This document shows, piece by piece, positions 1-64,000 of a DNA stretch of 64,000 nt. Position 1 is the stretch's first letter, and every line of letters begins with the position of its first letter. The notes under the pieces are model-generated. The model was given only the letters and a program-made list of their open reading frames with translations, did not search any database and was not told where the DNA came from. The stretch lies in assembly GCA_021296315.1 (NCBI GenBank), contig JAGWAO010000007.1, positions 13,737 through 77,736 on the forward strand, in the 5' to 3' direction. The stretch comes from Acidimicrobiia bacterium (GTDB lineage Bacteria; Actinomycetota; Acidimicrobiia; Acidimicrobiales; Aldehydirespiratoraceae). The position numbers and the translations under genes were made by a program.

Positions 1-1
1 C

Positions 2-871
2 AGCGTCGACGGAGAGCCGCGCGACATCGTGGCCGCCGACCTGGCCCTGGCCGACAGCCACTTCGACAGCCAGGTCAGCTCCGGAGACATGGCCGCCGGG
101 GATCCGCTCACCTCGCTGGCCCTGCACAGCGACTCGGCTGAGAGCCTGGGCGTCGGCGTGGGCGACACCGTCGAGGCCACCTTCCCCGACAACCAGACCG
201 AGGTCCTCACCGTGGCGGCGATATTCGAGGACGCGGCCATCTACGGCAACTGGCTGATCGACGGCGCCCTGTGGGACCGCCACTTCAACCGCAACGACCT
301 GGCCTTCGCCAGCGCCCGGATCGCCGGCCTGTCGGACGCCGCCAGCGAGTCGGAGCAGGCCTCGCTGCTGGAACGAAGCCGGGCCGCCGTCAACGACGTC
401 ATCGACCGCTACCCCACCGTGAAGGTCGAGAACCAGGCCGAGTTCCGCCAGACCCAGGAGTCCCAGCTCACCGCCTTCATCAGGGTGATCCAGACCCTGA
501 TCGGCCTGTCGTTCTTCATCGCCCTGATCGGCATCATCAACACCCTGAGCCTGTCGGTGTACGAGCGCATACACGAGATCGGCCTGCTGCGCTCGGTGGG
601 CATGACCCGCCGCCAGCTACGACGCTCGATCTACTGGGAGGCCCTCATCGTGGCCGTCTTCGGTGGCCTGCTGGGTGTGGTGGTGGGCACGGTCTTCGGT
701 GTGGCCACGGCGCTGGCGCTGCCGGAGTCGTTCGTGCAGGCGGTGGCCGTGCCGTGGCTCGATCTGGTGGTGTTCGTGGTGATCTCGGCGGTCGCGGGGC
801 TGCTGGCCGCCATCCTGCCCGCGGTGCGGGCCGGTCGCATGAACATCCTCGACGCCATAGCCCACGAGTAG
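2..871 (+). CDS. ABC transporter permease, FtsX/MacB-type, C-terminal part (5' end outside window)
   Basis: The reading frame is open to the window edge. The C-terminus shows an FtsX-type module (IGLLRSVGMTRRQL loop flanked by hydrophobic helices). Confidence 0.8.
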   Translation, partial: SVDGEPRDIVAADLALADSHFDSQVSSGDMAAGDPLTSLALHSDSAESLGVGVGDTVEATFPDNQTEVLTVAAIFEDAAIYGNWLIDGALWDRHFNRNDLAFASARIAGLSDAASESEQASLLERSRAAVNDVIDRYPTVKVENQAEFRQTQESQLTAFIRVIQTLIGLSFFIALIGIINTLSLSVYERIHEIGLLRSVGMTRRQLRRSIYWEALIVAVFGGLLGVVVGTVFGVATALALPESFVQAVAVPWLDLVVFVVISAVAGLLAAILPAVRAGRMNILDAIAHE

Positions 872-891
872 AGCCCCGCGCGGCCCCAGGT

Positions 892-932
892 TCCCCGCTC
901 CTTTTCGCTGCGCTCACAGGCCGCTCGGCCTC
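892..932. repeat. Copy A (internally deleted) of the ~100-bp interspersed repeat family
   Basis: The sequence ccccgctccttttcgctgcgctcacaggccgctcggcctct matches the left module and right terminal motif of copies at 8151, 55343 and 57685. It overlaps the stop codon of the DegT-like gene. Confidence 0.7.
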
Positions 933-2131
933 TACCCGTAGCGGTCGAAGAGGGCGTCGAGCTGCTCGCAGATGTAGTCCATGTGCTCGGGGCCCAAGCC
1001 GTGGTGGATGGGCAGCGACAGTGAGCGGTCCATCACCCGGTCGCAGTTGGGCAGGCCCCCGCCCGGTGCCCGGTGCTCGATGGCGGCGAAGCCGGGCTGG
1101 CGCAGGATGTTGCCGGTCCACACCATGCGAGTGGACACTCCACGGGACGCCAGGAACTCCTGAGCCTGGGTGCGGTCGAACGGGGCGTCGGGGGTGATCT
1201 CGAAGCAGAACCGCATCCATGTGGTATCGGTCTCGGGCGTGGTGCGGCCGGGAGTCACCCCGGGCCGATCGGCCATGAAGTCGTCCAGGCGGCGCCAGTT
1301 GGCTCGGCGGCGGGCGTTGAATCCCTCCAGCTTGTCGAGCTGCACCAGCCCGTAGGCCGAGCTGAGTTCGTTGGGCTCGAAGTTGTAGCCGATCGAGTCG
1401 AACACGAACACCAGGTCGTAGGGCGTGCCGTCGGCCAGGGCGGAGAACCGGTCGGTGCGGCCCCGCCTCGACCCGTACAGGTACGACTCGCTGCGCCGCC
1501 CCCACCGGCGAAGCGACAGGGCCAGGTCGTATTCGTCGGGGTCGTCGATGCCGACCAGCCCGCCGGTGCCGCCCGCGGTCATGGCGTGGGACCGGGCGAA
1601 GCTGGTGACCCCGATGTGGCTGCGCTCCCCGGTGCGCCGGCAACGCTGGTAGCTGTCGAGCACGTCGCAGGAGTCCTCCACCACGGCCAGCTCGTGGGCG
1701 TCGGCCACCGCCCGCAGGCGGTCCCAGTCGGGGCAGTTGCCGCACAGGTTGGGCACCAGGATCGCCCTGGTGCGCGGGCCGATCATCTCCTCCACCGCGT
1801 CGGTGTCGATCTGGTACGTGTCGGCAGTTATGTCCACGAAGGCCGGCACCAGACCGGACTGGGCCATGGGAGCGATGTCGGTGGAGAACGTCAGCGGCGA
1901 GGTGATGACTTCGTCGCCGGGCTCCAGGCCCAGCAGGTCGATGGCTATGCGCAGGGCCGACGAGCCCGAGTTGACCATGAGCCCGAACCGCTTGGACAGT
2001 TTGGCCGCGACGCGCTGCTCCAGCGCCCGGGTCGCCTCGCCGATCTCCAGCTTCGGGTTGTCCCGCATCACCGCGGCGACCGCTTCGATCTCCCGCTCGT
2101 CGTGCACCGCTCCCGCAGGCGGCAGTTCCAT
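932..2131 (-). CDS. DegT/DnrJ/EryC1/StrS-family PLP-dependent aminotransferase
   Basis: The translation contains MVNSGSSALRIAIDLLGLEPGDEVITSPLTF and AVVEDSCDVL patterns typical of the family. The start is set at ATG 2131 (MELPPAG) because the 36 upstream ORF codons look non-coding. Confidence 0.8.
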   Translation of the reverse strand: MELPPAGAVHDEREIEAVAAVMRDNPKLEIGEATRALEQRVAAKLSKRFGLMVNSGSSALRIAIDLLGLEPGDEVITSPLTFSTDIAPMAQSGLVPAFVDITADTYQIDTDAVEEMIGPRTRAILVPNLCGNCPDWDRLRAVADAHELAVVEDSCDVLDSYQRCRRTGERSHIGVTSFARSHAMTAGGTGGLVGIDDPDEYDLALSLRRWGRRSESYLYGSRRGRTDRFSALADGTPYDLVFVFDSIGYNFEPNELSSAYGLVQLDKLEGFNARRRANWRRLDDFMADRPGVTPGRTTPETDTTWMRFCFEITPDAPFDRTQAQEFLASRGVSTRMVWTGNILRQPGFAAIEHRAPGGGLPNCDRVMDRSLSLPIHHGLGPEHMDYICEQLDALFDRYG

Positions 2132-2218
2132 GGCGCGACTCCTGCCGGATGCCGGTCCGTTGCTTGCGGAGCAGGCTAGACGACTGCACCGGCAGACTGG
2201 AACCGATGCCCTCGAACT

Positions 2219-2257
2219 GATGATATGCTCTGATATCATCGTCGCTCGGGGATATCA
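2219..2257. promoter_or_regulatory. Candidate VapB operator (inverted repeats)
   Basis: GATGATAT-gctctg-ATATCATC lies at 2219-2240 and a further GATATCA at 2251-2257, directly upstream of the RHH antitoxin RBS (GGGAGGA) and TTG start. It is A/T-rich in a GC-rich context. Confidence 0.5.
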
Positions 2258-2287
2258 GCACCACCCGGAGGGACCTGGGAGGACCTG

Positions 2288-2509
2288 TTGACCGACATCC
2301 TGATCCGTGGCCTCTCCGACGATGCCGTCGCCGCAATCGAAGCCAACGCCCGGCGGGCCGGCCTGTCGAGGGCTGAGTACCTGCGACGAACTCTGGAGCG
2401 CGAGCGCCACACCACCGCCGGTGAGGTGACCGTGGAGTCGCTGGCGCGCGTTTGTGAGACCTTCGCCGATCTCGGAGATGCCGACGTGATGCGCGCCGCT
2501 TGGTCGTGA
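2288..2509 (+). CDS. vapB: Type II antitoxin, ribbon-helix-helix (VapB/FitA-like)
   Basis: This is a 73-aa protein ([34 protein letters not shown]). Its 3' end overlaps the start of a PIN-domain gene. Confidence 0.75.
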
Positions 2510-2919
2510 CGGCCTGGCTAATCGACAAGTCCGCTCTCGTACGACTGGCGTCGAGTCCCGACTCGGCAGAGTGGGCGTCGAGAATCAGCCGCGGGCTGGT
2601 CCGGATCTCAACGCTGACTCGACTGGAGGTCGGCTTCTCGGCGCGCTCGGCCCACGATCTCCGGCAGAGCCGTGTCGAGCCGCCGCTGAACGCTATGCCC
2701 GTCGAGTACATGACGCCCGCAATCGAGGACCGCGCCGTTGCCGTTCAACAGGCTCTGGCGGATGCGGGCCAGCATCGAGGGCCGTCGATACCAGACCTGC
2801 TGATCGCGGCGACCGCCGAGGCGGCGAGGCTGACCGTGCTGCATGTCGACAAGGACTTCGACCTCATTGCCGAAGTCACCGGGCAGCCCGTCGAGCGATT
2901 GGCGCTCGCGGGTGGCTGA
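2500..2919 (+). CDS. vapC: PIN-domain toxin VapC
   Basis: The translation shows [15 protein letters not shown] and LHVDKDFD acidic PIN residues. An alternative GTG at 2506 forms a GTGA overlap with the antitoxin stop. Confidence 0.8.
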
Positions 2920-2971
2920 GCGCCCGTCAGAATCCCCGGCGGTGCGGGTAAGAGTGGATACCGTGCTGAGG

Positions 2972-4489
2972 ATGGACGAAGTCGAGGTGGGGCACCGGTG
3001 GGCGCCGATTGCGGACCTAACAGACGACGACCGCGCCGTGGCCAGCGAGGAGTTGCCCGCGCTGGCTCGAACGTGGGCCCAAGTCCGCCAAACCCTCGAT
3101 CCTCAACAAGTGGATGAGTTCAACGAGCGCCTGAAGCGGGAGTGGGCGATCGAGACAGGGATCATCGAGCGGCTGTACAGCCTCGACCGGGGCACGACCG
3201 AGGTCCTCATCAAGCATGGAATCGACGCATCTCTCATCGCGAGCGACGCCACGGACCAGCCTCCGGAACTGGTCGCCGGGATCATCAGGGACCACGCCGA
3301 AGCCGTCGATTGGCTCTTCGACGCTGTAACCAGCGAGCGCCCTCTGTCCACCTCCTTCCTGAAGCATTTGCACCAGTTCATGACTCGCAAGCAGGTCTAT
3401 GCGACCGGTATCGACATGTTCGGGAGAAAGCACGAGATCGAGCTGAGACACGGGGAATTCAAGGTCCGCCCGAACAATCCCGTGCGCCCGGACGGCAAGC
3501 TTCATGAATACTGCCCTCCTGAGCACGTTGATGCAGAGATGGACCGGCTGATCGAGATGCACAACCACCACTCGGCGGCGGGTACGGCACCCGACGTCAG
3601 CGCGGCGTGGCTGCATCATCGCTTTGCGCAGATCCATCCCTTCCAGGACGGCAACGGCAGAATCGCTAGGGCCATCGCGTCGCTGGTGCTCATTGGTGCA
3701 GGTTGGTTCCCGCTAGTCGTTACCCGAGACGACCGCTCTAGGTACATCAGCGCACTCGAACAAGCAGACGATCGGGATCTGAGTCTACTCATACGCTTGG
3801 TGGCTGAACTACAGAGAAAGTGGTTCGTTCGCGCTGTCTCGATCGCTGAGGACGTACGGCGCGAGTCGCTCCACTTGGAGCAGATGCTCGATGTCATCGG
3901 CGATATGTTCGGTGCGGAGTCAGCTCCGGCTCAGTCGGAGTTGCACAAAGCCTTTGTGACGGCCGAGAAGGTGTGGTTCCAGTCCCGCAACCGCTTCGAT
4001 GAGTTGAAGGAGCAGTTGGAGCAGCGCCTCGGATTCTCCGACGAAAGAGGCGTGTGGTGCGACTTCGGAAGGGACGACGACGCACGACGGCGCACATGGA
4101 ATCGATATCAGGTAGTCGATACTGCCCGCAGTCTCGACTACTTCGCCAACACACGAGTGCTCCATGAATGGGTTCGCTTGGGAATCCAGACCGAGCACGG
4201 CCGTTCCGAGATACTGACGTCGTTCCATGGGATCGGAACGGAATTTCGGGGACTTGTCGGCGTGTCGATGTGCTTCTACCGGCGCCAACAACCCGAGGAC
4301 ACCGAGGACCACCCCGAGGGCACGCCGCAATTGACTATCCAGCAGCAGATCATCGAGCTGCAGCCTGTCTCGGAGGAGGTCTTCCAAATCAACTACGAGG
4401 AGCCCTTCGAGTCTGTAGAACGACGGTTCCAGGGATGGCTAGAACGCGCCCTGGTCCTAGCCCTCGACCAATGGCGGCGCGGCGAGTAG
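2972..4489 (+). CDS. Fic-family protein (AMPylase-type) with long N- and C-terminal extensions
   Basis: The canonical Fic motif HPFQDGNGRIAR is present. The start is set at ATG 2972 (MDEVEVG) because the upstream part of the 548-aa ORF overlaps vapC. The region is visibly more A/T-rich. Confidence 0.8.
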   Translation: MDEVEVGHRWAPIADLTDDDRAVASEELPALARTWAQVRQTLDPQQVDEFNERLKREWAIETGIIERLYSLDRGTTEVLIKHGIDASLIASDATDQPPELVAGIIRDHAEAVDWLFDAVTSERPLSTSFLKHLHQFMTRKQVYATGIDMFGRKHEIELRHGEFKVRPNNPVRPDGKLHEYCPPEHVDAEMDRLIEMHNHHSAAGTAPDVSAAWLHHRFAQIHPFQDGNGRIARAIASLVLIGAGWFPLVVTRDDRSRYISALEQADDRDLSLLIRLVAELQRKWFVRAVSIAEDVRRESLHLEQMLDVIGDMFGAESAPAQSELHKAFVTAEKVWFQSRNRFDELKEQLEQRLGFSDERGVWCDFGRDDDARRRTWNRYQVVDTARSLDYFANTRVLHEWVRLGIQTEHGRSEILTSFHGIGTEFRGLVGVSMCFYRRQQPEDTEDHPEGTPQLTIQQQIIELQPVSEEVFQINYEEPFESVERRFQGWLERALVLALDQWRRGE

Positions 4490-4498
4490 GGCCTCCCC

Positions 4499-7400
4499 TC
4501 AAGTGCGGTAGAGCATTCCTTTGTAGGCGGACGTGAATCCGGCCGTCTCCAGGCGGGCCGCCCACGGGGTCTCCCGGACGGGCTGGCCGTCGACCTTGGC
4601 GATCTCCACCTTGCGGAGGCGACCGTCCTTGACCAGGCCGATGATCGCCTCGATCCAAACGTCGTTCGACTCCGCGCCCTCGAAGGTGGCCAGGGACCGG
4701 CCGCCCCGTTCGAGCATGACCAGCGGCAGCCCGTCGGCCAGCACCACATGGGCGCCCGCGGTACGGGCGGGCCTGCCCCGCGAGTCGGGCCAGGACAGAG
4801 CGGCGCCGTAGGGCTGGGCCGGGTCGGTGGCGGCCAGCACCACCGGCGGCGCATCGGGCTCCGGCGTGCGGGTTCCCCGCAGGCGGTCGACGGCACCGGG
4901 CAGGGCGAACTGGGCCGCGCCCAGCCCGGCCACGAAGTAGCCCCGGCGGGCCTCGCCCCGCTCCTCCAGCGCCTTGAGCACCGGATAGACCCCTGCGAAC
5001 CCGCCCTCGGATTCCTCGCCCAGCGCGGTCTCCCGGGTGACAACGCCGTAGCGGTCGAGAAGCTGGTGGGCTCGGGCCAGGGCCGATTCCGTGGGTGCGG
5101 GCTTGGGGCTGAGCAGCGGCTCCACCAGCGACCAGCGTCCCGCGGCCGACGGCGGTCCGGTGGCGTTGAGGCCTCCGAGCCGGAGACGGCCCCGCCGGGA
5201 CCGGCCGGCTCGTGGCGAGGTGCGCCCGGCCCGGGACGGCTGGCGGCGCGGCCCGACCGACCGATGGCCGGTGATGCGGGCCCGCAGCGGAGTGAGGGAG
5301 TCGTTCGTCACCTCGCCTGCCCACACCAGATCCCACAGCGCGGCCAACACCGTCTCGGTGTCGTAGGGCAAGGACGCGGCCTGTGCGGCGGCCACCAGGT
5401 CCGGCCAGAACGATGCTCCCCGATCCCTCAGCCGGTCCCGCAGCGCATCGTGGACCGCCCCGTCGCAAGGCTCAGCCGCGGGAACGAGCAGGGCGGCCTG
5501 ATCACGGAACACAAGGCGCACCCTGCCGTCGGTGGCGCCCAGCGCGCCCGCGCCCACCCAGACGATCTCGCCGGACGTGCACAGCTGGTCCAAGTCCGCG
5601 GGCTTGTAGCCGGCCATCCGGCCGGCCAGCACGTCGGCCTCCAGCACCGACGCGGCCACGGGCGCTCCCTGCACCTGCGCCACTACGTCGGCGAGGGCGT
5701 CCACCCCCCGGCGCCGGCCGCCGACACCCTGCCACTGGGGCAGGAACCGGGCCAGCGCCTCGGGCGGCACCGGCTCCACCTCCTGGCGCAGCTCGGCCAG
5801 GCAACGGCGGCGGATGCGCCGCAGGACTTCGGCATCGCAGTACTCCCGGTCGGCCCCGCCCGGACGGAACTCGCCCCGCAGCAGGCGGCCCTCGGCCACC
5901 AGCGATGCCAGCCGGGCCGCGACCGGCTGCTCGCCTACGCCCAGCCAGCGAGCCACGTCGCGGGCGAGGAACGGGCCGTGGGTGCGTGCGTAGCGGACGC
6001 ACAGGTCGCCGAGGGGGTCGTCCACCGGCTCGGTGTCCGATGCCGCCAGCCCCACCGGCAGGGCCGCTCCGGCCCCGTCGCGCAGCCGGGCCGCGTCGGC
6101 GGCGTCGGCCACCACGTCGCGGCCGGCCAGGCGGGTCTCGAGAGCCCGGCGCTGCTCTACCAGCGTCCGCACCCAGCCCGCTACCCGTTCGGCATCGGAT
6201 CCCGGCGCCGGGGCGGTCCGCGCCACCAGCTCGTCGAGCGTCAGCGGCCCCAGCACTCGCAGCAGGTCGTGGGCTTCGTCGCCGTCCCGGGCCTGGCTTC
6301 CGGCGACCAGCCGTTGCAGCTCCAACTCGATATCAGCAATCACTCCGGCATCGAGCAGTTCCCGCAGTTCCTCGGCGCCCAGCAGGTCGCGCAGCAGATC
6401 ACGGTCCAGAGCCAACGCCGCGGCCCGCCGTTCGGCCAGGGGCGCGTCACCCTCGTACATGTAGACCGCGATCCACGAGAACAGCAGCGACTGGGCAAAG
6501 GGCGACGCCTGGGCGGTGTCCACCGCGACCACCCGGACCCGGCGGTTGCGCAGGTCGGCCATGAGTTCCACCAGCGCAGGCAGGTCGAACACGTCGTTGA
6601 GACACTCGCGGGTGGTCTCCAGCAGGACCGGGAACGACGGGTACTTGGCCGCCACCGACAGCAGGTCGGCAGCCCGCTGGCGCTGCTGCCACAGCGGGGT
6701 GCGCTGATCGGGCCGGCGCCGGGGCAGCAACAGGGCCCGGGCCGCGCACTCCCGGAATCGGGACGCGAACATCGACGTCTCGGGCAGGCGCCCGACCACC
6801 AGGTCTCTGACTTCGTCGGGATCGAACATCAAGTCATCCACCCGAAGCTCGTCGATGGCCTCGGGCAGGCGCATGACGATGCCGTCGTCGCCCCACATCA
6901 GGTCCACGTCGACGCCCCAGGCCTCGCCCAGGCGGGCCTGTAGCGCCACCCCCCAGGGGGCGTGAACCTGGGCGCCGAAGGGGGTGAGCACGCACACTCG
7001 CCAGTCGCCGATCTCGTCGCGGAACCGCTCCACCACCACGGTGCGATCATCGGGAACCGCGCCGGTGGCGGCGGCCTGGTCCCCGAGGTAGGCGAGAAGG
7101 TTGTCCGCGGCCGTCTCATCGAGGCCGCAACGCTGCCGCAACCGGGCCGTGGCCGCATCGACATCGCCTTCGGCGCGCAGCTCCCGCACCAGACTCCCCA
7201 CAGCCCGGCCCAGCTCGATGGGACGACCGGGCCCGTCGCCGTGCCAGAACGGCATCTTGCCCAGCTCGCCGGGCGCAGGGGTCACCACCACCCGCTCGAA
7301 GGTGATCTCGACAATGCGCCAGGTGGTCGCCCCCAGCAGGAACGTCTCACCGACCCGGCTCTCGTAGACCATCTCCTCGTCGAGTTCGCCCACTCTGGTG

Positions 7401-9343
7401 CCGTCGGGCAGGAACACACCGAACAGGCCCCGGTCGGGGATGGTTCCCGCGTTGGTGACCGCGAGGCGCTGAGATCCGGCCCGGCCCCGCAGCACGCCGT
7501 TGGCCCGGTCCCACACCACGCGGGGCCTCAACTCGGAGAACTCCTCGGCCGGATAGGTGCCCGACAGCAGCTCAAGCACGCTCTGCAGCACCTCGTCGGA
7601 CAGCTCGACGAAGCCGGCGCTGCGTCGCAGCACGGCCGCCATCCGCTCGACCGGCCAGTCGTCCATGGCGCACATGGCCACGATCTGCTGGGCGGCCACG
7701 TCTATGGGGTTGCGCAGGTAGCGGGTGTGCTCGACCTCGCCGGCGTGCATGCGCTCCACCACCGCGGCCGCCTCCAGCAGGTCGGCACGGTGCTTGGGGA
7801 AGATCCGGCCCCGGCTCGGCTCGCCCACCCGGTGCCCGGCCCGCCCGATGCGCTGCAGCCCGGAGGCCACCGACCCGGGTGAGGCCACCTGCACCACCAG
7901 GTCCACGGCACCCATGTCGATGCCGAGCTCGAGCGTCGAGGTGGCGACCAGGCCCTTCAACTCGCCTCTCTTGAGCTCGTCCTCGATGAGCAGACGGCGC
8001 TGCCGCGAGATCGACCCATGGTGGGCCTTGACCAGTTCGACACCCTCGGCCGCACCGATACCGGCCTGTTCATCACCCAGCGGGACCGGCGGCGGCGCAT
8101 CCAGAGGGCGCGCCGACGGGCTGGAGCCCGCTGTCTCGAAATGGGGTGTATCCCGCTCCTGTTCGCTGCGCTCACGGGCCGCTCGGGCCATGGCCTCGCT
8201 GGTCCGAGCCGGCTGCGCAGGGTAGGTCGGCGGACTCTCCGCTCGGCCTCTGAGCAGGGCCTCGATCGATTCGCCCACATGCTGCGGCCCGCCCGCCCCG
8301 ATGGATTTCGGGTTGGTGTTGTGTGGCAGGTCCACAGGACTCGCCCCGAGATACTGCGCCTCCTGATCCTGGGCCTCCAAGTGCAGTTCGTTGAGCCGGG
8401 CCGCGAGGCGCTCGGCCAGCCGGCGGGCGTTGGCGAAGATCAGCGTGGACCGGTGGGACTGGACCAGCTCCAGCAGGCGGGGATGGATGGCAGGCCAGAT
8501 GCTGCGCCGCAGCGGTCCGGCCGCGGCTCCGGCCGACGCCGGCGGCTCGACCGTCTCGCCCAGCGAGGCCATGTCGGCCACCGGGACCACCACCTCGACG
8601 TCGAGCTCTTTGCGGGCTGCGGCGTCCACCACGGTCACGGGGCGGGGAACCGCCGATCCTCCGGGCCCGGTGTCGAAGCCGCCCAGGAAGCGGGCGATCT
8701 CGTCGAGGGGTCGCTGGGTGGCGGACAGCGCGATGCGCTGCGGCGAGCGCTCGCACAGCTCCTCGAGGCGCTCCAGAGACACCATCAGATGGGTGCCCCG
8801 CTTGCTGGCGGCCACCGCATGGATCTCATCGACGATCACATGGCGCACCCCGGCGAGAGTCTCCCGGGCCCGGCTGGTCAGCATCAGGAACAGCGACTCG
8901 GGAGTAGTGATCAGGATGTGCGGAGGGTGTCGAACGAGCCGCCGGCGCTCATCGGCCGAGGTGTCGCCGGTGCGCACCCCCACCGTGGGCACATTCACTG
9001 CCGCGCCGAGCCGGTCGGCAGCCAACTGGATGCCGTGCAGCGGCGCCCTCAGGTTCTTCTCGACATCGACGGCCAGCGCCCGCAGGGGCGACACGTACAG
9101 CACCCGAGTGCCGGGGTCGCATGCGGCATGGTCGGCCGACATGAGCCGGTCGATGGCCCACAGGAACGCGGCCAGCGTCTTGCCCGTGCCGGTGGGTGCG
9201 CACACCAGGGTGTGATCCCCGGCCGCGATGGGCGGCCAGCCCTCGACCTGCGGCGCCGTCGGCGCTGCAAAAGCCGACGCGAACCAGGCCCGGGTCGGCT
9301 CGGAGAACGCAGCCAGCGGATCAGCAGACGGGTCAGCCACCAC
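4499..9343 (-). CDS. lhr: Lhr-type ATP-dependent DEXH helicase
   Basis: The protein is 1614 aa with motifs APTGTGKT, VIVDEIHAV, LSATQRP, KAHHGSISRQ, ATSTLELGIDMG and QRIGRAGH, plus the long Lhr-type C-terminal extension. It has a GTG start. Confidence 0.9.
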   Translation of the reverse strand: MVADPSADPLAAFSEPTRAWFASAFAAPTAPQVEGWPPIAAGDHTLVCAPTGTGKTLAAFLWAIDRLMSADHAACDPGTRVLYVSPLRALAVDVEKNLRAPLHGIQLAADRLGAAVNVPTVGVRTGDTSADERRRLVRHPPHILITTPESLFLMLTSRARETLAGVRHVIVDEIHAVAASKRGTHLMVSLERLEELCERSPQRIALSATQRPLDEIARFLGGFDTGPGGSAVPRPVTVVDAAARKELDVEVVVPVADMASLGETVEPPASAGAAAGPLRRSIWPAIHPRLLELVQSHRSTLIFANARRLAERLAARLNELHLEAQDQEAQYLGASPVDLPHNTNPKSIGAGGPQHVGESIEALLRGRAESPPTYPAQPARTSEAMARAARERSEQERDTPHFETAGSSPSARPLDAPPPVPLGDEQAGIGAAEGVELVKAHHGSISRQRRLLIEDELKRGELKGLVATSTLELGIDMGAVDLVVQVASPGSVASGLQRIGRAGHRVGEPSRGRIFPKHRADLLEAAAVVERMHAGEVEHTRYLRNPIDVAAQQIVAMCAMDDWPVERMAAVLRRSAGFVELSDEVLQSVLELLSGTYPAEEFSELRPRVVWDRANGVLRGRAGSQRLAVTNAGTIPDRGLFGVFLPDGTRVGELDEEMVYESRVGETFLLGATTWRIVEITFERVVVTPAPGELGKMPFWHGDGPGRPIELGRAVGSLVRELRAEGDVDAATARLRQRCGLDETAADNLLAYLGDQAAATGAVPDDRTVVVERFRDEIGDWRVCVLTPFGAQVHAPWGVALQARLGEAWGVDVDLMWGDDGIVMRLPEAIDELRVDDLMFDPDEVRDLVVGRLPETSMFASRFRECAARALLLPRRRPDQRTPLWQQRQRAADLLSVAAKYPSFPVLLETTRECLNDVFDLPALVELMADLRNRRVRVVAVDTAQASPFAQSLLFSWIAVYMYEGDAPLAERRAAALALDRDLLRDLLGAEELRELLDAGVIADIELELQRLVAGSQARDGDEAHDLLRVLGPLTLDELVARTAPAPGSDAERVAGWVRTLVEQRRALETRLAGRDVVADAADAARLRDGAGAALPVGLAASDTEPVDDPLGDLCVRYARTHGPFLARDVARWLGVGEQPVAARLASLVAEGRLLRGEFRPGGADREYCDAEVLRRIRRRCLAELRQEVEPVPPEALARFLPQWQGVGGRRRGVDALADVVAQVQGAPVAASVLEADVLAGRMAGYKPADLDQLCTSGEIVWVGAGALGATDGRVRLVFRDQAALLVPAAEPCDGAVHDALRDRLRDRGASFWPDLVAAAQAASLPYDTETVLAALWDLVWAGEVTNDSLTPLRARITGHRSVGPRRQPSRAGRTSPRAGRSRRGRLRLGGLNATGPPSAAGRWSLVEPLLSPKPAPTESALARAHQLLDRYGVVTRETALGEESEGGFAGVYPVLKALEERGEARRGYFVAGLGAAQFALPGAVDRLRGTRTPEPDAPPVVLAATDPAQPYGAALSWPDSRGRPARTAGAHVVLADGLPLVMLERGGRSLATFEGAESNDVWIEAIIGLVKDGRLRKVEIAKVDGQPVRETPWAARLETAGFTSAYKGMLYRT
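8151..8254. repeat. Copy B of the ~100-bp interspersed repeat family, in frame inside lhr
   Basis: The sequence tcccgctcctgttcgctgcgctcacgggccgctcgggccatggcctcgct...ctccgctcggcctctgag is translated in lhr as RGRAESPPTYPAQPARTSEAMARAARERSEQERD. Confidence 0.75.
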
Positions 9344-9403
9344 GGCGCCACCGTACCGACCGCCTACGACACCCGCCGGATCTGCCCCCTACAGTGGCTC
9401 CCC

Positions 9404-10351
9404 ATGACTAATCCGTTCCGCTTCGGCGTCGAGATGAAGACACCGCTGCCCGGCCTGACGTGGGCACAGTCGGCGCAGAAGTTGGAGGACCTCGGCTACT
9501 CCACGTTGGTCGTGCCCGACCACTTCGATGACCAGTACGCAGTGGGCCCGGCCCTGGCCGCCGCGGCCGCGGCCACCACCACCCTGAGGCTCAGCGCCCT
9601 GGTGTACGGCAACGACTACCGCCATCCGGTGCTGGTGGCCAAGGAGGTGGCCACCCTCGACATCCTGTCCGGCGGCCGGATGGACCTGGGCCTCGGCGCG
9701 GGCTGGAAGCGCGTCGACTACGAAGAGGCCGGACTGCCCTACGACCGGCCGGGAGTGCGCATCGACCGCATGGTCGAGTCCCTGCAGATCATCAAGGGCC
9801 TGCTGGCGGAGGGCCCGGTCACCTTCGAGGGCGAGCACTACACCATCCGCGGCCTCGACGGCCTGCCCAAGCCGGTGCAGTCACCGGTTCCGGTGGTGAT
9901 CGGCGGGGGCGGACGCCGGATGCTGAGCCTGGCTGCCCGCCATGCCGACATCGTGGGCGTGAACGCCAACCTGCGCTCCGGCGAGATCGGGCTCGACGCC
10001 ATGAACGACGTGCTCGGCGCCGACCGATTCGACCTCAAGCTCGAATGGGTGCGCGACGCAGCCGGCGACCGATTCGACCAGCTGGAGCTCAACGTGCTGC
10101 TGGCGTCGACGCAGATCACCGGGGGCGGCCGCGCCACCACGGAAGCCCTGGAAGCAACCGCGGGGATGTTCAGCCTGCCCGGCGAGACGGTCGGCGAGGT
10201 CCCGATGCTGCTGATCGGCTCGCCGACCGAGATTGCCGACACCCTTCGCCGCCGGCGAGAGCGGTGGGGCTTCACTTACATGGTCCTGCAGGGCGACAAC
10301 AGCGATCTCGCCGGTTTCGCGGCGGTGATCTCGGAGTTGGACGGGGAGTAG
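9404..10351 (+). CDS. LLM-class (luciferase-like) F420-dependent oxidoreductase
   Basis: The translation starts MTNPFRFGVEM and contains DLGLGAGW and a TIM-barrel LLM pattern. The upstream 460 codons of the 777-aa track ORF are an antisense shadow of lhr. Confidence 0.75.
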   Translation: MTNPFRFGVEMKTPLPGLTWAQSAQKLEDLGYSTLVVPDHFDDQYAVGPALAAAAAATTTLRLSALVYGNDYRHPVLVAKEVATLDILSGGRMDLGLGAGWKRVDYEEAGLPYDRPGVRIDRMVESLQIIKGLLAEGPVTFEGEHYTIRGLDGLPKPVQSPVPVVIGGGGRRMLSLAARHADIVGVNANLRSGEIGLDAMNDVLGADRFDLKLEWVRDAAGDRFDQLELNVLLASTQITGGGRATTEALEATAGMFSLPGETVGEVPMLLIGSPTEIADTLRRRRERWGFTYMVLQGDNSDLAGFAAVISELDGE

Positions 10352-10386
10352 CCGCGAGCGGCCTCACCCGCGAATATGGTTGTGCC

Positions 10387-11088
10387 ATGACGTCGACGCC
10401 GACCGACACGAAGCCGTACGAGTCGCCCGAATGGCACCCGGCCTTCGAGGAGTACTGCGAGACGATCTTCGAGTTGGCCGAGGACGACCTGGACGTGATC
10501 CAGGCCCGCATCGCCGACCGTCTGGAGATCTCCCGTCCCGCGGTGTCGGAGATGATCCGGCGGATGCAGGCCGAGGGCCTCGTCGAGGAGGGCAGGGGCA
10601 CCATCACGCTCACCGCAAGGGGACACTCCCTGGCCGAGACGGTGGTGCGCCGACACCGCCTGGCCGAGTGCTTCCTCACCGACATCCTGGGGCTCTCGTG
10701 GGCCGAGGCCCACCAGGAGGCGGGCAAATGGGAACACATCATCTCTCCGTCGGTGGAGAAGGCCATGATCCGGGTGCTGGAGGAGCCCACCACCTGCCCC
10801 CACGGCAACCCCATACCCGGATCCGGCTACGAGGCGCCCGAGATGGTGACCCTCGACACCCTGGGGGTGGGACGGGGGTTCACCGTGCAGCGCATTCCCG
10901 AGGAGTTGGAGTTCCAGCCGGGGATGCTCGAGTTCCTGGAGGAGGCCAGGGTGACGCCGGGTTCGACGGGCAGGGTCACAGCCCGCTCCCCCGACGGCAC
11001 CTTCACTCTCGACGTCGAGGGTGGCCCGGTGGGTCTGAGCGACTACGCCACCTCGCGCATCCTCGTCACCGCCACGGCCGCCGGCTGA
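10387..11088 (+). CDS. DtxR/IdeR/MntR-family metal-dependent transcriptional regulator with C-terminal FeoA/SH3-like domain
   Basis: The translation shows EEYCETIFEL, RIADRLEISRPAVSEMIRRMQAEGLV, RRHRLAECFLTDILG and CPHGNPIP. Confidence 0.85.
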   Translation: MTSTPTDTKPYESPEWHPAFEEYCETIFELAEDDLDVIQARIADRLEISRPAVSEMIRRMQAEGLVEEGRGTITLTARGHSLAETVVRRHRLAECFLTDILGLSWAEAHQEAGKWEHIISPSVEKAMIRVLEEPTTCPHGNPIPGSGYEAPEMVTLDTLGVGRGFTVQRIPEELEFQPGMLEFLEEARVTPGSTGRVTARSPDGTFTLDVEGGPVGLSDYATSRILVTATAAG

Positions 11089-11172
11089 GTAGAAACCTCC
11101 CGCGCCCACAGCCATGTCGCGCCTCGCCGCGGGTCGCGCCCGCCTTGGGCACGGGCTCGGGCCATGTGGTAC

Positions 11173-11187
11173 TTTGATGTGATCAAA
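11173..11187. promoter_or_regulatory. Perfect palindrome TTTGATgtgATCAAA (candidate operator)
   Basis: The site lies 62 nt upstream of the SBP ATG. The same half-sites recur at 20602-20616. Confidence 0.55.
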
Positions 11188-11248
11188 CTACGAGTTCTCG
11201 GCAGAGGCCCTCGCGGGCGCGCCGAGACCGGCACCCAGGAGGGTCCAC

Positions 11249-12373
11249 ATGGCACCAAACCAGTTCTCACGACGCAGATTCATCGGGCGCACCGCCGCTG
11301 GGGCGGGATTGATCCTCGGGGGTGGACACATCCTGACAGCCTGCGGCGACGACGAGGCCGCGGCGCCCGCGACAACCACCGCCGCGCCGACAACCACCGC
11401 CGCGCCGACAGCCACCGCCGCGCCGACGACCACCGCCGCGCCGACGACCACCGCCGCGCCGACGACCACCGCGGCCCCCGAACTCGCTGAAGCGAACTTC
11501 CAGCTGAGCTGGTTCGACTCCGTACAGTTCGGCGGCTCCTACATCGCCCACCAGAGGGGCTACTACGAGCGCTTCGGCCTTGACGTATCGCTCGTGCCCG
11601 GCGGACCTGGCGTGTCCCCGGACGCCGCGGTGGCCGCGGACCAGGCCCTGGTGGGCATCTCGGCTGCGAACTTCACGGGCCAGTCCGTGGCGGACGGCGC
11701 ACCGTTCAAGATCGTGGGCGTGGCCATGCAGAAGAACCCGTTCGTGATCGCCTCGCTGTCGGACAACCCGATCAACGAGCCCAAGGATCTGGAGGGCACG
11801 AAGCTCGGCATGGCCTTCAACAATCAACTCGACCTCGACGACATCAGCAAGATCGAAGTGATCACCAGCGACTACGACCCGGCACCGCTGGTCAACGGCG
11901 AGGTTGATTCGCTGCTGTGCTGGCTCACAGATCTTCCGGTGGCCATGACCGTCCAGGGAATCGACAACACCACCATGCTCTTCGCCGACTTCGGCTACGC
12001 GGTGCACAGCCAGACTCTGATATGCACTGAGGACTCGCTTGCCAACAAGCGCGACCAGGTGCTCGGGCTGCTCCGAGGCGACATCCTGGGCTGGCAGGAG
12101 TACCGGACCGACACCGATGCGGCCGCCCAGTTGACCGTCGACCTGTTCCCGGACGCCGGCTTCGACTTGGAGGCGCAGAAGCTGCAGGCATCGGAGCAGC
12201 TGAAGATCATGTTCAGCGCGGACACCGACGAGCACGGCTTCCTGTGGTTCACCGACGAGTCCGTCCAGGACAACATCCGCACCCTGGCCGCGCTCGGCGT
12301 GGACGTGACGGCAGACCTGTGGGACCGGTCCCTGCTGGAGGAGATCTACGCCGACGGCCCGGTCCTGACGTGA
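11249..12373 (+). CDS. ABC transporter substrate-binding lipoprotein, NMT1/THI5-like (NitT/TauT family)
   Basis: A twin-arginine-like signal SRRRFIG is followed by the lipobox LTAC, then a (TTAAP)n linker and an NMT1/THI5-like periplasmic binding fold pattern. Confidence 0.75.
   Translation: MAPNQFSRRRFIGRTAAGAGLILGGGHILTACGDDEAAAPATTTAAPTTTAAPTATAAPTTTAAPTTTAAPTTTAAPELAEANFQLSWFDSVQFGGSYIAHQRGYYERFGLDVSLVPGGPGVSPDAAVAADQALVGISAANFTGQSVADGAPFKIVGVAMQKNPFVIASLSDNPINEPKDLEGTKLGMAFNNQLDLDDISKIEVITSDYDPAPLVNGEVDSLLCWLTDLPVAMTVQGIDNTTMLFADFGYAVHSQTLICTEDSLANKRDQVLGLLRGDILGWQEYRTDTDAAAQLTVDLFPDAGFDLEAQKLQASEQLKIMFSADTDEHGFLWFTDESVQDNIRTLAALGVDVTADLWDRSLLEEIYADGPVLT
11371..11478 (+). repeat. Six tandem 18-bp units (gac[a/g][a/g]ccaccgccgcgcc) encoding a (PTTTAA)n linker
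   Basis: This is a direct in-frame tandem repeat inside the SBP gene, immediately after the lipobox. Confidence 0.9.
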
Positions 12374-12404
12374 CGGAGCGCAATCACAGTCTCAGCCGTC
12401 GAGA

Positions 12405-13211
12405 GTGATGGCCCGGCGGGGAGCGCCGGTAGACGTCGTCGGGGTCGGACGCACGTTCGCCCTCGGTGGCGGCGAGGTGGAAGCCCTTCGCGGGTTCGAC
12501 ATGCATGTCCCCGCAGGCGGCTTCAACGCGCTGATCGGACCGTCGGGGTGTGGCAAGTCCACGGCGTTGCGCCTGGTGGCCGGGTTGGACGTGCCAGACG
12601 AGGGGACCATCGACATGGACGGTGCCTCCCCCGACCAGATGCGGCGGGGTCGCCGAATCGGCGTCGCCTTCCAAGACCCGTCGCTGCTGCCGTGGCGGAC
12701 GGTCTCGACGAACATCCGGCTCGCGCTGGAGCTCGTGGGCCGGCGCCACGACACCGCAGCCGTCAGCGACTTGATCGAACTGGTCGGCCTGCAGGGGTTT
12801 GAGAAGGCCCGGCCCGCGCAACTCTCGGGAGGCATGCGCCAGCGCGTCGCCATCGCTCGCTCGCTCGTTACCGAGCCCGACCTGCTACTGCTCGACGAGC
12901 CCTTCGGGGCCCTCGACGCCCTCACGCGCCAGCAGCTCAACGACGAGCTCCAGCGCATCTGGACGGCCCGCGGGACTACCACCATCCTGGTGACCCACTC
13001 GATCCCCGAAGCGGTCTACGTCGCCGACGAGGTCCTGGTCATGTCGCCCCGACCGGGCCGGGTAGTGGCCCACCACGCCATCGATTTCGAGCGGCCCCGA
13101 ACCAGGGAGTTGCTTCTCACCGACGAGTTCCATGCCAAAGTGGAGGCGGTCTCAGGCAGCCTGCACCGCTCCGAGGGGCAGGTCGTTCGGCTCGAGGCAG
13201 ACGACAGTTGA
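12405..13211 (+). CDS. ABC transporter ATP-binding protein (NitT/TauT family)
   Basis: The translation shows GPSGCGKST (Walker A), LSGGMRQR (signature) and LLLDEPFGALD (Walker B). The start is GTG 12405 or ATG 12408. Confidence 0.9.
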   Translation: MMARRGAPVDVVGVGRTFALGGGEVEALRGFDMHVPAGGFNALIGPSGCGKSTALRLVAGLDVPDEGTIDMDGASPDQMRRGRRIGVAFQDPSLLPWRTVSTNIRLALELVGRRHDTAAVSDLIELVGLQGFEKARPAQLSGGMRQRVAIARSLVTEPDLLLLDEPFGALDALTRQQLNDELQRIWTARGTTTILVTHSIPEAVYVADEVLVMSPRPGRVVAHHAIDFERPRTRELLLTDEFHAKVEAVSGSLHRSEGQVVRLEADDS

Positions 13212-14827
13212 TCGCCCCTGCCCGAACTCGCAGCACGGCCACGACCAGCCAGGCCGCCACCGGGATGGACCGGGTGCCGCCGCGGGTTCTCAGCGCGGCC
13301 GTAGGGCTGATCGTGCTCGCGCTGTGGGAGTTGCTGGCCCGAACGGTGTACGCGGGGTCGTACCGGCTGTCGCCGCCCACCGCGGTGGTGGTCGACTTCT
13401 TCGAGTTCCGCGACCTCTACCTGCGTAACCTGTGGCACTCAACGAAGACTGCGGCTTGGGGTTTCCTCTGGGGGAATCTGGCGGCAATAGCCCTGGCTGG
13501 AGTGGCGTCAATCATTCCAGTGTTGCGTCGCAGCATCGGGGCAATCGCGCTCACCATTTTCTGCCTGCCGTTCATCGCGGTGGCCCCGATCCTGCGGCTG
13601 ATCACCGGTCCGGGCAACGGAACCCCGATCGCACTGTCGGCGCTGGCGGTGGTCTTCACGACTTACGTGGCCGCGCTGCTCGGCTTCGACCTGGCACCCG
13701 GGAGCGCCTTGGACGTGGTCCGCTCCTACGGCAGGGGCCGGTTCGCGGCCTTCCGCCGGGTCAGGCTCAGAGCATCGGTGCCAGCGATGATCGCCGGCCT
13801 GCAGATCGCCGCGCCGGCCGCCTTCCTGGGCGCGGTGGTAGGCGAGTTCACCGGGGCGCGCAGCGGCCTGGGGATACTCACGGTCAGGGCTCTGGGCTCG
13901 CTGAACACCGACCGCATCTGGGTGATCGCACTGCTGTCCACGATCGTCGCCACCGGCGGCTACATGGCCATCGGCGCGCTGGGCCGGTACCTGTGCCCGT
14001 GGTCCCCCGCGCTGGACCTGGGGGCCGTCCCGACACCCCGCCAGGAGCCGGGTCTGGTCAACCGGCTGGTCGCGCTGCTGGCGCCGATCCTTGTCGTGTT
14101 CGTGTTCTGGTACGCCTTCTTGTGGGTGTTCCAGATCAAGCCCTTCTTCGCCAAGACGCCCTTCGACGTGTGGGCGGAGCTGTTCACCAACGCCGACGCG
14201 GCTGAGACCCGCTCGTCGGTGTTCGGCGCTCTAGGCACCACGCTGTGGACTACTTCGCTCGGCTATGTGGCCGGACTGGTTGGCGCGATGGTGACCGCCG
14301 TGGTGTTCATCCTGGTCCCCTGGTTGGAACGATCCCTGATGCCGCTCGCCGTCGCTCTGCGGTCGATCCCCATCATCGTCACCACGCCGGTGATCATCCT
14401 GTTCGTCGGGCGGGGCCTGCTCACCACCACCGCCATCGTGGCGGTCATGTCGTTCTTCCCAACCCTGGTGAACTGTTATGCGGCCATGCGCCGCACCCCC
14501 GAGGGGATCCTCGATGTGCTCAAGTCCTACGACGCCCGGTCGGTGGCCAATGTGCGCAACGCCTACCTGCCGTCGGCGGTTCCGGCCCTTCTTGCTTCGG
14601 CCCGCATAGCGGTACCCACCTCGCTGCTCGGCGCCACGGTGGCCGAGTGGCTGGCCACCGGCGACGGGATAGGGGCGGTCATGGTCATCGCGTTCACCCG
14701 TAACGACTACAACGTGCTGTGGGTGTCGGTAGCGGTGCTGACGCTGGTGGCGGTAGTCGGATACTGGCTGGTGGCGGCAGTCGAGCTTCGTGCGCTCGAG
14801 CGCATGGCTCCGGGGGTGTCGCGATGA
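13208..14827 (+). CDS. ABC transporter permease, fused tandem (two permease domains in one polypeptide)
   Basis: The 539-aa protein has two homologous halves, each ending in an EF/EW-TG...G.G motif region. TTG 13208 overlaps the upstream stop (TTGA); an alternative start is ATG 13265. Confidence 0.8.
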   Translation: MIAPARTRSTATTSQAATGMDRVPPRVLSAAVGLIVLALWELLARTVYAGSYRLSPPTAVVVDFFEFRDLYLRNLWHSTKTAAWGFLWGNLAAIALAGVASIIPVLRRSIGAIALTIFCLPFIAVAPILRLITGPGNGTPIALSALAVVFTTYVAALLGFDLAPGSALDVVRSYGRGRFAAFRRVRLRASVPAMIAGLQIAAPAAFLGAVVGEFTGARSGLGILTVRALGSLNTDRIWVIALLSTIVATGGYMAIGALGRYLCPWSPALDLGAVPTPRQEPGLVNRLVALLAPILVVFVFWYAFLWVFQIKPFFAKTPFDVWAELFTNADAAETRSSVFGALGTTLWTTSLGYVAGLVGAMVTAVVFILVPWLERSLMPLAVALRSIPIIVTTPVIILFVGRGLLTTTAIVAVMSFFPTLVNCYAAMRRTPEGILDVLKSYDARSVANVRNAYLPSAVPALLASARIAVPTSLLGATVAEWLATGDGIGAVMVIAFTRNDYNVLWVSVAVLTLVAVVGYWLVAAVELRALERMAPGVSR

Positions 14828-15417
14828 CCGTCGCAGCCGCCAGTTCATCCGACGGCACCGGCTTGGCGCGGCCGGCTGCTCAAGCAGCGGTGCTGGCCCG
14901 CTACGACGAGCTGGGCACTCTGCTTGCGGGAATGGACGACCGGCCGCGGGCCGACCCCGGCCTGTCCGCTGAGGCCGCGCCCGTTCTGTTGCACGAGGCC
15001 CGGCTGCTGGACGCCGGACGCTTCGAGGACTGGCTGGCCGGCTGGACCGACGACGCGGTGCTGTGGTTGCCGCTGTCGGCGCCGGCGCATCCCGGCACCG
15101 ATCAGTCCCTCCTGCTGGACGACAATCGCCGGCTGGCCGAGCGCGTTGAATGGCGCCGCGACCCGTCGGCGTGGGGCCAGCACCCCCCGTCGCGCACCAC
15201 TCGCGTGGTCGGGAGCATCGAGGCCTGGCCCGCGCCGGGCGGCGGCCTGGTGACTCGGTCCACGCTGCTCGTCGACGAATTCCGCCACGGCCGTCACCAG
15301 GCGCTCGCCGGCTACCAGATCCACGAACTGGTCGGCGGCGACCTTGAGCGCCGCACCAAGATCCTCGTCATGCCCGCGCTGGGCACCGGCGTTCGCAATC
15401 CAAGCTTCCTGCTCTAG
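14824..15417 (+). CDS. Aromatic-ring-hydroxylating dioxygenase beta subunit (NTF2/SnoaL-like)
   Basis: LHEARLLDAGRFEDWLAGWTDDAVLWLP is a typical beta-subunit pattern. The start forms an ATGA overlap with the permease stop. Confidence 0.75.
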   Translation: MTVAAASSSDGTGLARPAAQAAVLARYDELGTLLAGMDDRPRADPGLSAEAAPVLLHEARLLDAGRFEDWLAGWTDDAVLWLPLSAPAHPGTDQSLLLDDNRRLAERVEWRRDPSAWGQHPPSRTTRVVGSIEAWPAPGGGLVTRSTLLVDEFRHGRHQALAGYQIHELVGGDLERRTKILVMPALGTGVRNPSFLL

Positions 15418-15427
15418 GGGTACCGCC

Positions 15428-16708
15428 GTGACCACCGTCTCCTTCGATCCGGCATCCGCCGACTTCGGCCAACTGGTGCAGCCCCACCGGGTGCACCGCC
15501 GCATCTATACCGACCCGCAGATATTCGATCTGGAGATGACCAGGGTGTTCGCCGCGTCGTGGTGCTACGTCGGCCACGAGAGCGAGATTCCCGAAGCGGG
15601 CGACTATCGCGCCACCACGCTGGGTCGCCGGCCCGTGCTGATGACCCGGGACCGCGACGGCTCAGTGAACGTCCTCCTCAACCGGTGCACGCACCGCGGC
15701 ACCGTGCTGGCCGTTGAGGCCGGCGGCTGTGCCAAGCGCTTCGTGTGCCCCTACCACGGCTGGACCTTCGCACCCGACGGACAGTTGTTGGCCATCCCGT
15801 TCCCTGCCGACCACCCGGTGGAGGACTACTCGACGCTCTCGCTGGGCCGGCTCGCGACGGCCAGCTACCGGGGCTTCGTGTTCGCCACTCTCAACGCAGA
15901 TCCTGAGCCACTGGAGTGCTGGCTGGGCGAGGCTCGTGACGCCTTCGACACGATCGTCGACCGCCATCCCGGTGGCAGCATCGCGGTGATGGGGTCCCCC
16001 CAACTCCTGGAGTTCGTCGGCAACTGGAAGCTCTCGTGGGACAACGCCGCCGACGGCCTGCATGCGACCTTCGCCCACGAGTCGTACAACACGCTGGGCG
16101 AGAAGGTGGACACCGAGACGGTCCTGGCCCGCGACCCAGGGTCCACGCCGATGGTGTCCAAGGCGCTGCGAAACGGCCACATGGTGGTGGACCAGCGGCC
16201 GGGCATCCCTCAAGGACCGTGGGAAACGATGCGCAAGGTGCCGTTCCGCGAGCCGATGGAGTACGCACTGGTGAACGCGGGCCATGCGGGCCTGCTCAAC
16301 CTCGCCACCGGGAGCATGGTGAACCTGTCGCTGTTCCCGAACCTGCTCTTCGTGGGCAACCAGTTGCTGGTGATCGAGCCGGTGGCCGTGGACCGGACCA
16401 GGCTTCAGTTGTGGCTCACGTCCGCGCCGGACGCCCCGGGCGAGATCGATCTGCTGCGCCTGCGGGTGGACGAGGACTTCGTGAACTTCGGCACTCCCGA
16501 CGACCTGGACATGTTCGAGCGGGTGCAGCGAGGCCTGTCCATCCCGGAGATGGAGTGGATCGACATGAGCCGGGGACTCCCCGATGGCAGTGTCGACGGC
16601 GACGGCAGCACGATCTACGGTCCGATCACCTCCGAAGCACCCCAGCGCCGCTATCTCGCCCACTACACGACGCTGATGACCACTCCGGCAGTGACGCGTG
16701 CCCGCTGA
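15428..16708 (+). CDS. Rieske non-heme iron oxygenase alpha subunit
   Basis: A Rieske motif CTHRG...CPYHGW is followed by a catalytic domain. A GTG start at 15428 was chosen; the upstream ORF part is Ser/Cys/Pro-rich. Confidence 0.85.
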   Translation: MTTVSFDPASADFGQLVQPHRVHRRIYTDPQIFDLEMTRVFAASWCYVGHESEIPEAGDYRATTLGRRPVLMTRDRDGSVNVLLNRCTHRGTVLAVEAGGCAKRFVCPYHGWTFAPDGQLLAIPFPADHPVEDYSTLSLGRLATASYRGFVFATLNADPEPLECWLGEARDAFDTIVDRHPGGSIAVMGSPQLLEFVGNWKLSWDNAADGLHATFAHESYNTLGEKVDTETVLARDPGSTPMVSKALRNGHMVVDQRPGIPQGPWETMRKVPFREPMEYALVNAGHAGLLNLATGSMVNLSLFPNLLFVGNQLLVIEPVAVDRTRLQLWLTSAPDAPGEIDLLRLRVDEDFVNFGTPDDLDMFERVQRGLSIPEMEWIDMSRGLPDGSVDGDGSTIYGPITSEAPQRRYLAHYTTLMTTPAVTRAR

Positions 16709-17516
16709 CTCGGGTCTCGAGTCGAGCACCGAGCGCCGAGCCGCCTTCAGCGAGCGGGGCGCGGTGGTGATACCAGGCTTGCTGGACCGCGACTGGTGCG
16801 AGCGGCTGCACGCGGCCATCGGGCGCTGCCAGGCCAGCCCCAGCCAGTTCTACGGGGTGCTGTCACCACCGGGCGAGCTCAAGGTGGACAGCGACCTGTT
16901 CCGCTGGTTCGACGACAGTGACATCGCCGAGGCGACCCACTCATCGAACCTGCCCGCGCTGGGAGCGGAGTTGTGCGGAGCCGATGCCGCGGTGCTGATC
17001 GAGGACCAGTGGTTCTGCTCGGAGCCCGGAGCGATCTCGCGCAGCCCCTGGCACCAGGACCATCCCTACTACAACCTCGACCGGCCCTTCGTCACCGTCT
17101 GGGTGACCCTCGACGACGTGACCGCCGACGCCGCGCTGCGGGTGGTGGAGGGCTCCCACGCCACCGGCATCACCTACGCGCCGATCGAGTTCTCGTCATC
17201 GATCGCCACCATCGGCGGCGGCTCCGAGCTGGAGCCGGTTCCCGACGTGGACGCAGACCCCGGCAGGTTCCCGGTCACCACCTGGAATCTGCAGGCCGGC
17301 GACGCGGTGGCCATCGACTCCCGGATGCTGCACTCCACCGGCATCCGGGAGGTGGCCGACCGACCCTTCAGGCGCCTGTCGACCCGCTACGCCCACCCCG
17401 ACACCCGCTATCTGGACCTCGGCGAGCAGGCCGCGGTGTTCTGGAAGAAGCTCCCCCACGGCCTGAGCACCGGCGACCCGGTGGCCGGTGAGGTCTTCCC
17501 CCTCATCCAGGCCTGA
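16698..17516 (+). CDS. Phytanoyl-CoA dioxygenase (PhyH)-family Fe(II)/2-oxoglutarate oxygenase
   Basis: The translation shows ERGAVVIPGLL, WHQDHPYY (HxD) and a distal His region. The gene overlaps the alpha-subunit stop by 11 nt. Confidence 0.7.
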   Translation: MPADSGLESSTERRAAFSERGAVVIPGLLDRDWCERLHAAIGRCQASPSQFYGVLSPPGELKVDSDLFRWFDDSDIAEATHSSNLPALGAELCGADAAVLIEDQWFCSEPGAISRSPWHQDHPYYNLDRPFVTVWVTLDDVTADAALRVVEGSHATGITYAPIEFSSSIATIGGGSELEPVPDVDADPGRFPVTTWNLQAGDAVAIDSRMLHSTGIREVADRPFRRLSTRYAHPDTRYLDLGEQAAVFWKKLPHGLSTGDPVAGEVFPLIQA

Positions 17517-17781
17517 CCCGCGGTCCTCGAAGCCGGATGGCGTCACCGCCCAAGAACCTCTCCAGTCGCACTATGTCGGAGTTCAACGCATGACAGACGA
17601 GGCGCAGGCACAGGTCATAGCGCGATTCGAGCAGCGACCAAGTGACGGTGCTCACCGAGGAGCTGGTCCGCGAGGACGGAGGATTCGAGGCCGACGTTCT
17701 GGCCGCGGCCAGCGCGTTGCAGGTGATGGGTCGGCAGCCCGACGCCTGTGGTGAGAGCGGCAGTGTTGATCTCTCCTCTGG

Positions 17782-18387
17782 CTAGCCGGGGGCGGAGACG
17801 TGGACGAAACGGGTGGTCTCGGCTCCGAGGTGGTGCCAGCGGTGGCGGGTGGCGGTGGAGTAGATCATGGTGTCGCCCGCGGCCAGGCGGTGGGTGACGA
17901 TGTGGCCGTCGCCGTCGTCGAGATCCACCGCGAACATGCCCTGGGTGACGTGGATCATCTCCCGGCCCTCCGAGGCGAAGAACCCGCCGAGCTGCGATCC
18001 CGGCTCGACCACGTACTCGGCCGCGCTGAAGGGCTCCTCCAGGCCGGTGAGCTGGCGGCGGAAGGCGGTCTGGGGCGCGTCGGTGATGTCGTAGCGCTGG
18101 CCCTCGCCGGATCCGGTCACCACTACGTCGGCCGACACCGGGCCGGCCAGCAGACGCTCGGGAGTGGTCTCGAGCACCCTGGCGATGGCGAACAGCGATG
18201 TCAGGCTCGGGGCCGCGAAGCTGGTCTCCACCTGGCTAAGGAACGGGACCGACAGGCCGGTCCGGTGGGCCACCTGGCTGAGGGTGAGGCCGAGCTGGTT
18301 GCGGCGGCTTCGCACCGCCTGTCCCAGCTCATCCAGGGCGCGGGTGTCGTGGTCGCGGCGGGGCTGGGGCTGGGCGGTGGCGGCCAT
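17782..18387 (-). CDS. XRE-family HTH transcriptional regulator with C-terminal cupin domain
   Basis: An HTH (LGLTLSQVAHRTGLSVPFLSQVETS) is followed by a cupin-like C-terminus (GDTMIYSTATRHRWH). Confidence 0.85.
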   Translation of the reverse strand: MAATAQPQPRRDHDTRALDELGQAVRSRRNQLGLTLSQVAHRTGLSVPFLSQVETSFAAPSLTSLFAIARVLETTPERLLAGPVSADVVVTGSGEGQRYDITDAPQTAFRRQLTGLEEPFSAAEYVVEPGSQLGGFFASEGREMIHVTQGMFAVDLDDGDGHIVTHRLAAGDTMIYSTATRHRWHHLGAETTRFVHVSAPG

Positions 18388-18427
18388 CGGTGCGAAGCTA
18401 CTGGCGAGGCATTCTCATGAAGGCCGG

Positions 18428-19627
18428 TCAGCCCTCGGATCCCTCCGATGGCCCTGCGCCGGCCGCGGTGCGGCCCGACTCGTGCTCGGGGAACAGCTCG
18501 GCGTAGGTGTCGCCCTCTCGGTAGGGGTGGGCGGCCAGCTTCTCCTCGTCCACGTCCACGCCGAGGCCGGGGCCGGTGGGGGCGGTGATGTGGCCGCCGC
18601 CCAGATCGGTCAGCGCCAGGCCCGGGTTGTGGCCGATGTCGGTGATCATCGGCTGGTGGGGGTCGATGTCGTACTCGCACAGCCGCACCCGGGCCGCGGT
18701 GGCCCAGTGGAGGTTGGCGGCCAGCCCCACCACCGTGGGCCCGCCCACATGGGGGATGACCTCGATGGAGGACCGGGCCGCGATGTCGACGATCTCCAGG
18801 CAGCTCAGAATCCCGCCGGTGAGGGAGGCGTCGGGCTCGAACACCCGGGCCGCGTCGCGCCGGGCCAGCTCGGCGTACATGCGGGGCGAGTAGACCCGCT
18901 CCCCCACCGCCACCCGTATCGGCGAGTTGCGCTGGAGCCGCTCCAGGCCCTCGATCTGGTACTGGGGCACCGGCTCCTCGAAGAAGTGGATGCCGTATCC
19001 GGCGATGCGGCGGCACAGCTCGATGGCCGAGTCGGGATCGTGGAACCAGTACGAGTCGACGCCCATCAAGATGTCGGGGCCGACGTGCTCCCGCACCGTG
19101 GCCACGGCCTCGGCGTCGCCGTCGATGGTCCGGCCCAGCCGCACCTTCACGCCCTTGAAGCCGAGGTCCATGCACTGGTCGAAGTAGTGGGCGTGCCACA
19201 CCGCACTCTCCTCGAACATGGTCGTGCCGGTGCCGTACAGCGGGATCGGATAGGCGCTGCCGCCCAGCAGCCGGTGCACCGGGGCGTTCAGGGTCTTGCC
19301 GAGGATGTCCCACAGGGCGATCTCGATCGCGCCGATGGTCTGGCTGGAGAGGCCCTCCCAGCCCAGGTAGCCGTCGAGGGCCACCCGCAGGTCGGCCACC
19401 CGGTCGCGGATGGCCAGCGGGTCGCGTCCCTCAAGGTGCCGGGCGCACACATCGTCCACCGCGGCCCGGAACACCGTCGGGTACGAGTGGCCCCAGTTGG
19501 TGGACGACTCGCCCCAGCCGACGGTGCCGTCGTCGGTCTCGACGCGCACCAGTGCGAAGCTGCGCTCCATGTCGGGGTCGATCTTGCGGTAGCCGGCGAG
19601 CACGGCCCGCACGCTCTCGATTCTCAT
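18428..19627 (-). CDS. Enolase-superfamily enzyme (mandelate racemase/muconate lactonizing family, dehydratase-like)
   Basis: The translation shows VRVETDDGTVGWGES and FKGVKVRLG, with metal-ligand regions GVDSYW, FFEEP and GERVY. Confidence 0.8.
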   Translation of the reverse strand: MRIESVRAVLAGYRKIDPDMERSFALVRVETDDGTVGWGESSTNWGHSYPTVFRAAVDDVCARHLEGRDPLAIRDRVADLRVALDGYLGWEGLSSQTIGAIEIALWDILGKTLNAPVHRLLGGSAYPIPLYGTGTTMFEESAVWHAHYFDQCMDLGFKGVKVRLGRTIDGDAEAVATVREHVGPDILMGVDSYWFHDPDSAIELCRRIAGYGIHFFEEPVPQYQIEGLERLQRNSPIRVAVGERVYSPRMYAELARRDAARVFEPDASLTGGILSCLEIVDIAARSSIEVIPHVGGPTVVGLAANLHWATAARVRLCEYDIDPHQPMITDIGHNPGLALTDLGGGHITAPTGPGLGVDVDEEKLAAHPYREGDTYAELFPEHESGRTAAGAGPSEGSEG

Positions 19628-19667
19628 GGGGTGCCCTCAGTCGTGTCGTCGCTCTCGATCCTCATGT

Positions 19668-20594
19668 TCACGGCTCCATTCCTGGCAGTTCCAGCCACAG
19701 GTCGTCGGGCACCGGGGCGCGCAGGTCAGCCAGATTCCCGTCCACCTCGGCCGGCGCGGCCATCCCGACGATCACGGAGGTGACGGCGGGGTTGGCGAGC
19801 GGGAAGTTCACCGCCGCAGCGCGCAAGGTCACGCCGTGGCGCCGGCACACCGCGTCGATGGCGGCCGCCCGATCAAGCGTCTCGTCCGACGCGGGGCCGT
19901 AGTCGTACCAGGAGCCGGCCCGGGGCCGGGCCAGGACCCCACTGTTGAACACACCCGCGGCCAGATAGGCGACCCCGCGGTCCGCGCAGGTGTCGATCAG
20001 GTCCGCGGCGGACCGGTCGAGCAGCGTGTAGCGGCCCGCCACCAGCATGCAGTCGAGGTCGGCTCGCTCCAGGAAAGCGGCCGCGGTGCCCACCGAGTTG
20101 GTGCCCAACGACACTGCACCGATCACGCCTTCATCCCTCAGCGCCACCAGGGCCGGGTACGTACCCGCCAACGCCTCCTGGATATGGTCGTCGGGATCAT
20201 GGATGTGCACGATGTCGACCCGGTCCACCCCGAGGCGCTCCAGGCTCGACTCCAGAGACTGTCGGGCCGCGTCGTAGCCGAAATCGAAGTGGGCATCGAC
20301 CGACCCGTCGGGCTGAACGGCCAGGAGCCGGCCCGCCTTGGTGGCGATGACCGGTCGCTCGCCGCCCGCTCCGGCCAGGGCCCGCCCCAGGCGGCGCTCG
20401 GCCTCCCCCAGCCCGTAGAAGGGGGCGGTGTCGAAGAACCCGATGCCGAGCTCGAGAGCCCGGACTGCGGTCCGCACCGCGGTGCCGGCGTCGTTTCCCC
20501 AGAAGATCGAAGCCAGCGGGGCCGTCCCCAGCGCCAGACGTCGGACCCGGAGCCCGGTCCGAGGGAGCGCGGCTTCGTCCAAGGGATCTCGCAT
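19668..20594 (-). CDS. Aldo/keto reductase
   Basis: The translation shows GFFDTAPFYGLGEAERRLG, IATKAG and HIHDPD. The start is set at ATG 20594 (MRDPLDE). Confidence 0.8.
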   Translation of the reverse strand: MRDPLDEAALPRTGLRVRRLALGTAPLASIFWGNDAGTAVRTAVRALELGIGFFDTAPFYGLGEAERRLGRALAGAGGERPVIATKAGRLLAVQPDGSVDAHFDFGYDAARQSLESSLERLGVDRVDIVHIHDPDDHIQEALAGTYPALVALRDEGVIGAVSLGTNSVGTAAAFLERADLDCMLVAGRYTLLDRSAADLIDTCADRGVAYLAAGVFNSGVLARPRAGSWYDYGPASDETLDRAAAIDAVCRRHGVTLRAAAVNFPLANPAVTSVIVGMAAPAEVDGNLADLRAPVPDDLWLELPGMEP

Positions 20595-20601
20595 CAGCGT
20601 G

Positions 20602-20616
20602 TTTGATCCTATCAAA
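20602..20616. promoter_or_regulatory. Perfect palindrome TTTGATcctATCAAA (candidate operator) in divergent promoter
   Basis: The site lies between the AKR start (20594, minus strand) and the PanB-like start (20639, plus strand). It has the same half-sites as 11173-11187. Confidence 0.55.
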
Positions 20617-20638
20617 GTCTTGTGATTGTCTTCAGGGC

Positions 20639-21511
20639 GTGACACGGGTCAAGCCCACCGTCGCCGACCTCATCGCCGGCAAGGGAAAGCGCCAGCTCTC
20701 CGACATCTTCGTGCTGTCCCTCGAGGAGGTCCGGGCGATTGAGGAGGCCGGCCTCGACATGATGTGCCTGCCCGATGAGACCATGAGTCGCGAGGTGCGT
20801 GAGGCCGCCCCCACCACCTTCATCATCGCGGCGCTGGCCTACGGGGTGCACGCCACCACCGACGAGTACCTGCGGATGGGCTTCGCCATGTACCGCCTCG
20901 GCGCCGACGCGGTGTACTGCGCGGCCGGTCTGGACACCGTGGCCCGGCTCGCGGCCGAGGGGCTGGCGGTCGTGGGCCACATCGGGTTCATCCCCACCCA
21001 CAGGACCTGGTACGGCGGCTACCGGGCCACCGGCAAGACGGCCGAGAGCGCCCTCAGGGTGTGGCGCCAGGCCCGGGCCCTGGAGGACGCCGGGGCGTTC
21101 GCGGCGGAGATCGAGCTCGTGCCCGAGCCCGTGGCGGCAGCCATCTCCCAGCGGTCCTCTCTGTTCTTGATCTCGATGGGATCGGGCGCAGGATGCGACG
21201 CCCAGTACCTGTTCAGCATGGACATCCTGGGCACCAACACCGGGCACTACCCGCGGCACTCCAAGAAGTACCGCGACTTCCGAGCCACCTACGAGCGCCT
21301 CCACGCCGAACGAGTGGCGGCCTACGGCGAGTACCGGGCCGACGTGAAGTCTGGGGCCTACCCTGCCGACGAGCACAAGTTGCAGATCGACGAGGCCGAA
21401 CTGGCCGAGTTCCTCGGGGCGCTCGACAGCGGCGAAGATGACGGCAGCGACGACGGCACGAAATCGATCGGAGGAGTGCCATGGACGGAGATAGCCAAGC
21501 CGCAGCGCTAG
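20639..21511 (+). CDS. PanB-family (3-methyl-2-oxobutanoate hydroxymethyltransferase-like) enzyme
   Basis: The translation shows VVGHIGFIPTH, EDAGAFAAEIELVP, ISMGSGAGCDAQYLF and GHYPRHSKKY. A GTG start at 20639 was chosen. Confidence 0.65.
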   Translation: MTRVKPTVADLIAGKGKRQLSDIFVLSLEEVRAIEEAGLDMMCLPDETMSREVREAAPTTFIIAALAYGVHATTDEYLRMGFAMYRLGADAVYCAAGLDTVARLAAEGLAVVGHIGFIPTHRTWYGGYRATGKTAESALRVWRQARALEDAGAFAAEIELVPEPVAAAISQRSSLFLISMGSGAGCDAQYLFSMDILGTNTGHYPRHSKKYRDFRATYERLHAERVAAYGEYRADVKSGAYPADEHKLQIDEAELAEFLGALDSGEDDGSDDGTKSIGGVPWTEIAKPQR

Positions 21512-22938
21512 GCACCGACGCGACGGCCGGGCCGGTGGAGATGCTGGTCGAGGGCACGGTGGTGACCATGGACGCCGAGCGGCGGGTCATCGCCGACGGC
21601 GCAGTGGCCGTGGCCGGCGATCGCATCGCCGAGGTGGGGGACGCGGCCGAGCTGCGGGCCCGCTATCCCGATGCCCGCCGGCTCGGCGGCGCGAGACGCT
21701 ACGTGATCCCGGGGCTGATCGACTGCCACAACCACATCGCCCAGGCCCTGTGCCGCGAGAGCACGGTGGAGGACTTCCCCAACATCTACCGCATCTACAT
21801 CCCGGCCGAGGCCATCCAGAGCCCCGACGACGTGCGGGTGAGCGCCCGGGTGGCCTTCGCCCAGCTGCTGCGGGCCGGGGTCACCACCATGACCGAGACC
21901 ACCTGCACGGTCGCCCACGAGGAGCCCATCGCCGAGACCGTGATGGAGACCGGCATCCGCTGCGCCCTGGCCCGGGGCATGTGGGACCGGGAGTCCCGGC
22001 TGGCCGGAAACTACGAGCAGATCACCGAGAAGTCGTGGTGCCGCGACGACCCGGCCGCCCTGGCCGACGATCTGGCCTACACAAAGGAGTTCTTCGCCAA
22101 GTGGTTCGAGCGGGGTCAGGGGCGGCTGCGCCCCTGGGTCCACAACCTGGGCGTGCCGTCGTGCTCGGACGAGCGCTACCTGGCCACCGACGAGATGGTC
22201 CAGGAGTGGGGCACGGGCATCATGACCCACATCAACCGCGACCGCGAGGAGATCGAGCTGAGCGTGTCTCTGTTCGGTCACCGCCCGCTGGAGCACCTGG
22301 CCTCCATCGGAGCCCTGACCGAGCGGCTGGTGGCCATCCACGCCATGTTGACCAGCGACCGCGAGATCGACCTGATGGCCGCGGCCGGGGCCAAGCTGGC
22401 CCACGCCCCGGTGGTGTGCACCGACATCATGTCGGCGGTCACCCGGGTGCCGCTGATGCGGGCCCGGGGCATCACCGTCGGGCTGGGCTGCGACACCATC
22501 ATCAACGACGTCCTCAAGCTGATGCGGATCGCCCACATCATGCACAACCAGGCGGCCATGCCACTGTTCGACCCCTACGGGTTCTCCTGCAACGACGCCT
22601 TCGAGATGGGCACCATCGACGCGGCGAGACTGCTGCTGTGGGACGACGAGATCGGGTCGCTGGAGGCGGGCAAGGCGGCCGACATCTGCGTGATCGACGC
22701 CAACAACGTTCGGCTCACCCCCTCGACGGACCCGGTGGCCACCCTGGTGCGCTACGGCGTGGGCACCGACGCGGAGTCCACCATCGTGGCCGGCGAGCTG
22801 GTGATGCACGAGGGCCGGCTGCTGACCATCGACGAGGAGGAGCTGCTCGACGAGGCCGAGGCGCTGGGCGCCCGCATGATCGCCGAGATGGCCCCCCGCC
22901 GCTACGTGCAGCTCGGCACCAACGTCAACTACCTGTGA
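21481..22938 (+). CDS. Amidohydrolase (ATZ/TRZ-MtaD/guanine-deaminase-like family)
   Basis: YVIPGLIDCHNHIAQ is the HxH metal site, with a later HINR and a GLGCD..IND pattern. The start is uncertain: ATG 21481 overlaps the upstream gene, and ATG 21541 is the alternative. Confidence 0.8.
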   Translation: MDGDSQAAALGTDATAGPVEMLVEGTVVTMDAERRVIADGAVAVAGDRIAEVGDAAELRARYPDARRLGGARRYVIPGLIDCHNHIAQALCRESTVEDFPNIYRIYIPAEAIQSPDDVRVSARVAFAQLLRAGVTTMTETTCTVAHEEPIAETVMETGIRCALARGMWDRESRLAGNYEQITEKSWCRDDPAALADDLAYTKEFFAKWFERGQGRLRPWVHNLGVPSCSDERYLATDEMVQEWGTGIMTHINRDREEIELSVSLFGHRPLEHLASIGALTERLVAIHAMLTSDREIDLMAAAGAKLAHAPVVCTDIMSAVTRVPLMRARGITVGLGCDTIINDVLKLMRIAHIMHNQAAMPLFDPYGFSCNDAFEMGTIDAARLLLWDDEIGSLEAGKAADICVIDANNVRLTPSTDPVATLVRYGVGTDAESTIVAGELVMHEGRLLTIDEEELLDEAEALGARMIAEMAPRRYVQLGTNVNYL

Positions 22939-22962
22939 GACGCACAAAGTGATGGGTCAGCC

Positions 22963-24453
22963 ATGATCACCTCTGGAATCCTGGTGCGGCGGGCCACGAT
23001 CCTCGACGCCGAGGGCCCGTTGCAGGTCGCGGACATCAGAGCCGAAGGGGGCACCATCACAGCGGTGGGCCCCGGCCTGCGTCCCGGATCGGCCAGAGTG
23101 ATCGAAGCCGACGAGATGGTGGCCATGCCGGGCCTGATCAACGCCCACACCCACTCGACCCAGAACCTCGACCGGGGAACGACCCCCAACCTGCCGCTTG
23201 ACCTGTGGCTGATGTGGGCGGTGCTCGGGAAGTGCCCCATCACCGCGGACGACCGCTACACGCTGGCCATGGCCGGTGCACTGGAGATGCTCGAATCGGG
23301 CTGCACCGCAGTGCTCGACCACGGCTGGGTTCCGCCGTGGGACTTCGAGGACTACTCCGAGGCCGTCATGAGCGCCTACGCCGACGCCGGAATGCGGGCC
23401 GGGCTGGCCCCCATGATCGGTGATCTCGACATCTTCGACACGATGTCGTTCGCAGGCGCCTCCCAGCCGAAGCCGGAGCCGCTCGGCGACCCGTTCGACC
23501 CGCAGGGGCTGGTCGAGTCCATGACCGGGTTCTTCGACCGCTGGCAGGACGCCCACTCCCGGCTCACCCCGATGGTGGGGCCCTCGGCCCCTCAGCGCTG
23601 CAGCCACGAGCTGATGGACGGTCTGGCCCGCCTGGCCCGCGAGCGCGGCGCGGGGTTCCACACCCACGTGCTCGAGACCAGGACCCAGATCGCCGCCAAC
23701 CTAGAGCGCTACGGGCGGTCCAGCGTGTCGTACCTGGAGGACCTGGGGGTGCTCCAGGCGGGGGCGAGCCTGGCCCATTGCGTGTGGATGGACCCCGACG
23801 AGTACTCCACGGTTCGCCGCTGCGGCGCGACGATCGTGCACAACCCGGTGTCGAACCTGCGATGCGGGTCCGGGATCCTGCCGGTGGCCGACCTGCTCGA
23901 GGGCGGAACCAGTGTGGCGCTGGGCGCCGACGGCGCGGCCTCCAACGACAACCAGAACATGTTCGAGGCCATGAAGTTCGCCACGCTCCTGCAGACCCTG
24001 CACGGATCCCACCTGCGCTGGCCGCAAGCCCCCGCGATCTGGAAGATGTGCCTTCAGGGCGGGGCCGCCGCGCTGGGCCAGCCGCTGGGCTCGCTGCAAC
24101 CGGGAAGCGCAGCCGACATCGTGCTTCTGGACACCGAGCGCCATGTGCCGGTGCACGCCGAGGGCTTGGTGACGAGTCTTGTCCTGGCCGAGCACGGAGA
24201 GTCGGTGCACACCGTGATCGTCGACGGCGAAATGGTGGTGTCCGAGGGCCGATCAACCCGCGTCGACACCGATGCCATGGCCGCAAGGTCCCGCGACCTG
24301 CAGCGGCGTCTCCACGAGAACCTGCCCGAGCGCCAGGCCTTCTACGACCGCTACGTCGACGTGCTGACGGAGATCCACGACTACGAGATGGCCCGACCGG
24401 CCCCCGTGGAGCGCCTGGCCCGGATCACGCCGGCGTTCGGGGCCACCGACTAG
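22963..24453 (+). CDS. Amidohydrolase (ATZ/TRZ-MtaD-like family), second paralog
   Basis: The translation shows MPGLINAHTHSTQ, FHTHVLE and ALGADGAASND. Confidence 0.8.
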   Translation: MITSGILVRRATILDAEGPLQVADIRAEGGTITAVGPGLRPGSARVIEADEMVAMPGLINAHTHSTQNLDRGTTPNLPLDLWLMWAVLGKCPITADDRYTLAMAGALEMLESGCTAVLDHGWVPPWDFEDYSEAVMSAYADAGMRAGLAPMIGDLDIFDTMSFAGASQPKPEPLGDPFDPQGLVESMTGFFDRWQDAHSRLTPMVGPSAPQRCSHELMDGLARLARERGAGFHTHVLETRTQIAANLERYGRSSVSYLEDLGVLQAGASLAHCVWMDPDEYSTVRRCGATIVHNPVSNLRCGSGILPVADLLEGGTSVALGADGAASNDNQNMFEAMKFATLLQTLHGSHLRWPQAPAIWKMCLQGGAAALGQPLGSLQPGSAADIVLLDTERHVPVHAEGLVTSLVLAEHGESVHTVIVDGEMVVSEGRSTRVDTDAMAARSRDLQRRLHENLPERQAFYDRYVDVLTEIHDYEMARPAPVERLARITPAFGATD

Positions 24454-24480
24454 ACCGGGCGCAGAGAGGGGGACACGACA

Positions 24481-25533
24481 ATGGGCGCTTCCGCCGACTC
24501 ATCCTGGGACACCACCTGGATCGACAACGAGCACCCGGCGCTGCGGCGCTGCTGGCATCCGGTGGCCCGCAGCGCGGACATCGCTGACGACCGGCCCGTG
24601 GCGGTGGACCTGCTGGGCGAGCGCTGGTGCCTGGTGCGCCTGGGCGACGAGTTGGCCGCGCTGCGGGATCCCTGCCCCCACCGTTACTCGCCGCTGAGCG
24701 CGGGAACCATCGTCGGCGACACGCTGCGGTGCGCCTACCACGGCCTCCGGTTCGCGGCCGACGGGACCTGCGTCGAGATACCGGCGGTCGATCCCAGCCT
24801 GCCCATCCCGGCCCGGGCCTGCGCCACTGCGGCGGCGGGGGTGTCGGAGTCGCTGGACCTGGTGTGGCTGGCGCCCGAGGATCCCATCGCGCCGCTGCCG
24901 GAGGTCCCCGAGCACCACGACCCCAGCTTCGTCACCTGCCCGCTGCCCCCGTCGGACTGGAACGCGGGGGCGGCCCAGATGGCCGACAACTTCCTGGACC
25001 TGGGCCATCTGCCCTTCGTGCATCTGGGCACGTTCGGCGACCCGGACGACAAGCTGGTGCGGGACTACAAGATGGAACGCGACGGCTGGCGCTTCACCGC
25101 CCACCACCGCCACTTCACCAAGGCCCTGGACGACTCGATGGGCGCCGACGGCGAATACAAGGTGGTCGAGCGGGAGCTGCTGTTCGTGTTCACCGCCCCG
25201 CACCACGTGTACCTGCGCATCGGCTACCCGGAAGAGGGCATGGTGCTGACCATCAGCTTCTGCCACCAGCCCGTCGACGCGGCCACCACCCGGCTCTACT
25301 GCACCGACTACCGCAACGACATACCCGACGAGCCCGGCGCCATCGCCGACACGGTGGCCTTCCAGCAGGCGGTGGCGGCCGAGGACAGTGCCTTGCTGCA
25401 GCGCATCGGCACCAAGGCGGTGCCCCTGGTCCCGGCGCTCGAGTACCACTCCAAGGCCGACCGCATCACCCTGGAGATGCGCCGCATGCTGGCCGACCTG
25501 GTGGCCGAGGCCGGCGCCGAGGTCTCCGGCTAG
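24481..25533 (+). CDS. Rieske [2Fe-2S] oxygenase, VanA/PaO/KshA-like single-component alpha
   Basis: A Rieske motif CPHRYSPLS...CAYHGLRF is followed by the mononuclear iron region NFLDLGHLPFVH. Confidence 0.8.
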   Translation: MGASADSSWDTTWIDNEHPALRRCWHPVARSADIADDRPVAVDLLGERWCLVRLGDELAALRDPCPHRYSPLSAGTIVGDTLRCAYHGLRFAADGTCVEIPAVDPSLPIPARACATAAAGVSESLDLVWLAPEDPIAPLPEVPEHHDPSFVTCPLPPSDWNAGAAQMADNFLDLGHLPFVHLGTFGDPDDKLVRDYKMERDGWRFTAHHRHFTKALDDSMGADGEYKVVERELLFVFTAPHHVYLRIGYPEEGMVLTISFCHQPVDAATTRLYCTDYRNDIPDEPGAIADTVAFQQAVAAEDSALLQRIGTKAVPLVPALEYHSKADRITLEMRRMLADLVAEAGAEVSG

Positions 25534-26714
25534 GAGGGACGGGGGAAGGCCACGGTGCGTTCCCCGCTGTGGCAGATGTCGACACTCGACCCGATAGCGA
25601 ACCGGGGAGCGCCGGTCGCCCGGCAGCGCAACAGGCCGCCACCAGCCTCGCGGATGTAGTAAAGGGTGTCGTGGCCGAAGAACTCGATGTGGTCGACGGT
25701 GCCTGATCTGCCCTCGGTCAGCGCGAGCTCCTCGGGCCGCAACAGCACGTCTACTTCGCCGTGGAGCGGCGACTGGAGCTTCATGGGCCCCATCGGCGTG
25801 TAGGCGATGTCGCCCTCGGCCCGGCCGGCAACGGTGTTGGCCTCGCCCACGAAGCCGGCCAGCCAACGATCGGTGGGCCGCTCGTAGAGGACCGCGGGCG
25901 AGGCCTGCTGGATGACGGCGCCGTCGCGCATCACGGCCACCTCGTCGCCGAGCACGAAGGCCTCGTCCTGGTCGTGGGTGACGAACACGCAGGTGACCTC
26001 GAGCTCCCGCAGCAGGGCGGCCACCTCGGCGCGGACCTCCACCCTCAGGGTGGTGTCGAGGCTCGAGAAGGGTTCGTCGAGCAGCAGCACCGACGGCTGG
26101 GGGGCCAGGGCCCGGGCCAGGGCCACCCGCTGCTGCTGGCCTCCCGACAGGGAGCCGGGCAGCCGGTCGGCCAGCTCCGCGATCCCCACCATGTGCAGGA
26201 GGTCGCGCACTCGGCCCGACGCCGGCCGGGGCAGGACCCGGCTGCGGGGCCGCTCCGAGCGGGGCAGGCCGAAGGCCACGTTGGCGGCCACGGTCAGGTG
26301 GGGGAACAGCGACCAGTCCTGGAACACCATGCCCACGCCGCGCTTGTCGGCAGCCACATGAACCGTCTGAGCAGAGGTCCCGTTCCGGTACGCTCCCGGG
26401 CCCGCTGCGCCGCTGCGCTCCGCGGGCCCGGCCATCAGCGTGCCGCCCAGCACGACCCGGCCCGAGTCCAGCCGCTGCAGCCCGGCCAGCACCCTCAGCA
26501 GGGTGGTCTTACCGCATCCGCTCGGACCGAGAATGGCCAGCGTCCGGCCCGGCTCTGCCGAGATCGAGGCGCTGCGCAAGACCGGCGACCCGCCCAAGGC
26601 GACGCAGGCCGCGTCCACAAGGATGCCGCGGCCTCTCGGAGCCGCCGAACCCACCGGCTCCGCCGGGGCGGAGGGGGCCGCCAAAGCGACCGGCGCCGGA
26701 GCGCTATCAAGCAT
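25530..26714 (-). CDS. ABC transporter ATP-binding protein (PotA/FbpC-like, C-terminal TOBE-like domain), orphan
   Basis: The translation shows GPSGCGKTT, LSGGQQQR and LLLDEPFSSLD. No permease or SBP gene is adjacent. Confidence 0.8.
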   Translation of the reverse strand: MLDSAPAPVALAAPSAPAEPVGSAAPRGRGILVDAACVALGGSPVLRSASISAEPGRTLAILGPSGCGKTTLLRVLAGLQRLDSGRVVLGGTLMAGPAERSGAAGPGAYRNGTSAQTVHVAADKRGVGMVFQDWSLFPHLTVAANVAFGLPRSERPRSRVLPRPASGRVRDLLHMVGIAELADRLPGSLSGGQQQRVALARALAPQPSVLLLDEPFSSLDTTLRVEVRAEVAALLRELEVTCVFVTHDQDEAFVLGDEVAVMRDGAVIQQASPAVLYERPTDRWLAGFVGEANTVAGRAEGDIAYTPMGPMKLQSPLHGEVDVLLRPEELALTEGRSGTVDHIEFFGHDTLYYIREAGGGLLRCRATGAPRFAIGSSVDICHSGERTVAFPRPS

Positions 26715-26812
26715 GCCTCATACCCTAATGCCGGTATCCCTCACCGCGTCAACCCCAGTAGTCCTGACGCCTCAGGCTTCAGGGAGCCTCACTATGGGAT
26801 GGCGCGGTGTGC

Positions 26813-29071
26813 TCAGGCCGCGGCGTAGGGCTGGACCAGCACGTCGGGCAGTGGCTCGGTGTGCACCACGGTCACCCTCCGTGTGGCCCGGGTGAGGGCC
26901 ACATAGAGCGAACGGATGCCCTGGCACTCCTCGGCCACTATCCGAGCCGGCTCCACCACCACTGCAGCATCGACCTCCAGGCCCTTGACCAGTCGCACCG
27001 GCACCAGCGTCACCTGCTGCTCGAGGCCGGACCGGCCGGGACCGCCGAAGACGACGGAGCGGTCCTTCAACCCGACCCGGAGGGGCTCATGGAGCGAGTC
27101 GGGCACGATCACGGCCACGTTGCCCTCACCGACCTCGGCCTGCTCCTCGGCGACCACCTGGGCCAGAGCCTCGCCCAGGGCAGCCAAGTCATGGCTGGAG
27201 GGACGGCCCATCGCCGGTTCGCTCCTCGCAGCCGCGGCGCCGCACGCCACTGTGCGGGGCTCGTCTCCAACGGTCCGCACCGTGGAGGGGGGCATCGCTC
27301 CGGGCGCAGCGTAGGGAAGCACCCGGTTGGCCAGCGCCATGGCCGGCGCGGGGATCCGGTAGCCGAGAGTGAGCTCCACCCGCCGGGCGGGGCGGCGGTC
27401 GGGCAGGCCCTCCAGGACCGACTCCCAGCCGTCGTGGGCCCAGGATCCAGTGGCCTGCGCGATGTCTCCCACCACCGTCATCGAGCCGTTGAGGCTGCGG
27501 CGGGCGATCATTCGAAGCTCCATGGGCGACAGATCCTGAGCCTCGTCCACCACGATGTGGCCGTAGGTCAAGACCGCGTCCTCCTCCCGGTGCCCGGGCC
27601 GGTATCCCAGCAGCGCCCGGGCCTCGTCCAGCACCGGCACGTCCTGGAACGACCATGTCACGTCGGAGGCGTGCCGGGCCCGGGGCCGGTGCAGCAGACC
27701 TGTCTCGTCGTCGCCGAGCCGGCCGCCGGCCGCGGAGCGCAACAGCGCCTTCGACCCGTACAGGTCGTTCACCAGATGGGCCGGCGTGAGCACCGGCCAC
27801 ATCCACTCCAGCGCCTCACGCACCTCGATCTGATCCGAGAGGCTGTCGCGAACCTGGGCCGGATCGACACTCTGGCGCGCACTGGCAGCCAGAGTGGTGA
27901 AGAACGCCTCCTCCACCAGCCTGCGCCCGGCGTTGTGCTTGCGGATCCTCCGGGCCGCGTCGGCGACGATCTCGGCCGACTGCTCCACAGTGATCTTCAG
28001 CCGTTGCAGCTCGTAGCCGACGGTCAGGTCGTCTCGCAACCGGCGGCGGCGGTCGCGCACGGCCCGGCGCACCACTCCGGCCATGCGAGGATCGCCCTTG
28101 ATCCGGCCGACGGCTTCGTTGTCGAGGCCCGCGACCCGCACCGCGGGGCTGAGCAGGTCAGCCAGCACGGCCTGCTCAACGCCGGCCTCCCCCAGCGACG
28201 GCAGCACCTGCTCGATGTAGGCGAGGAAGAGGGGGTTCGGCCCGACCACCAGCACTCCCTGGCTCTCCAGCGGGAACCGATGCGTGTACAGCAGGTAGGC
28301 GGCGCGGTGCAGAGCCACCACGGTCTTGCCGGTGCCGGGACCTCCCTGCACCACCAGAACGCCCGGCATGTCGGCGCGGATCACCCTGTCCTGCTCACCC
28401 TGGATGGTGGCCACGATGTCGCCGAGGCGGCCGGTGCGGGCCGCGTCCAGCGAGGCGATCAGAGCGCTCGAGACCGTCCGCCCGTCGAGACGGCCGTCAC
28501 CCGGCGGTCCGGCAACGCCGTCGAAGTCCCGGTCGGCGAGGTCGAGGCCGATTGCGGCCTTGTCGCCGAAGAACTCGTCCTCGATTCCCAGAAGGGTGCT
28601 GCCCCGGGAGGCGAAGTGCCGGCGACGCTCCAGGCCGAGCGGCTCGCGGCCGGTGGCGCGGTAGAAGGGCTCGGCCACCGGCGCTCGCCAGTCCACGAGG
28701 ATCGGGTCGTGATCGGCGTCCCACAGACCCACCCGACCGATGTAGAACCGCTCACCCGTTCCCGCCGGGTCGATGCGACCGAACACGAGCGACCGGTCCC
28801 CGATGTTGAGCTTGGTCAGGCGGGCGAGGGTGGCCTCCAGCATGGCTTCGCGCTCGAATCGGGCCTGCGTGGTGCCGCCCCGGCCGGTGCGGAACACCGA
28901 CGTGGCCATGGCGGCCCGCTCCCGGGCCGTGTCCAGGCAAGCATGGGCCAGATCGAAGTAGGCCTGCTCGGCTTCTAGATCAGGATGGCGGCTGGTCAAG
29001 GCTGAACCCGGCGGGGTTTGGATGCCGGGTCCGCCAAAGAACGGCGGGCCGCTCCGAGACGGATCCGGCAT
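26813..29071 (-). CDS. helD: HelD-like UvrD/Rep superfamily-1 helicase (helicase IV type)
   Basis: The translation shows FYIGRVGLWDADHDPILVDWRAPVAEPFYRAT, VVQGGPGTGKT and a C-terminal YVALTRA. Confidence 0.8.
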   Translation of the reverse strand: MPDPSRSGPPFFGGPGIQTPPGSALTSRHPDLEAEQAYFDLAHACLDTARERAAMATSVFRTGRGGTTQARFEREAMLEATLARLTKLNIGDRSLVFGRIDPAGTGERFYIGRVGLWDADHDPILVDWRAPVAEPFYRATGREPLGLERRRHFASRGSTLLGIEDEFFGDKAAIGLDLADRDFDGVAGPPGDGRLDGRTVSSALIASLDAARTGRLGDIVATIQGEQDRVIRADMPGVLVVQGGPGTGKTVVALHRAAYLLYTHRFPLESQGVLVVGPNPLFLAYIEQVLPSLGEAGVEQAVLADLLSPAVRVAGLDNEAVGRIKGDPRMAGVVRRAVRDRRRRLRDDLTVGYELQRLKITVEQSAEIVADAARRIRKHNAGRRLVEEAFFTTLAASARQSVDPAQVRDSLSDQIEVREALEWMWPVLTPAHLVNDLYGSKALLRSAAGGRLGDDETGLLHRPRARHASDVTWSFQDVPVLDEARALLGYRPGHREEDAVLTYGHIVVDEAQDLSPMELRMIARRSLNGSMTVVGDIAQATGSWAHDGWESVLEGLPDRRPARRVELTLGYRIPAPAMALANRVLPYAAPGAMPPSTVRTVGDEPRTVACGAAAARSEPAMGRPSSHDLAALGEALAQVVAEEQAEVGEGNVAVIVPDSLHEPLRVGLKDRSVVFGGPGRSGLEQQVTLVPVRLVKGLEVDAAVVVEPARIVAEECQGIRSLYVALTRATRRVTVVHTEPLPDVLVQPYAAA

Positions 29072-29147
29072 TCGGGGGAACTGTTGATTCTATCGCCGGG
29101 AGAAGCCGAGCGGAGGACGGTGCCACCTAGCGGCGGAGCCCCTTATC

Positions 29148-30401
29148 GTGGGCTGCATGGACTCGAGCGAACCGGCGCAACCCGGCGGGGCCACCGGCGC
29201 CGAAGCCGCGAACGAGGCCGACGCCCCCGGTCCCTCCGGAGGGGGATCCGGCGATCAGCTCTCGGTGGGGCTGGTGTTCAGCGCCGGGGGCGCCGCGGCC
29301 GAGGCCTGGCACGCGGGCGTGGTTCGTGCACTGCATGAGGTCACGGGCTGGGACGCCCGCAGCGCGGACCTGATCCTGGGTACCTCGGCCGGAGCCATCA
29401 CCGGACTCTGCCTGCGGGCCGGCATCCCGCCGGCGGACCTCTACGCCCACCGGCGCGGCGAGCCCGTCAGCGACGAGGGGCAAGCCATCATCGATCGGGT
29501 AGTGACCCCCTACAGCGAGGGCCGAAGCGATCGCGACTGGAGCGAGCAGGGACCGCAGTCGCCGACGCTGGTGGCGAGATCCCTGTGGCCCCCGTGGCAG
29601 GCCCGGCCCCTGCATGCTGCCGTGGGAATGCTGCCAAGAGGCACCCGAACCACCGAGGCCCTCCAGCAACGCATGGCGGAACTGCATCCGGAGCCGTGGC
29701 CCGAGGCCCGTTTCTGGGTCCCGGCCGTGCGGCTGTCGGACGGCGAGCGTGTGGTCTTCGGCCGCGACGACCTTCAGGCCACCGCAGCGGAGGCGGTGCG
29801 GGCCAGTTGTGCAGTGCCGGTGCTGTTCGAGCCGGTCACCGTGGACGGGCAGCGATACATCGACGGTGGCCTGCACTCGTACACCAACGCCGACCTGATG
29901 GGACCGCCCTCCTTCGACCTGGTCGTCGTGTCGTCACCGATGAGCGGCACAGCGGGTTGGTCGGCGGTCCGCGGCTCCCTGTCGGAGGCCTGGACCAGCG
30001 CCCGAACCGGTGTCGGCCTGGGCGATTCCCGGCCCCAGGACGCCGATCGGGCCTGGTGGTCGGAGGCACTGGAACTGGCGTGGGACGACGGGCGGGCCAT
30101 GCGGGCGGCACGCCGGCAGTGGGTCGATGACAAGCTGCGCGAGGAGCTGGAAGGGCTGCGCCGCCGAGGCATCGCCGTGCTGGTGGTGGAACCCGATGCC
30201 GACGGCGTGGAACTGGTGGACACGGGAAGCGGCGAGGATGTCGACCGCACCGGCCACGGCTCCGAGAAGCCTGACCGCAGCGATCCCATGTGGGTCTGGC
30301 GAGCAGAGATGGCCGCGGCCGCAGACCAGGCTGCCCGTCGCATCCTCACGGACCGCGACAACCGGCGGCCGGCCGGACTGCTGCGCCGGGCCGCGGGCTG
30401 A
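29148..30401 (+). CDS. Patatin-like phospholipase
   Basis: The translation shows VFSAGGAAA (oxyanion region), GTSAG (GxSxG) and YIDGGL (DGG). Confidence 0.8.
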   Translation: MGCMDSSEPAQPGGATGAEAANEADAPGPSGGGSGDQLSVGLVFSAGGAAAEAWHAGVVRALHEVTGWDARSADLILGTSAGAITGLCLRAGIPPADLYAHRRGEPVSDEGQAIIDRVVTPYSEGRSDRDWSEQGPQSPTLVARSLWPPWQARPLHAAVGMLPRGTRTTEALQQRMAELHPEPWPEARFWVPAVRLSDGERVVFGRDDLQATAAEAVRASCAVPVLFEPVTVDGQRYIDGGLHSYTNADLMGPPSFDLVVVSSPMSGTAGWSAVRGSLSEAWTSARTGVGLGDSRPQDADRAWWSEALELAWDDGRAMRAARRQWVDDKLREELEGLRRRGIAVLVVEPDADGVELVDTGSGEDVDRTGHGSEKPDRSDPMWVWRAEMAAAADQAARRILTDRDNRRPAGLLRRAAG

Positions 30402-30428
30402 CCGGCCCCTCGGCGCCGACTTGACGCA

Positions 30429-31478
30429 GTGAGCAGCAGCCGTTTCGACGACAGCGACTTCGTGCGGGCCTGCCGTCGCCAGCCCCATGAGCGGGTCCCG
30501 GTGTGGTTCATGCGCCAGGCCGGCCGGTCCCTTCCCGAGTACCGGGCCGTGCGGGGCACCGGTTCGATACTCGACGCCATCGCCGACCCCGACCGGGCGG
30601 CAGAGATCACCCTGCAGCCGGTGCGCCGCTACGGAGTGGACGCGGCCATCCTGTTCAGCGACATCGTCGTGCCGGCCCATGCCGTCGGCTTCGGTGTCGA
30701 TGTCGTGCCGGGCACAGGGCCGGTCGTTGAGCGTCCCTTCGCGGCCCGCGGCGACCTCGACCGCCTGCGCCCCCTCGATCCCGGCTCCGACACGCCGTAT
30801 GTCATCGAGACCGTCCGCCGCGCCGTCGAGATGCTGGATGTGCCTCTCATCGGGTTCGCGGGGGCCCCGTTCACGGTGGCGTCGTACCTGGTGGAGGGAG
30901 GCCCGTCGCGCCACCATGAGCGGACCAAGTCCCTCATGGTCGGCGACGAGGCGCTGTGGCATGAGCTCATGGACCGCCTTGCCGACCTTGCCATCGCCTC
31001 GCTGCTGGCTCAGGTGGAGGCGGGAGCGGCCGCGGTGCAGCTCTTCGACAGTTGGGCGGGAGCATTGTCGCCCGATCAGTACCGGCGGGGTGTCGCCCCG
31101 CACTCCGCCCGGGTGCTGGAAGCAGCGGGCGAGACCGGGGTCCCGCGGATCCATTTCGGGGTCGGCACCGGCGAGATTCTCGACCAGATGGCCGACTGCG
31201 GCGCCGAGGTGGTGGGGGTGGACTTCCGCGTGCCCATCGACGCGGCCCGGCAACGGGTCGGCCCGGGCCGGGCGCTGCAGGGAAACCTGGACCCCGCGGT
31301 GGTGCTGGCCTCCGAGTCGGCGGCCTGTGACGCGGCCCGCGCCGTGCTGGCCTCCAACGGCGGGCATCCCGGCTTCATCTTCAACCTGGGCCATGGAGTC
31401 CTGCCCGGCAGCGATCCCGATGTGCTGGCCCGCGTGGTGCAGGTGGTGCACGACGAGGGCCGAGTGCGGTGCGAGTGA
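30429..31478 (+). CDS. hemE: Uroporphyrinogen decarboxylase
   Basis: The VPVWFMRQAGRSLPEYR signature is present and the full-length pattern fits. Confidence 0.9.
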   Translation: MSSSRFDDSDFVRACRRQPHERVPVWFMRQAGRSLPEYRAVRGTGSILDAIADPDRAAEITLQPVRRYGVDAAILFSDIVVPAHAVGFGVDVVPGTGPVVERPFAARGDLDRLRPLDPGSDTPYVIETVRRAVEMLDVPLIGFAGAPFTVASYLVEGGPSRHHERTKSLMVGDEALWHELMDRLADLAIASLLAQVEAGAAAVQLFDSWAGALSPDQYRRGVAPHSARVLEAAGETGVPRIHFGVGTGEILDQMADCGAEVVGVDFRVPIDAARQRVGPGRALQGNLDPAVVLASESAACDAARAVLASNGGHPGFIFNLGHGVLPGSDPDVLARVVQVVHDEGRVRCE

Positions 31479-32887
31479 CCGGCCGGGTGGCCGTCGTCGG
31501 CGCGGGCATCTCCGGGCTGGCCGCGGCGTACGAACTCCGGCACGCCGGAATCGAGGTGGTCGTGCTAGAGGCCGGCGACCGGCCCGGAGGGAAGATCGAC
31601 AGTGCGCAGGTCGGCTGCCTGACGGTCGACGTGGGACCCGACGGCTTCGTGGCCCGCGACCCTGCCGCCGCCGAGCTGTGCCGCCGGCTCGGGCTCGGCC
31701 CTGACCTGGTCGAGCCCGCCTCGAGCGGAGCCTTCGTGTGGGTGGACGGGTGGCTGCGGCCGCTTCCGGCCCGTTCCGTGCTCGGACTCCCGTGGACGGC
31801 CGACGCGGTGAGGGGCACCGGCATCGTCTCCGAGGGCGGCGCAGACGCGCTCGCCCGCGGCCTGGCCCAGGACGCCGACCCGCTGCCCGACGACGCTTCG
31901 GTGGGCGAGGCACTGCGTCCACGCGTCGGCGACGAAGTGTTCGAGCGCCTCATCGATCCCCTGCTGGGCGGCATCAACGCCGGATCGGCCGACGAGATGA
32001 GCATCGAGGCTTGTGCGCCGCCCCTGTACGAGGCTGCCCGCCGGGGAGGCCCGCTCGGCCCGGCCCTCCGACAGGTCGCCGCCCGGCAGGGCCGGGACCG
32101 CGATCCAGAGGCGCCGGGGCCGGTGTTCCGGAGCGTGCACGGCGGCGTGACCCGCATAGTCGACGCCCTCGCCGCCGAACTGGGCGACGCGGTGAGGTCG
32201 TCCACCCCGGTGCAGTCGGTGGGTACGGCGACATCCCGCGGCGACCGCCGATGGAGGGTGGCGACATCGAACGGTTCCCTCGACGCCGACGGGGTGATCC
32301 TGGCCTGCCCCGCCTGGGAGTCGGCTCGCCTGCTCGAGCCCCTCGTGCCCGACGCGGCCGGGATCCTCGCCGAGATCGAGTACTCCGACGTCGTGCTGGC
32401 CGCGTTCGTGCTGCCCCACGACCGTCTGGCCCGCCCCCTCGACGGCAGCGGCTTCCTGGTTCCCCGCGGCCAGGGGCTGCTCACCACCGCATGCTCCTGG
32501 GCCTCCGCCAAGTGGCGCCACTACGACCATGAGGGTCTGGCTGTGCTGCGGGTCTCGGCCGGGCGGACCGACGACCGGCGCTGGCTGGACCTCAGCGGAG
32601 ACGAGCTGGTAGCCGCCCTCGCGGCCGAGCTCGCCGAGACCGGGATGCTCTCACCCAGCGACGCAGCCCAGGGCCGCTTCGAGGCCCGGATCACGCCCTG
32701 GCTCCGATCCCTGCCGCAGTACCGGCCCGGCCATCTCCGGCGTGTCGCCGCGGTGGACGCCTGCCTGGCCAGCGAGGCGCCGGGACTCGCCGCCGCCGGT
32801 GCGGCCTTCCGGGGCGTGGGCCTGCCGGCTTGCATCCGCGGCGCGCGAGAGGCGGCAACCGCAGTGGCGAGGGCTGTGCTGTGCTAG
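31469..32887 (+). CDS. hemY: Protoporphyrinogen/coproporphyrinogen III oxidase (HemY/CgoX type)
   Basis: VAVVGAGISGLAAAYEL is the FAD-binding fold. The gene follows hemE with a 10-nt overlap. Confidence 0.8.
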   Translation: MRVTGRVAVVGAGISGLAAAYELRHAGIEVVVLEAGDRPGGKIDSAQVGCLTVDVGPDGFVARDPAAAELCRRLGLGPDLVEPASSGAFVWVDGWLRPLPARSVLGLPWTADAVRGTGIVSEGGADALARGLAQDADPLPDDASVGEALRPRVGDEVFERLIDPLLGGINAGSADEMSIEACAPPLYEAARRGGPLGPALRQVAARQGRDRDPEAPGPVFRSVHGGVTRIVDALAAELGDAVRSSTPVQSVGTATSRGDRRWRVATSNGSLDADGVILACPAWESARLLEPLVPDAAGILAEIEYSDVVLAAFVLPHDRLARPLDGSGFLVPRGQGLLTTACSWASAKWRHYDHEGLAVLRVSAGRTDDRRWLDLSGDELVAALAAELAETGMLSPSDAAQGRFEARITPWLRSLPQYRPGHLRRVAAVDACLASEAPGLAAAGAAFRGVGLPACIRGAREAATAVARAVLC

Positions 32888-33678
32888 ACGAACCGTTCGT
32901 GGATCCGAACACCCCCAGCGACTCCGGTCGGTCCGAGCCCGTAATGGCGCCGCTCGTCGCCCCCGACACCGGCCCGGCCCGGGAGTGGGCCGAGGCCAGC
33001 CCGCCCCTCGTCACCGTCCATCCCGACGACCTGCCCGAGGGCGACAGCCACCTCAGCGTGACGCGCACCTTCTGTTTCGCCGACCTCTGCGGCTTCACCG
33101 GGTACACCCGTTCCCACGGGCCCCACGAGGCGGTGGCGATGCTCGGAGAGTTTCGCAGGGTCACCCGGAGCGTGGCCGCCAAACGAGGGGTGCGGGTGGC
33201 GAAATGGCTGGGCGACGGCGCCATGCTGGTGTCCACGAGCGCCGCGGCCGCGCTGTCCCTCGGCGCCCACCTCATCCACTATTTCGCCAGCAGGGGCGTG
33301 CAGATCCGGGTGGGCGCGGCCACCGGCCAGGCCCTGCTCTTCGAGGGCGACGACTACGTGGGCGAGCCCGTGAACCTGGCCGCCAAACTATGCGCCGCCG
33401 CTCCGCCGGGCGAGATGTACACCGTCACCGACCAGCTGGAGTTGCCCGACTGGGTGGCCTGCATCGGCGATGTCACGGTGCAGATCCGGGGCGTCGGGCC
33501 GGTGGAGGGCGTGCACCGGCTCCTGCCCCTCGGGCTCGCCGATGAGCGCGGGAGCGACGTGGACAGGCTCAACGACGAACTCGACCAGCTCAGCGACGAC
33601 TCGGCAGCGACCTCAACGAACTCAGCCAGGAGCTCGACGAGTTCGGGTCGGGTGGCTCGAGCCATCAGTGACGGCTGA
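32881..33678 (+). CDS. Class III adenylate/guanylate cyclase domain protein
   Basis: The translation shows FCFADLCGFTGYT, WLGDGAML and GEPVNLAAKL. GTG 32881 overlaps the hemY stop (GTGCTAG). Confidence 0.75.
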   Translation: MLDEPFVDPNTPSDSGRSEPVMAPLVAPDTGPAREWAEASPPLVTVHPDDLPEGDSHLSVTRTFCFADLCGFTGYTRSHGPHEAVAMLGEFRRVTRSVAAKRGVRVAKWLGDGAMLVSTSAAAALSLGAHLIHYFASRGVQIRVGAATGQALLFEGDDYVGEPVNLAAKLCAAAPPGEMYTVTDQLELPDWVACIGDVTVQIRGVGPVEGVHRLLPLGLADERGSDVDRLNDELDQLSDDSAATSTNSARSSTSSGRVARAISDG

Positions 33679-35229
33679 GTGACCCAACCCGCTCGGCCCC
33701 TTGGCCTGGGAAGGCCCTGGATCCGCTCCATCGTGGCCGGGCTGCTGCTGGCCGCCTCGCTGCCGCCCTGGGGCTTCTGGCCCCTGGCAATCGGTGGGAT
33801 GGCGCTCTGGGTCGAGCTGCTGACCGAGGGCGGCTACTGGCGCCGGGCGGGGCTCTCGGCGCTGGTGAGTGTCAGTTGGCTGGGTCCGGCGACGGTCTGG
33901 ATGGCGGACCTGACGCTGGTCGGCTGGCCGCTGGCGCTGATCGGATTCGCGGCGATGCACGCCGTGGCCGGCGCGCTCGTGCCGCCCGACCACCGGCGCT
34001 GGGCCGCCTTCCCGGCTGCGTTCGCGCTCGCCGAACTGCTGAGATGGACCTGGCCCTTCGGCGGGGTGCCGCTGGCAACGATGGCCATGGCGCAGGTGTC
34101 CGGCCCGCTCGGACCGGCGGCCCGGATCGGCGGCCCGCTGTTGCTGACCGCGCTCACCGCGGTGGGCGGGGTCACGGTGGCCGCCATCCTGGCCGCCCGC
34201 CTCCGGCCGGCTGCGGTGGGCGCAGCCTTGGTGGCCGCGGCCTGGGTCGCGGCCATCGTCGCTCCCGGCTCACAGCCCATCGATGTCGACGGCACACCCG
34301 ACGACGACGCCGGAATCACCGTCGCCGCGGTGCAGGGCGGTGGTCCCCAGAACACCAGAGCCGACGTGTGCGAGCAGCGGGCGGTGTTCGAGCGCCACCT
34401 CAACACCACGATCCAGCAGGTGTCCACTCCGGTGGATCTGGTGGTGTGGCCCGAGGACGTGGTCCATCCCAGCCCGGACACGGCCATCACGCCGGCGCGC
34501 TGCGACCAGCCGCTGCTCACCGACAGCGAGGCCCGGGCCGCGCTGTCGGACCTGGCCCGCGACCTCGACACGGTGCTCATCGTCGGCTTCTTCGAACGCA
34601 CCGCCGACCGCGAGGCCAATCGCAACTACGCGGCCGCCTACAACTCCTCAGGAGTGCCGGTCGACACCTACGACAAGGTCCAGCTCGTGCCCTTCGGCGA
34701 GTACGTGCCGCTGCGCTCCAGCGCCGAGCGCTTCAGCGACGAGCTGCCGCCGCGGGACGTCAGGCCGGGACCCGCCGACGAGCCCGCCGTCCTCGACACG
34801 CCGCTGGGACCGCTAGGCGTGGCCATTTCCTGGGAGATCTTCTTCGACCACCGGGCCCGCAGCGCCGTCGGCGGCGGCGACGGCCGGGTGCTTCTAAACC
34901 CCACCAACGGCTCCAGCTACTGGCTGACGGTGGTCCAGACCCAGCAGATCGCGTCCAGCCGCCTGAGGGCCATCGAGACCGATCGATGGGTGGTCCAGGC
35001 CGCGCCCACCGGGTTCTCCGCGGTGATCACGCCGGAGGGCGACGTGATCGAGCGAACCGGGATCTCCGAGAGCAGAGTGATCCAGACGACGGTTGAGCTG
35101 CGCCAGGGCGATACGCTCGCGGTCCGGTTGGGGGCATGGCCTGTGGCCGTCGCCGCAGTGCTGACGCTCTCGCTGGCGCTCGGCCTCGGGCGTGTGTTGA
35201 CGAGATTCAGGCCAGGGAGAAAGCTCTAG
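33679..35229 (+). CDS. lnt: Apolipoprotein N-acyltransferase homolog (Lnt), with Ser at the catalytic Cys position
   Basis: A multi-TM N-terminus is followed by a C-N hydrolase domain: VVWPEDVV (Glu), YDKVQLVPFGEYVP (Lys) and VAISWEIFF, where the nitrilase-superfamily C-W/Y-E motif reads S-W-E (codon tcc 34828-34830). Confidence 0.8.
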   Translation: MTQPARPLGLGRPWIRSIVAGLLLAASLPPWGFWPLAIGGMALWVELLTEGGYWRRAGLSALVSVSWLGPATVWMADLTLVGWPLALIGFAAMHAVAGALVPPDHRRWAAFPAAFALAELLRWTWPFGGVPLATMAMAQVSGPLGPAARIGGPLLLTALTAVGGVTVAAILAARLRPAAVGAALVAAAWVAAIVAPGSQPIDVDGTPDDDAGITVAAVQGGGPQNTRADVCEQRAVFERHLNTTIQQVSTPVDLVVWPEDVVHPSPDTAITPARCDQPLLTDSEARAALSDLARDLDTVLIVGFFERTADREANRNYAAAYNSSGVPVDTYDKVQLVPFGEYVPLRSSAERFSDELPPRDVRPGPADEPAVLDTPLGPLGVAISWEIFFDHRARSAVGGGDGRVLLNPTNGSSYWLTVVQTQQIASSRLRAIETDRWVVQAAPTGFSAVITPEGDVIERTGISESRVIQTTVELRQGDTLAVRLGAWPVAVAAVLTLSLALGLGRVLTRFRPGRKL

Positions 35230-35233
35230 CGCC

Positions 35234-36583
35234 ATGCCCGACCTCCCGGACCGCGACGCACCCCTGCGGGTGGCCATGCTGTCGTACCGGGGCAAGCCTC
35301 ACGTCGGCGGGCAGGGCGTATATGTGAGCCGCCTGTCGGCCGCACTCACCGACCTGGGCCACAGCGTCGTAGTGCTCGGCGGTCCCCCGTATCCGGAGCT
35401 CGACGAACGGGTGCCGCTGGTGAGGCTCGGCGGTCTCGACATCTGGGCCCCGCCCCATCCCATGCGCAAGCCCCGAGCCTGGGAGTTGAAGGACTGGATC
35501 GACATCGCCGAGCACGTCTCCTTCGTCACCGGCAACTTCAGCGAGCCCATGGCCTTCAGCCTGCGGGCTTGGCGGCACCTGCGCACCAGGAGGGCCCACT
35601 TCGACCTGGTGCACGACAACCAGACCCTCGGCTGGGGAATCCTGGCCCTGCAGCGCCAGGGCTGGCCTCTGCTGGAGACGATCCACCACCCGATCACCGT
35701 GGACCGGCGCCTGGAACTGGCCCACGCCCGCACACTGCGCGAGCAGATCGGCAAGCGTCGCTGGTATGCGTTCACGAAGATGCAGACCCAGGTGGCCAAA
35801 CGGCTGCCCAGGGTGCTGACGGTGTCGGAGTCGTCCAAGCGCGACATCGCCGGCGACCACGGGGTGCCGCCGGAGCGCATCCACGTGGTACCGGTGGGCG
35901 TGGACCCGGAGATGTTCTCGCCCCTGCCCGAGATCGCCCGGGTGCCGGGCCGGCTGATCACCACCGCCAGCGCCGACGTCACCATGAAGGGACTCAGCTT
36001 CCTGCTGGAGGCGGTAGCCAAGCTGCGCACCGAGCGCCACGTGGAGTTGACCATCATCGGCAAGGCCAAGAGCGACTCCGCGGCCAGCCGGGCCATCTCG
36101 GAGCTGGGGCTGGCCGACGCGGTCACGTTCGTGTCGGGGGTGTCGGACCGCCGCATCGTGGAGCTGTACGCCGAAGCCGAGCTGGCCGTGGTGCCCTCCC
36201 TGTACGAGGGCTTCTCGCTGCCGGCAATCGAGGCCATGTCGTGCGGGGCGCCGCTGGTGGCCACCACCGGCGGCGCGCTGCCCGAGGTGGCCGGCACGCA
36301 CGGCGAGACCTGCTTCCTGACCGAGCCCGGCGACGCCCAGGCGCTGGCCGCGGTGCTTCAGGAGGCGCTCGACAATCCCGAGGCTCGGGCCCGCGTGGGA
36401 CGGGCCGGCCGCCAGCGCGTGGTCAACCAGTGGTCCTGGCGCCACACCGCGGACCGGACTGTGGAGCAGTACCGGGCCGTGCTGGAGGAGTCGGCACGAT
36501 CGCAGGCGGCCCGATCCGAGACGTCGGCGCCACCGGCAGCCGGCGGTGCGTTCACGGCCGGAGCGGGGACGGCGGCCCGCTGA
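35234..36583 (+). CDS. Glycosyltransferase family 4 (GT-B)
   Basis: The translation shows RVAMLSYRGKPHVGGQGVYV and the EGFSLPAIEAMSCGAPLVAT (E-x7-E) motif. Confidence 0.8.
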   Translation: MPDLPDRDAPLRVAMLSYRGKPHVGGQGVYVSRLSAALTDLGHSVVVLGGPPYPELDERVPLVRLGGLDIWAPPHPMRKPRAWELKDWIDIAEHVSFVTGNFSEPMAFSLRAWRHLRTRRAHFDLVHDNQTLGWGILALQRQGWPLLETIHHPITVDRRLELAHARTLREQIGKRRWYAFTKMQTQVAKRLPRVLTVSESSKRDIAGDHGVPPERIHVVPVGVDPEMFSPLPEIARVPGRLITTASADVTMKGLSFLLEAVAKLRTERHVELTIIGKAKSDSAASRAISELGLADAVTFVSGVSDRRIVELYAEAELAVVPSLYEGFSLPAIEAMSCGAPLVATTGGALPEVAGTHGETCFLTEPGDAQALAAVLQEALDNPEARARVGRAGRQRVVNQWSWRHTADRTVEQYRAVLEESARSQAARSETSAPPAAGGAFTAGAGTAAR

Positions 36584-37362
36584 TGCTCACCGTCGACTAC
36601 GGCCGGCTCGACCTGCGTGCCGGTGAGCGCCTGCTGGACTTGGGCTGCGGCTTCGGCCGCCACTCCTACGAGGCACTCAAGCGCGGCGCGGAGGTGGTGG
36701 CCTGCGACCTGGCCCGCCCCGAGGTGGAACAGGTCCGCGACCTGGCCCGGCTGCTGGTGGCCGAGGGCGAGGTCGGCGAGTCGGTGATGGCCGCACCGGT
36801 GCAGGGAGACGCCGTGGGACTGCCCTTCGACGACGACTCGTTCGACAGGGTCATCGCCTCGGAGGTGCTCGAGCACATCGGCGACGACGGGTCAGCATTC
36901 GCCGAGTTGGCCCGGGTGCTGCGCCCGGGCGGCCGGCTGGCCGTGACCATCCCCGCGTGGCTGTCGGAGACCGTGTGCTGGAAGCTGTCGAGCGACTACC
37001 ACGCGCCGGCGGTGCCGGGCGGTCATGTGCGCATCTACCGGCTGCGCGACGTGCGGCGCAAGCTGGCCGCCGCGGGGTTGCAGCCGGGTCGCTGGCATCG
37101 GGCCCACGCCCTCCACACGCCCTACTGGTGGCTGCGGTGCGCGGTGGGACCCAACCGCGAAGTCAGCGAGAACCGGCTGGTCGGCACGTACCACCGGGTG
37201 CTCGAATGGGACATCGTGAAACGGCCAACGGTCACCGCGGCCACCGAGAGACTGCTGAATCCGCTGCTGGGAAAGAGCCTCGTCGTATACGCCGACAAGC
37301 CCGAGAGGGTGCCGGTGCCGGTACCGGCGAGTGCATCCATGGAGTCGCCCCGTGCCGCCTGA
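36583..37362 (+). CDS. Class I SAM-dependent methyltransferase
   Basis: The translation shows LLDLGCGFGR and VLEHIGDD..LRPGGRLAV. The start forms a TGATG overlap with the GT4 stop. Confidence 0.8.
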   Translation: MLTVDYGRLDLRAGERLLDLGCGFGRHSYEALKRGAEVVACDLARPEVEQVRDLARLLVAEGEVGESVMAAPVQGDAVGLPFDDDSFDRVIASEVLEHIGDDGSAFAELARVLRPGGRLAVTIPAWLSETVCWKLSSDYHAPAVPGGHVRIYRLRDVRRKLAAAGLQPGRWHRAHALHTPYWWLRCAVGPNREVSENRLVGTYHRVLEWDIVKRPTVTAATERLLNPLLGKSLVVYADKPERVPVPVPASASMESPRAA

Positions 37363-38446
37363 TCCGGGCCGTCGCCCGCACCGGACTCCGATGGTGGCCG
37401 GACTCCTGTCCCGGACTGACGCGGGCCGCACCGCGGAGACGATCGCGGCCCGCCAGTTGCCCAGCGGCATGATCCCGCGTTTTGGCGGCGGTCCCGCCGA
37501 TCCCTGGAACCACGTCGAGGCAGCCATGGCTCTGGCGGTGACCGGACGCCGGCAGGAGGCTGAGGCCGCCTATGAGTGGCTGGCCCGTGTCCAGCGGCCC
37601 GACGGGTCGTGGCACCAGTACTACACCGCCGACGGAGTCGACCGGGACAAGCTCGACGCCAACACGATCGCCTACATCGCCACCGGCGTGTGGCATCACT
37701 GGCTGTGCTTCGGCGAGGCGGAGTTCCTGGCCGAGATGTGGCCGGTGGTCCAGCGGGCTCTGGACTTCGTTCTAGGTCTGCAGACGCCCCGGGGCGAGAT
37801 CCTGTGGGCCCGCCACTCCGACGGCACTCCATGGCCCTTCGCGCTGCTCACCGGGTCGTCGTCGATCAGCCACAGCCTGCGGTGCGGTCTGGCCATCGCA
37901 CACGCGGTGGGTGAGGAGCGCCCCAGCTGGGAGCTGGCCCTGGCCCGGCTGGTCCACACCATCCGCCACTTCGGCCACGATGCGTTCGCCCCCAAGGACC
38001 GCTTCGCCATGGACTGGTACTACCCGGTGCTGACCGGTGTGCTGACCGGGTCCCAAGGCCAAGCCCGGCTGGCGTCGAGGCGCCGGGTCTTCGTGTATGA
38101 GGGCGAGGGCGTGCGCTGCGTGAGCAACCAGGACTGGGTCACCACCGCGGAGACCTGCGAATGCGCGATGGCCTACCTGGCTACCGGCGACCGGGCTGCG
38201 GCCCTGACCCTCTTCAAGTGGGCCCAGCGCCTGCGTGAGCCCGACGGCAGCTATCTGACCGGTCGGGCCTTCCCGGCGAATGTGAGCTATCCCTACCAGG
38301 AGTGCACCACCTACTCGGCCGCCGCAGTGCTGCTGGCCGCTGACGCCCTGGCCGGCGACAGCCCGACCTCAGGCCTCTTCGTCGACTTCGACGCCCTGCC
38401 CGCGCCGCTCGACCTCGATCCCCTGGAGGAGCCCGCCCGCGATTAG
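37331..38446 (+). CDS. Prenyltransferase/squalene-oxidase-repeat (terpenoid cyclase-fold) protein
   Basis: The translation shows QLPSGMIP, RPDGSWHQYY and repeated alpha/alpha-toroid style motifs. The start is uncertain (GTG 37331, GTG 37352 or ATG 37391). Confidence 0.55.
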   Translation: MHPWSRPVPPDPGRRPHRTPMVAGLLSRTDAGRTAETIAARQLPSGMIPRFGGGPADPWNHVEAAMALAVTGRRQEAEAAYEWLARVQRPDGSWHQYYTADGVDRDKLDANTIAYIATGVWHHWLCFGEAEFLAEMWPVVQRALDFVLGLQTPRGEILWARHSDGTPWPFALLTGSSSISHSLRCGLAIAHAVGEERPSWELALARLVHTIRHFGHDAFAPKDRFAMDWYYPVLTGVLTGSQGQARLASRRRVFVYEGEGVRCVSNQDWVTTAETCECAMAYLATGDRAAALTLFKWAQRLREPDGSYLTGRAFPANVSYPYQECTTYSAAAVLLAADALAGDSPTSGLFVDFDALPAPLDLDPLEEPARD

Positions 38447-38607
38447 GGGTAACTGGACCGCCGCCGAGGAATTGGGAATTGGCAGCCCACAGCGCCCAAA
38501 CAGGACTCGACCGCCGCCAATTCCGCAAGGCGCGGCCCGTCGGGGGCTCGGAGCGGCGCCGTAGTCGCCGAAGGGGGTGTCCCGCTCGGCCTCTAGGGTC
38601 TAGGCCG

Positions 38608-40074
38608 ATGTGGCATGAGGAGCGTCTGCTCATCGACGGCGAGTTGGTGGACGCGACCGGCGGAGAGACGTTCGGTACCATCAACCCGGCCACCGAGGAG
38701 GTGCTGGGGGTGGCTGCCGACGCCGGGCCGGAGGATGCCGAGGCTGCGGTGGCCGCGGCCCGGCGGGCCTTCGACTCGACGGACTGGTCGCGGGATCACG
38801 CCTTCCGGGCGCACTGCCTGCGCCAGTTGCACGAGGCGCTGACCGGCCACCTGGAGGAGATGCGGGCCATCACCGTGGCGGAGGCGGGCGCGCCGATCAT
38901 ACTCACCCGGGGCGGCCCGCAGCTGGAGGCTCCAGTGGAGATGCTGCGCTGGCACGCCGACCTGCTCGACTCGTACTCCTGGACCGAGGACCTGGGGGTG
39001 GCCGAGTCGGTGTACGGCTCGCACCGGCGCTGGATCGAGCGGGAGGCGGCCGGGGTGGTCGGCGCCATCACCCCCTACAACTTCCCCACCCAGATCAACC
39101 TGGCCAAGCTGGCGCCGGCGCTGGCCGCGGGCTGCACGGTGGTGCTCAAGGGGGCGCCCGACACGCCCTGGTCGGCCCTGGCCCTGGGCCGGCTCATTGC
39201 CGAGCACACCGACATCCCGGCGGGTGTGGTGAACGTCCTGTCGTCGTCGGGCCCGTCGGTGGGCGAGGTCCTGACGACGCACTCCGATGTGGACATGATC
39301 AGCTTCACCGGATCGACCGCGGTGGGACGGCAGGTGATGGCCGCGGCGTCGGCCACCGTGAAGAAGGTGTTCCTGGAGCTCGGCGGCAAGAGCGCCTATG
39401 TGGTTCTCGACGACGCCGACGTCGGCACGGTGGGGCTGATGGCCGCGGCGATGGTGTGCACCCACGCCGGCCAGGGCTGCGCCATCACCACCCGGCTGGT
39501 GGTGCCGGCCGCCTTGCACGACACGGTGGTGGACGCGGTCAGCGTTACGCTGGACGGAATGCCCTACGGGGACCCGAACGACGAGTCGCACCTGATGGGT
39601 CCGCTGATCAGCGAGCGGCAGCGGGCCAAGGTGGAGGGCCTGGTGGCCGCGGCCCAGTCGGAAGGGGCGACGGTGGCGAGGGGCGGGCGCCGTCCCGAGC
39701 ACCTGCGGAAGGGCTACTACTACGAGCCGACGATGCTGGTCGGCGTGGGCGAGGACGACACGATCGCCCAGCAGGAAGTGTTCGGACCGGTGCTGTCGGT
39801 GATCGCCTACGAGGGCGGCGACGACGAGGCGGTGCGTATCGCCAACAACTCGGAGTTCGGCCTGTCGGGTGCGGTGGCCAGCGCGGACTCCGAGCGGGCC
39901 CGGGCCGCGGCCAGGCTCATCCGGACCGGAACCGTGAGCGTGAACGGCGGCGTGTACTACGGGCCCGACGCCCCCTTCGGCGGCTACAAGCAGTCGGGCA
40001 TAGGTCGGGAGATGGGCGTGGCCGGGTTCGAGGAGTTCCTGGAGATCAAGACCCTGGCCGAGCCCGCGCCATGA
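38608..40074 (+). CDS. NAD(P)-dependent aldehyde dehydrogenase
   Basis: The translation shows LIDGELVDA, FLELGGKSA (Glu) and HAGQGCAITTR (Cys). The start is set at ATG 38608. Confidence 0.9.
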   Translation: MWHEERLLIDGELVDATGGETFGTINPATEEVLGVAADAGPEDAEAAVAAARRAFDSTDWSRDHAFRAHCLRQLHEALTGHLEEMRAITVAEAGAPIILTRGGPQLEAPVEMLRWHADLLDSYSWTEDLGVAESVYGSHRRWIEREAAGVVGAITPYNFPTQINLAKLAPALAAGCTVVLKGAPDTPWSALALGRLIAEHTDIPAGVVNVLSSSGPSVGEVLTTHSDVDMISFTGSTAVGRQVMAAASATVKKVFLELGGKSAYVVLDDADVGTVGLMAAAMVCTHAGQGCAITTRLVVPAALHDTVVDAVSVTLDGMPYGDPNDESHLMGPLISERQRAKVEGLVAAAQSEGATVARGGRRPEHLRKGYYYEPTMLVGVGEDDTIAQQEVFGPVLSVIAYEGGDDEAVRIANNSEFGLSGAVASADSERARAAARLIRTGTVSVNGGVYYGPDAPFGGYKQSGIGREMGVAGFEEFLEIKTLAEPAP

Positions 40075-40081
40075 CGAACGC

Positions 40082-43012
40082 ATGACCGTACTGCTGGCGC
40101 TGGTCGGTGCTGGGGTCGGCGCCCTGGTCGGCGGGCTGGCCGGTCTGCTGGTCGGCGGCGTTCTCGGTCTTCTGGTGGGCCAGCAACTGGATCTGCGCAA
40201 ATGGCTCAAGAAGGTCGAGGAGACGCAGGCCCAAGTGGGCGAGATGCGGGCCTGGGCTACCGAGATGAAGGCCTGGGCCAAGCAGACCCACGACTGGCTC
40301 GTCCGACTCGGGACCACCGTCCAGCCAGCCGAGGCACGGCCGGAGGCGGCGGCACAGCCCGATGGGGAGCCCGAACCCGAAGCGGTGCCCGAGCCTGAAG
40401 CGGTGCTCGAGCCGGTCGTCAGGCCGATCGCCTCCGAACCCCCAGCCGGAGTACAAGCACCTGTCCCGCGCCCATCGACTCCTGCGCCGCCGGATACGTC
40501 GACCCGGGCGCCCCACGCTCGCCAACCCGCGCCTGCCACTTCCCCCGCGGCCGCCCCCAGCCACGCTCCCAAGCAGTCCTCCGATCCTGTCGCGCGGCTC
40601 GTCAACTGGATCAAGCAATGGGTGACGACCGGGAACGCGCCCGTGAAGGTCGGCGTGCTCGTCTCGCTCGTCGGGGTGGGGCTGCTGCTTCGGGAGGCCG
40701 ACCGGAGGGGCATCATCGAGCTGACGATCGAGGTGCGCCTGGTGGCTGCCGCCCTCTTCGGCCTGGTGCTGCTGAGCGTCGGTTGGCGCCAGCGCCGAAG
40801 CCGCCCCATCTACGGCGTCAGCCTCCAGGGCGGAGGAATGGCTGTGCTGTACGTCACGACGTACGCCGCCTTCGTCGTGTACGACGTCCTGCCGGCCGCA
40901 CCCGCTGCGGCGGCGGTGGTGGTCGTCACCGTCGGCGCGGGAGCGCTCTCGGTGCTTCAGGACTCGCGGCCGTTGGCCGTCCTGGGAATCATCGGCGGTT
41001 TCCTGGCACCGGTTCTGACGTACTCGCGCCCCGACGACCATGTCTACGTCTTCAGCTTCTTCCTGGTGCTGAACGCGGCGATCCTCGGGGTGGCCTGGTT
41101 CAAGACCTGGCCGGAGTTGAACCTCCTCGGTTTCGGCTTCACGTTCGGTCTCGCCTTCTTCTGGCTCACGAACCGCTACGAGCAGGACGAATGGATGGCC
41201 ACGCAGCCCTTCATCGTGCTGTTCGTGCTCATTTACGTGGGGCTGCCGGCCCTCTTCGCCGCCCGTGACGCACCCGACCTCAAGGGCGCGTTCGGCGAGT
41301 CGAGGGTCTCGGGCATGTCCTTCGTGCGCGAGGCATGGACCGCGCCTCTGGTGTTCGGCACACCGTTCATCGGACTGGGCCTGCAGCAGCTGGCGATCGG
41401 GCACACCGAGTACGGCCTGGCCATCAGCGCCGCCACACTGGCGGCGGTCCAGGGCGTGCTGGCACTGGCATCGCGCCGGATGGGTGTCGACCGCCGCCAG
41501 CTGGCCGAGGCCTACACGGGGCTGGGCGTGGCCTTCAGCGCCATCGCGGTCCCGCTGGCGCTGGACACGTACTTCACGTCGACGGTCTGGGCGGCGCAGG
41601 GCCTGCTGCTGGTGTGGCTGGGCTGCCGGCGGAACCGTCTGCTTGCGCTGGCCGGAGGCGCCGTGCTTCAGGTGCTGGCCGCAGTGTCCCTCTCGCAGCA
41701 CCTGGGAGAGTCTCTCCCCTATCCCGACGACGCGTGGCCGATAGCCAACGAGCACTTCCTGGGCGCGCTGCTGCTCGCCGTGGCCGGCTTGGCGTCCGGG
41801 TGGCTGCTCAGCAACAGGCCGCAGCGCGACGACGGCGACCAGGCACTGGTCTGGGTTGCGCTCGCCTGGGGGGTCGTGTGGTGGCTGATGGGCGGGGTGA
41901 TGGAGATCGTCCAGCAGCTGCCGGACAGCAGTCAGTTGTCGGCGCTTCTCGGCTTCACGGTCGGATCCTTCGCCATCGGGTCGCTGGCAGCCCGCCGGCT
42001 GCGGTGGCGCCAACTCGAGTCGGTGGGACTCCTGATCCTGCCGACCCTGGTGTTGATGCTGGTGCTGTCGCTGCTCGCTCAGTCCCATCCGCTGGACGAG
42101 TGGGGATGGGCCGCCTGGCCTGCAGCGTTCGGGCTGCACTACCTGTTCCTGCGCCGGCGGGAGAGCTCGTTCGCCCCGATGTCGCCGTTGCTTCACGCCG
42201 GCGGGTACTGGACGCTGTCGGCACTGGCGGCCCGTGAGGTGTACTGGCAGGTCGACCGGGTCGCTGAGGGCGTGTGGCCCCTGGCTGCGACGACCGCCGC
42301 GGTCCTGGCCCTGGCGGCCGCGACGATGGTGGGGCGGCGCGGGCTCGCGTGGCCGGTCGCGGCCCACTGGCGGACCTACTTGCTGGTCTGCGCCGGCCCG
42401 ATGCTGTTCGTGCTCGCTGCCGTGCTGGTCGCGGCTCTATCCCACGACGGCGATCCCCGGCCACTGCTGTACTTGCCGGTGTTGAACCCGCTGGGAGTTC
42501 TTGCCGGACTGCAGACGGCGGCGCTGCTCGTATGGAGGAAGCTGGCGCGGGAGCAGAGGGACCATCCGTTCCAGGACCTAGTCGATGCTCGCTGGTCACC
42601 GGCAGTGGCCGCAGCCGGCGTGGCGCTCGCCACGGCGGAGACGGCTCGGACGGTGAGCCACTGGCTGGACGTGCCCTGGGAGGTGGAGTCGCTCTGGAAT
42701 GCCACCGAGTTGCAGACGTCGTTGTCGATCCTGTGGGCCGTGATCGGCTTGTCGGGGATGGTGGCCGGAGTACGCATGGTCCGCCGAACCGTATGGGTGG
42801 CGGGAGCGTCGTGGATGGCGGTGGTGGTGGTCAAGCTGTTCCTGGTCGACCTGAGCAGCCTGAGCGCGCTGGGCCGGGTGGTGTCGTTCATCGTGGTCGG
42901 GGTACTGCTGCTGATCGTCGGCTACCTGGCCCCGGTTCCCCCAGCCGCACCCGCCGAGTCCCAAGAACCCGAAGAGACCGAGGAGACCGCCGAGACCGGC
43001 GAGACCGGCTAG
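40082..43012 (+). CDS. Large polytopic membrane protein (DUF2339-like architecture)
   Basis: The 976-aa protein has an N-terminal TM, a coiled segment, a Pro/Ala-rich linker, more than 20 predicted TM helices and an acidic tail. The family assignment is from memory of the architecture only. Confidence 0.45.
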   Translation: MTVLLALVGAGVGALVGGLAGLLVGGVLGLLVGQQLDLRKWLKKVEETQAQVGEMRAWATEMKAWAKQTHDWLVRLGTTVQPAEARPEAAAQPDGEPEPEAVPEPEAVLEPVVRPIASEPPAGVQAPVPRPSTPAPPDTSTRAPHARQPAPATSPAAAPSHAPKQSSDPVARLVNWIKQWVTTGNAPVKVGVLVSLVGVGLLLREADRRGIIELTIEVRLVAAALFGLVLLSVGWRQRRSRPIYGVSLQGGGMAVLYVTTYAAFVVYDVLPAAPAAAAVVVVTVGAGALSVLQDSRPLAVLGIIGGFLAPVLTYSRPDDHVYVFSFFLVLNAAILGVAWFKTWPELNLLGFGFTFGLAFFWLTNRYEQDEWMATQPFIVLFVLIYVGLPALFAARDAPDLKGAFGESRVSGMSFVREAWTAPLVFGTPFIGLGLQQLAIGHTEYGLAISAATLAAVQGVLALASRRMGVDRRQLAEAYTGLGVAFSAIAVPLALDTYFTSTVWAAQGLLLVWLGCRRNRLLALAGGAVLQVLAAVSLSQHLGESLPYPDDAWPIANEHFLGALLLAVAGLASGWLLSNRPQRDDGDQALVWVALAWGVVWWLMGGVMEIVQQLPDSSQLSALLGFTVGSFAIGSLAARRLRWRQLESVGLLILPTLVLMLVLSLLAQSHPLDEWGWAAWPAAFGLHYLFLRRRESSFAPMSPLLHAGGYWTLSALAAREVYWQVDRVAEGVWPLAATTAAVLALAAATMVGRRGLAWPVAAHWRTYLLVCAGPMLFVLAAVLVAALSHDGDPRPLLYLPVLNPLGVLAGLQTAALLVWRKLAREQRDHPFQDLVDARWSPAVAAAGVALATAETARTVSHWLDVPWEVESLWNATELQTSLSILWAVIGLSGMVAGVRMVRRTVWVAGASWMAVVVVKLFLVDLSSLSALGRVVSFIVVGVLLLIVGYLAPVPPAAPAESQEPEETEETAETGETG

Positions 43013-43184
43013 CAGTGACGGCTGCGGCCGACGCGCTCATTCTGCCGAATGGGTTGTTCGACCGTCCAGCGTTGAAGTTGTCGGTCGTCGCGTGACGCAT
43101 GGCTTGCATCGCCTTGCAGACCCAACGAGCAGCCAGACCGTCCCGGGTTGGAGAGTTCGGCGCGGTCTTGATGAGAATGCGGCT

Positions 43185-43976
43185 ATGGAATCGACGGAGC
43201 GCTTCGCGGGCCGCACCGCGATCATCACTGGAGCCGGGATCGGCGGGCTGGGGGCGGCTTACGCCGACGCGTTGGCCTCAGGCGGGGCGAGTGTGGTGGT
43301 GGCCGACATACGAGGACCGCAGGCTGAGGCCACCGCCGAAGGCATCAGCGCAGCCGGCGGCAAGGCGATGGCGCAGGAGGTTGACGTGACCGACGAGGCC
43401 TCGGTCGACGCCATGGTCCAGCGCACGATCGATCGATTCGGCCGGATCGACATCCTGATCAACAACGCGGCGGTGATGTTCCGCTTCCTTGACGAGCCCC
43501 GCACCGCGTTCTGGGAGCTGCCGCTGGCGGAGTTCGAGCTGGTGCAGCGGGTCAACGTCACCGGCTCGTGGCTGTGTGCCAAGGCGGTGTTCGGGCCCAT
43601 GAAGCGCCAGGGCGGCGGCAAGATCGTCAACGTCTCGTCGAACATGGCCCTGGGCACCGACCTGATGTGGCCGGCCCAGATGGCGGCCTACACGACTTCC
43701 AAGGCGGGGGTGATCGGCTTGACCCGGGCTCTGGCCGGCGAGGCCGGGCCGCACGGCGTCACGGTCAACGCGGTGGCCCCGGGGGTGACCAACACCGAGA
43801 CCGTGGGCGAGCACATCGACCCCGACCGGATGGAGACCCTCGCCCAGAGCCAGGCCCTGCGCCGCCAGGCCTGGCCCGACGACATCGTGGGGACGGTGAT
43901 GTTCCTGTGCTCGCCCGACAGCGACTTCATGACCGGCCAAGTCCTCTGCGTCGACGGAGGCTTCGTAACGCACTGA
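43185..43976 (+). CDS. Short-chain dehydrogenase/reductase (SDR)
   Basis: The translation shows TGAGIGGLG, NNAA and YTTSK. Confidence 0.9.
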   Translation: MESTERFAGRTAIITGAGIGGLGAAYADALASGGASVVVADIRGPQAEATAEGISAAGGKAMAQEVDVTDEASVDAMVQRTIDRFGRIDILINNAAVMFRFLDEPRTAFWELPLAEFELVQRVNVTGSWLCAKAVFGPMKRQGGGKIVNVSSNMALGTDLMWPAQMAAYTTSKAGVIGLTRALAGEAGPHGVTVNAVAPGVTNTETVGEHIDPDRMETLAQSQALRRQAWPDDIVGTVMFLCSPDSDFMTGQVLCVDGGFVTH

Positions 43977-44030
43977 CTGTTGCCATGAGGAGTGCCGCGG
44001 AGCCCGACCGCTTTAGGTCTTGACCAGTGG

Positions 44031-44052
44031 CCGGCGAGACTCTTGTCGCCGG
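44031..44052 (+). terminator. Hairpin CCGGCGA-gactcttg-TCGCCGG followed by ATTATT
   Basis: This perfect 7-bp stem with an 8-nt loop lies between the convergent SDR and VOC genes. Confidence 0.45.
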
Positions 44053-44066
44053 ATTATTCGGCCGGT

Positions 44067-44516
44067 CTACGGGTAGAGGTGGGAGGCGCTGCCGATCGGG
44101 ACTCGACCGGGCTCGGGATTGGCCACCAGCACCTCGCACTCCATGCGGTCGGGGTCCCTGAAGAACAGGCTGAGCTTGCGGCCGAAGTCGGTGACCGTGC
44201 CGTCGGTGGCGCCGGCCGTCATGAGCCTGGAGCGGATCTCGCCGAAGTCGTCGAGGCTGGCCGCGTGCAGGCCGATGTGGTCGAGCCGGCCCCGACCGAA
44301 CATCGGCGTCTGGTGGTCGGCCTGATTGTTGCCGTCGATCTCGAAGACGTTCAGCTCCGTGGCCGGACCGACGTTGATGACGGTCATGCGAGGCCCTCCG
44401 GGAAACTCCTCGCCGTCGAACTCCACGCTGGCCCCGAACATGTCGATGTAGAAGCTCTGGAGCCGGTCGGAGTCGTTGGTGATCACGGCCACATGGTCGA
44501 GCCCCTGGATGAGCAC
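44067..44516 (-). CDS. VOC-family (glyoxalase/bleomycin-resistance/dioxygenase) protein
   Basis: MLIQGLDHVAVITNDSDRLQSFY, a paired beta-alpha-beta-beta-beta pattern, and RLDHIGLH are present. Confidence 0.8.
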   Translation of the reverse strand: MLIQGLDHVAVITNDSDRLQSFYIDMFGASVEFDGEEFPGGPRMTVINVGPATELNVFEIDGNNQADHQTPMFGRGRLDHIGLHAASLDDFGEIRSRLMTAGATDGTVTDFGRKLSLFFRDPDRMECEVLVANPEPGRVPIGSASHLYP

Positions 44517-44625
44517 CGGGTAACCACCTCTCGTTCTCGGCGATGGGTCAGTCCTGGCTTGATGAGAATCCTATGGCGAGCGGGGTCCAGATGAGCGCCG
44601 TTCCCTTGCAGCCGCCGGGGTGTAT

Positions 44626-44649
44626 CCTTACTCTAGAAGCAAGGTAAGG
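44626..44649. promoter_or_regulatory. Inverted repeat CCTTAC-N12-GTAAGG with central TCTAGA (candidate antitoxin operator)
   Basis: The repeat lies directly upstream of, and overlapping, the AAGGAGG RBS of the AbrB-type antitoxin. Confidence 0.35.
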
Positions 44650-44658
44650 AGGCGTGTG

Positions 44659-44907
44659 ATGGACGCTTCGGCTCGGGTCACGTCGAAAGGCCAGGTGACG
44701 ATTCCCAAGGCAGTGCGCGACGCCCTGGCCTTGGAGACCGGGGATCGGGTCGTATTCAGGGTGGAGCAGCACCGGGCGATCATGGCCCGGACCCCCGACC
44801 TGTTGGAGCTGGCCGGCACGGTGGAAGTGCCCGCGGCCAAGCGAGGCGCAGACTGGGGCGAGGTGCGATTGGCGGCCCGGAATCGGTGGGCGCACCGGGC
44901 TCGGTGA
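44659..44907 (+). CDS. vapB: AbrB/SpoVT-family antitoxin (VapB-type)
   Basis: The SKGQVTIPKAVRDALALETGDRVVF motif is present. AAGGAGG lies 7 nt upstream of the ATG. Confidence 0.8.
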   Translation: MDASARVTSKGQVTIPKAVRDALALETGDRVVFRVEQHRAIMARTPDLLELAGTVEVPAAKRGADWGEVRLAARNRWAHRAR

Positions 44908-45296
44908 CGACCCTGGTGGACACCAATGTGCTGGTGCGTCACCTCACGGGCGACCCGCCGGACCTAGCCGCTGGGGCCACTGCCTACCTCGCGGAAGCGG
45001 CGGCGCTGATCCTGCCAGACCTGATTCTGGCCGAGGTCGTCTACGTGCTGGAGTCCTTCTACGAGGTTCCGCGGAACCGGGTTGCAGAGTTGGCTCGGTC
45101 GATAGTCGCTTTCGGGAGCATCCAGACCCTGGATCCCGGGCTGCTGCTGAGGGCAGTCGAGGTGTACGAGGTACATCGGATCGATTTCAGCGACGCCTAC
45201 CTCGTGGCGCTAGCCGAGACGGCCGGCGTCGAGGCCATCGCATCATTCGACCGCACCATCGACCGAGTCCCCACAATCAACCGCATCGAGCCATGA
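44904..45296 (+). CDS. vapC: PIN-domain toxin VapC
   Basis: The translation shows LVDTNVLV, DFSDAYLVALAE and ASFDRTIDR. The start forms a GTGA overlap with the antitoxin stop. Confidence 0.8.
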   Translation: MTTLVDTNVLVRHLTGDPPDLAAGATAYLAEAAALILPDLILAEVVYVLESFYEVPRNRVAELARSIVAFGSIQTLDPGLLLRAVEVYEVHRIDFSDAYLVALAETAGVEAIASFDRTIDRVPTINRIEP

Positions 45297-45337
45297 GCGC
45301 ACGGCTTGCGATGGCGAGGCGTCGCCCAGGCTACGGA

Positions 45338-45646
45338 TCAGCAGCCGAGGGCGTAGGTCACGGCCCGGCAGACGGCTCGCATCGTTCGGTCGCTGAGCTC
45401 GCCGGCTCGATTCGAGAGCGAAGCCCGTCGCAGCGTGTGTAGGCCGTCACAGTTGACAACCGACCCCGCCGTGATTCCAGCCACGGGATCCGGCAGGGGA
45501 ACCTCAGCAGCGAGTCCCCTACCGGTGCTGGTGATCTCAGCGACCGTGACCGATTCCCGCACGTCGATGACCTCGGGACGAGTGAGGATCAGGACCGGAC
45601 GCCGCTTGCGCCTTACCTCTGCCCACCACACCTCGCCCCTGTTCAT
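45338..45646 (-). CDS. mazF: MazF/PemK-family toxin
   Basis: The translation starts MNRGEVWWAEV..RRPVLILT. The start forms an ATGA overlap with the upstream antitoxin stop. Confidence 0.75.
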   Translation of the reverse strand: MNRGEVWWAEVRRKRRPVLILTRPEVIDVRESVTVAEITSTGRGLAAEVPLPDPVAGITAGSVVNCDGLHTLRRASLSNRAGELSDRTMRAVCRAVTYALGC

Positions 45647-45855
45647 GGGGTTCCCCATGCCTCCGCCTCGTCCCAGAAGCTGTCGGGCTGCTCCGGGAAT
45701 CGCTGGTAGGCCGCACGATCCGCTTCGCCCATGGCCCGCTTGACCGCAGCCGCCACGCCTTCGCGGGCCGCTGCCGAGATGTTGACATTGAGCCGGCGCG
45801 CCCTTTCAGCCAGTGCCTCGTCCAGAGTAAACGTCGTACGGGTCATCGCCATCAC
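45643..45855 (-). CDS. RHH/CopG-like antitoxin partner of MazF
   Basis: This 70-aa protein (TTFTLDEALAERARRLNVNISAAAREGV) is translationally coupled to the toxin. Confidence 0.7.
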   Translation of the reverse strand: MMAMTRTTFTLDEALAERARRLNVNISAAAREGVAAAVKRAMGEADRAAYQRFPEQPDSFWDEAEAWGTP

Positions 45856-45864
45856 ATTATGCTA

Positions 45865-46407
45865 TCAGAATAGATAGCACCCAGGCGCTGCGGCTGCGCG
45901 CTCAAGCTCGTGGCCCCAAGAGACGCTGCAGCGGACCGTGCTGAGCGGGCCGGCGGCGCTGGTGAAGAGGGCTATCCAGATCGAGATTGTGGCCGCGGCG
46001 ATGGCGGAGACGATGACGTAGAGCTGCCTGGCTTGGACCTTGATGATCTCGGCCCGCTCCTTGGCGGCCTGGGCGAAGCCCTCGTGCATGGTGACCTGCA
46101 AGGCGGCATGGCTCTCAACGAACTCGGCGTTCGTTTCGGCGAACCTGGCGTTGATCTCAGCAAGCGCCACTGCGAGGCTCGCTTGGAGGCGCTGCTCGAC
46201 CCCGGCAAGGTCATCCTTGGTGGCCATCTGATCCCACCCGCTGGGCGGGAGCTGGTCCATGAGGGTGTCTGCGGCTTCTTCGCCCATCGAGTCCACCAGG
46301 CTTACGTACAGCGCGGCGCGCTGCGACTGGGTTGCGGCCATCACGCGACCTCCGTCCGTTCGAGGGTGATCGGCTGGGGGCACCCGCGAGGGCTGCTCCG
46401 AGGCCAC
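45865..46407 (-). CDS. Hypothetical coiled-coil protein with C-terminal TM helix (DUF1640-like pattern)
   Basis: ATKDDLAGVEQRLQASLAVALAEINARF is followed by the hydrophobic LYVIVSAIAAATISIWIALF. GTG 46407 lies 3 nt after the upstream stop; the alternative start is ATG 46341. Confidence 0.5.
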   Translation of the reverse strand: MASEQPSRVPPADHPRTDGGRVMAATQSQRAALYVSLVDSMGEEAADTLMDQLPPSGWDQMATKDDLAGVEQRLQASLAVALAEINARFAETNAEFVESHAALQVTMHEGFAQAAKERAEIIKVQARQLYVIVSAIAAATISIWIALFTSAAGPLSTVRCSVSWGHELERAAAAPGCYLF

Positions 46408-46410
46408 CGG

Positions 46411-47352
46411 TCAGGCCTGACAGCCCAACACGGCAGCAACAACGCCACCGTATCGCATCGGAGTTATAGATTTCAACTCAATTCGGCATAGTCCAATTAA
46501 ATCTAATGTCACTAACGATGGACGCCACGTGCTGCTACTAGACGACGTCTTCAGGACGGCGCGAGATCGCAGTCGGCGCCGCGGGAGCTCTAACGGACAC
46601 CGGTGCTGGTGCCGGCCGTCTTTGTTGTCGTTCGGAGGATAAACCCCCAGTTGGCGACCAGAAGTCGAGAAGTGGTGGCCGTCCAGGTCGGGTATCTGGT
46701 TCCGCTGCTCCCACCAGTGTTGCGGGAAGTCGTCGCCGTGGCGCAGCGGCCTTCCGCACACGAGCTGCCAGTACCAGCGCTCCGCTCGATGCGCGCACAC
46801 TGTCGCCGGGGCTCGGTAGGGCGCACCGCCTGCCTCCAGCCATCCCGGCGTGCCGCTGGCAAGCCAGACTCCCCATTCGCCGGTGTCGCCGTCCCTGACG
46901 ACGCTATCCGCCCTCCGCTGGCCGTCGCGCCCCACGGGAAGCGTCGCATGGAACTCGGAGCTGTCGGGCTGGTCCGGATACTCGCTCACGCCCGCGATGG
47001 CCACGCCACCCGACCGGAGCAGCGGATCGTCGATGGCGGGTATGCCGTTGGCCAGTTCGAAACCCGACTGAGGATTGTCAGGCCCGTAGCGAAGACCCCG
47101 TCCGAGCGCGGCCTGCCAGTACCAACGCTTGGCTCGGTGGATGCTCGCCGCCAGCGGCGCGCTGTAGGGCTCGCCGCCCGCGTGCAGGAGATAGGCGCGG
47201 TCGTATCCCGCGAAGTACGGCGGCGTTCTCAGAGCGCAGTAGATGTGGACATTCCATCGCTCCTCGGATTGCGGCTCCTCTTGGATGACGCTCGCTCGCC
47301 AGAAGGCGCCGCTTGACCACACCCAGCCTGTGCTGATTCGGCAATGCCGCAT
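46411..47352 (-). CDS. Hypothetical protein with internal duplication (two RWYWQ modules)
   Basis: The ORF starts 3 nt after the protease stop. Residues 59-109 and 175-225 are clearly homologous. I do not recognise a family. Confidence 0.55.
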   Translation of the reverse strand: MRHCRISTGWVWSSGAFWRASVIQEEPQSEERWNVHIYCALRTPPYFAGYDRAYLLHAGGEPYSAPLAASIHRAKRWYWQAALGRGLRYGPDNPQSGFELANGIPAIDDPLLRSGGVAIAGVSEYPDQPDSSEFHATLPVGRDGQRRADSVVRDGDTGEWGVWLASGTPGWLEAGGAPYRAPATVCAHRAERWYWQLVCGRPLRHGDDFPQHWWEQRNQIPDLDGHHFSTSGRQLGVYPPNDNKDGRHQHRCPLELPRRRLRSRAVLKTSSSSSTWRPSLVTLDLIGLCRIELKSITPMRYGGVVAAVLGCQA

Positions 47353-47355
47353 CGG

Positions 47356-47739
47356 CTACTCCCTAACTCCTAGTGCAATGCCCTCACCAAGGGAGGGGCC
47401 GCGGGGGATCAGGTGTTGATCGACTGGGGCGACTGCCAAGGCGAGGCCCTCGAGGGTGTAGGCGCCAAGCAGGGAGGGAGCGTCATCCTCGCCGAAGGCC
47501 ACAAGGGTCGTCACGCTCTCGCCGTTGACGGTCACCCGCGCCTCGCCGAAATCGGCATCTACAATCCTGCCGTCGGCCAGTCGCATCCGGCGCCTGGCCG
47601 ACCGTTCGACGCCGATCTCGTGGAGCAGGAGCGCCGGGACCACGCTGTAGAAGGCGCCGGTGTCCACTGTGGCCTCGATCTCCACGGACCGCTCGCTGCT
47701 CGATCCGACAATCCGCAGAGGCCACTCGAGTGTTCCCAT
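47356..47739 (-). CDS. Retropepsin-like (clan AA) aspartic protease, small stand-alone type
   Basis: The translation shows ATVDTGA (D-T-G-A active-site motif), LADGRIVD and PSLLGAYTLEGLAL, a pattern seen in bacterial and archaeal clan AA mini-proteases. Confidence 0.65.
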   Translation of the reverse strand: MGTLEWPLRIVGSSSERSVEIEATVDTGAFYSVVPALLLHEIGVERSARRRMRLADGRIVDADFGEARVTVNGESVTTLVAFGEDDAPSLLGAYTLEGLALAVAPVDQHLIPRGPSLGEGIALGVRE

Positions 47740-47802
47740 GGCAGATGCCTCCCGCTCGGTCGGCCGGGCCCCGCGATTGACGTTGAGCCGAAGTCCACAG
47801 AT

Positions 47803-48181
47803 GTGAATATAGCTCAGTATAAGCTGATCTCAAGTGTTTTCCCCGTCCAATCGCACCTGCTCAAACAGATCGCACTCGACTTCGAGTACTACAGAAAGAA
47901 ACACGGCCACAATGACCTCTACAAGCTGGCCGCTCGACTCAAGGTGAGCCGCAACACGCTTGCTTAGTCTCAGCGAAGGCGAGCATTGGCCCGCCGCCAT
48001 TGCCATCATGCGACTCGAGATCTGCTACGGGCGCAGGTTCTGGGGCAAAGGACACCGAGTCGCGTCAAAGGTGCAAAGGCGTCTGCCAAGAAGGCGTAGC
48101 CGGTCCCGGCCCAGCGCTCTGCTCGTCATCGCAGGCGCCGACCCCAGGTTCCAGGTACCGGTGCGGCGCTCGTTGCACTGA
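47803..48181 (+). pseudogene. Possible frameshifted XRE-type HTH gene remnant
   Basis: Frame 1 reads ..NDLYKLAARLKVSRNTLA* and stops at 47967. Skipping one nucleotide (47962) continues as LLSLSEGEHWPAAIAIMRLEICYG, which completes a typical XRE helix-turn-helix. Confidence 0.3.
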
Positions 48182-48266
48182 AGCGGCTCCCAGGCAAGCG
48201 GTGCTCTAGGGCACCCGGGATGCTGGCGGGGGTGTTGATGACACCTCGGGCGGGCATTATGGCTTC

Positions 48267-51200
48267 GTGCTCGATTCCGGCTGGCCTGAAGACGGCTGGC
48301 GTGCGCTCGGGAGACCGGATCGCGGTGGGGAACCTTGGTGGACGCCCGAACAAGCCCGGCTCATTGGTTGGCTCAACAGATACGCGCCTTCGGTCGAGCC
48401 CTTCTATAGAGGGGCTCTAGTGCTGGCAGCGTTCGACAGCTTGCCTGGTCGGGTGCACTTCATCGCTCACGCGATCCGCGAGATCGGGAACCGTCTTCCG
48501 GTTGCGCTCGGTAACAAAGTCAAGAAGAAGACGGCCGGTTACGAGGACCACGCCAAGGCGATCCGCGATAGGTGGCTCGACGAGGGCCTCCCGCCGGATG
48601 GAAGGCTGCGGTTTCTGCAGGAATCCGCGCCTTCTGCGTCGGGTCCCCTACGCCAAGAGGTGTCCGTTGGATTATTGGCGTCGGTGGGGAAGCTGATAGC
48701 GGAGCACCGCAAGGCCGAGGCGAACAGAGAGGCCCGCGAGCGAGCCAAGTTTGGTGCCTTGAGCGACTTGGGCTCCAACCCGTCATACGTCATCAAGAAC
48801 TGGGGCAGGTGGGCTCGCGAGGCGGTCGAGTTCGTGCACGCGAGGGACAAACTGCTGCCAGCGGAGAAAGACGCCGAGTGGGTGGCGAAGTTCCTTGCGT
48901 TCGAGCAAGAGCTGATGGCCATCGCGAGACCCTCCTACGAGAATCTGGATGCACTCGACGGACTGCTAGCTGAGGCGAACAGGGCGATGAACGACTGGAC
49001 TGCACCTTCTGGCTCTGAGCTCGCACGTGTTGTAGCGCTGGCGACTCGCTTTGAGAACCGGACGTACTTCTTTGACCGCCTCGAGAACCCCGAATGGGTT
49101 TCTGCGCTGGCGGACGAGGGCGTGTTCGATGATCCCCCCGATCGGGAGCAGGCTGACGAGGCCGGGTATTGGCGGTTCCCGCCGTGGCCCGAGGGCCGCT
49201 ACCTCGCCCGTATGGCACCTGCGGCCCCGGACGCGGTCGCAGCGGTCCTGGAGAAGTCGCGACCGTCGGCCAACCCGAGGGTGACGGCCATCCTGCTTGA
49301 GTGCCTGCAAGCCCTTCCCCCCGAACAGTTCCGGAGACTCGCGCCAAAGACCCTCGAATGGATCACCGACCGTGCAGCCGCAGAGTTCATGGACCACTTC
49401 GACGATCAAGCGGCGTCGGCCGTTGCTCGCCTCGTGCGCGACGGCAAGATCGAACAGGGACTGATCGCCGCGAAGGCACTCCTGAAGCTCGAGCGCCGCT
49501 CTACGGCATCCGACAGCTCCCAGGCCCACGAGATTCCCGCGCTGCCCGAGCCCGTTGGGCGTCTCAGGGATTGGGAGTACGACCGGACGATTGCGACGAT
49601 CTTGCCGGATCTGGTCGACTCGGCAGGCCTAGATGGCCTGAGGCTGTTCTCGTCGCTGCTCTCAGTCGCCATCGAGTACTCCAGAAGCGAGGGCGAGCTG
49701 CCCGACTCCGATGGCCACTCCTGCGCCTGGAGACCGGCTATAGAAGACCACCCTCAGAATATGGATCGCGATGTCCGCTGTGTGCTCGTGACAGCAGTGC
49801 GCGACGCTGCCGTTCGCCTCGCCGTAGTCTCCGATGAGAACCTCCAGAATGTCGTGCAGATGCTCGAATCGGCAACCGCTCTGCATCGCCGTATTGCGCT
49901 GCACGTCCTCGCCGTTGTCCCGGGCGGCGCGGAACTCGCGGCCGAGCGGATCACCAACAGGACCATCCTCAACGATCACCGCCTCAAGCACGAGTACGCC
50001 GAGTTGCTTCGATCGCGATGGGTCGAAGCACCCCCCGAAGTGCAGAGGACATTCCTGGACTCGGTACTCGCCGGCCCCGACCTCGACGACTACCAGCCTG
50101 AGGACGAGACCGCCGCCGCCGAGTGCTGGATGCGCGACTGGCTGAGCATTGTCGCCGACCATCTCTCAGGCGACGACGCGGACAGGTACCGCGAACTCGT
50201 ATCGAAACACGGCGAGGCCGACCACCCGGACTTCGTGTCATGGACCGAGACTTGGAGCGGACCCACGACTCCCCGCACTACCGAACAACTGAAAGAACTC
50301 TCACCAGGCGAGGTCATCGAATATCTGGATGACTGGCGTCCCGACGCTGGAGCCGGACGGGGCTTCAGCCCCTCCATGGAAGGACTCGGTCTTACCTTCA
50401 GCAAAGCTGTATCTGAACGCGCCGCTGACTTCGCCGCTGCGGCGAACCGGATCGAGACCCTGGACCCGACCTATGTCCGCCACTTCTTGAGCGGACTCGA
50501 AGCAGCCGTCAAGGCGGGCACCGCGATCCCATGGGACCAACCGATGCACCTGATGGCATCGGTGCTGGAGCACCCCTTCGACCACCCCGAAGAATCGCCG
50601 GTCTTTGACCGTGACTCAGGGTGGCGCTGGACCCGCGGCCGGGTCGCGTCGTTGATCGAACAGGGAGTCGCCGACCGCGACAACGGGATCCCGTTCGAAC
50701 TGCGCCAAGCGGTCTGGGATGTCCTGGAGCCCCTGACGCGCGATCCGCATCCATCGCCAGGCGACGAGGCCAGCGACAGCATGGATCCGTTGACGCGGTC
50801 GATCAACACGAACCGCGGCAAGGCGATGCACGCCGTCATGGCATATGCCCTGTGGTGCGCACGCGAACTCGACGCGCAAGGCGAGGACATGTCCGCGGGG
50901 TTCGACTTGATGCCTGAGGTGCGAGCCGTGCTCGAGGAACGTCTGGACCCCGATACTGATCCGTCCCTTGCGGTGCGGGCCGTCTACGGCAAGTGGCTTC
51001 CCTGGCAAATCCTGATCGACGCGCGATGGGTATCTGCCAACATCTCGCGGATACTCCCGCCCACCCCGAACCAAGAGAGCCTCCGTGATGCCGCCTGGGG
51101 CACCTACATCTGCTGGTGCCCACCCTTCGACACGGTCTATGACGTACTGGGTGACGAGTACGAGGCTGCGGTGGAACGAATCCCCACCGGCGCCACCGTC

Positions 51201-51827
51201 GGATTCGCCAACGACGAACGAGTCGACGCCAAGCTGGGCGAGCACCTCGTCACGTTCTATTGGCGCGGCGTCCTACAACGCTCCCTGCTCGAACGCTGGT
51301 TCGAGCTCGCCGACGACGAAATCGCCGGAGACGTCATGGAGTTCTTGGGACAGGCACTCCGCGACACGCCAGAAGACATCGAGCCCCCAGTAGGGGAACG
51401 AATTCAAGGCCTCTGGGACTACCGGATCAACGTCATAACCAGCGAGCCCGAATCTCACGACAACGAAGCCAAAGCGTTCGCACTCACCTTCACCTCCGCC
51501 AAGTTCGACGACGAATGGTCTCTCGCAGGCCTCAACGCCACGTTGCGACCCGGTGACCGTAGATGGTTCGGCCGCGACGTCATAGGGCGCCTCGCCGAAA
51601 TGGCAACCACCAACCCCGTAGAGGCCACCCGACTGACTCTCAAGATGCTGGAGGATGCTGCCAACGACTGGGACCACCACAGCTGGCGTGACCCGGTTCG
51701 GGACGTCCTAACCGCGACCAGCGATGCCGCAGACGAAGAAACCCGCAACCACCGCGCCTCCATCATCGACCACTACATCAAACACGGAGACCTCGACTTC
51801 CGGGCGCTTACCCCTACGCAGCCGTAG
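48267..51827 (+). CDS. Large orphan protein (1186 aa), predicted all-alpha/HEAT-like repeat body with a distinct ~230-aa N-terminal module
   Basis: This long uninterrupted ORF lies in the A/T-richer island and has a GTG start. I see no recognisable catalytic or NTPase motif. The sequence is helix-rich with recurring W/F-x-x-L-type repeats. Confidence 0.7.
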   Translation: MLDSGWPEDGWRALGRPDRGGEPWWTPEQARLIGWLNRYAPSVEPFYRGALVLAAFDSLPGRVHFIAHAIREIGNRLPVALGNKVKKKTAGYEDHAKAIRDRWLDEGLPPDGRLRFLQESAPSASGPLRQEVSVGLLASVGKLIAEHRKAEANREARERAKFGALSDLGSNPSYVIKNWGRWAREAVEFVHARDKLLPAEKDAEWVAKFLAFEQELMAIARPSYENLDALDGLLAEANRAMNDWTAPSGSELARVVALATRFENRTYFFDRLENPEWVSALADEGVFDDPPDREQADEAGYWRFPPWPEGRYLARMAPAAPDAVAAVLEKSRPSANPRVTAILLECLQALPPEQFRRLAPKTLEWITDRAAAEFMDHFDDQAASAVARLVRDGKIEQGLIAAKALLKLERRSTASDSSQAHEIPALPEPVGRLRDWEYDRTIATILPDLVDSAGLDGLRLFSSLLSVAIEYSRSEGELPDSDGHSCAWRPAIEDHPQNMDRDVRCVLVTAVRDAAVRLAVVSDENLQNVVQMLESATALHRRIALHVLAVVPGGAELAAERITNRTILNDHRLKHEYAELLRSRWVEAPPEVQRTFLDSVLAGPDLDDYQPEDETAAAECWMRDWLSIVADHLSGDDADRYRELVSKHGEADHPDFVSWTETWSGPTTPRTTEQLKELSPGEVIEYLDDWRPDAGAGRGFSPSMEGLGLTFSKAVSERAADFAAAANRIETLDPTYVRHFLSGLEAAVKAGTAIPWDQPMHLMASVLEHPFDHPEESPVFDRDSGWRWTRGRVASLIEQGVADRDNGIPFELRQAVWDVLEPLTRDPHPSPGDEASDSMDPLTRSINTNRGKAMHAVMAYALWCARELDAQGEDMSAGFDLMPEVRAVLEERLDPDTDPSLAVRAVYGKWLPWQILIDARWVSANISRILPPTPNQESLRDAAWGTYICWCPPFDTVYDVLGDEYEAAVERIPTGATVGFANDERVDAKLGEHLVTFYWRGVLQRSLLERWFELADDEIAGDVMEFLGQALRDTPEDIEPPVGERIQGLWDYRINVITSEPESHDNEAKAFALTFTSAKFDDEWSLAGLNATLRPGDRRWFGRDVIGRLAEMATTNPVEATRLTLKMLEDAANDWDHHSWRDPVRDVLTATSDAADEETRNHRASIIDHYIKHGDLDFRALTPTQP

Positions 51828-52136
51828 GCAACTGCGCGTTGCGTCTGCGCTGTCCGTAGTTTGGGCACCATGCGCAAACTCGATGTCCGCATTCGTTGAG
51901 GTCAGAGGAATGGGCTAGGTCAATTGAAAGTGACCGAGTATTGCTTGCGGTCGTCCTCCCAGCCGCGGTCGATCGTTGTCCAGCGCAGCGTCAGCCGCGT
52001 CCTCGATCTTGGTGAGACTCGCTTCCACGCTGTCCCGAAGTTGCACAAACTGGGAATCGGCTTAACAGTAAACTTATCGACAATCAACCCGCGCCCGGTG
52101 CGCTGGACCGAGACAACCGGGTAACGCTGCGCCATC

Positions 52137-53261
52137 ATGGGGGCATGGAGATCCATGGAACCTGCAAGCCCGGCTTCGAGGCAGTGCGCGACGCGTTCGA
52201 GGGAGATCGGGGCGGCCGCGGCCATAACCGTGGACGGCGAGTTCGTGGTCGACATCTGGGGCGGCGACGCCGACAGCGAAGGCACGCCCTGGCAGCGCGA
52301 CACAATCGTCAACGTCTACTCCACCACCAAGACCATGGCCGCTGCCTGCATGCTGGTGCTGGCCGACCGGGGCGAGCTCGACTTCGACGCCCCCGTCGCG
52401 CGGTACTGGCCCGAGTTCGCCCAGAACGGCAAAGACGGCGTGCTGGTGCGCCACGTGATGGCCCACACTGCCGGACTACCGGGCTTCGACCCGCCCATCA
52501 CCACCGATCAGCTCTACGACCTCGACTTCGTCGCGGCCAACCTCGCGGCCCAGGCGCCGTGGTGGGAGCCGGGCACCGCCCCGGGCTACCACGCCATCAG
52601 CCAGGGCAACCTCCAGGGCGAGATCCTCTACCGCATCACCGGACAGCGCATGGCCGACTGGTTCCGCACCGAGGTGGCCGAACCCCTCGGAGCCGACTTC
52701 TGGATCAGCCTGCCCGCCTCCGAGGACCACCGGGTCGCCGAGCTCGTGCCCCCGGTGTTCAGCCGCGAGGAACTCACGATCAACGGCGTGGAGGTGTCCG
52801 CCGACTCCATCGCGGTCAAGGCCATACTCAGCGTCCCGATGACCGCCACCGAGCCGGCCACCCGGGAGTGGCGGGCCGCCGAGATCCCCGCCGCGGGCGG
52901 CTTCGGCAACGCCCGCTCGATCGCCCGCATCCACGCTGCGCTGGCCTGCGGAGGCACGGTGGACGGGGTCCGGCTGCTGTCGGAAGCCGGGGCCCGCCGG
53001 GCCCTGGAGGAGCAGACCGACGGCATCGACCAGGTGCTGATGGTGCGCCTGCGCCACGGGCTCGGCTTCGGGCTGCAGCTGGGCGACGAGTTCACGACCG
53101 AGCCGGGCCAGATGTTCTGGGGAGGCTGGGGAGGCTCGCTGGCCGCGGTCGACCTCGACGCCCGTATGAGCGTCGCCTACGTGATGAACCGCATGGACGC
53201 CGAGCTCATGGGCGACATCCGCGGCCGCCGGATCGTTGACGCCGTCCGGACCTGCCTGTAG
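52137..53261 (+). CDS. Serine hydrolase, beta-lactamase/esterase (class C-like) family; N-terminus probably frameshifted
   Basis: The translation shows VYSTTKT (SxxK) and ITVDGEFVVDIWGG. The family-typical N-terminus MEIHGTCKPGFEAVRDAFE is encoded in a different frame starting at 52145. Confidence 0.75.
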   Translation: MGAWRSMEPASPASRQCATRSREIGAAAAITVDGEFVVDIWGGDADSEGTPWQRDTIVNVYSTTKTMAAACMLVLADRGELDFDAPVARYWPEFAQNGKDGVLVRHVMAHTAGLPGFDPPITTDQLYDLDFVAANLAAQAPWWEPGTAPGYHAISQGNLQGEILYRITGQRMADWFRTEVAEPLGADFWISLPASEDHRVAELVPPVFSREELTINGVEVSADSIAVKAILSVPMTATEPATREWRAAEIPAAGGFGNARSIARIHAALACGGTVDGVRLLSEAGARRALEEQTDGIDQVLMVRLRHGLGFGLQLGDEFTTEPGQMFWGGWGGSLAAVDLDARMSVAYVMNRMDAELMGDIRGRRIVDAVRTCL

Positions 53262-53405
53262 GCCCGCTCTCCGCCAAATTGATGTCGTTGTGGACCCTAT
53301 AGGGGCACTATCAGCATCAATTTCGCAGACAGGCCCACCGCTCCGGCAAATTGATGCAGATTCGGACCTTCCCGGGGCACTATCGGCATCAATTTCGCAG
53401 AAGAC
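53262..53405. repeat. Two tandem ~72-bp units, each an imperfect long hairpin with A/T-rich arms AAATTGATG / CATCAATTT
   Basis: The arms lie at 53276-53284/53315-53323 and at 53348-53357/53386-95. The array fills the whole convergent intergenic space. Confidence 0.85.
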
Positions 53406-53409
53406 GGGC

Positions 53410-53850
53410 CTAGTCCTCGCCGATGTCCTCGTTCCAGAGGTCGGGCTCGGCCGCGATGAACTCCTCCATCATGGCCACGCACGTCTCGTCGTCGAGCACC
53501 GTGACCGTCACGCCCCGCTCGGCCAGCAGGGCCTCCTCGCCCATGAACGTCCGGTTCTCGCCCACCACCACCTCGCCGATGCCGTAGAGCAGGATCGCCC
53601 CGGTGCACATGGCGCAGGGTGACAGGGTGGTGTACATCACCGAGTCGCGGTAGACGCTCGCCGGCAACCGGCCGGCGTTCTCCAGGGCGTCGGTCTCGCC
53701 GTGGCGGATGGCCGAGCCCATCTGCACCCGGCGGTTGTGGCCCCGGCCGATGATCTCACCGTTGTGCACGAGCACGGCTCCGATGGGGATGCCGCCGGTG
53801 GCCCGGCCCCGCATGGCCTCGTCCACGGCCGCCTGCATGAATTGATCCAT
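53410..53850 (-). CDS. Cytosine/nucleoside deaminase, CMP/dCMP zinc-binding type (FCY1-like)
   Basis: The translation shows HGETDALE (HxE) and LSPCAMCTG (PCxxC). The protein is 146 aa. Confidence 0.85.
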   Translation of the reverse strand: MDQFMQAAVDEAMRGRATGGIPIGAVLVHNGEIIGRGHNRRVQMGSAIRHGETDALENAGRLPASVYRDSVMYTTLSPCAMCTGAILLYGIGEVVVGENRTFMGEEALLAERGVTVTVLDDETCVAMMEEFIAAEPDLWNEDIGED

Positions 53851-54176
53851 GGCCCCAATTCAACACCACGGCACGGCAGCCGGTCCGACCGGAAGGTGCA
53901 GGGCGGGACTAGCTTCCGGGCATCGACGACCGACTCGAAGCCCTCATCGGCAGCTGGCGCGACCGGACCGGCGACGACCAACTCGAACGCCGCCTGCGGG
54001 ACCAGCTCACCGGACTTGCCGGTTCGGGGCTGGCACCCGACGAAGCCTTCCTGATCGCGACCAAGCGGGTCGGGACCCTCGACGAGGCGCTGGCGGCCCT
54101 CGACCGCACTGTCGAGGCCCACCCAGCCGAGCAGGCGGGCACCGCACCGGAACCGTCCGGGGGACTCTGGCAGAGG

Positions 54177-55292
54177 TTGGGACTGGCACCGGACAGCGCG
54201 AGCCCGGAGGCCCGCCGCGAGTTCGTGGTCATGGGCGCTCTGGCCTGCGGCGCGGCCGTCGCCATCAAGGCACCCGAGATCTTCGGCCTGCACCTCGAGC
54301 ACGACGGCGAGTTCTACGCTCGCAACGTCAGCCTGCTGGTGCTGCCCTTCCTGGCCGGCTACTTCGCCTGGAAGCGCCGGCTCGGCCCGCCGACGCTGGC
54401 CCTGCTGGCGGCCGCGTTCGCCGCGCCCGCCGCCGTCGTCAACGCCTACCCGTTCGACGGAGGGCGAGACACTTCCGACACCGAGGTGCTGGCCGCGCTG
54501 CACCTGCCCATCCTGTTATGGCTCGCCGTCGGGCTGGCCCACGCCTCCGGCGACTGGCGGTCCCACGACAAGCGCATGGACTTCGTGCGCTTCACCGGTG
54601 AGTGGGTCATCTACTTCGGACTCGTCGCGCTCGGCGGCGGCGTGCTGGCCGGGTCCACGGCCGGGATCTTCTCGGCCATCGGGATCGACGCCAACGAGTT
54701 CATCGGCCTGTGGCTGGTGCCATGCGGAGCGGCCGGCGCGGTGGTCGTGGCCGCCTGGCTAGCCGAGTCGAGACAGGGCGTGCTGGAGAGGATCGCGCCC
54801 GTGCTCACCAGGCTGTTCACGCCGCTGTTCACCGCCATGCTGGCCGCCTTCCTCGTAGCGGTGGCCCTGACCGGCAGGGGCATCGACGTCGGCCGGGGCG
54901 TGCTGATCTTCTTCGACGTGCTGCTCGCTCTGGTGCTGGCGCTAGTCATCTACTCGGTGGCCGCCCGGGACCGGCACGCTCCCCGCGGCCTGTTCGACCT
55001 GCTGCTACTGCTACTGGTGGTAGCTGCCCTGCTGGTCGACCTGCTGGTGCTGGGCGCCATCGTGGGACGCCTGTCCGACTTCGGCGCCACCCCCAACCGG
55101 ATCGCGGCTCTGGGCGAGAACCTGGTGCTGATGGGGAACCTGGCCTGGTCGGCGTGGCTCTACCTCGGCTTCTGGCGGGGCCGCCGCGGCTCTGCCGCCA
55201 TCGAGCGCTGGCAGACCGCCTACGCACCGGTCTATGCGATCTGGCTGTCGGCGGTCGTGGTGGCCTTCCCGCCCCTGTTCGGCTTCGCCTGA
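54177..55292 (+). CDS. Polytopic membrane protein (DUF4153-like); coding-like N-terminal extension 53913-54176 lacks a start codon
   Basis: The body is multi-TM. The upstream in-frame 88 codons encode a helical domain (..GLAPDEAFLIATKRVGTLDEAL..LWQRL) but contain no ATG, GTG or TTG. Confidence 0.65.
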   Translation: MGLAPDSASPEARREFVVMGALACGAAVAIKAPEIFGLHLEHDGEFYARNVSLLVLPFLAGYFAWKRRLGPPTLALLAAAFAAPAAVVNAYPFDGGRDTSDTEVLAALHLPILLWLAVGLAHASGDWRSHDKRMDFVRFTGEWVIYFGLVALGGGVLAGSTAGIFSAIGIDANEFIGLWLVPCGAAGAVVVAAWLAESRQGVLERIAPVLTRLFTPLFTAMLAAFLVAVALTGRGIDVGRGVLIFFDVLLALVLALVIYSVAARDRHAPRGLFDLLLLLLVVAALLVDLLVLGAIVGRLSDFGATPNRIAALGENLVLMGNLAWSAWLYLGFWRGRRGSAAIERWQTAYAPVYAIWLSAVVVAFPPLFGFA

Positions 55293-55342
55293 GCCTCACC
55301 GGCGCGAACGGGTGAGAACCCGTCGTGTCGCAGCGGTGCCAC

Positions 55343-55443
55343 TCCCGCTCCTGTTCGCTGCGCTCACCGGCCGCTCGGGCCACGGCCTCGCTCAGCTCGC
55401 GCCCGAGACCCTCTCAACCGATGCGAGTCCGCTCGGGCCTCAG
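55343..55443. repeat. Copy C of the ~100-bp interspersed repeat family
   Basis: The sequence is tcccgctcctgttcgctgcgctcaccggccgctcgggccacggcctcgct...gtccgctcgggcctcag. Its right end overlaps the glcF stop codon. Confidence 0.8.
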
Positions 55444-56675
55444 GAGCGGGAGGCGGAGAGGGCCTGGTCGACCAGCTCCAGGGGGTGGCGCACCTCCAAG
55501 CCGGCCGCGGCCAGATGCAGCGAGCAGCCGGGGTTGGCGCTGGCCACGACGGACGCGCCCGAGCGGACCACCGCCGCGGTCTTGCGCTCGCGGATGGCCC
55601 TGGACAGCTCGGGCTCCATCACCGAGTAGGCGCCGCCGGCCCCGCAGCACAACCCGTCGTCATCGAGGGCGACCACTTCGGCGACGAACGGGAGGAGCAC
55701 AGCCGGTACCGCGTGGTGGGCCCGCTGCACATGGCGCAGGTGGCAGGGATCCTGCACGGCCACGGTCAACTTCAGCGGAGCGACCGGTCGCCGGGATTGC
55801 AGCTCATCGAGGCGTTCGGCCAGCCATTCGTGGACGTCGTACACCCGGTCTGAGAAGGCCCGGGCCTCGTCGGTTCCCAGCAGATGCCCGTAGTCCTTGA
55901 GCGAGGCGCCGCATCCGGCCGCGTCCACCAGTATGGGACGGTCGTCGCCCGACAGGCCGGCCATCACCTGGCGGGCCATGGCCTTCGTCTCGGACTCCAG
56001 CCCGGCGTGGATGTGCAGAGCCCCGCAGCACGGCGCAACCCCGCCCGTGGGCTCCACCCCGGCGCCAGCCGCCTCCAGCACCCGCTGCACGGCCAGGTGC
56101 ACGTCGCGCTGCCAGGCGTCCATCACGCAGCCGGTGAAGAGCCAGACATCATCGCCCGAGGTGCGCAGTCGAGGGCGCCGCAGCGGCATCCTCGCGGGCA
56201 GGCCGAGGCGCTTAGTGGGCACCAGACGGAGCCGTATGGCCAGCGCCAGCAAGGTGGATCCGGCCAGCAGCAGGCGGCGGTGGCGCAGCATCCGCAGGGC
56301 CAGGCGCTGCCAGCGGGGGGTGATCCGGCCCGCATCGGCCAGTGCGGCCCGGGTGCCCTCCATCAGATGCCCGAACGGTACCGCGCTCGGGCAGGCGGTC
56401 TCGCAGCCCCGGCACTGCACGCACGTCTCCATCGACCGGATCAGGTCTTCTGTCACCGGCGCGCCCTCGTTCTGCACCGCCCGCATCAGCGCGATCCGTC
56501 CCCGCGGCGACTCCGTGTCGCTGCCGGTAATCACGAAGGTGGGGCAGTGCGGCAGGCACAGCCCGCAGGAAACACAGGCGACCAGCTCGTCGTCGTCCAA
56601 TCCGAGGTGCATCAGGGCGTCCCGCGATCGAAATTGATGACGAAACCGCCCCCAGAGGCCCACAATCCACACCAA
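55440..56675 (-). CDS. glcF: Glycolate oxidase iron-sulfur subunit (GlcF-like, CCG-domain Fe-S oxidoreductase)
   Basis: The translation shows CVSCGLCLPHCPT and CVQCRGCETACPS ferredoxin-type clusters, then two Cys-rich CCG-like regions. The alternative start is ATG 56612. Confidence 0.8.
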   Translation of the reverse strand: MVWIVGLWGRFRHQFRSRDALMHLGLDDDELVACVSCGLCLPHCPTFVITGSDTESPRGRIALMRAVQNEGAPVTEDLIRSMETCVQCRGCETACPSAVPFGHLMEGTRAALADAGRITPRWQRLALRMLRHRRLLLAGSTLLALAIRLRLVPTKRLGLPARMPLRRPRLRTSGDDVWLFTGCVMDAWQRDVHLAVQRVLEAAGAGVEPTGGVAPCCGALHIHAGLESETKAMARQVMAGLSGDDRPILVDAAGCGASLKDYGHLLGTDEARAFSDRVYDVHEWLAERLDELQSRRPVAPLKLTVAVQDPCHLRHVQRAHHAVPAVLLPFVAEVVALDDDGLCCGAGGAYSVMEPELSRAIRERKTAAVVRSGASVVASANPGCSLHLAAAGLEVRHPLELVDQALSASRS

Positions 56676-56703
56676 CTTCGTGTCAGCGGCGGTGGGCGGC
56701 CCA

Positions 56704-57621
56704 TCAGGGCCTCCGCAGCGGGTCGCGGCCCGGGTTGAGGCGACCGGTGGGGTCGAAACGCTCCTTGAAGCGGCGATTCAACTCGGCCACGCCCGGCTCG
56801 ACGGGGCGGGACGGCTGGGGCTCGGAGGCATGCACCACCCCCACGCCGATCTCGGCGACGAACCGGCCCGCCGTGCCGTTCCGGACATCGAAGGCGGTGG
56901 CCTCCGCGGGCGTGCACGTCCACCGGTGGAGCGGCAGCTCGGGCGGGCCGTCCACCTCCTCGCAGGCGCCCAGCCGGCCCAGGTCCTCGTCCACGTCGAC
57001 TTCGTAGCCGCTCAGCAGGGTCCACACGTCGGTGCCGTCCCACAGCACCGACGCGGCAGTGTGGCACGACCGCACCGCGCCCGGATCGGTGCCGGCCAGC
57101 CGTACCCAACGCTCGCTCTTCCCCACCGGGAAAGTTCGCACGAGCACCTCGCCCACCAAGCCGAGCGTGCCCAACGACCCGACCAGCAACCGGCACAGGT
57201 CGAAGCCGCTCACGTTCTTGACGGTGCCTGCGCCCGCGCTGGCGATCCGACCGTCGGCGCACACGTAGCGGGCTTGCAGCAGGGCGTCGCGCACCGGCCC
57301 CCGCCCCAGGCGCGCAATGCTCGACTCGCCCGCCATCAGTGCCCCGCCCACCGTGCCGCCGGCACGCTCGGGCAGGGCGGTGCGCTGGCCGGCGGCCGCC
57401 AGCTCCTCGTGCAGCGCAACAACCGGCGTGCCGGCCCGCACCCGCACCGTCATCTCGGCCGGTTCGAACGCCACGATGCCCGCCGGGGCCCGAACCTCAC
57501 GGGTGTCCGGCGCCGCCTCCCCGCCCAAGCTCCAGCGGGTCCCGCCGCCCCGCACGCACACCGGCCCGTCCGGACCGACCTCGGCCGCGAACACGGTGAG
57601 AGCCTCGTCGAAATCAGTCAT
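56704..57621 (-). CDS. glcE: Glycolate oxidase FAD-binding subunit (GlcE-like)
   Basis: The gene shows an FAD_binding_4 pattern and sits between glcD and glcF. The start is set at ATG 57621 (MTDFDEAL). Confidence 0.75.
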   Translation of the reverse strand: MTDFDEALTVFAAEVGPDGPVCVRGGGTRWSLGGEAAPDTREVRAPAGIVAFEPAEMTVRVRAGTPVVALHEELAAAGQRTALPERAGGTVGGALMAGESSIARLGRGPVRDALLQARYVCADGRIASAGAGTVKNVSGFDLCRLLVGSLGTLGLVGEVLVRTFPVGKSERWVRLAGTDPGAVRSCHTAASVLWDGTDVWTLLSGYEVDVDEDLGRLGACEEVDGPPELPLHRWTCTPAEATAFDVRNGTAGRFVAEIGVGVVHASEPQPSRPVEPGVAELNRRFKERFDPTGRLNPGRDPLRRP

Positions 57622-57684
57622 CCCGCTCGGCCTCTCAGAAGACGAGCGGGCAGGTGATGCCGCCTCGCGCTGCGACGCTGTCAT

Positions 57685-57785
57685 TCCCGCTCTTGTTCGC
57701 TGCGCTCACGGGCCGCTCGGGCCACGGCCTCGCTAAGCGTCTCATCAGACCCATCAGGAATCTCAGTCACCCCGCTCGGCCTCTG
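57685..57785. repeat. Copy D of the ~100-bp interspersed repeat family
   Basis: The sequence is tcccgctcttgttcgctgcgctcacgggccgctcgggccacggcctcgct...ccccgctcggcctctg. It lies in the glcD-glcE spacer and ends 3 nt from the glcD stop. Confidence 0.8.
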
Positions 57786-57787
57786 GG

Positions 57788-59314
57788 TTAGCCCCAGACG
57801 CCGGCGGCGTCGGCGGCCCTTAGGGCGCCGATGTCCGAGCAACTGTGGGCGCTGGGCAGAACCTTGCCCGGGTTCATGCGGCAGTGCGGATCGAACGAGG
57901 CCCGCAGCCGGCTCTGCTGATCGAGATCCACTGCGCTGAACATGCGGTTCATGTGCTCGCGCTTCTCCACCCCGATCCCGTGCTCGCCGGTGAGCGCACC
58001 ACCCATGTCCAGCGACATCTCGATGATCTCGCGGCCCGCGGCATGCACCCTCTCGTCGGTGCCCGGCACCCGCGAGTCGTAGGCCAGGATGGGGTGGAGG
58101 TTGCCGTCGCCGGCGTGGAAGACGTTGAGCACGATCAGGTCGTAGCGGTCGACGATCTCGTAGATCCGCTCCAACACCTCCACCAGCCGGGTACGGGGCA
58201 CCACCGTGTCGTGCAGGTAATAGTCGGGCATCACGTTGGCCACGGCCCCGAACGCGCTCTTGCGCCCCTTCCACAGCCGGGCCCGCTCGTCTTCGTCGGC
58301 GGCGGTGCGAACGCTGATGGCCTGGTTGCGCCGGGCGATGCCGGCCACCTTCTCGCTGGCGATGGCCACTCCGCCCGCGGGTCCGTCCACCTCGACCAGC
58401 AGTACCGCGGCAGCGTCCTTGGGGTAGCCGGCCTGGGCGAAGTCCTCGACGGCGGTGACGCAGCGTTGATCCATCATCTCGATGGCGGCCGGCACGATCC
58501 CGGCCGCGATGATGGCGCTGACGGTGGCCGCCGCGTCCGACACGTCGTCGAAGCAAAGCAGCATGGTGCGCACCGCAGGGGGGTTGCGGGTGAGGCGCAC
58601 GGCCACTGCGGTGGCGATGCCGCACATGCCCTCGGAGCCGACGAACGCTCCTCTCAGGTCGTATCCGGCCGGCTCGGCGGTCAGGTCGCCCAGCGTGACG
58701 ACCGACCCGTCGGACAGCACGACCTCCACCGCCACCACATGGGCGCTGGTCACGCCGTAGGCCAGGCAGTGAGGGCCACCGGAGTTGTTGGCCACGTTGC
58801 CGCCGATGGTGCAGGCCGCCTGGCTGGACGGATCGGGCGCGTAGTGAACCCCGTGCGGAGCCAGCGCCCGGCTGAGGTCGAGGTTGACCATGCCGGGCTG
58901 CACCCAGGCCACGCCGTTGTCGAGGTCGACCCCGAGCAGCTTGTCCATCCGGGTCATCGCCAGCACCACCGGCTGGCCCAGCGGCGCCGCGCCGCCGGCT
59001 AGGCCGGTCCCGGCCCCCCTGGGTGACACCGCCCGCCCGTGGCGGGCCGCGACCTGCACGCAAGCCACGACGTCGGAGGTGGAGCCGGGATAGCACACCG
59101 GTCCGGCGTTGCCCTCCCGGTAGATGGAGGCGTCACGGGAAGCCAGGTAGCGGGAAGCGGTGTCGGCCCGCACCCGGTCGGACCCGATGGCCTCGACCAG
59201 GTCGGCGACGAGTGCGGCGTCACCGGCACCGGCGGGCGGGCTGGCGGCCGCTCGGTCGCCTCGACGGCGAGATCCCAGCACCCGGCGGGTGGCGGCAACG
59301 AGTGTCCTGGACAC
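57788..59314 (-). CDS. glcD: FAD-linked oxidase (GlcD-like glycolate/D-lactate dehydrogenase subunit)
   Basis: The translation shows PRGAGTGLAGGA, HAGDGNLHP and GEHGIG. Confidence 0.85.
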   Translation of the reverse strand: MSRTLVAATRRVLGSRRRGDRAAASPPAGAGDAALVADLVEAIGSDRVRADTASRYLASRDASIYREGNAGPVCYPGSTSDVVACVQVAARHGRAVSPRGAGTGLAGGAAPLGQPVVLAMTRMDKLLGVDLDNGVAWVQPGMVNLDLSRALAPHGVHYAPDPSSQAACTIGGNVANNSGGPHCLAYGVTSAHVVAVEVVLSDGSVVTLGDLTAEPAGYDLRGAFVGSEGMCGIATAVAVRLTRNPPAVRTMLLCFDDVSDAAATVSAIIAAGIVPAAIEMMDQRCVTAVEDFAQAGYPKDAAAVLLVEVDGPAGGVAIASEKVAGIARRNQAISVRTAADEDERARLWKGRKSAFGAVANVMPDYYLHDTVVPRTRLVEVLERIYEIVDRYDLIVLNVFHAGDGNLHPILAYDSRVPGTDERVHAAGREIIEMSLDMGGALTGEHGIGVEKREHMNRMFSAVDLDQQSRLRASFDPHCRMNPGKVLPSAHSCSDIGALRAADAAGVWG

Positions 59315-59320
59315 GGCTCA

Positions 59321-59399
59321 GACCATAACGCGCCGCCGTCGGAGCTAGGAACCCCAGCCCGGACCGGATTTCCGGGCGCCGCGTCCGGGCATTATGGTC
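59321..59399. promoter_or_regulatory. Nested inverted repeats in the glcD/P450 divergent region
   Basis: The region contains GACCATAA (59321-28) ... CCCGGA-CCGGAttTCCGG-...-TCCGGG ... TTATGGTC (59392-99). Confidence 0.35.
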
Positions 59400-59441
59400 G
59401 TATGTAAGCAACAATCGACGGATGCTCGGAGCGGACGATCA

Positions 59442-60728
59442 ATGACCCAGACCGAGGCGTCCTACCACCGCGTGCCCGACGAGGTGCCGCCGCCTCCGTC
59501 GGGCTGCCCGGTGACCGGGTTCACGCCGTTCGCGACGGACTATCTCGCCGACCCGTATGCAGTGCTGGACGGGATGCGGGACACGCCGGTGTTCTACTCC
59601 AGCGAGTTGGGCTACCTGGTGGTCACCCGCATGGAAGATGTCAGCGAGGTGTTCCTGGACCCCGAGACGTTCGGCTCCCAGAACGTGCAGGATCCGGTGT
59701 TCCCCCTCAGTCATGCCGCGCAGGCGGTGCTGGCTGCGCCGGACTTCAACCCGGTGGCGGTGATGTCGAACCGCCAGCCGCCCGACCACGGCCGGATCCG
59801 CAACCACACCAAGCGGGGCTTCTCCAACCGGCGGATGCGGATCCTGGAGCCCTACATCCGGCGCCGCAGCCACGACCTCGCCGACGCCCTGCTGGCCGCG
59901 GGCTCGCCGGCGGACTTCGTGCCAGTGTTCGCGCACCCGCTGCCCGGCGAGACGATCTTCCGCTTCATCGGCTTCCCAACCAGCGACGACGAGAAGCTCA
60001 AGGGATGGTGCTCGGACCGCCTGGCCTTCAGCTGGGGCAAGCCGACCGAGGCCGAGCAGACGGAGATCGCCCACAAGATGCTGGCCTACTGGCGCTACTG
60101 CCGCGACTTCGTGGCGGCCAAGGTCGACGACCCCGGCGACGACTTCACCTCCGAGCTCCTGGCCGTGCACAAGGCCGACCCCGCGGAACTCACCTACCGG
60201 GAGGTGGAGTCGATCGTCTACGGCTTGTCCTTCGCGGGCCATGAGATCGTCAGCCACTTCCTGTCGAACTCGCTGATCTGCCTGCTATCGCGCCGGGACC
60301 AGTGGGACCAGCTGGGCGCGGACCCGTCGCTGATGCCGGCCGCGCTGGAGGAGGTGCTGCGCTTCGAGTCGCCCCAGACCAGCTGGCGGCGCGTGGCCAA
60401 CGTCGACGCCAAGGTGGCGGGGGTGAAGGTGCCGGCCGGCACCAACATCTTCTTGAGCCTGGCCGCGGCCAACCACCAGCCCGACATCTTCGAGAACGCC
60501 GGCGAATTCGACATCCACCGGCACAACGCCCGCAACCACATCTCCTTCGGCAAGGGCATCCACTTCTGCCTGGGCGCCCGCCTCGCCCGCCTGGAAGCCA
60601 CCGTCGCCCTTGAGGTGCTCGCCGAGCAGATCCCGTCGCTGCGGCTGGTGGAGGGCCAGAGCCTGGAGCGCTTCGCCAACATCACCTTCCGCGGCCCGAG
60701 AAGGCTGCTGGTGGCCTGGGACGCGTGA
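59442..60728 (+). CDS. Cytochrome P450
   Basis: The translation shows FGKGIHFCLGARLA (heme Cys ligand loop) and EEVLRFESP (ExxR). Confidence 0.9.
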   Translation: MTQTEASYHRVPDEVPPPPSGCPVTGFTPFATDYLADPYAVLDGMRDTPVFYSSELGYLVVTRMEDVSEVFLDPETFGSQNVQDPVFPLSHAAQAVLAAPDFNPVAVMSNRQPPDHGRIRNHTKRGFSNRRMRILEPYIRRRSHDLADALLAAGSPADFVPVFAHPLPGETIFRFIGFPTSDDEKLKGWCSDRLAFSWGKPTEAEQTEIAHKMLAYWRYCRDFVAAKVDDPGDDFTSELLAVHKADPAELTYREVESIVYGLSFAGHEIVSHFLSNSLICLLSRRDQWDQLGADPSLMPAALEEVLRFESPQTSWRRVANVDAKVAGVKVPAGTNIFLSLAAANHQPDIFENAGEFDIHRHNARNHISFGKGIHFCLGARLARLEATVALEVLAEQIPSLRLVEGQSLERFANITFRGPRRLLVAWDA

Positions 60729-60770
60729 CGCAGCCCGCCACACACCACGCCGACAGGCATCGGCAGACCG

Positions 60771-62393
60771 GTGCGATCGGTGCGAGACTCCGGCAAGACT
60801 GCCGGAGTGACCGCTGAGGTGGGCCCACCCAACACGATCCCAGCGCTCGTGGACGAAGCCGCGGCCCGCTTCGGCGACACCGAGGGCCTAGTTGACGGCG
60901 ATCTGCGCCTAAGGTTCGCTGAGTTGCGCGACCGGGTGGACCGGATGGCCGCCGCGCTGGGCGCATGGGGCCTGGCCCCCGGCGACCGCGTGGGCCTGTG
61001 GGGACCCAACTGGTGGGAATGGGCGGTAGCCGCGCTGGGGGTGCACGTCGCGGGCGGCGTGGTGGTGCCGGTCAACACCCGGTTCAAGGGCGACGAGACC
61101 GCTTTCGTGCTCGACCGGTCCCGAGCGCGCCTGCTGTTCTGCTCGACCGGCTTCCTGGGCACCGATCACCTCGACCTGCTGCGGTCCGCCGACGGGGGCG
61201 TTCCGTCGTGCGTCGAGCAGATCGTGGCGCTGCGAGGACCGGTGCCGCCCGGCGTGGTCGGATTCTCTGACTTCGTCACCCAGGCGCCGGAGAGTGCATC
61301 CGCCGACGCCGTGCCCGAGGTCTCGGACCGCGACCCGTGCCACATCATGTTCACCTCGGGCACAACCGGAAGGCCCAAGGGGGTGGTCCTCAACCACGGC
61401 GCGATCTGCCGCGCCTACCGGAGCTGGGCCGAGGTGATCGGTCTGCGGCACGGCGACCGCTACCTGATCGTCAACCCGTTCTTCCACTCCTTCGGTCTCA
61501 ACGCCGGGATCCTGGCCTGCCTGATGGCCGGAGCGACGATGATCCCCCACCCGGTGTTCGACGTGCCGTCGGTGATGGCCCGCATCCCGACCGAGCGGGT
61601 GTCGGTGCTGCCCGGCCCGCCCGCCATCTACCAGACCATCCTCAACCATCCCGACCTCGACACGTTCGACTTGTCCACCCTGCGTCTGGCGGTGACCGGG
61701 GCCGCTGCGGTGCCGGTCCCGATGATCGAGGCGATGCGCGACCGCCTCGGCTTCGAGGTGGTGGTTACCGGCTACGGGCTCACCGAGGCTTCAGGTATCG
61801 CCACCATGTGCCGCCACGACGATCCCCCCTCCACGATCTCGGCCACATCGGGCCGGGCCATCGACGATGTGGAGGTTAGGGTGGTCGGCCCCGGCGGCGC
61901 CGAGCTGCCCCGGGGCGAGCCCGGAGAGATCGTGGTGCGGGGCTACAACGTCATGGACGGCTACCTCGACGATCCCGGCGCCACCGCGTCCGCCATCGAT
62001 GCCGACGGATGGCTGCACACCGGCGACATCGGCACTATGGACGCCGCCGGCTACGTGGCCATCACCGATCGGCTCAAGGACATGTTCATCTGCGGCGGCT
62101 TCAACGCCTACCCGGCCGAGATCGAGGCCGCGATGCTGGCCCACCCAGCGGTGGGACAGGTGGCGGTGGTGGGCCGACCCGACGACCGTCTGGGCGAGGT
62201 GGGCCACGCCTTCGTGGTCCCAGCGCCGGGCGCGTCCACCACCGAGGCCGCCGGAGCCGAACTGGTGGCGTGGTGCCGCCAGCGGATGGCCAACTACAAG
62301 GCTCCCCGGGGCGTCACCTTCACCGACGATCTTCCGCTGACCGCCTCAGGCAAGGTGCGCAAGCACGACCTGCGAGCCCGCCTGGCCGGATGA
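60771..62393 (+). CDS. AMP-dependent acyl-CoA synthetase/ligase (FadD-like)
   Basis: The translation shows FTSGTTGRPKG, GYGLTE, TGDIG and a C-terminal SGKVRK. The exact start is uncertain. Confidence 0.85.
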   Translation: MRSVRDSGKTAGVTAEVGPPNTIPALVDEAAARFGDTEGLVDGDLRLRFAELRDRVDRMAAALGAWGLAPGDRVGLWGPNWWEWAVAALGVHVAGGVVVPVNTRFKGDETAFVLDRSRARLLFCSTGFLGTDHLDLLRSADGGVPSCVEQIVALRGPVPPGVVGFSDFVTQAPESASADAVPEVSDRDPCHIMFTSGTTGRPKGVVLNHGAICRAYRSWAEVIGLRHGDRYLIVNPFFHSFGLNAGILACLMAGATMIPHPVFDVPSVMARIPTERVSVLPGPPAIYQTILNHPDLDTFDLSTLRLAVTGAAAVPVPMIEAMRDRLGFEVVVTGYGLTEASGIATMCRHDDPPSTISATSGRAIDDVEVRVVGPGGAELPRGEPGEIVVRGYNVMDGYLDDPGATASAIDADGWLHTGDIGTMDAAGYVAITDRLKDMFICGGFNAYPAEIEAAMLAHPAVGQVAVVGRPDDRLGEVGHAFVVPAPGASTTEAAGAELVAWCRQRMANYKAPRGVTFTDDLPLTASGKVRKHDLRARLAG

Positions 62394-62434
62394 GGCGAGG
62401 CATTCGTGAATCCGGTCACATAGCGTTGCCGTCC

Positions 62435-64000
62435 ATGACTGCCGGCCAGGCCTGTGGATCGTCGCCGTTCGTGCCGGTGCCGCTCACGCCGGTGTCCTTC
62501 CTCGACCGGGCCCGGCTGGTGCACGGCGATCGGCCCGCGGTGGTGGACGGGCCGCTGCGGCGCAGCTACGAGGATCTTGCCGACCGTTGCGAGCGGCTGG
62601 CCGGAGCCTCTCTCGACCTGGGCCTGGAGCCCGGCGACGCGGTGTCGGTGCTGGCCCCCAACGTGTCGATAGCCCTGGAGGCGACGTTCGGGTTTCCCAT
62701 GGCCGGCGTGGTGTTCAACGCGCTGAACTCCAGGCTGTCAGCACCAGAGCTGGCCTGGATCGTGGGCCACGCCGAGTCCAAGGTGCTCTTCGCCGACCAC
62801 GGCCTGGCCGATGTGGCCCTGCAGATCCAGGAGCAGGTGCCGGGCTTGCGGGTGGTGGTCTCAAGCGACGCCGGCGTCTCGGGCGCGTCCGACTGCGAGT
62901 ACGAGGCGCTGCTGGCCGCGGCCCAGCCCCACCGGGCCGAGTTCGCCGACGAGCACACCGTGCTGAGCCTCAACTACACGTCGGGCACGACCGGCAACCC
63001 CAAGGGCGTCATGTACTCGCACCGGGGCGCCAACCTCAACGCGCTGGCCATGGCTGCCCAGTGCGGCCTCGACAGCGGCGCGGTGTTCCTGTGGACGCTG
63101 CCCATGTTCCACTGCAACGGCTGGTGCTTCCCGTGGGCGGTCACCGCGGTGGGCGGGGTGCACCTGATGCTGAGGACCCCCGACCCCGGCACGGTGTGGC
63201 GCCATATCCGCGACGACGGCGCGACCCACTTCAACGCCGCCCCCACCGTGCTGATCGGCCTGGTCAACCACCCCGATGCAGCGCCGGCGCCCCGGACCGT
63301 GAAGGTGTGCACCGGCGGCGCGCCCCCGTCACCCACCCTGCTGGCCCAGCTGGCCGAGCTCAACATCGGTGTCACCCACCTCTACGGCCTGACCGAGACC
63401 TACGGCCCGTCGCTGATCTGCGACTGGCGCAGCGAATGGGACGGCCTGCCCGCCGCTGAGCAGGCCCGGATCAAGGCCCGCCAGGGGGTGGGCACGCTGG
63501 TGACCTCCTCGGTGCGGGTGGTCGACGCCGACGGCGCGGACGTGCCCGCCGACGGCACCGCGCAGGGGGAGATCGCCATCCGGGGCAACAACGTGATGCT
63601 CGGCTACTACAAGGACCCCGAGGCCACCGCGGCGGCGTCGGTGCACGGGCCCGGCGGCACCTGGTTCCGGACCGGGGACGTGGCCGTGATGCACGACCAC
63701 GGCTACGTCGAGGTGCGGGACCGGGCCAAGGACGTGATCATCTCCGGCGGCGAGAACATCGCCTCCATCGAGGTCGAGCAGGCCCTGGCGTCGCACCCCG
63801 ACGTGGTGGAGTGCGCGGTGGTGGCCGCCCCCGACGACACCTGGGGCGAGGTCCCCGCCGCGTTCGTGGTGCTCCGGGCAGGCGCGGCCACCACCGAGGC
63901 CGAACTCGTCGAACACGTCAAGTCCCGCATCGCCCGCTTCAAGGCACCGAAGTCGGTGACCTTCGGCGACCTGCCCAAGACGGCCACCGGCAAGATCCAG
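62435..64000 (+). CDS. AMP-dependent acyl-CoA synthetase/ligase (medium-chain type), 3' end outside window
   Basis: This ORF is not in the track because it has no stop codon before the window edge. My own translation from ATG 62435 gives YTSGTTGNPKG, HLYGLTETYG, FRTGDVAV and ends TATGKIQ at the edge. Confidence 0.85.
   Translation, partial: MTAGQACGSSPFVPVPLTPVSFLDRARLVHGDRPAVVDGPLRRSYEDLADRCERLAGASLDLGLEPGDAVSVLAPNVSIALEATFGFPMAGVVFNALNSRLSAPELAWIVGHAESKVLFADHGLADVALQIQEQVPGLRVVVSSDAGVSGASDCEYEALLAAAQPHRAEFADEHTVLSLNYTSGTTGNPKGVMYSHRGANLNALAMAAQCGLDSGAVFLWTLPMFHCNGWCFPWAVTAVGGVHLMLRTPDPGTVWRHIRDDGATHFNAAPTVLIGLVNHPDAAPAPRTVKVCTGGAPPSPTLLAQLAELNIGVTHLYGLTETYGPSLICDWRSEWDGLPAAEQARIKARQGVGTLVTSSVRVVDADGADVPADGTAQGEIAIRGNNVMLGYYKDPEATAAASVHGPGGTWFRTGDVAVMHDHGYVEVRDRAKDVIISGGENIASIEVEQALASHPDVVECAVVAAPDDTWGEVPAAFVVLRAGAATTEAELVEHVKSRIARFKAPKSVTFGDLPKTATGKIQ

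Follow-up and report, generated by a model that had tools for sequence, protein, structure and literature searches.

A variable defence and toxin-antitoxin hotspot carrying a candidate two-domain anti-phage protein in a sponge-associated Acidimicrobiia bacterium

The window analysed here, a stretch of 64,000 nucleotides from an Acidimicrobiia bacterium, contains a core-flanked defence/toxin-antitoxin (TA) hotspot, the cargo of which changes rapidly and is not a one-off insertion (Table 1). We consider it probable that this is a defence/TA hotspot of a sponge-associated member of the Acidimicrobiia (Candidatus Aldehydirespirator clade) that includes an anti-phage candidate built of two parts, A and B, fused in this genome into a single protein of 1186 amino acids. 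The cargo also holds two type II TA modules, VapBC and CcdA-like/MazF; the rest consists of a protease and duplicated-protein pair, a coiled-coil resident and a decayed HTH regulator. This is the gene content of the original prediction, which had listed vapBC, a minus-strand string of genes, an HTH remnant and the 1186-aa ORF.

Table 1. Features of the hotspot and its junctions, in coordinates of the window
Feature	Position	Strand	Remarks
Hypervariable hotspot	43980..52105		between conserved SDR (left) and serine hydrolase (right) genes; low-GC part 44550-52105
VOC/glyoxalase gene	44067..44516	-	native-like GC3 of 0.93; variable cargo
VapB antitoxin, AbrB/SpoVT/MazE type	44620..44907	+	PF04014, 1.2e-10; 84% nt identity to L008, same site
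VapC PIN-domain toxin	44886..45296	+	PF01850, 6.2e-17; overlaps vapB; 86% aa identity to L008
MazF/PemK toxin	45338..45658	-	PF02452, 1.5e-14
CcdA-like RHH antitoxin	45643..45855	-	PF07362, 1e-7; 16-nt overlap with mazF
Coiled-coil protein, C-terminal TM segment	45865..46407	-	start uncertain; site resident in most relatives
Internally duplicated protein	46411..47352	-	313-aa ORF; conserved family of ~233-240 aa
Retropepsin-like (clan AA) aspartic protease	47356..47739	-	Asp_protease_2 PF13650, 8.8e-6; TIGR03698, 1.2e-13, below its cutoff
XRE-type HTH remnant	47803..48050	+	stop and frameshift at 47965, read from sequence
Promoter-like site TTGAGA-16-TATATT	47806..47833	-	low-GC divergent intergenic region, upstream of protease gene
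1186-aa ORF	48267-51827	+	fused A and B
Domain A, aa 1-240	48267..48986	+	all-helical; standalone ~240-aa homologues exist
Mosaic (recombination) tract	48490..49500	+	aa ~75-411: C-terminal part of A and N-terminal domain of B
Fusion junction AGGGCGATG	48981..48989	+	has one G more than the split form AGGCGATGA; A and B joined in frame
Domain B, aa 241-1186	48987..51827	+	N-terminal domain aa 241-472, linker, alpha-solenoid aa 503-1186
Right junction and hydrolase 5' end	52105..52210	+	from alignment with L001-L009 and L084

Composition and boundaries

The claim that the interval is richer in A/T than its surroundings was borne out. From about 44.5 to 52.2 kb the GC content in 1-kb windows is 0.644, against 0.703±0.024 outside (108 windows), and all 14 consecutive island windows fall under the outside mean. 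GC3 of the island ORFs is 0.71-0.83 (mean 0.77), compared with 0.887±0.052 for the 41 outside ORFs of at least 100 aa (Mann-Whitney p=4.6e-5), and the tetranucleotide deviation is greatest between 46 and 50 kb (0.31-0.33 versus 0.242±0.026). As had also been predicted, we located no mobility functions: profile searches of the island ORFs against integrase and transposase families gave no match, a tRNA scan of the interval found none, an Rfam search returned no match, and a repeat search found no att repeat at the edges. The sole notable edge repeat, the 16-nt AGGCAGTGCGCGACGC at 44708 and 52179, was rejected as an att site; both copies encode the peptide AVRDA, that in the hydrolase being ancestral coding sequence shared with relatives, and the repeat is a coding coincidence.

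The left edge had been placed at the end of the VOC gene (44516). The conserved edge is instead the SDR gene, at 43976-43980, and the VOC gene itself is found in L003, L004, L084 and L085 and is missing from L007 and L008. In blastn/tblastn comparisons with loci from nine related species (L001-L009), homology ends on the left at 43976-43980 or 44549 and resumes on the right at 52105-52141 in every relative, which replaces the predicted right edge of about 52137. Ancestrally the hydrolase starts at ATG 52145; in this window a 20-nt deletion at 52201 disrupts that start by shifting the frame, and ATG 52137 reopens the ORF with 22 unrelated N-terminal residues. The proteins of most relatives (L002-L009) align only from aa 23.

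Variation among relatives

The flanks are common to all nine related species, and the cargo between the SDR (43980) and hydrolase (52105) genes differs. At the same site the relatives carry TA pairs, Fic/DOC, an SNF2 helicase, HNH_2, a PLD/NgoFVII-like nuclease and an AAA_23/SMC-like ATPase, together with extra PIN-type TA genes read from the sequences. An ankyrin-repeat gene also lies within this hotspot in relatives. Alignment of the VOC-to-hydrolase interval thus showed it to be hypervariable, and the gene order is kept in one contig only, L084, which is from a conspecific in a sponge metagenome (an independent JGI assembly). The vapBC genes and the coiled-coil gene show 84% and 80% nucleotide identity to L008, respectively, which is close to that of the core flanks (79-85%) and marks both as old residents. 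The only segment unique to this lineage is 46445-52104, which stands in place of SDR and SnoaL-like genes found beside the hydrolase in every other relative.

These data bear on a rival reading, in which a single integrative element (a prophage or integrative island) arrived here in one event, lost its integrase and decayed to what is now the interval. Its uniformly lower GC across 44.55-52.1 kb and the decayed XRE-type HTH in the lowest-GC intergenic region would fit such an origin, and no other mobility mechanism is visible. We nevertheless regard it as very improbable, given that integrase, transposase, tRNA and att site are all missing and the 16-nt repeat is coincidental, that relatives hold different cassettes at several positions, that parts of the interval differ in age (vapBC and the coiled-coil gene showing core-like divergence from L008), and that searches of phage genomes and viral contigs yielded no homologue of the large gene. 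The cassettes are moreover met singly elsewhere, and not as a whole block. Of the original island reading, the deviant composition, the lack of mobility genes and the defence or conflict character therefore stand, and the single acquired block does not, since vapBC and the coiled-coil gene are older and only 46445-52104 is lineage-specific. The suggestion that TA modules clustered with uncharacterised genes denote a defence-type island agrees with the other defence-type genes at this site in relatives, and with the defence islands in which homologues of the large gene occur elsewhere.

TA modules and minor cargo

The true start of VapB is likely ATG 44659; in L084 it was called as an 82-aa product. 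MazF shows 73% amino acid identity to its copy in L003, where that gene adjoins VOC, and the CcdA-like RHH protein shows 91% identity to L003 and persists as a remnant in L004. The coiled-coil family (fam1) is present in eight of the nine relatives (L007 lacks it), in either orientation and sometimes as two copies, and had no Pfam or NCBIfam match.

The internally duplicated protein (self-alignment of 46% identity over 65 aa, z=25) had been called an orphan, but it has 24 homologues of 233-240 aa, and its length of 313 aa here results from a 1-nt indel at 46644 relative to L084. Homologues in L085-L087 lie in TA/defence neighbourhoods. The protease gene is located 3 nt upstream; in L085 the pair overlaps by 4 nt and occupies another position of the hotspot. 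The minus-strand genes, described originally as a five-gene operon, are better seen as an accretion of three cassettes (protease and duplicated protein; coiled-coil membrane protein; CcdA-like/MazF) that are separate and differently placed in relatives. A single promoter-like site was found against 0.8 expected by chance, which is a weak signal. As for the probable HTH remnant, the frameshift is evident in the sequence, whereas its identity as an HTH is weak (HTH_3 E=0.053 with the repaired translation, below cutoff); a 54-aa ORF is called in this region of L084.

The 1186-aa gene is a fused two-gene module

The 1186-aa ORF is likewise no orphan, as it had been labelled: it is a member of the Dsr1 sensor lineage with hundreds of relatives, over 150 of which are close homologues. 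In most relatives A and B are separate genes with an ATGA overlap. L081 and L083 have the split form, L084 shares the additional G, and L082 is fused through another junction, indicating at least two independent fusion events, and fused proteins of 1108-1181 aa occur across distant clusters. From its sequence, the gene arose naturally when one inserted G brought the two genes of a widespread module into a common reading frame. A and B are still adjacent at ~27-31% identity; this persistence, with the split and fused forms, provides Rosetta-stone evidence that they act together. WP_331721222.1, encoded on a Streptomyces plasmid, looks like a remote homologue of the A-B fusion, with a match to B (tblastn 9e-27) and a weak one to A (hhalign E=2.9e-4, probability 41%).

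The two conspecifics are ~99.7% identical except in a 1-kb tract, the only diverged part, where the window shows 74-88% nucleotide identity to L084 with no indels. The tract is nearer to the P0003/P0129 alleles (88-90% aa identity) than to L084 (61-81%), which suggests allelic recombination inside the gene.

The source sequence being a MAG, assembly errors may have contributed to the G insertion, the mosaic tract and the 20-nt deletion. Were all three artefacts, A and B would be an ordinary split pair in the real genome, no different from that of its conspecific; several alleles of 75-90% identity coexist in sponge metagenomes, inviting chimeric joins, and this window alone shows the 20-nt deletion. 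We think this quite unlikely. The same fusion recurs in the independent JGI contig L084, and other lineages are fused too, through a different junction (L082) or in the distant clusters mentioned above. The tract keeps the frame and all invariant residues, and its edges inside otherwise 99.7%-identical sequence fit homologous exchange.

Domain B is related to Dsr1

The 1186-aa protein matches the PADLOC Dsr1 profile (PDLC04166) at 1.1e-37, and nine out of nine B-containing homologues tested score between 1e-22 and 1e-57. The alignments of P0101 and P0120 begin at B aa 21-27, corresponding to profile positions 319-322 of 1227, and the N-terminal domain of B is homologous to the stretch of Dsr1 that lies mid-protein, at ~320-545 of the profile. 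B (~950 aa) is thus, at the level of sequence, a homologue of Dsr1 beyond its SIR2 domain. Its AlphaFold2 model has a pLDDT of 87.9; a PDB fold search gave only generic HEAT/karyopherin folds of eukaryotic HEAT proteins, with no solved Dsr1 or Avs7 structure among the matches. In DSR proteins, which deplete NAD+, the N-terminal domain is SIR2 (bioRxiv 10.1101/2021.12.14.472415). Whereas Dsr1 begins with this SIR2 NADase, the 1186-aa protein has the unannotated ~240-aa A in the SIR2 slot. The TPR-type sensor of Avs7/Dsr1 is described as a receptor for the phage major capsid protein; the effectors paired with it vary, and one from Streptomyces is HEPN-like (PMC12803255). By homology to Dsr1, B may sense capsid as well.

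Homologues of the large gene were found in four kinds of setting: beside type I R-M genes (with the start of hsdM overlapping the fused gene), beside type I R-M together with a STAND NTPase, beside DUF499/HEPN_Swt1 and SNF2, and beside AAA_21 and RloB. Since close homologues are mostly from sponge-associated MAGs and metagenomes, relatives hold an ankyrin-repeat gene at the hotspot, and only eukaryotic HEAT proteins were returned by the fold search, one might argue that no phage defence is involved, the TA modules stabilising the region and the solenoid protein being a housekeeping scaffold of sponge symbionts, comparable to ankyrin and other eukaryote-like host-interaction repeats. We find this hardly credible in view of the specific homology to the Dsr1 defence family, the swapping of the allele between strains, the patchy, HGT-like distribution (a B protein with 76% identity is labelled Gammaproteobacteria), and the defence-island neighbourhoods, which recur outside sponge samples too, as well as on Streptomyces, Legionella and haloarchaeal plasmids.

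Domain A is a candidate effector

The A family comprises 844 clusters at 50% identity. Near-invariant are H68, R71, E72, N75, W103, W179, H191, E213, D231 and N238, of which the eight polar residues are kept across 100 sequences with 21-59% identity to the window copy. Searches against Pfam, NCBIfam, PADLOC, PHROGs and PDB profiles matched no annotated family or enzyme, the AlphaFold2 model was poor (pLDDT 61), and a fold search returned nothing. We propose A as a candidate effector, possibly a divergent HEPN-like nuclease. The hints are a sub-threshold DUF4145 match (E=0.0036) in one distant member and the motif of A, which we take to resemble that of HEPN proteins; the published HEPN-like effector (PMC12803255) concerns a possibly related protein. 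The arginine of the Rx4-6H motif is not conserved in A, and hhalign of A against two HEPN-bearing proteins from homologue loci gave nothing.

A might instead be no effector at all, if B sequesters a phage structural protein and no enzyme is needed, or if A, as an antitoxin-like or regulatory partner, restrains a toxic activity in the N-terminal domain of B. The split layout with its ATGA overlap resembles TA-like coupling, the swapped tract reaches from A into the N-terminal domain of B, a pattern that co-evolving interacting surfaces would give, and no search assigned A to a catalytic family. This arrangement is rather unlikely, however: the N-terminal domain of B has its homologue in Dsr1 (~320-545) and so is shared scaffold and not a new toxic module, A sits exactly in the SIR2 effector slot, and near-invariant polar residues would be more usual in an active site than in a lid. 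Defence by Avs7 and Dsr1 is abolished on disruption of the effector, and sequestration has been excluded for Avs7 (PMC12803255).

Proposed role of the hotspot

Cargo cassettes enter and leave the hotspot, or give way to others, at several of its positions. The patterns seen point to homologous recombination, both between alleles and by way of the flanks, as the most likely route of exchange, rather than an integrase. By analogy with Avs7 and Dsr1, B would bind a phage structural protein during infection and thereby activate the putative effector A, perhaps a divergent HEPN-like nuclease, which may then arrest the infected cell or phage replication.

Composition and gene content

Between 44.5 and 52.2 kb the mean GC content is 0.644, against 0.703±0.024 over 108 outside windows (1-kb windows), and all 14 consecutive windows of this island lie under the outside mean; the overall GC content is approximately 70%. 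The island ORFs have GC3 values of 0.71–0.83 compared to 0.887±0.052 in the 41 outside ORFs of at least 100 amino acids (Mann-Whitney p=4.6e-5), and the GC-normalised tetranucleotide deviation peaks at 46–50 kb (0.31–0.33 vs 0.242±0.026). The compositional deviation claimed in the original prediction for 44620–52136 is thus present in all three measures, and its gene inventory (VapBC, five minus-strand genes, an HTH remnant and the 1186-amino acid ORF) proved essentially correct. Low GC3 was also recorded in three ORFs outside the island. In addition, a second low-GC islet contains a PIN-like ORF of 139 amino acids and a 548-amino acid protein with a Fic motif (HPFQDGNGR), and adjoins a 1614-amino acid helicase-like gene; these labels were assigned by eye from the translations.

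Features of the low-GC island and further features of the window
Feature	Strand	Coordinates	Evidence or remarks
VapB, AbrB/MazE type	+		PF04014, 1.2e-10
VapC, PIN	+		PF01850, 6.2e-17; 22-nt overlap with vapB
CcdA-like RHH antitoxin	-		PF07362, 1e-7; upstream of MazF, 16-nt overlap
PemK/MazF-fold toxin	-		PF02452, 1.5e-14
Coiled-coil protein, C-terminal TM segment	-		
Internally duplicated protein	-		duplication 46% identity over 65 amino acids, z=25
Aspartic protease, retropepsin-like	-		
Decayed XRE-type HTH			lowest-GC intergenic stretch
Large gene	+	48267–51827	1186-amino acid ORF
Second low-GC islet		2500–4489	GC 0.60; GC3 0.75–0.80
Three outside ORFs with low GC3		10045–11088, 14719–15417, 63329–63916	GC3 0.73–0.81
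93-nt direct repeat, two copies		55304–55396, 57646–57738	80% identity

The VapBC pair is a canonical type II toxin-antitoxin (TA) module, an AbrB-type antitoxin gene overlapping the gene for a PIN toxin. The second pair has the canonical layout of MazEF and CcdAB, with the RHH antitoxin gene overlapping that of the PemK/MazF toxin; it is a hybrid of a CcdA-like antitoxin and a MazF-fold toxin, and in all other respects the two pairs are usual type II systems.

Scans located no tRNA or tmRNA and no match to Rfam families, and none of the island ORFs matched integrase or transposase families, which bears out the absence of mobility genes. The single notable edge repeat, an exact match of 16 nt, occurs at 44708 (within vapB) and at 52179. 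It was rejected as an att site since both copies encode AVRDA: by a junction alignment, the right copy belongs to the ancestral sequence coding for the N-terminus of the serine hydrolase (...EAVRDA...) and is conserved in relatives, and the vapB copy encodes KAVRDA. The match is explained by the shared peptide together with strongly biased codon usage, so the search of the flanks for direct repeats returned a coding coincidence and no att repeat. Likewise, no repeat flanks the lineage-specific segment 46445–52104, where the longest common word is 10 nt. A classical integrase-mediated island needs an integrase or transposase, a tRNA or att target and direct repeats, none of which was found here; that this stretch of deviating composition is a decayed integrative element we consider very unlikely.

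Comparison with related genomes

Using the hydrolase as query and one genome per species, we obtained nine close relatives (L001–L009) with identities of 84–90% in the hydrolase; their labels are 'Candidatus Aldehydirespirator' or Acidimicrobiaceae sponge MAGs. On the right, homology restarts at 52105–52141 in all nine, in nucleotide as well as protein comparisons. On the left it ends past the VOC gene at 44549 in L003 and L004, and in L007 and L008, which are without VOC, already past the SDR gene (43976–43980). The set of genes between these flanks differs species by species. L003 carries VOC, mazF, an RHH gene and a diverged coiled-coil gene, and L008 has vapBC and the coiled-coil gene; elsewhere the cargo includes a 744-amino acid AAA_23/SMC-like ATPase, a Fic/DOC protein, a SNF2 helicase, HNH_2 and PLD/NgoFVII-like nucleases, an ankyrin protein and, as read from the sequences, additional PIN-type TA genes. 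The Fic/DOC gene, confirmed by Pfam, lies in the main hotspot of L002.

An SDR gene adjoins the hydrolase in all nine relatives, with a SnoaL-like gene beside it in six. In the window their place is taken by 46445–52104, which comprises the duplicated protein, protease, HTH remnant and large gene, and no remnants of the relatives' SDR, SnoaL-like or fam8 genes (the last a gene family of these relatives) were found in the island. DNA identity to L008 is 84% for vapBC and 80% for the coiled-coil gene, a level equal to that of the core flanks (79–85%), which marks these genes as long-standing residents and not as recent arrivals. A conspecific sponge-metagenome contig from JGI (L084, record name 'PetF') is collinear with 42799–52422 (97% identity) and keeps its gene order, indicating that the arrangement is fixed within the species and not beyond; among all the genomes compared, the order is kept in this contig alone.

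The proposal that the interval is an indel holds in that it varies between conserved flanks, and fails in that no one inserted element accounts for it. We conclude that this low-GC, integrase-less, hypervariable interval is a core-flanked defence/TA hotspot whose cargo occupies several sites. The suspected defence or conflict island is in this sense supported, variable cargo rich in defence and TA genes lying between conserved flanks.

Hotspots flanked by core genes, in which variable defence cargo lies between conserved chromosomal genes, have been described in Pseudomonas and enterobacteria. The present one shares with them conserved flanks, species-specific cargo, enrichment in TA and defence genes and a lower GC content. 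It differs in its host, an uncultured sponge-symbiont clade of the Acidimicrobiia, in having no associated integrase or tRNA, in the placing of cassettes at several sub-positions, and in the displacement of one metabolic gene pair (SDR and SnoaL-like). The hotspot and its TA pairs are ordinary.

Two further differences lie to the right of the hotspot. A 20-nt deletion at 52201 in the hydrolase gene was found in the window alone, being absent from L001–L009 and L084. It frameshifts the first ~27 codons (ancestral start ATG 52145), and an ATG at 52137 restores an ORF with 22 unrelated residues; this may represent an incipient pseudogene, an N-terminal replacement or an assembly error. Farther downstream the 93-nt direct repeat encloses a 2.3-kb segment. 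L001–L009 have ~2.1–2.3 kb of additional DNA at the first repeat site (55312–55440) and match the repeat in reverse orientation, making this a second variable site.

The minus-strand genes

The five minus-strand genes, proposed to form one operon, are closely packed, with gaps of 3–9 nt or overlaps, and the first is preceded by a promoter-like site, although the number of such sites equals chance expectation. Together these make co-transcription plausible. From their distribution in relatives, where they occur separately, the five nevertheless form three units evolutionarily. In L085 the protease and duplicated-protein genes are again paired, overlapping by 4 nt, at another position of the same hotspot; the coiled-coil family (fam1) was detected in eight of nine relatives and is thus resident in most; and the CcdA-like/MazF pair adjoins VOC in L003. 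Without the protease, the duplicated protein is found beside PemK or PIN TA modules and DUF1156/DUF499 genes (L086, L087). With 24 homologues of 233–240 amino acids it is no orphan, as had been supposed. Its ORF measures 313 amino acids here and 253 in L084, the enlargement resulting from a 1-nt indel at 46644.

In L085 (5648–7223) two small ORFs separate the protease/duplicated-protein pair from a DUF3467 gene downstream. The coiled-coil gene has an 18-nt indel relative to L084 at 45948, and the family member in L001 (9412–9903) contains tandem LLQRELKASEK repeats.

The large gene

The 1186-amino acid protein, described in the original prediction as a giant orphan, has more than 150 close homologues and proved to be the fusion of a two-gene module; an identical protein is recorded from an Acidimicrobiia MAG (NCBI MCE2511392.1). 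Most homologues are ~950 amino acids long and cover the last 80% of the query only. The first 240 residues, hereafter A, are a separate upstream gene in relatives (84% identity in locus L081), and standalone A homologues of ~240 amino acids exist; residues 241–1186 are designated B. At the junction of the split form (...AAC AGG CGA TGA / ATG AAC...) the two genes overlap by ATGA, and one added G in the window and in L084 (AAC AGG GCG ATG AAC) fuses the two frames. In L082 A and B are fused via a different junction, and distant clusters include fused proteins of 1108–1181 amino acids. Even an A homologue of ~27% identity is still followed by a 954-amino acid B homologue (hhalign E=5e-144). Since this linkage persists at such divergence, whether split or fused, A and B are an ancient, obligately linked pair. 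A comparison of A with the N-terminal domain of B for a shared adaptor (EAD-like) domain revealed no similarity.

One A and B pair labelled Gammaproteobacteria bacterium (P0008/P0137; MYA16007.1, MYA16006.1) is 76% identical to the window's copy in B and 57% in A, and is either a recent cross-phylum transfer in sponge microbiomes or a binning error.

B is homologous to the sensor region of Dsr1

Residues 482–1129 of the protein match the PADLOC Dsr1 profile PDLC04166 at 1.1e-37, and all nine B-containing homologues tested match it at 1e-22 to 1e-57 (best 8e-57). The family alignments span profile positions ~320 to ~1216 of 1227; in two homologues residue ~21 of B aligns at profile position ~320 and the alignment runs on to ~1020–1100. 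As B aligns from position ~320 onward, it corresponds to Dsr1 minus the N-terminal SIR2 domain. Profile positions 1–318 are unmatched in this protein and every homologue, and the SIR2 family in Pfam gave no match even at E up to 10. The NCBIfam Dsr1 equivalog NF041818 scored 25.7 bits over one local stretch, below its cutoff of 1400 bits.

In the AF2 model (pLDDT 87.9), B has a 232-amino acid N-terminal helical domain, a flexible linker and ~680 residues of alpha-solenoid, and is on this basis a predicted alpha-solenoid protein. A fold search against the PDB returned generic HEAT/karyopherin matches only (TM <=0.28), which bear out the solenoid but say nothing on Dsr1. Sequence and profile searches of the PDB with the whole protein, A and B gave noise only, and neither a STAND NTPase nor any other Pfam domain was detected in the 1186 amino acids.

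DSR proteins act as SIR2 NADases and cause phage infection to abort (bioRxiv 10.1101/2021.12.14.472415). According to a January 2026 preprint (PMC12803255), a bilobed TPR sensor recognising the phage major capsid protein is common to Dsr1 and Avs7, a STAND protein. The preprint also describes this sensor in proteins that lack STAND and carry different effectors, namely NADases, nucleases, kinases, 'unknown' ones and, in a Streptomyces protein, a HEPN-like RNase, and it reports that destruction of the effector abolishes defence. A-B resembles Dsr1 (PDLC04166, NF041818) in the ~900-amino acid region downstream of SIR2, which is homologous to B, and in being a self-contained defence-island gene with a predicted alpha-solenoid/TPR-like sensor. 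It differs in that SIR2 is absent and the 240-amino acid helical A takes its place, in most relatives as a separate upstream gene. With Avs7 and the proteins that carry this sensor with swapped effectors (PMC12803255) it shares the pattern of one sensor lineage with many N-terminal effectors; unlike Avs7, it has no central STAND NTPase (P-loop). DSR2, a SIR2 protein with a HEAT-like C-terminal domain sensing the phage tail tube, likewise combines an N-terminal effector with a long alpha-solenoid for binding a structural protein of the phage; the effector of A-B is a different one. No sequence relation to DSR2 was found, no DSR2 chain appearing among the PDB sequence or fold matches.

A is a candidate effector

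A occupies the SIR2 slot of Dsr1. The family comprises ~844 clusters at 50% identity, with near-invariant residues H68, R71, E72, N75, W103, W179, H191, E213, D231 and N238. It is predicted to be all-helical, although the AF2 model is poor (pLDDT 61), and a fold search with this model retrieved nothing. No significant match was obtained in Pfam (2025 copy), NCBIfam (2026), PADLOC (2023), PHROGs or the PDB. When 100 diverse members were scanned against Pfam and NCBIfam, five gave sub-threshold matches to pP_pnuc_1 (best 1e-3), and a separate scan of one distant member gave a sub-threshold match to DUF4145 (E=0.0036); these were too scattered and weak to name A, and were rejected.

Members of the HEPN superfamily have a four-helix core and a conserved Rx4-6H motif. 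For A, the sole match to such a family is the sub-threshold one to DUF4145, and none of the 100 A members matched a HEPN family in Pfam or NCBIfam; H191 is 98% conserved, and the arginine six residues upstream is not. Alignment (hhalign) of A with two proteins from homologue loci, annotated HEPN_Swt1 and HEPN, gave no match. The B part of WP_331721222.1, from a Streptomyces plasmid, matches by tblastn (9e-27); its A part matches weakly (hhalign E=2.9e-4, probability 41%) and keeps the HxxRE motif. This protein appears from its sequence to be a distant fused A-B homologue, and on that account A may be the 'HEPN-like' effector of PMC12803255. That A is a divergent HEPN-like nuclease is a serious possibility to which we give somewhat less than an even chance.

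WP_331721222.1 lies on the plasmid of Streptomyces sp. NBC_00212 (L091, NZ_CP108116.1, 15.4–27.8 kb) beside Tn7-like genes, which encode a TnsA-like endonuclease, a TniB-family protein and a protein with a Mu-transposase C-terminal domain, and may be cargo of a Tn7-like transposon.

From its replacement of SIR2 in position and its invariant polar residues, we infer that A is an effector. Alternatively, A might be a regulator, or B might work by sequestration alone; with A lacking any database assignment this deserves mention, yet given those same residues and position we think it unlikely.

Defence contexts of homologues

The homologues of the large gene recur among defence genes. In L082 the fused A-B heads a type I R-M operon and has MNT/HEPN and PIN modules as neighbours; L083 has DUF499/HEPN_Swt1 and SNF2 genes, L081 transposases and DUF4062, L089 type I R-M and a STAND NTPase, and L088 AAA_21 and RloB. 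Distant homologues are located on plasmids of Streptomyces, Legionella, Vibrio and haloarchaea, and none of B was found in phage genomes or IMG/VR viral contigs. With such neighbours and a Dsr1-type scaffold, a function unrelated to defence is the least probable of the alternatives considered here.

In L082 (4923–10636) the fused A-B overlaps the start of hsdM by 4 nt, and is therefore apparently the first gene of the operon; the MNT/HEPN and PIN modules are immediately upstream and a NYN nuclease is downstream.

An intragenic mosaic and a working model

Over 9.6 kb the window matches L084 at ~99.7% identity; the exception is 48490–49500, where identity drops to 74–88% without an indel. This mosaic tract encodes residues ~75–411, a stretch that takes in two-thirds of A, at its C-terminal end, and the greater part of B's N-terminal domain. 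Here the window allele is 88–90% identical at the amino acid level to another lineage, the homologous proteins P0003 and P0129, against 61–81% to L084; outside the tract the large protein is 97% identical to L084. The tract, which lies at the effector-proximal end and not in the sensor, carries the signature of allelic exchange, probably by homologous recombination, assembly chimerism being the caveat. As an explanation for the key features of the large gene, with the fusing G shared by L084 and fused forms recurring in distant clusters, assembly artefacts seem distinctly improbable.

In our working model, homologous recombination through alleles and the conserved flanks would bring about the turnover of cassettes, B would sense a phage structural protein, as its homology to Dsr1/Avs7 suggests, and A would act as the effector, maybe as a divergent HEPN-like nuclease. 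The existence of this sensor lineage and the swapping of its effectors are already known in principle (published 2026). Neither the split form with its translational coupling nor the swap of alleles on the effector side turned up in the literature searched. Only tentatively, and as a reading that is rather doubtful at present, we suggest that A and B constitute a distinct, unnamed anti-phage system: a Dsr1-type capsid-sensing scaffold in which the SIR2 NADase has been swapped for an undescribed all-helical effector (~844 clusters; H/R/E/N...H...E), usually supplied in trans by an upstream gene with translational coupling and occasionally fused. If so, A and the N-terminal domain of B, not the sensor, are exchanged between co-occurring strains, and this would suggest that counter-defence pressure bears on the effector side.

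The hotspot provides a clean and useful example from uncultured sponge symbionts, in which hotspots are little charted. The Dsr1 sensor scaffold is widespread without SIR2, paired with an unannotated 240-amino acid partner that is separate or fused; if A is the effector, it would be a new toxic or enzymatic domain. The natural split and fused forms are ready-made constructs for studying how activation is transferred to an effector in trans, and the strain-level swap of A and N-terminal B is a natural experiment on which part of the receptor phages push against.

Follow-up and report, generated by a model that had tools for sequence, protein, structure and literature searches.

A putative anti-phage protein with a Dsr1/Avs7-type sensor and a helical head module in an Acidimicrobiia bacterium

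The locus and its surroundings

The window, the whole 64,000-nucleotide stretch of Acidimicrobiia DNA analysed here, contains a long ORF composed of a head module and a body (Table 1). The GC content of its codon positions is typical of coding sequence (GC1/2/3 = 0.68/0.47/0.76), and the GTG start at 48267 is backed by the N-termini of homologues (MFDS.., MLDA.., MVDA..). In the public annotation of an identical protein (P0001, 1135 aa), the start is placed 51 codons downstream, by which two conserved helices are lost. The GC profile of the window falls to 0.62–0.67 at ~44–52 kb compared with ~0.70 outside, in agreement with the A/T-richer island described in the initial annotation, and the GC3 of the ORF is lower than that of the flanking host genes (0.87–0.97). 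The window copy is in a compositionally foreign island. In the search for island borders, no tRNA was found between 40 and 56 kb, and no direct repeats were found flanking the island.

The gene is divergent from a minus-strand string that encodes an Asp_protease_2 protein, two unknown ORFs, a CcdA-like antitoxin, and a PemK/MazF toxin, which corresponds to the toxin-antitoxin-containing operon recognized earlier. Within the low-GC island, it adjoins VapBC and MazF-type toxin-antitoxin pairs. The intergenic region between the divergent genes is presumably the site of promoters; the only promoter-like match in a promoter scan lay on the minus strand at chance level, and a terminator scan was also at background.

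Table 1. Positions of the features of the head-sensor gene in the window.
Feature	Position	Strand	Remarks
Divergent intergenic region, 527 bp	47740..48266	.	Between the system and the minus-strand operon
Full fused ORF	48267..51827	+	GTG start, 1186 aa plus stop; uninterrupted
Head module, residues 1-240, putative effector	48267..48986	+	All-alpha, about 8 helices; stand-alone homologues
Signature helix, residues 60-78: PGRVHFIAHAIREIGNRLP	48444..48500	+	Conservation in the wide head family
Second conserved polar cluster of the head, H191 (48837-48839) to E213 (48903-48905)	48837..48905	+	
Fusion junction 'agg gcg atg aac' (R239 A240 M241 N242)	48981..48992	+	Compared with split relatives
Body, residues 241-1186, predicted alpha-solenoid sensor	48987..51824	+	Equivalent to ~946-964 aa stand-alone proteins
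Most conserved body stretch, residues 261-317: R.ENR.YFFDRLENP.W ... FPPWPEGRYLARMA	49047..49217	+	Invariant columns 261-315
Region matched by the PADLOC Dsr1 model (Dsr1/Avs7-type sensor)	49710..51653	+	Residues 482-1129

A head and a sensor encoded together or apart

Most relatives encode the head in a gene of its own, of ~235 aa, whose TGA stop overlaps the ATG of a body gene of ~950 aa (ATGA; junction 'agg cga tga'). The small gene of these split relatives ends in ...EANRR* and the large gene begins with MNDWTAP.., which delimits the head as residues 1–240 and the body as M241–P1186. Judged by these gene ends, the boundary initially drawn at ..LDGLLAEANRAM was correct within one residue. 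The window contains one G more than the split relatives, in the run GGG at 48982–48984, and comparison of the junctions indicates that this extra G joins the head gene and the body gene into a single ORF. The 1186-aa gene, whose product had been called an orphan, is the fused form of a unit that normally comprises two genes.

The difference between the fused gene and its split relatives comes down to one G within a G-run at the ATGA overlap, which would also fit a homopolymer sequencing or assembly artefact (GG read as GGG) that joins two separate genes. We consider such an error highly improbable because an identical junction is present in an independently assembled Logan contig (L030), with 100% DNA identity over 4533 bp (window 47547–52079), and in a 90% identical JGI protein (P0002), while other lineages (P0014-type, P0015, P0061-type, P0119, and L029) are fused through different junction sequences. 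The independent Logan assembly in particular led us to largely reject an artefactual origin, and the biology would be the same in either case because the head and the sensor form one functional unit. As the differing junctions show, the two genes have been fused repeatedly in separate lineages. This recurrent fusion and fission by ±1 nt at the ATGA overlap, a natural Rosetta-stone case, indicates that the two products work together.

A single search identified 153 homologues of the window protein at E ≤ 1e-3, and the head family comprises at least 842 clusters at 50% identity, so the label "orphan" does not hold at the level of the family either. Among loci retrieved by the head alone, the sensor gene overlaps or is fused to the head in 20 of 23. 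Even where identity falls to 24% in the head and 26% in the sensor, the pairing holds, and it spans Acidimicrobiia, Planctomycetota, Phycisphaerae, Aminicenantes, and Thermodesulfobacteriota; all longer proteins among the top 150 head homologues are fusions to the same sensor. The phyletic distribution is patchy across phyla, and many of the hosts are sponge-associated Acidimicrobiia (Ca. Poriferisodalis). Some copies are decayed (L003-5, L017, L025, and L028), as expected for dispensable genes, and the activity of any single copy is thus not guaranteed.

No conserved synteny was found among the homologue neighbourhoods, nor was a third conserved gene identified beside the head-sensor pair in the neighbourhoods examined. 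Individual loci contain integrases, IS elements, DUF4062, HEPN_Swt1-DUF499, SNF2-NOV_C, AAA_21+RloB, DUF1156, TIR_2, and HsdM. Among 126 neighbouring ORFs counted in 18 genomes, the families seen most often were type I restriction-modification components and SWI2/SNF2 helicases, and several transposases were also present. The homologues therefore reside in variable neighbourhoods rich in mobile elements and defence genes, rather than in the core-genome synteny that the initial annotation had named as evidence against its own proposal.

Relationships of the body and the head

The AlphaFold2 model of the body consists entirely of helices with pLDDT mostly >90, with low-confidence breaks at residues 413–424, 660–664, 695–699, and 775–779. 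In a fold search with the whole protein, the highest-ranking PDB entries are generic HEAT/ARM solenoids such as karyopherins, CAND1, and mTOR, at low TM scores, in line with the long HEAT/ARM-type solenoid first read from the letters; no Avs7 entry is among the 50 best. Homologues of the body begin at M241, with 80% coverage. A Pfam search of the whole protein returned no domain at E ≤ 1, which agrees with the earlier reading that SIR2, TIR, P-loop, nuclease, and protease signatures are lacking. Against NCBIfam and PDB sequences, the whole protein gave nothing except a far sub-threshold match to the Dsr1 equivalog (25.7 bits against a cutoff of 1400), and the A1 profile searched against the PDB was empty.

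The body is matched by the PADLOC model of Dsr1, the defence-associated sirtuin 1 of Garb et al. (2022), with E 1.1e-37 (PDLC04166; 648 residues against profile positions 545–1174 of 1227), an alignment that covers the sensor part only and leaves out SIR2. The same model matches distant family members of Planctomycetota and Thermodesulfobacteriota (E 1e-33 to 1e-35), and for family members of other phyla as a whole the values are E 4e-24 to 9e-35. The window body and the Dsr1 model both also match the C-terminus of a haloarchaeal (Halocatena) nSTAND1/AAA_22 protein, the window body in tblastn at E 6e-17. On these alignments, we judge the body to be a true homologue of the Dsr1 sensor, beyond mere architectural similarity.

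Relatives of ~1090 aa from Streptomyces connect the window protein with the published sensor family. Between the fused family and the Streptomyces family, hhalign gave a probability of 100% and E 4e-76, with the alignment starting inside the head at residue 163. The window protein is 26% identical over 879 aa (E 2e-41) to WP_328755779.1 (P0365) of Streptomyces sp. NBC_00271. The sensors are homologous end to end, residues 261–317 of the body (which may be a docking or hinge region for the head) are conserved in Streptomyces too, and the heads are collinear with common landmarks (H-x2-R-E, W..AH, and FE), although the heads alone match weakly (hhalign E 3.3e-4, probability 38%). Like the window protein, the Streptomyces proteins are single polypeptides; apart from the low identity, they differ in having heads about 60–70 residues shorter and in that every Streptomyces gene sampled is fused, whereas most members of the window family are split. 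Lee et al. (Nature 2026, PMC13581612) star a protein of strain NBC_00271 in their Extended Data Fig. 2, where it is described as "HEPN-like RNase-containing" and carries the Avs7/Dsr1 sensor; WP_328755779.1 is tied to it by the shared strain only and is a candidate for the same accession.

The Avs7/Dsr1 shared-sensor superfamily includes 9,097 proteins, the non-STAND members of which carry diverse N-terminal effectors, and its sensors have a bilobed, sharply bent repeat architecture (Lee et al., 2026). In the same study, phage major capsid protein was the trigger for SeAvs7 as well as for EcDsr1 (Lee et al., 2026). As in this superfamily, which is defined by sensor sequence homology to Avs7/Dsr1 and by an effector N-terminal to the sensor (fused or in an adjacent split gene), the window body is homologous to these sensors and is preceded by the head.

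The head has stand-alone homologues of 186–270 aa that end in ..EANRR*, and its AlphaFold2 model is all-helical at moderate confidence (pLDDT 68.6; about 60–90 in the core). The family signature is PGRxRFxxH-x2-RE-x2-NRLP ... H ... FE. In the wide family, H68 is conserved at 99%, R71 at 99%, E72 at 100% (E or D), N75 at 95%, and R62 at 78%, and H68, R71, E72, and N75 share one face of the signature helix. Across 102 diverse members, these four residues, H191, and E213 each reach a conservation of 92% or more against a mean column identity of 24%, with E213 as the sole invariant column. Conservation at this level makes the head look enzymatic. Searches of the head against Pfam, PADLOC (v2.0.0), PDB sequences, and PDB folds returned no significant match. 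Five of the 102 members match pP_pnuc_1 (PF18165, a predicted pPIWI-associating nuclease) weakly in Pfam, with a best E of 0.001; the match of the family consensus falls on the signature helix and, at 12.1 bits, stays below the gathering score of 26.3, so that this family is treated as a lead only. No description of pP_pnuc_1 was found in the pPIWI paper of Burroughs (2013). One weak match to Aga_Nuclease (E 0.0017; 102 members against Pfam/PADLOC), matches to TetR_C and DUF2497 without significance, and a spurious PDB-sequence match of the head profile to an endoglucanase (E 0.006) were set aside.

The initial annotation saw a very weak hint of HEPN in R62-x5-H68. The motif (RVHFIAH) is indeed present at the start of helix 62–82 of the predicted structure, and H68 is strongly conserved, but the Rx4-6H pattern occurs at chance frequency (two in the head against 1.37 expected, P(≥1) = 0.79; eight in the whole protein against 7.3 expected) and is therefore rejected as evidence. 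Position 62 is elsewhere occupied by W, K, H, or Y, and the Streptomyces consensus has no conserved residue aligned to it (LPLxSTGMLVSH); R62-x5-H68 gives way, as the key feature, to the better conserved set of H68, R71, E72, N75, H191, and E213. HEPN models are not among the families matched by the 102 members at E ≤ 1, and the fold search of the head gave no significant match, Csm6 appearing only at E 2–3 with a probability of 0.08. The hhalign comparisons of the head with a HEPN_Swt1-DUF499 protein and with a Halocatena "HEPN domain-containing protein" were negative. Like HEPN defence RNases (Csm6/Csx1, Cas13, RnlA, Abi, and ApeA families), the head is small and all-helical, carries conserved R and H at the start of a helix (PGR62xxFxxH68), and has a putative effector role in conflict systems, but its conservation peaks at H68-x2-R71-E72-x2-N75, H191, and E213 rather than at a canonical Rx4-6H pair, and it lacks a HEPN profile match or significant fold match.

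Proposed function and significance

In our view, the product of the gene is likely a self-contained anti-phage protein of the Dsr1/Avs7-sensor class, sensor and effector in one, and the system is a probable phage-protein-sensing defence system. The ~945-residue alpha-solenoid body would be the sensor and, by homology with EcDsr1 and SeAvs7, most likely wraps a conserved phage structural protein, with the HK97-fold major capsid protein as the foremost candidate; because the sensor is only about 20–26% identical to characterised relatives, the trigger may differ from theirs. Binding would alter the conformation or oligomeric state of the sensor and thereby switch on the 240-residue helical head, which occupies the position of the Dsr1 SIR2 NADase and the Avs7 nuclease. 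The head is probably an enzyme, possibly a HEPN-like RNase or other nuclease, which would halt the growth of the infected cell. The ATGA overlap suggests that head and sensor are produced from translationally coupled genes in most relatives, whereas the +1 G insertion would deliver them here as one polypeptide.

This proposal extends the initial view of a small N-terminal effector-like module on a long "DSR-type" solenoid sensor in a defence and toxin-antitoxin island, which is supported by the Dsr1 model, the Streptomyces family, and the neighbourhoods. Dsr1 and the window protein both place an N-terminal effector on a helical sensor of ~900 aa, lack an NTPase, and are found in defence islands. 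However, the window head is unrelated to the SIR2 NADase of Dsr1, and SIR2 is absent from the window protein both at Pfam E ≤ 1 and in the Dsr1 alignment; NAD+ depletion on infection is thus unlikely. The window family also differs in that head and sensor are usually two genes and in its hosts, which are Acidimicrobiia, Planctomycetota, and others instead of Proteobacteria or Firmicutes. With Avs7 (antiviral STAND family 7), the window protein has in common the type of sensor domain and the swapping of effectors at the N-terminus, a likeness also drawn through the Halocatena protein with its Avs7-like architecture. It differs from Avs7 in having no Cap4 nuclease and no STAND NTPase module (P-loop NBD-WHD-HD1), as no AAA, NACHT, or nSTAND Pfam match was obtained, and the ATP-dependent tetramerisation of SeAvs7, a protein studied by cryo-EM (Lee et al., 2026), therefore cannot be assumed for it.

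Two other readings of the protein were weighed. A head without an enzymatic family or fold match might be an adaptor, autoinhibitory lid, or oligomerisation module of a defence system, which regulates the sensor or recruits a host factor, as Avs7 recruits EF-Tu, with toxicity residing elsewhere or arising via sequestration. The restriction of the top 150 head homologues to this one sensor partner, unlike promiscuous effector domains, and the high conservation of the C-terminal helix (ENLD.LD.LL..AN) and of the sensor N-terminal motif, which fits a dedicated interface, are compatible with such a role. We regard it as rather unlikely because the nearly invariant H, R, E, N, H, and E are more active-site-like than interface-like, the head is placed exactly where Dsr1 and Avs7 carry effectors, and the pair has no third conserved gene in the neighbourhoods examined. 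It is less probable still, and in our judgement quite improbable, that the protein is a non-defence helical scaffold, that is, a housekeeping or symbiosis-related solenoid that resembles Dsr1 merely as a repeat protein. Solenoids are prone to spurious profile matches, the fold search gave generic HEAT/ARM proteins only, and many hosts are sponge-associated; yet the Dsr1 match is long (about 630 positions) and collinear and recurs across the family, tblastn also finds STAND proteins that share this C-terminal region, and the varying, defence-rich neighbourhoods, the patchy distribution with decayed copies, and the foreign composition of the island all argue against a scaffold.

For the preferred sensor-effector reading, it is possible, and we hold it tentatively, that the head represents a previously undescribed effector enzyme family rather than HEPN, tied to this sensor clade and usually a separate subunit. 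The principle of shared sensors with swapped effectors was already published in 2026, and what is new here is the characterisation of the family, not the concept. A capsid-type sensor of the Dsr1/Avs7 kind is paired with a large effector family outside Pfam and PADLOC (v2.0.0), and PADLOC would consequently miss or mislabel these systems. A "hypothetical protein" thus becomes a testable immune receptor candidate in uncultured lineages that have received little study, among them Planctomycetota and Acidimicrobiia (some of these related to sponge symbionts), in which H68, R71, E72, N75, H191, and E213 are singled out by conservation. If the head is indeed a new enzyme family, these systems would be a two-component counterpart of Dsr1: once the sensor recognised a phage protein, a dedicated partner enzyme with new chemistry would be activated or released.

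The open reading frame and its surroundings

The open reading frame (ORF) was confirmed as real, and its codon-position GC contents of 0.68/0.47/0.76 are typical of coding sequence in this genome. It is located in a stretch of reduced GC content (0.62–0.67 at ~44–52 kb, compared with ~0.70 elsewhere), and the GC3 of the flanking genes (0.87–0.97) is above its own. An identical protein (P0001) is present in a public Acidimicrobiia metagenome-assembled genome, where it is annotated as a hypothetical protein of 1135 aa starting 51 codons further downstream. The start at 48267 is preferred here because the N-termini of homologues (MFDS.., MLDA.., MVDA..) line up with this GTG and because two conserved helices are thereby included. 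For the whole protein, no Pfam domain at E ≤ 1 and no relative among PDB sequences were found, in agreement with the initial annotation, which recognized no motif in it and whose description of the neighbouring genes also matches ours.

The 313-aa ORF of the divergent gene string has no Pfam or PDB match and appears to contain an internal duplication, in which ..Y.AP....HRA.RWYWQ...GR.LR.G.. is present twice; this string could be another accessory module. The two tandem 61-nt units downstream are intergenic, 82% identical and spaced by 72 nt, and each contains an internal palindrome (AAATTGATG...CATCAATTT). They could represent a REP/MITE-like or regulatory element.

Features of the window and neighbours of selected homologous loci (L-numbers)
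Feature	Position	Strand	Description
VapBC-type pair	44620–45296	+	MazE_antitoxin/AbrB-like protein and PIN toxin; left edge of low-GC island
Tight gene string	45338–47739	−	Divergent from the system; PemK/MazF toxin, CcdA-like antitoxin, Asp_protease_2 protein (127 aa), two ORFs without assignment (313 and 180 aa)
Region identical to Logan contig	47547–52079		100% identity
Head–body ORF	48267–51827	+	GTG start; 1186 aa
Segment left out of P0001	48267–48419
Signature helix	48444–48500		Head residues 60–78
Run at head–body junction	48982–48984		One additional G
Beta-lactamase-family hydrolase gene	52137–53261
Tandem 61-nt units	53269–53401		Between hydrolase gene and next ORF
Next ORF	53410–53850	−
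L001			Integrases, ISL3 transposases, DUF4062, rve-family gene
L002			Transposases, HEPN_Swt1-DUF499 protein, SNF2-NOV_C helicase
L006			AAA_21+RloB, DUF1156, HEPN_Swt1-DUF499, TIR_2
L032	10001–17352		HsdM, SWI2/SNF2 helicase, AAA_16/22; beside rpoBC-rpsL-rpsG-fusA-tuf-rpsJ cluster

Head–body fusion and pairing

The protein had been described as an orphan, which is not borne out by a whole-protein search that returned 153 homologues. Most of these are 946–964 aa long and align only to the final 80% of the query, beginning at the position of M241 (MNDWTAP..), where the body starts. Products of fused length (at least 1021 aa) make up about 14 of the best 120 homologues, 12 of which carry the H-x2-R-E motif of the head. 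A search with residues 1–245 retrieved 33 small proteins of 186–270 aa ending in ...EANRR*, several of which share a contig with a body-only homologue. In two loci, the TGA of the small gene overlaps the ATG of the large gene, the junction reading 'aac agg cga tga' in L001 and 'aac aga cga tga' in L002. The window junction reads 'aac agg gcg atg aac', and a single additional G brings both reading frames into phase. Judged from these arrangements, the window protein appears originally not to have been one gene, as it corresponds to two genes in most relatives.

An assembly error at this one nucleotide is unlikely, because the fusion is shared by a separately assembled Logan contig (SRR35761419) with the same junction and by a JGI protein of 90% identity (P0002), and because fusions with other junction sequences occur in further lineages (P0014-type, P0015, P0061-type, P0119, L011, L014 and L029). 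The window clade is 74–88% identical to the split relatives P0003–P0013 and 49–63% identical to other fused clades; since it is closer to the former, fusion of head and body probably occurred several times.

When the head profile was used for an exhaustive HMM search, 842 clusters (50% identity) passed E ≤ 1e-3 and 541 passed the stricter E ≤ 1e-10; nearly all of the members stand alone at ~235 aa. The longer proteins among the best 150 matches are all fusions, complete or truncated, with this type of body, and no other partner domain was seen. When 23 loci from GTDB genomes were retrieved by the head alone, 20 proved to have a body gene that overlaps the head or is fused with it, and one further locus stops at the contig edge. 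The pairing persists even where identity is as low as 24% for the head and 26% for the body, and was found in Acidimicrobiia (including Ca. Poriferisodalis and Ca. Aldehydirespirator), Planctomycetota, Phycisphaerae/Sedimentisphaerales, Aminicenantes and Thermodesulfobacteriota. Decayed copies include two lone head remnants (L017 and L025), a body broken into three ORFs (L028, 8530–11407) and small genes truncated to their C-terminal half in three Ca. Poriferisodalis loci (L003, 1782–2132; L004; L005), with a DDE transposase gene just upstream in L003. The association between head and body thus sampled appears strict and ancient.

The probable sensor body and the putative effector head

The PADLOC Dsr1 model PDLC04166 matches residues 482–1129 (E 1.1e-37) over profile positions 545–1174 of 1227 only, that is, the sensor without the SIR2 domain. 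Distant family members give the same sensor-only match (E 4e-24 to 9e-35), and the window protein scores 25.7 bits against the NCBIfam Dsr1 equivalog, for which the cutoff is 1400. In the AlphaFold2 model built with a 150-sequence alignment, the body forms a continuous helical solenoid, most of it at pLDDT above 90, and Foldseek against PDB returned only generic HEAT/ARM solenoids (karyopherins, CAND1, mTOR; TM ≤ 0.25). As a fold class, the HEAT/ARM-type solenoid initially proposed is therefore correct.

A tblastn search of the body against plasmids matched haloarchaeal "ATP-binding proteins", among them a 1493-aa Halocatena protein in which nSTAND1/AAA_22 is followed by a C-terminus matching the Dsr1 model, an architecture like that of Avs7. 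On the Halocatena salina plasmid (L034, 1008–7799), this STAND gene adjoins a divergent gene annotated "HEPN domain-containing protein". The same search found a 789-aa sensor-only protein on a Legionella pneumophila conjugative plasmid (L035, 4788–7157; PADLOC Dsr1 E 8e-34, profile positions 469–1214), which is flanked by IS3 and IS256 transposases and is probably encoded by a truncated Dsr1-like gene, and a 1090-aa protein adjoining Tn7-like genes on a plasmid of Streptomyces sp. NBC_00212.

Avs7 and Dsr1 have a bilobed repeat sensor in common, which occurs in 9,097 proteins, some of them split; carriers without a STAND NTPase have varied N-terminal effectors, including NADases, nucleases, kinases and unknown domains (Lee et al., bioRxiv January 2026, PMC12803255; Nature 29 July 2026, PMC13581612). 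At 90% identity, the NBC_00212 protein clusters with WP_328755779.1 of Streptomyces sp. NBC_00271 (P0365, 1089 aa), which we strongly infer to be the starred Streptomyces protein of Lee et al. It aligns with the window protein by BLASTP at 26% identity over 879 aa (E 2e-41). Profile–profile comparison of the two families (probability 100%, E 4e-76) gives an alignment beginning at window residue 163, within the head, and the head profile alone is collinear with Streptomyces residues 22–161 (E 3.3e-4, probability 38%); the H-x2-R-E, W...AH and FE landmarks are common to both heads.

The head is all-alpha (helices at ~27–39, 44–55, 62–82, 92–105, 134–164, 173–190, 199–220 and 227–244), with a pLDDT of 68.6 when modelled alone and a similar value in the full-length model. 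Residues 83–160 form a variable insertion missing from P0014-type and Streptomyces proteins. Over 139 diverse members, the most conserved positions are E72 (100%, E or D), H68 and R71 (99% each), P60 and L77 (96% each), N75 (95%), P78 (94%) and H191 (92% over all rows, 96% over ungapped rows); E213 is invariant in the alignment of diverse members (A4), and W35, Y47, W103, W179, F209, D231 and N238 are nearly so. H68, R71, E72 and N75 are spaced i, i+3, i+4, i+7 on a single helix face, and the conserved pattern suggests an active site. We consider it somewhat more probable that the head is an effector enzyme than an adaptor or lid.

The R62-x5-H68 pattern, noted initially as very weak evidence for HEPN, does lie at the start of the signature helix and is kept by most members, but the bare pattern occurs at chance frequency. 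R62 is conserved in 78%, with W, K, H or Y taking its place in roughly one member in five, and the Streptomyces consensus has no conserved residue at the aligned position. No significant head match to HEPN or any other family was found in Pfam, PADLOC, PDB sequences or PDB/BFVD folds, and an RNase of HEPN type is a doubtful assignment. PF18165 pP_pnuc_1, a predicted pPIWI-associating nuclease, recurs as a weak match (5/102 head members, best E 0.001), and the family consensus scores 12 bits on the signature helix, below the cutoff of 26. One PADLOC Aga_Nuclease match was observed in the head family. These signals may hint at a nuclease-like helix common to the head and Argonaute-associated proteins, and the best current label is "predicted nuclease or RNase-like enzyme".

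Genomic context and possible mode of action

Synteny is not conserved between homologue lineages. Among 126 flanking ORFs from 18 GTDB loci, type I restriction-modification parts lead (ResIII 6, Methylase_S 4–6, N6_Mtase 3–5, EcoEI_R_C 3), followed by SWI2_SNF2 (4), IS66 (3), DUF1156 (2), Schlafen AlbA_2 (2) and PIN (2). This census and the locus contexts (Table) place homologues in variable islands rather than in core synteny, as the initial defence reading would require. In four Acidimicrobiales loci (L032, L015, L019 and L021), the system and restriction-modification genes adjoin the rpsL-rpsG-fusA-tuf-rpsJ cluster, and in L032 only 5 nt separate the end of the system from rpsJ. This position is curious because EF-Tu is a cofactor of SeAvs7; the site is probably no more than a hot spot of integration.

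The shared-sensor principle and the superfamily are already published, with a distant fused relative pictured (Lee et al.). New here are the placement of the window protein in this superfamily, the size of the head family and its strict pairing with the body, the predominance of a two-gene architecture, with fusions by ±1 nt at the ATGA overlap, and the conserved residue set of the head, which does not clearly meet canonical HEPN features.

The window protein is likely to serve in defence, as a phage-sensing module of the Dsr1/Avs7-sensor class. SeAvs7 and EcDsr1 are both triggered by phage major capsid protein (Lee et al., PMC12803255, PMC13581612), which is a tentative candidate for the trigger here. 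Unlike Avs7, the window protein cannot use ATP-dependent tetramer activation, because it has no STAND NTPase. Its activation may resemble that of Dsr1. Plausibly, the target would open a bent sensor, or oligomerisation would gather the heads together.

Follow-up and report, generated by a model that had tools for sequence, protein, structure and literature searches.

What is the repeat that separates glcD from glcE in this Acidimicrobiia genome, and why do its copies sit beside stop codons? We analysed the surrounding 64,000 nucleotides (hereafter the window; GC = 69.5%). A sequence-only reading had described an unrecognised interspersed family of ~100 bp with four copies, labelled A to D. Two options were offered: a MITE/RPE-like element or a post-transcriptional signal. 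Briefly, the repeat is a real, MITE-like family for which we found no description in the literature.

All four copies were recovered where they had first been placed, far above chance expectation. The 50-nt left module matched at 8151, 55343 and 57685, with one mismatch each, where no match was expected. Using the module with nhmmer added copy A at 894-928 (E = 2e-8) and gave no other window match at E < 1. The end motif CCGCTCGGCCTCT, allowing at most one mismatch, was present at seven sites against 0.31 expected: positions 921, 8239, 33689, 38582, 57623 and 57772 on the plus strand and 29101 on the minus strand. Both sites previously listed as solo end motifs were among the seven. Their positions stand, but the sites are deleted or truncated family members (38544-38594 and 57622-57636).

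For the element, "sense" means the minus strand of the window, on which each of the copies below is read. Copy D (57637-57785) is a full, long-class copy of 149 nt in the glcD-glcE spacer. It begins 2-4 nt after the glcD stop codon (TAA, 57788-57790). In sense order there is a 5' inverted repeat AGAGGCCGAGCGGGGTGA, a variable core, the module (57685-57735), a tail and a 3' inverted repeat TCACCTGCCCGCTCGTCTTCT. The module of copy D is the invariant 51-nt sequence AGCGAGGCCGTGGCCCGAGCGGCCCGTGAGCGCAGCGAACAAGAGCGGGAA and equates to the left module described earlier. Directly before the glcE ATG (57619-57621) is a solo 5'-end motif, GAGAGGCCGAGCGGG (57622-57636), which forms an 8-bp stem with the 3' inverted repeat of copy D. 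The annotated start of glcE is ATG 57621 (305 aa, 100% identical to P0121, which is annotated in an Acidimicrobiia MAG) and not ATG 57684.

Copy C (55293-55441) is also full and long-class. It fills the whole gap between two convergent stops, the glcF TGA (55440-55442) and the TGA (55290-55292) of a plus-strand ORF. Copy A (870-933) is internally deleted: GAGCGG motifs 1 and 2 are fused, and the tail is short. The deletion had been correctly called; it lies between the first and second GAGCGG motifs. This copy falls exactly between convergent stops (DegT-like TAG, 932-934; FtsX-like TAG, 869-871) and has TA on both flanks. Stops overlap the 5' ends of copies A and C, and the location of A, C and D behind stop codons is borne out. 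Copy B (about 8099-8251) is the one in-frame genic copy, as reported. The whole element lies within the ORF of a 1614-aa Lhr helicase, in the linker between the DEAD and Helicase_C domains, and adds ~51 aa (GRAESPPTYPAQPARTSEAMARAARERSEQERDTPHFETAGSSPSARPLD).

Two further members are derivatives. Copy E (38544-38594) has the 5' end joined to GAGCGGGA-CACCCCCTTCG, a sequence found in tails of the GAGACACCCCC subfamily. Being upstream of a plus-strand aldehyde dehydrogenase gene, copy E is antisense to its neighbours. The segment at 33644-33701 (AGGGGCCGAGCGGGTTGGGTCAC...ACCCGACCCG) is probably a module-less hairpin derivative and is the least certain family member. Among neighbouring genes, Pfam identified a DegT-family aminotransferase and, for the glcD/E/F-like genes, an FAD-linked oxidase, an FAD-binding protein and a CCG-domain iron-sulfur protein. 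Exact-protein look-ups of the window GlcD and DegT for strain variants returned no match.

The element is a repeat, as claimed, but it is longer than ~100 bp. Full copies in the window are ~149 nt, with the extra ~50 nt extending leftward on the plus strand from the earlier boundaries. With 135-140 copies lined up, conservation runs ~50 nt past GAGCGGGA in the mRNA sense, up to the 3' inverted repeat. Read in sense, there are five parts. The 5' end is GAGGCCGAGCGG(A/G)TAGGCGAG, with a longer form AGAGGCCGAGCGG(A/G)TAGGCGAG. A variable arm, the core, follows. The third part is a near-invariant 51-nt module with two further GAGCGG motifs, and the fourth is a variable tail. The 3' end is CTC(A/G)CCTATCCGCG(CACG)CTCT, also seen as CTC(A/G)CCTATCCGCG....CTC. 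Full copies occur in three discrete sizes (113, 137 and 148 nt), the short class coming mostly from Poriferisodalis records. Full copies stay below the ~300 bp usual for MITEs, carry no transposase gene and have incidental ORFs only.

End tables and folds identify the termini as imperfect inverted repeats: AG-GCCGAG-CGGATAGG compared with AG-CGTGCG-CGGATAGG in reverse complement. Hence, the ends make a long closing stem that was invisible within the first boundaries. The statement that the element lacks an obvious hairpin does not hold, and arose because those boundaries were truncated. Across 24 aligned 137-nt copies, 85.9% of cells pair in four tested helices, two of which are the terminal stem. 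Pairing falls to 36-47% with the partner slid by 1-3 columns. Both-sided changes were found at nine pairs, compared with 5.8 in shuffles.

Derivatives of the element include deleted, hairpin-only (module-less) and tandem forms. The three direct GAGCGG motifs behave as recombination points. Motif 1 is joined to motif 2 in copy A, and to motif 3 at 38544-38594 and 57622-57636. Mini-hairpins that have the 5' motif and no module were found at three other loci (L036, L091 and L111) and at 33644-33701 of the window. Sub-units of the element also form tandem arrays, with periods of 44 nt (up to six copies), 71 nt (three copies) and, for an array of 5' ends, 34 nt (three copies). These were observed at L106:4938-5200, L057:5823-5960, L112, L115, L114:5967-6180 (minus strand) and L089:738-840. 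Separately, a sequence resembling the 5' motif, GGGGCCGAGCGGAGAGG, occurs at L006:2372-2420, where it separates a TAG stop from an ATG. The sequence after this ATG, MAKGKKHVEATKSFDR, looks like ribosomal protein L1. With one mismatch, this motif may be a chance match.

The family extends well beyond the window. One genome per species was searched for exact matches to a 25-mer of the conserved module, CCGAGCGGCCNGTGAGCGCAGCGAA. At least 116 genome blocks in at least ~45 assemblies carry it, and all are Acidimicrobiales among the matches listed. Carriers among those matches include Ca. Aldehydirespirator and Ca. Poriferisodalis, which are two different families. Many carrier MAGs are apparently sponge-derived, judging from record names only. 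Viral contigs gave no match to the 25-mer. The repeat is an interspersed family and not a local duplication. It also remains unrecognised: it has no Rfam match, and literature on the host genera and on MITEs in sponge Acidimicrobiia yielded no description of the element.

Distance to stop codons had been put forward as a check, and the adjacency generalises. With genes called by a crude GC3-based heuristic, 45 copies have a same-strand gene that ends close by on the upstream side; its stop overlaps or touches the 5' end of the element in 15 of these copies and is within 5 nt in 20. Orientation does not generalise. The same heuristic, applied to 140 copies, placed 21 sense and 9 antisense in co-directional gene pairs, with 17 in convergent and 18 in divergent contexts. 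Together with the antisense copy E, this leaves the claim of a fixed orientation relative to genes unsupported. The composition of potential targets offers a plausible reason for the parking at stops. Of the non-genic CTNAG sites in the loci studied, 15% overlap a stop codon; for CTAG the figure is 31%. Hence, a TNA/CTNAG target in 70% GC DNA could account for the position of the copies.

Flanking sequences suggest past or present mobility. We compared the 3-mers before GAGG and after ...CTC in 51 full copies. The two were identical in 11 copies, against 3.4 +/- 1.65 in shuffles, and none of 2000 shuffles reached 11. TNA fits 10 of the 11 repeats, and C-TNA-G is the usual context. In the eight copies with T-N-A-G at both ends, N was the same in seven and complementary in none. 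Hence, the flanking repeat is a direct one and does not belong to the inverted ends. A 3-bp direct repeat and a preference for 5'-TNA-3' are reported for the IS1031 group of the IS5 family (PMC12016507). An intact duplication is kept in only about a fifth of full copies, and the window copies are without clean duplications, except for the TA at copy A. Longer flanking direct repeats (14 nt for L075, ~21 nt for copy D) are not explained by a 3-bp stagger.

Empty sites in relatives support the same interpretation. Precisely the block contributed by copy B is missing from the closest Lhr orthologues, P0001 (86% identity) and P0022 (84%). Their DNA reads ...CTGATTCAG|GCTCCG and ...CTGCTGAAG|GCGCCG, and the occupied site in the window reads ...CTGCTCAG[element]GCGCCG. 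A third orthologue (L120) has a degenerate 137-nt-class copy in the same linker and in another reading frame. The glcD-glcE spacer was compared with four relatives of the glc operon whose GlcE proteins are 88-94% identical. It measures 18 nt in L121, 4 in L122, 16 in L123, 152 in L124 and 166 in the window. Another genic insertion, in L115, has duplicated modules and splits a Hydantoinase_B domain between profile positions ~110 and 111. In-frame genic copies are rare, at ~2-3 of ~140. Inverted ends, the 3-bp duplication, empty sites in relatives and the in-frame insertions in Lhr and Hydantoinase_B all agree with the MITE/RPE-like option of the sequence-only reading.

We conclude that the element is probably non-autonomous, MITE-like mobile DNA specific to a clade of Acidimicrobiales. 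Its mover would be a trans-acting transposase, putatively a DDE enzyme of the IS5/IS1031 type, making TNA duplications. TNA and CTNAG would be rare inside genes and enriched at stop codons in 70% GC DNA. Insertion at a stop codon would duplicate the stop, leaving the upstream gene intact, and selection would purge most genic insertions. Together, target bias and selection would leave copies behind stops, sometimes filling the gap between two convergent stops. Rare in-frame insertions would survive in tolerant protein loops. The internal direct GAGCGG repeats would drive deletions, as in copies A and E, and tandem expansions.

Among known systems, the element most resembles MITEs of the IS5 family (IS1031 group), for which Tourist/PIF-Harbinger is the eukaryotic analogue. 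The likeness covers a non-coding length of ~110-150 bp, many dispersed copies, insertion polymorphism and deletion derivatives. It also covers terminal inverted repeats starting GA/GAG and the 3-bp TNA duplication (PMC12016507). There are differences. The arms of our element show compensatory changes and some flanking repeats are much longer than 3 bp. Furthermore, 0.98 Mb of loci plus the window yielded no cognate IS, and no autonomous element or transposase whose ends match. Pairs of inverted end motifs 0.2-3 kb apart enclose ordinary host genes only and no parent IS. Scanning ten window ORFs, each low in GC3 or adjoining an element, revealed no transposase domain.

Other mobile repeats share some of these features. 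Rickettsia palindromic elements (RPEs) are ~100-150 bp palindromes found between genes and in frame within conserved protein genes, in tolerant loops. Our element is alike in size, palindromic form and in-frame insertion (the Lhr linker and Hydantoinase_B). It differs in phylum, has no apparent sequence relationship, has few genic copies and has a detectable target duplication. With the listed scan matches confined to Acidimicrobiales, we consider it an analogue of RPEs and not a member. Neisseria Correia elements (CREE/NEMIS) are ~100-155 bp MITEs with inverted ends, internally deleted variants and a TA duplication, and are co-transcribed with genes. Size, inverted ends, deleted size variants and, putatively, co-transcription are common to both, but the duplication is TA in Correia and TNA here. 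Correia elements also carry an IHF site, a promoter and RNase III features.

One property fits ordinary MITEs poorly. Their ends are normally conserved and their interior drifts, whereas conservation here peaks in the interior module. When copy D is compared with the L124 copy that occupies this site, the module is identical at 51 of 51 positions, with the core 59% and the tail 64% identical. The flanking genes are 88-93% identical, and 79% at third codon positions. By arm sequence, however, copy D resembles the L124 copy no more than it resembles copies from other loci and genomes. Hence, the module identity is not readable as purifying selection in situ. Similarly, L078 and L109 have flanks that are 96% identical and unrelated arms at the same site. 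Copies that share a site may therefore not be orthologues, and may have arisen instead by re-insertion or recombinational replacement. The contrast of module and arms may arise because mobilisation requires the module in cis, because copies exchange sequence or because the host has a use for the module. It is conceivable, though unlikely, that the 51-nt module is a functional platform kept by selection in at least two Acidimicrobiales families. The repeat would then be a "conserved core plus free hairpin arms" that has some function at the 3' ends of genes, and not a decaying MITE. Such a platform could bind a dedicated protein, or the host or the mobilising enzyme could need it as an RNA or single-stranded DNA motif.

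The same contrast bears on a different kind of mobility. A REP/REPIN-like or otherwise hairpin-recognised repeat could move as single-stranded DNA by an HUH enzyme (RAYT or IS200/IS605-type), or recombination could spread it. A protein would then recognise the module, with pairing the sole demand on the arms. REP/BIME/REPIN and ERIC sequences are extragenic palindromes that lie just downstream of stops and inside operons, with compensating stems, and in these respects they are like our element. An invariant internal module with self-complementary, compensating arms would fit, as would the module-less mini-hairpins sharing the 5' motif (L036, L091, L111 and 33644-33701). So would an extragenic, high-copy distribution, the solo motifs at the otherwise empty L121 and L123 sites and the failure to find a DDE parent in the DNA searched. 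What counts against this account is the significant 3-bp TNA duplication, since REP and IS200/IS605 make none. The element is also much longer than a REP (a 20-40-nt palindrome) and has neither GT(A/G)G nor any conserved 5' tetranucleotide of the GTAG type. In addition, RAYT genes, which REPs flank, are known chiefly from proteobacteria. We regard movement of this type as rather improbable.

A role in RNA is slightly harder to reconcile with the data. The element could be a cis-acting module placed behind stops, acting as a signal for mRNA 3' ends, stability or translation coupling. Stop adjacency in 15-20 of 45 copies agrees with this, as do the mild sense bias in co-directional contexts (21 against 9) and a module common to two bacterial families. 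Copy D also has a 29-codon ORF, the TGA of which overlaps an ATG in frame with glcE. E. coli REP elements near stop codons are reported to affect translation. Against this, every orientation occurs, including antisense and in divergent promoter regions, and close relatives lack the element at the glcD-glcE junction. The module pairs with different partners in different size classes, and the 44-nt tandem arrays break any reading frame. Folding, which had been proposed as a check, was mostly unexceptional. The five full or deleted window copies fold no better than dinucleotide shuffles (z of -0.9 to +0.2), and only the module-less hairpin at 33640-33703 stands out among window copies (z = -3.7). 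RNAalifold gave no convincing common fold past invariant local hairpins. Rfam gave no match at gathering score across the window, and a permissive search returned only chance-level snoRNA (E = 1.8-5.7). No sigma-70-like promoter consensus was found, and intrinsic terminator-like sites, in which a GC-rich hairpin precedes a U-tract, numbered zero in 55150-57900. We conclude that the post-transcriptional option of the sequence-only reading has little in its favour and is doubtful.

The remaining reading, a MIRU-like coding mini-repeat in which small ORFs are translationally coupled to flanking genes and the peptide ...SEAVARAARERSEQERE is selected, is largely refuted and very improbable. In its favour, copies B, C and D each have an open frame, the small ORF in copy D finishes with ATGA and some genic copies are in frame. 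However, what is conserved is the nucleotide sequence: more than 100 copies show no synonymous variation. Upstream of the module, copy C is interrupted by an in-frame TGA, genic frames differ (L120 and the window; the two modules of L115), the tandem period of 44 nt is not divisible by 3 and orientation is mixed. Mycobacterial MIRUs are intergenic operon repeats with tandem copy variation, and their small ORFs overlap the stop and start codons of neighbours. Our element shares the actinobacterial operon setting, the tandem variation and, in copy D, a small ORF. MIRUs have no dyad symmetry and the same orientation as genes; our element has inverted ends, lies in mixed orientations and conserves no frame.

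Four narrower candidates were rejected. A known RNA family is ruled out by the absence of an Rfam match. A small protein or RiPP-like product ending in the same peptide conflicts with the nucleotide-level conservation, the upstream in-frame stop of copy C and the differing frames of genic copies; one reading frame of the element always carries TGA. A hammerhead-like motif in copy D, CUGAUGAG, is not conserved in the family. An integron attC site does not match the ends, which are GAGGCCGAGCGG...CTC and not R''/R' RYYYAAC...GTTRRRY, and the flanking genes (glcDEF, Lhr) are housekeeping, where attC sites belong to cassette arrays beside an integrase gene.

The glc operon has a second, unrelated repeat. 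A 92-nt unit (56613-56704, minus strand) lies exactly between the glcE stop and the glcF ATG, and is flanked on both sides by CC(C/G)TGATG. It contains a 30-codon ORF with an ATG that overlaps the glcE TGA and a TGA that overlaps the glcF ATG. There is one unit in the window and in L122 (about 2524-2614), two in tandem in L124 (about 3931-4113) and none in L121 or L123. No further copy was found in the window or the loci. This is a VNTR architecture of the MIRU type, and the unit fits MIRU much better than the main element does. The glcF start is most likely ATG 56612, giving 390 aa as in the four relatives; the upstream TTG at 56675 listed by the ORF finder is unlikely.

Other observations concern the neighbourhood. 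Synteny with L121-L124 breaks at copy C (55290-55445). After glcF, the relatives have a co-directional vWA/YfbK_C gene, and the window has a convergent ORF (54177-55292, plus strand) that has no match in Pfam. L025, another carrier of elements, is orthologous to the flank of that ORF. This break suggests an element-associated rearrangement. A solo motif, GAG(AG)GCCG(G/A)(G/A)CGGG, lies directly before the glcE start in L121 (about 2983-3000) and L123 (about 2985-3000), neither of which has copy D. The corresponding motif in the window is at 57622-57636, and L122 is without it. Candidate explanations are a footprint, a native site that resembles the element and draws insertions, or a ribosome-binding region. 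Elsewhere in the window, two plus-strand ORFs have clearly lower third-position GC (~0.75) than their neighbours (2843-4489 and 48267-51827). One encodes a Fic/DOC-domain protein and the other a protein of 1186 aa with no Pfam match. Both ORFs may have been horizontally acquired.

Our analysis supplies a name and an anatomy for a high-copy repeat in Acidimicrobiales MAGs, many of them apparently sponge-derived. For annotation, the element causes spurious small ORFs and N-terminal extensions, and it splits Pfam domains in Lhr and Hydantoinase_B. It probably also contributes to contig breaks and rearrangements. The presence or absence of copies could serve as a strain-level marker in uncultured carriers. 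An A/T-containing TNA target would be a simple account of repeats at stop codons in high-GC genomes, and the invariant centre beside fast-changing arms is a testable puzzle.
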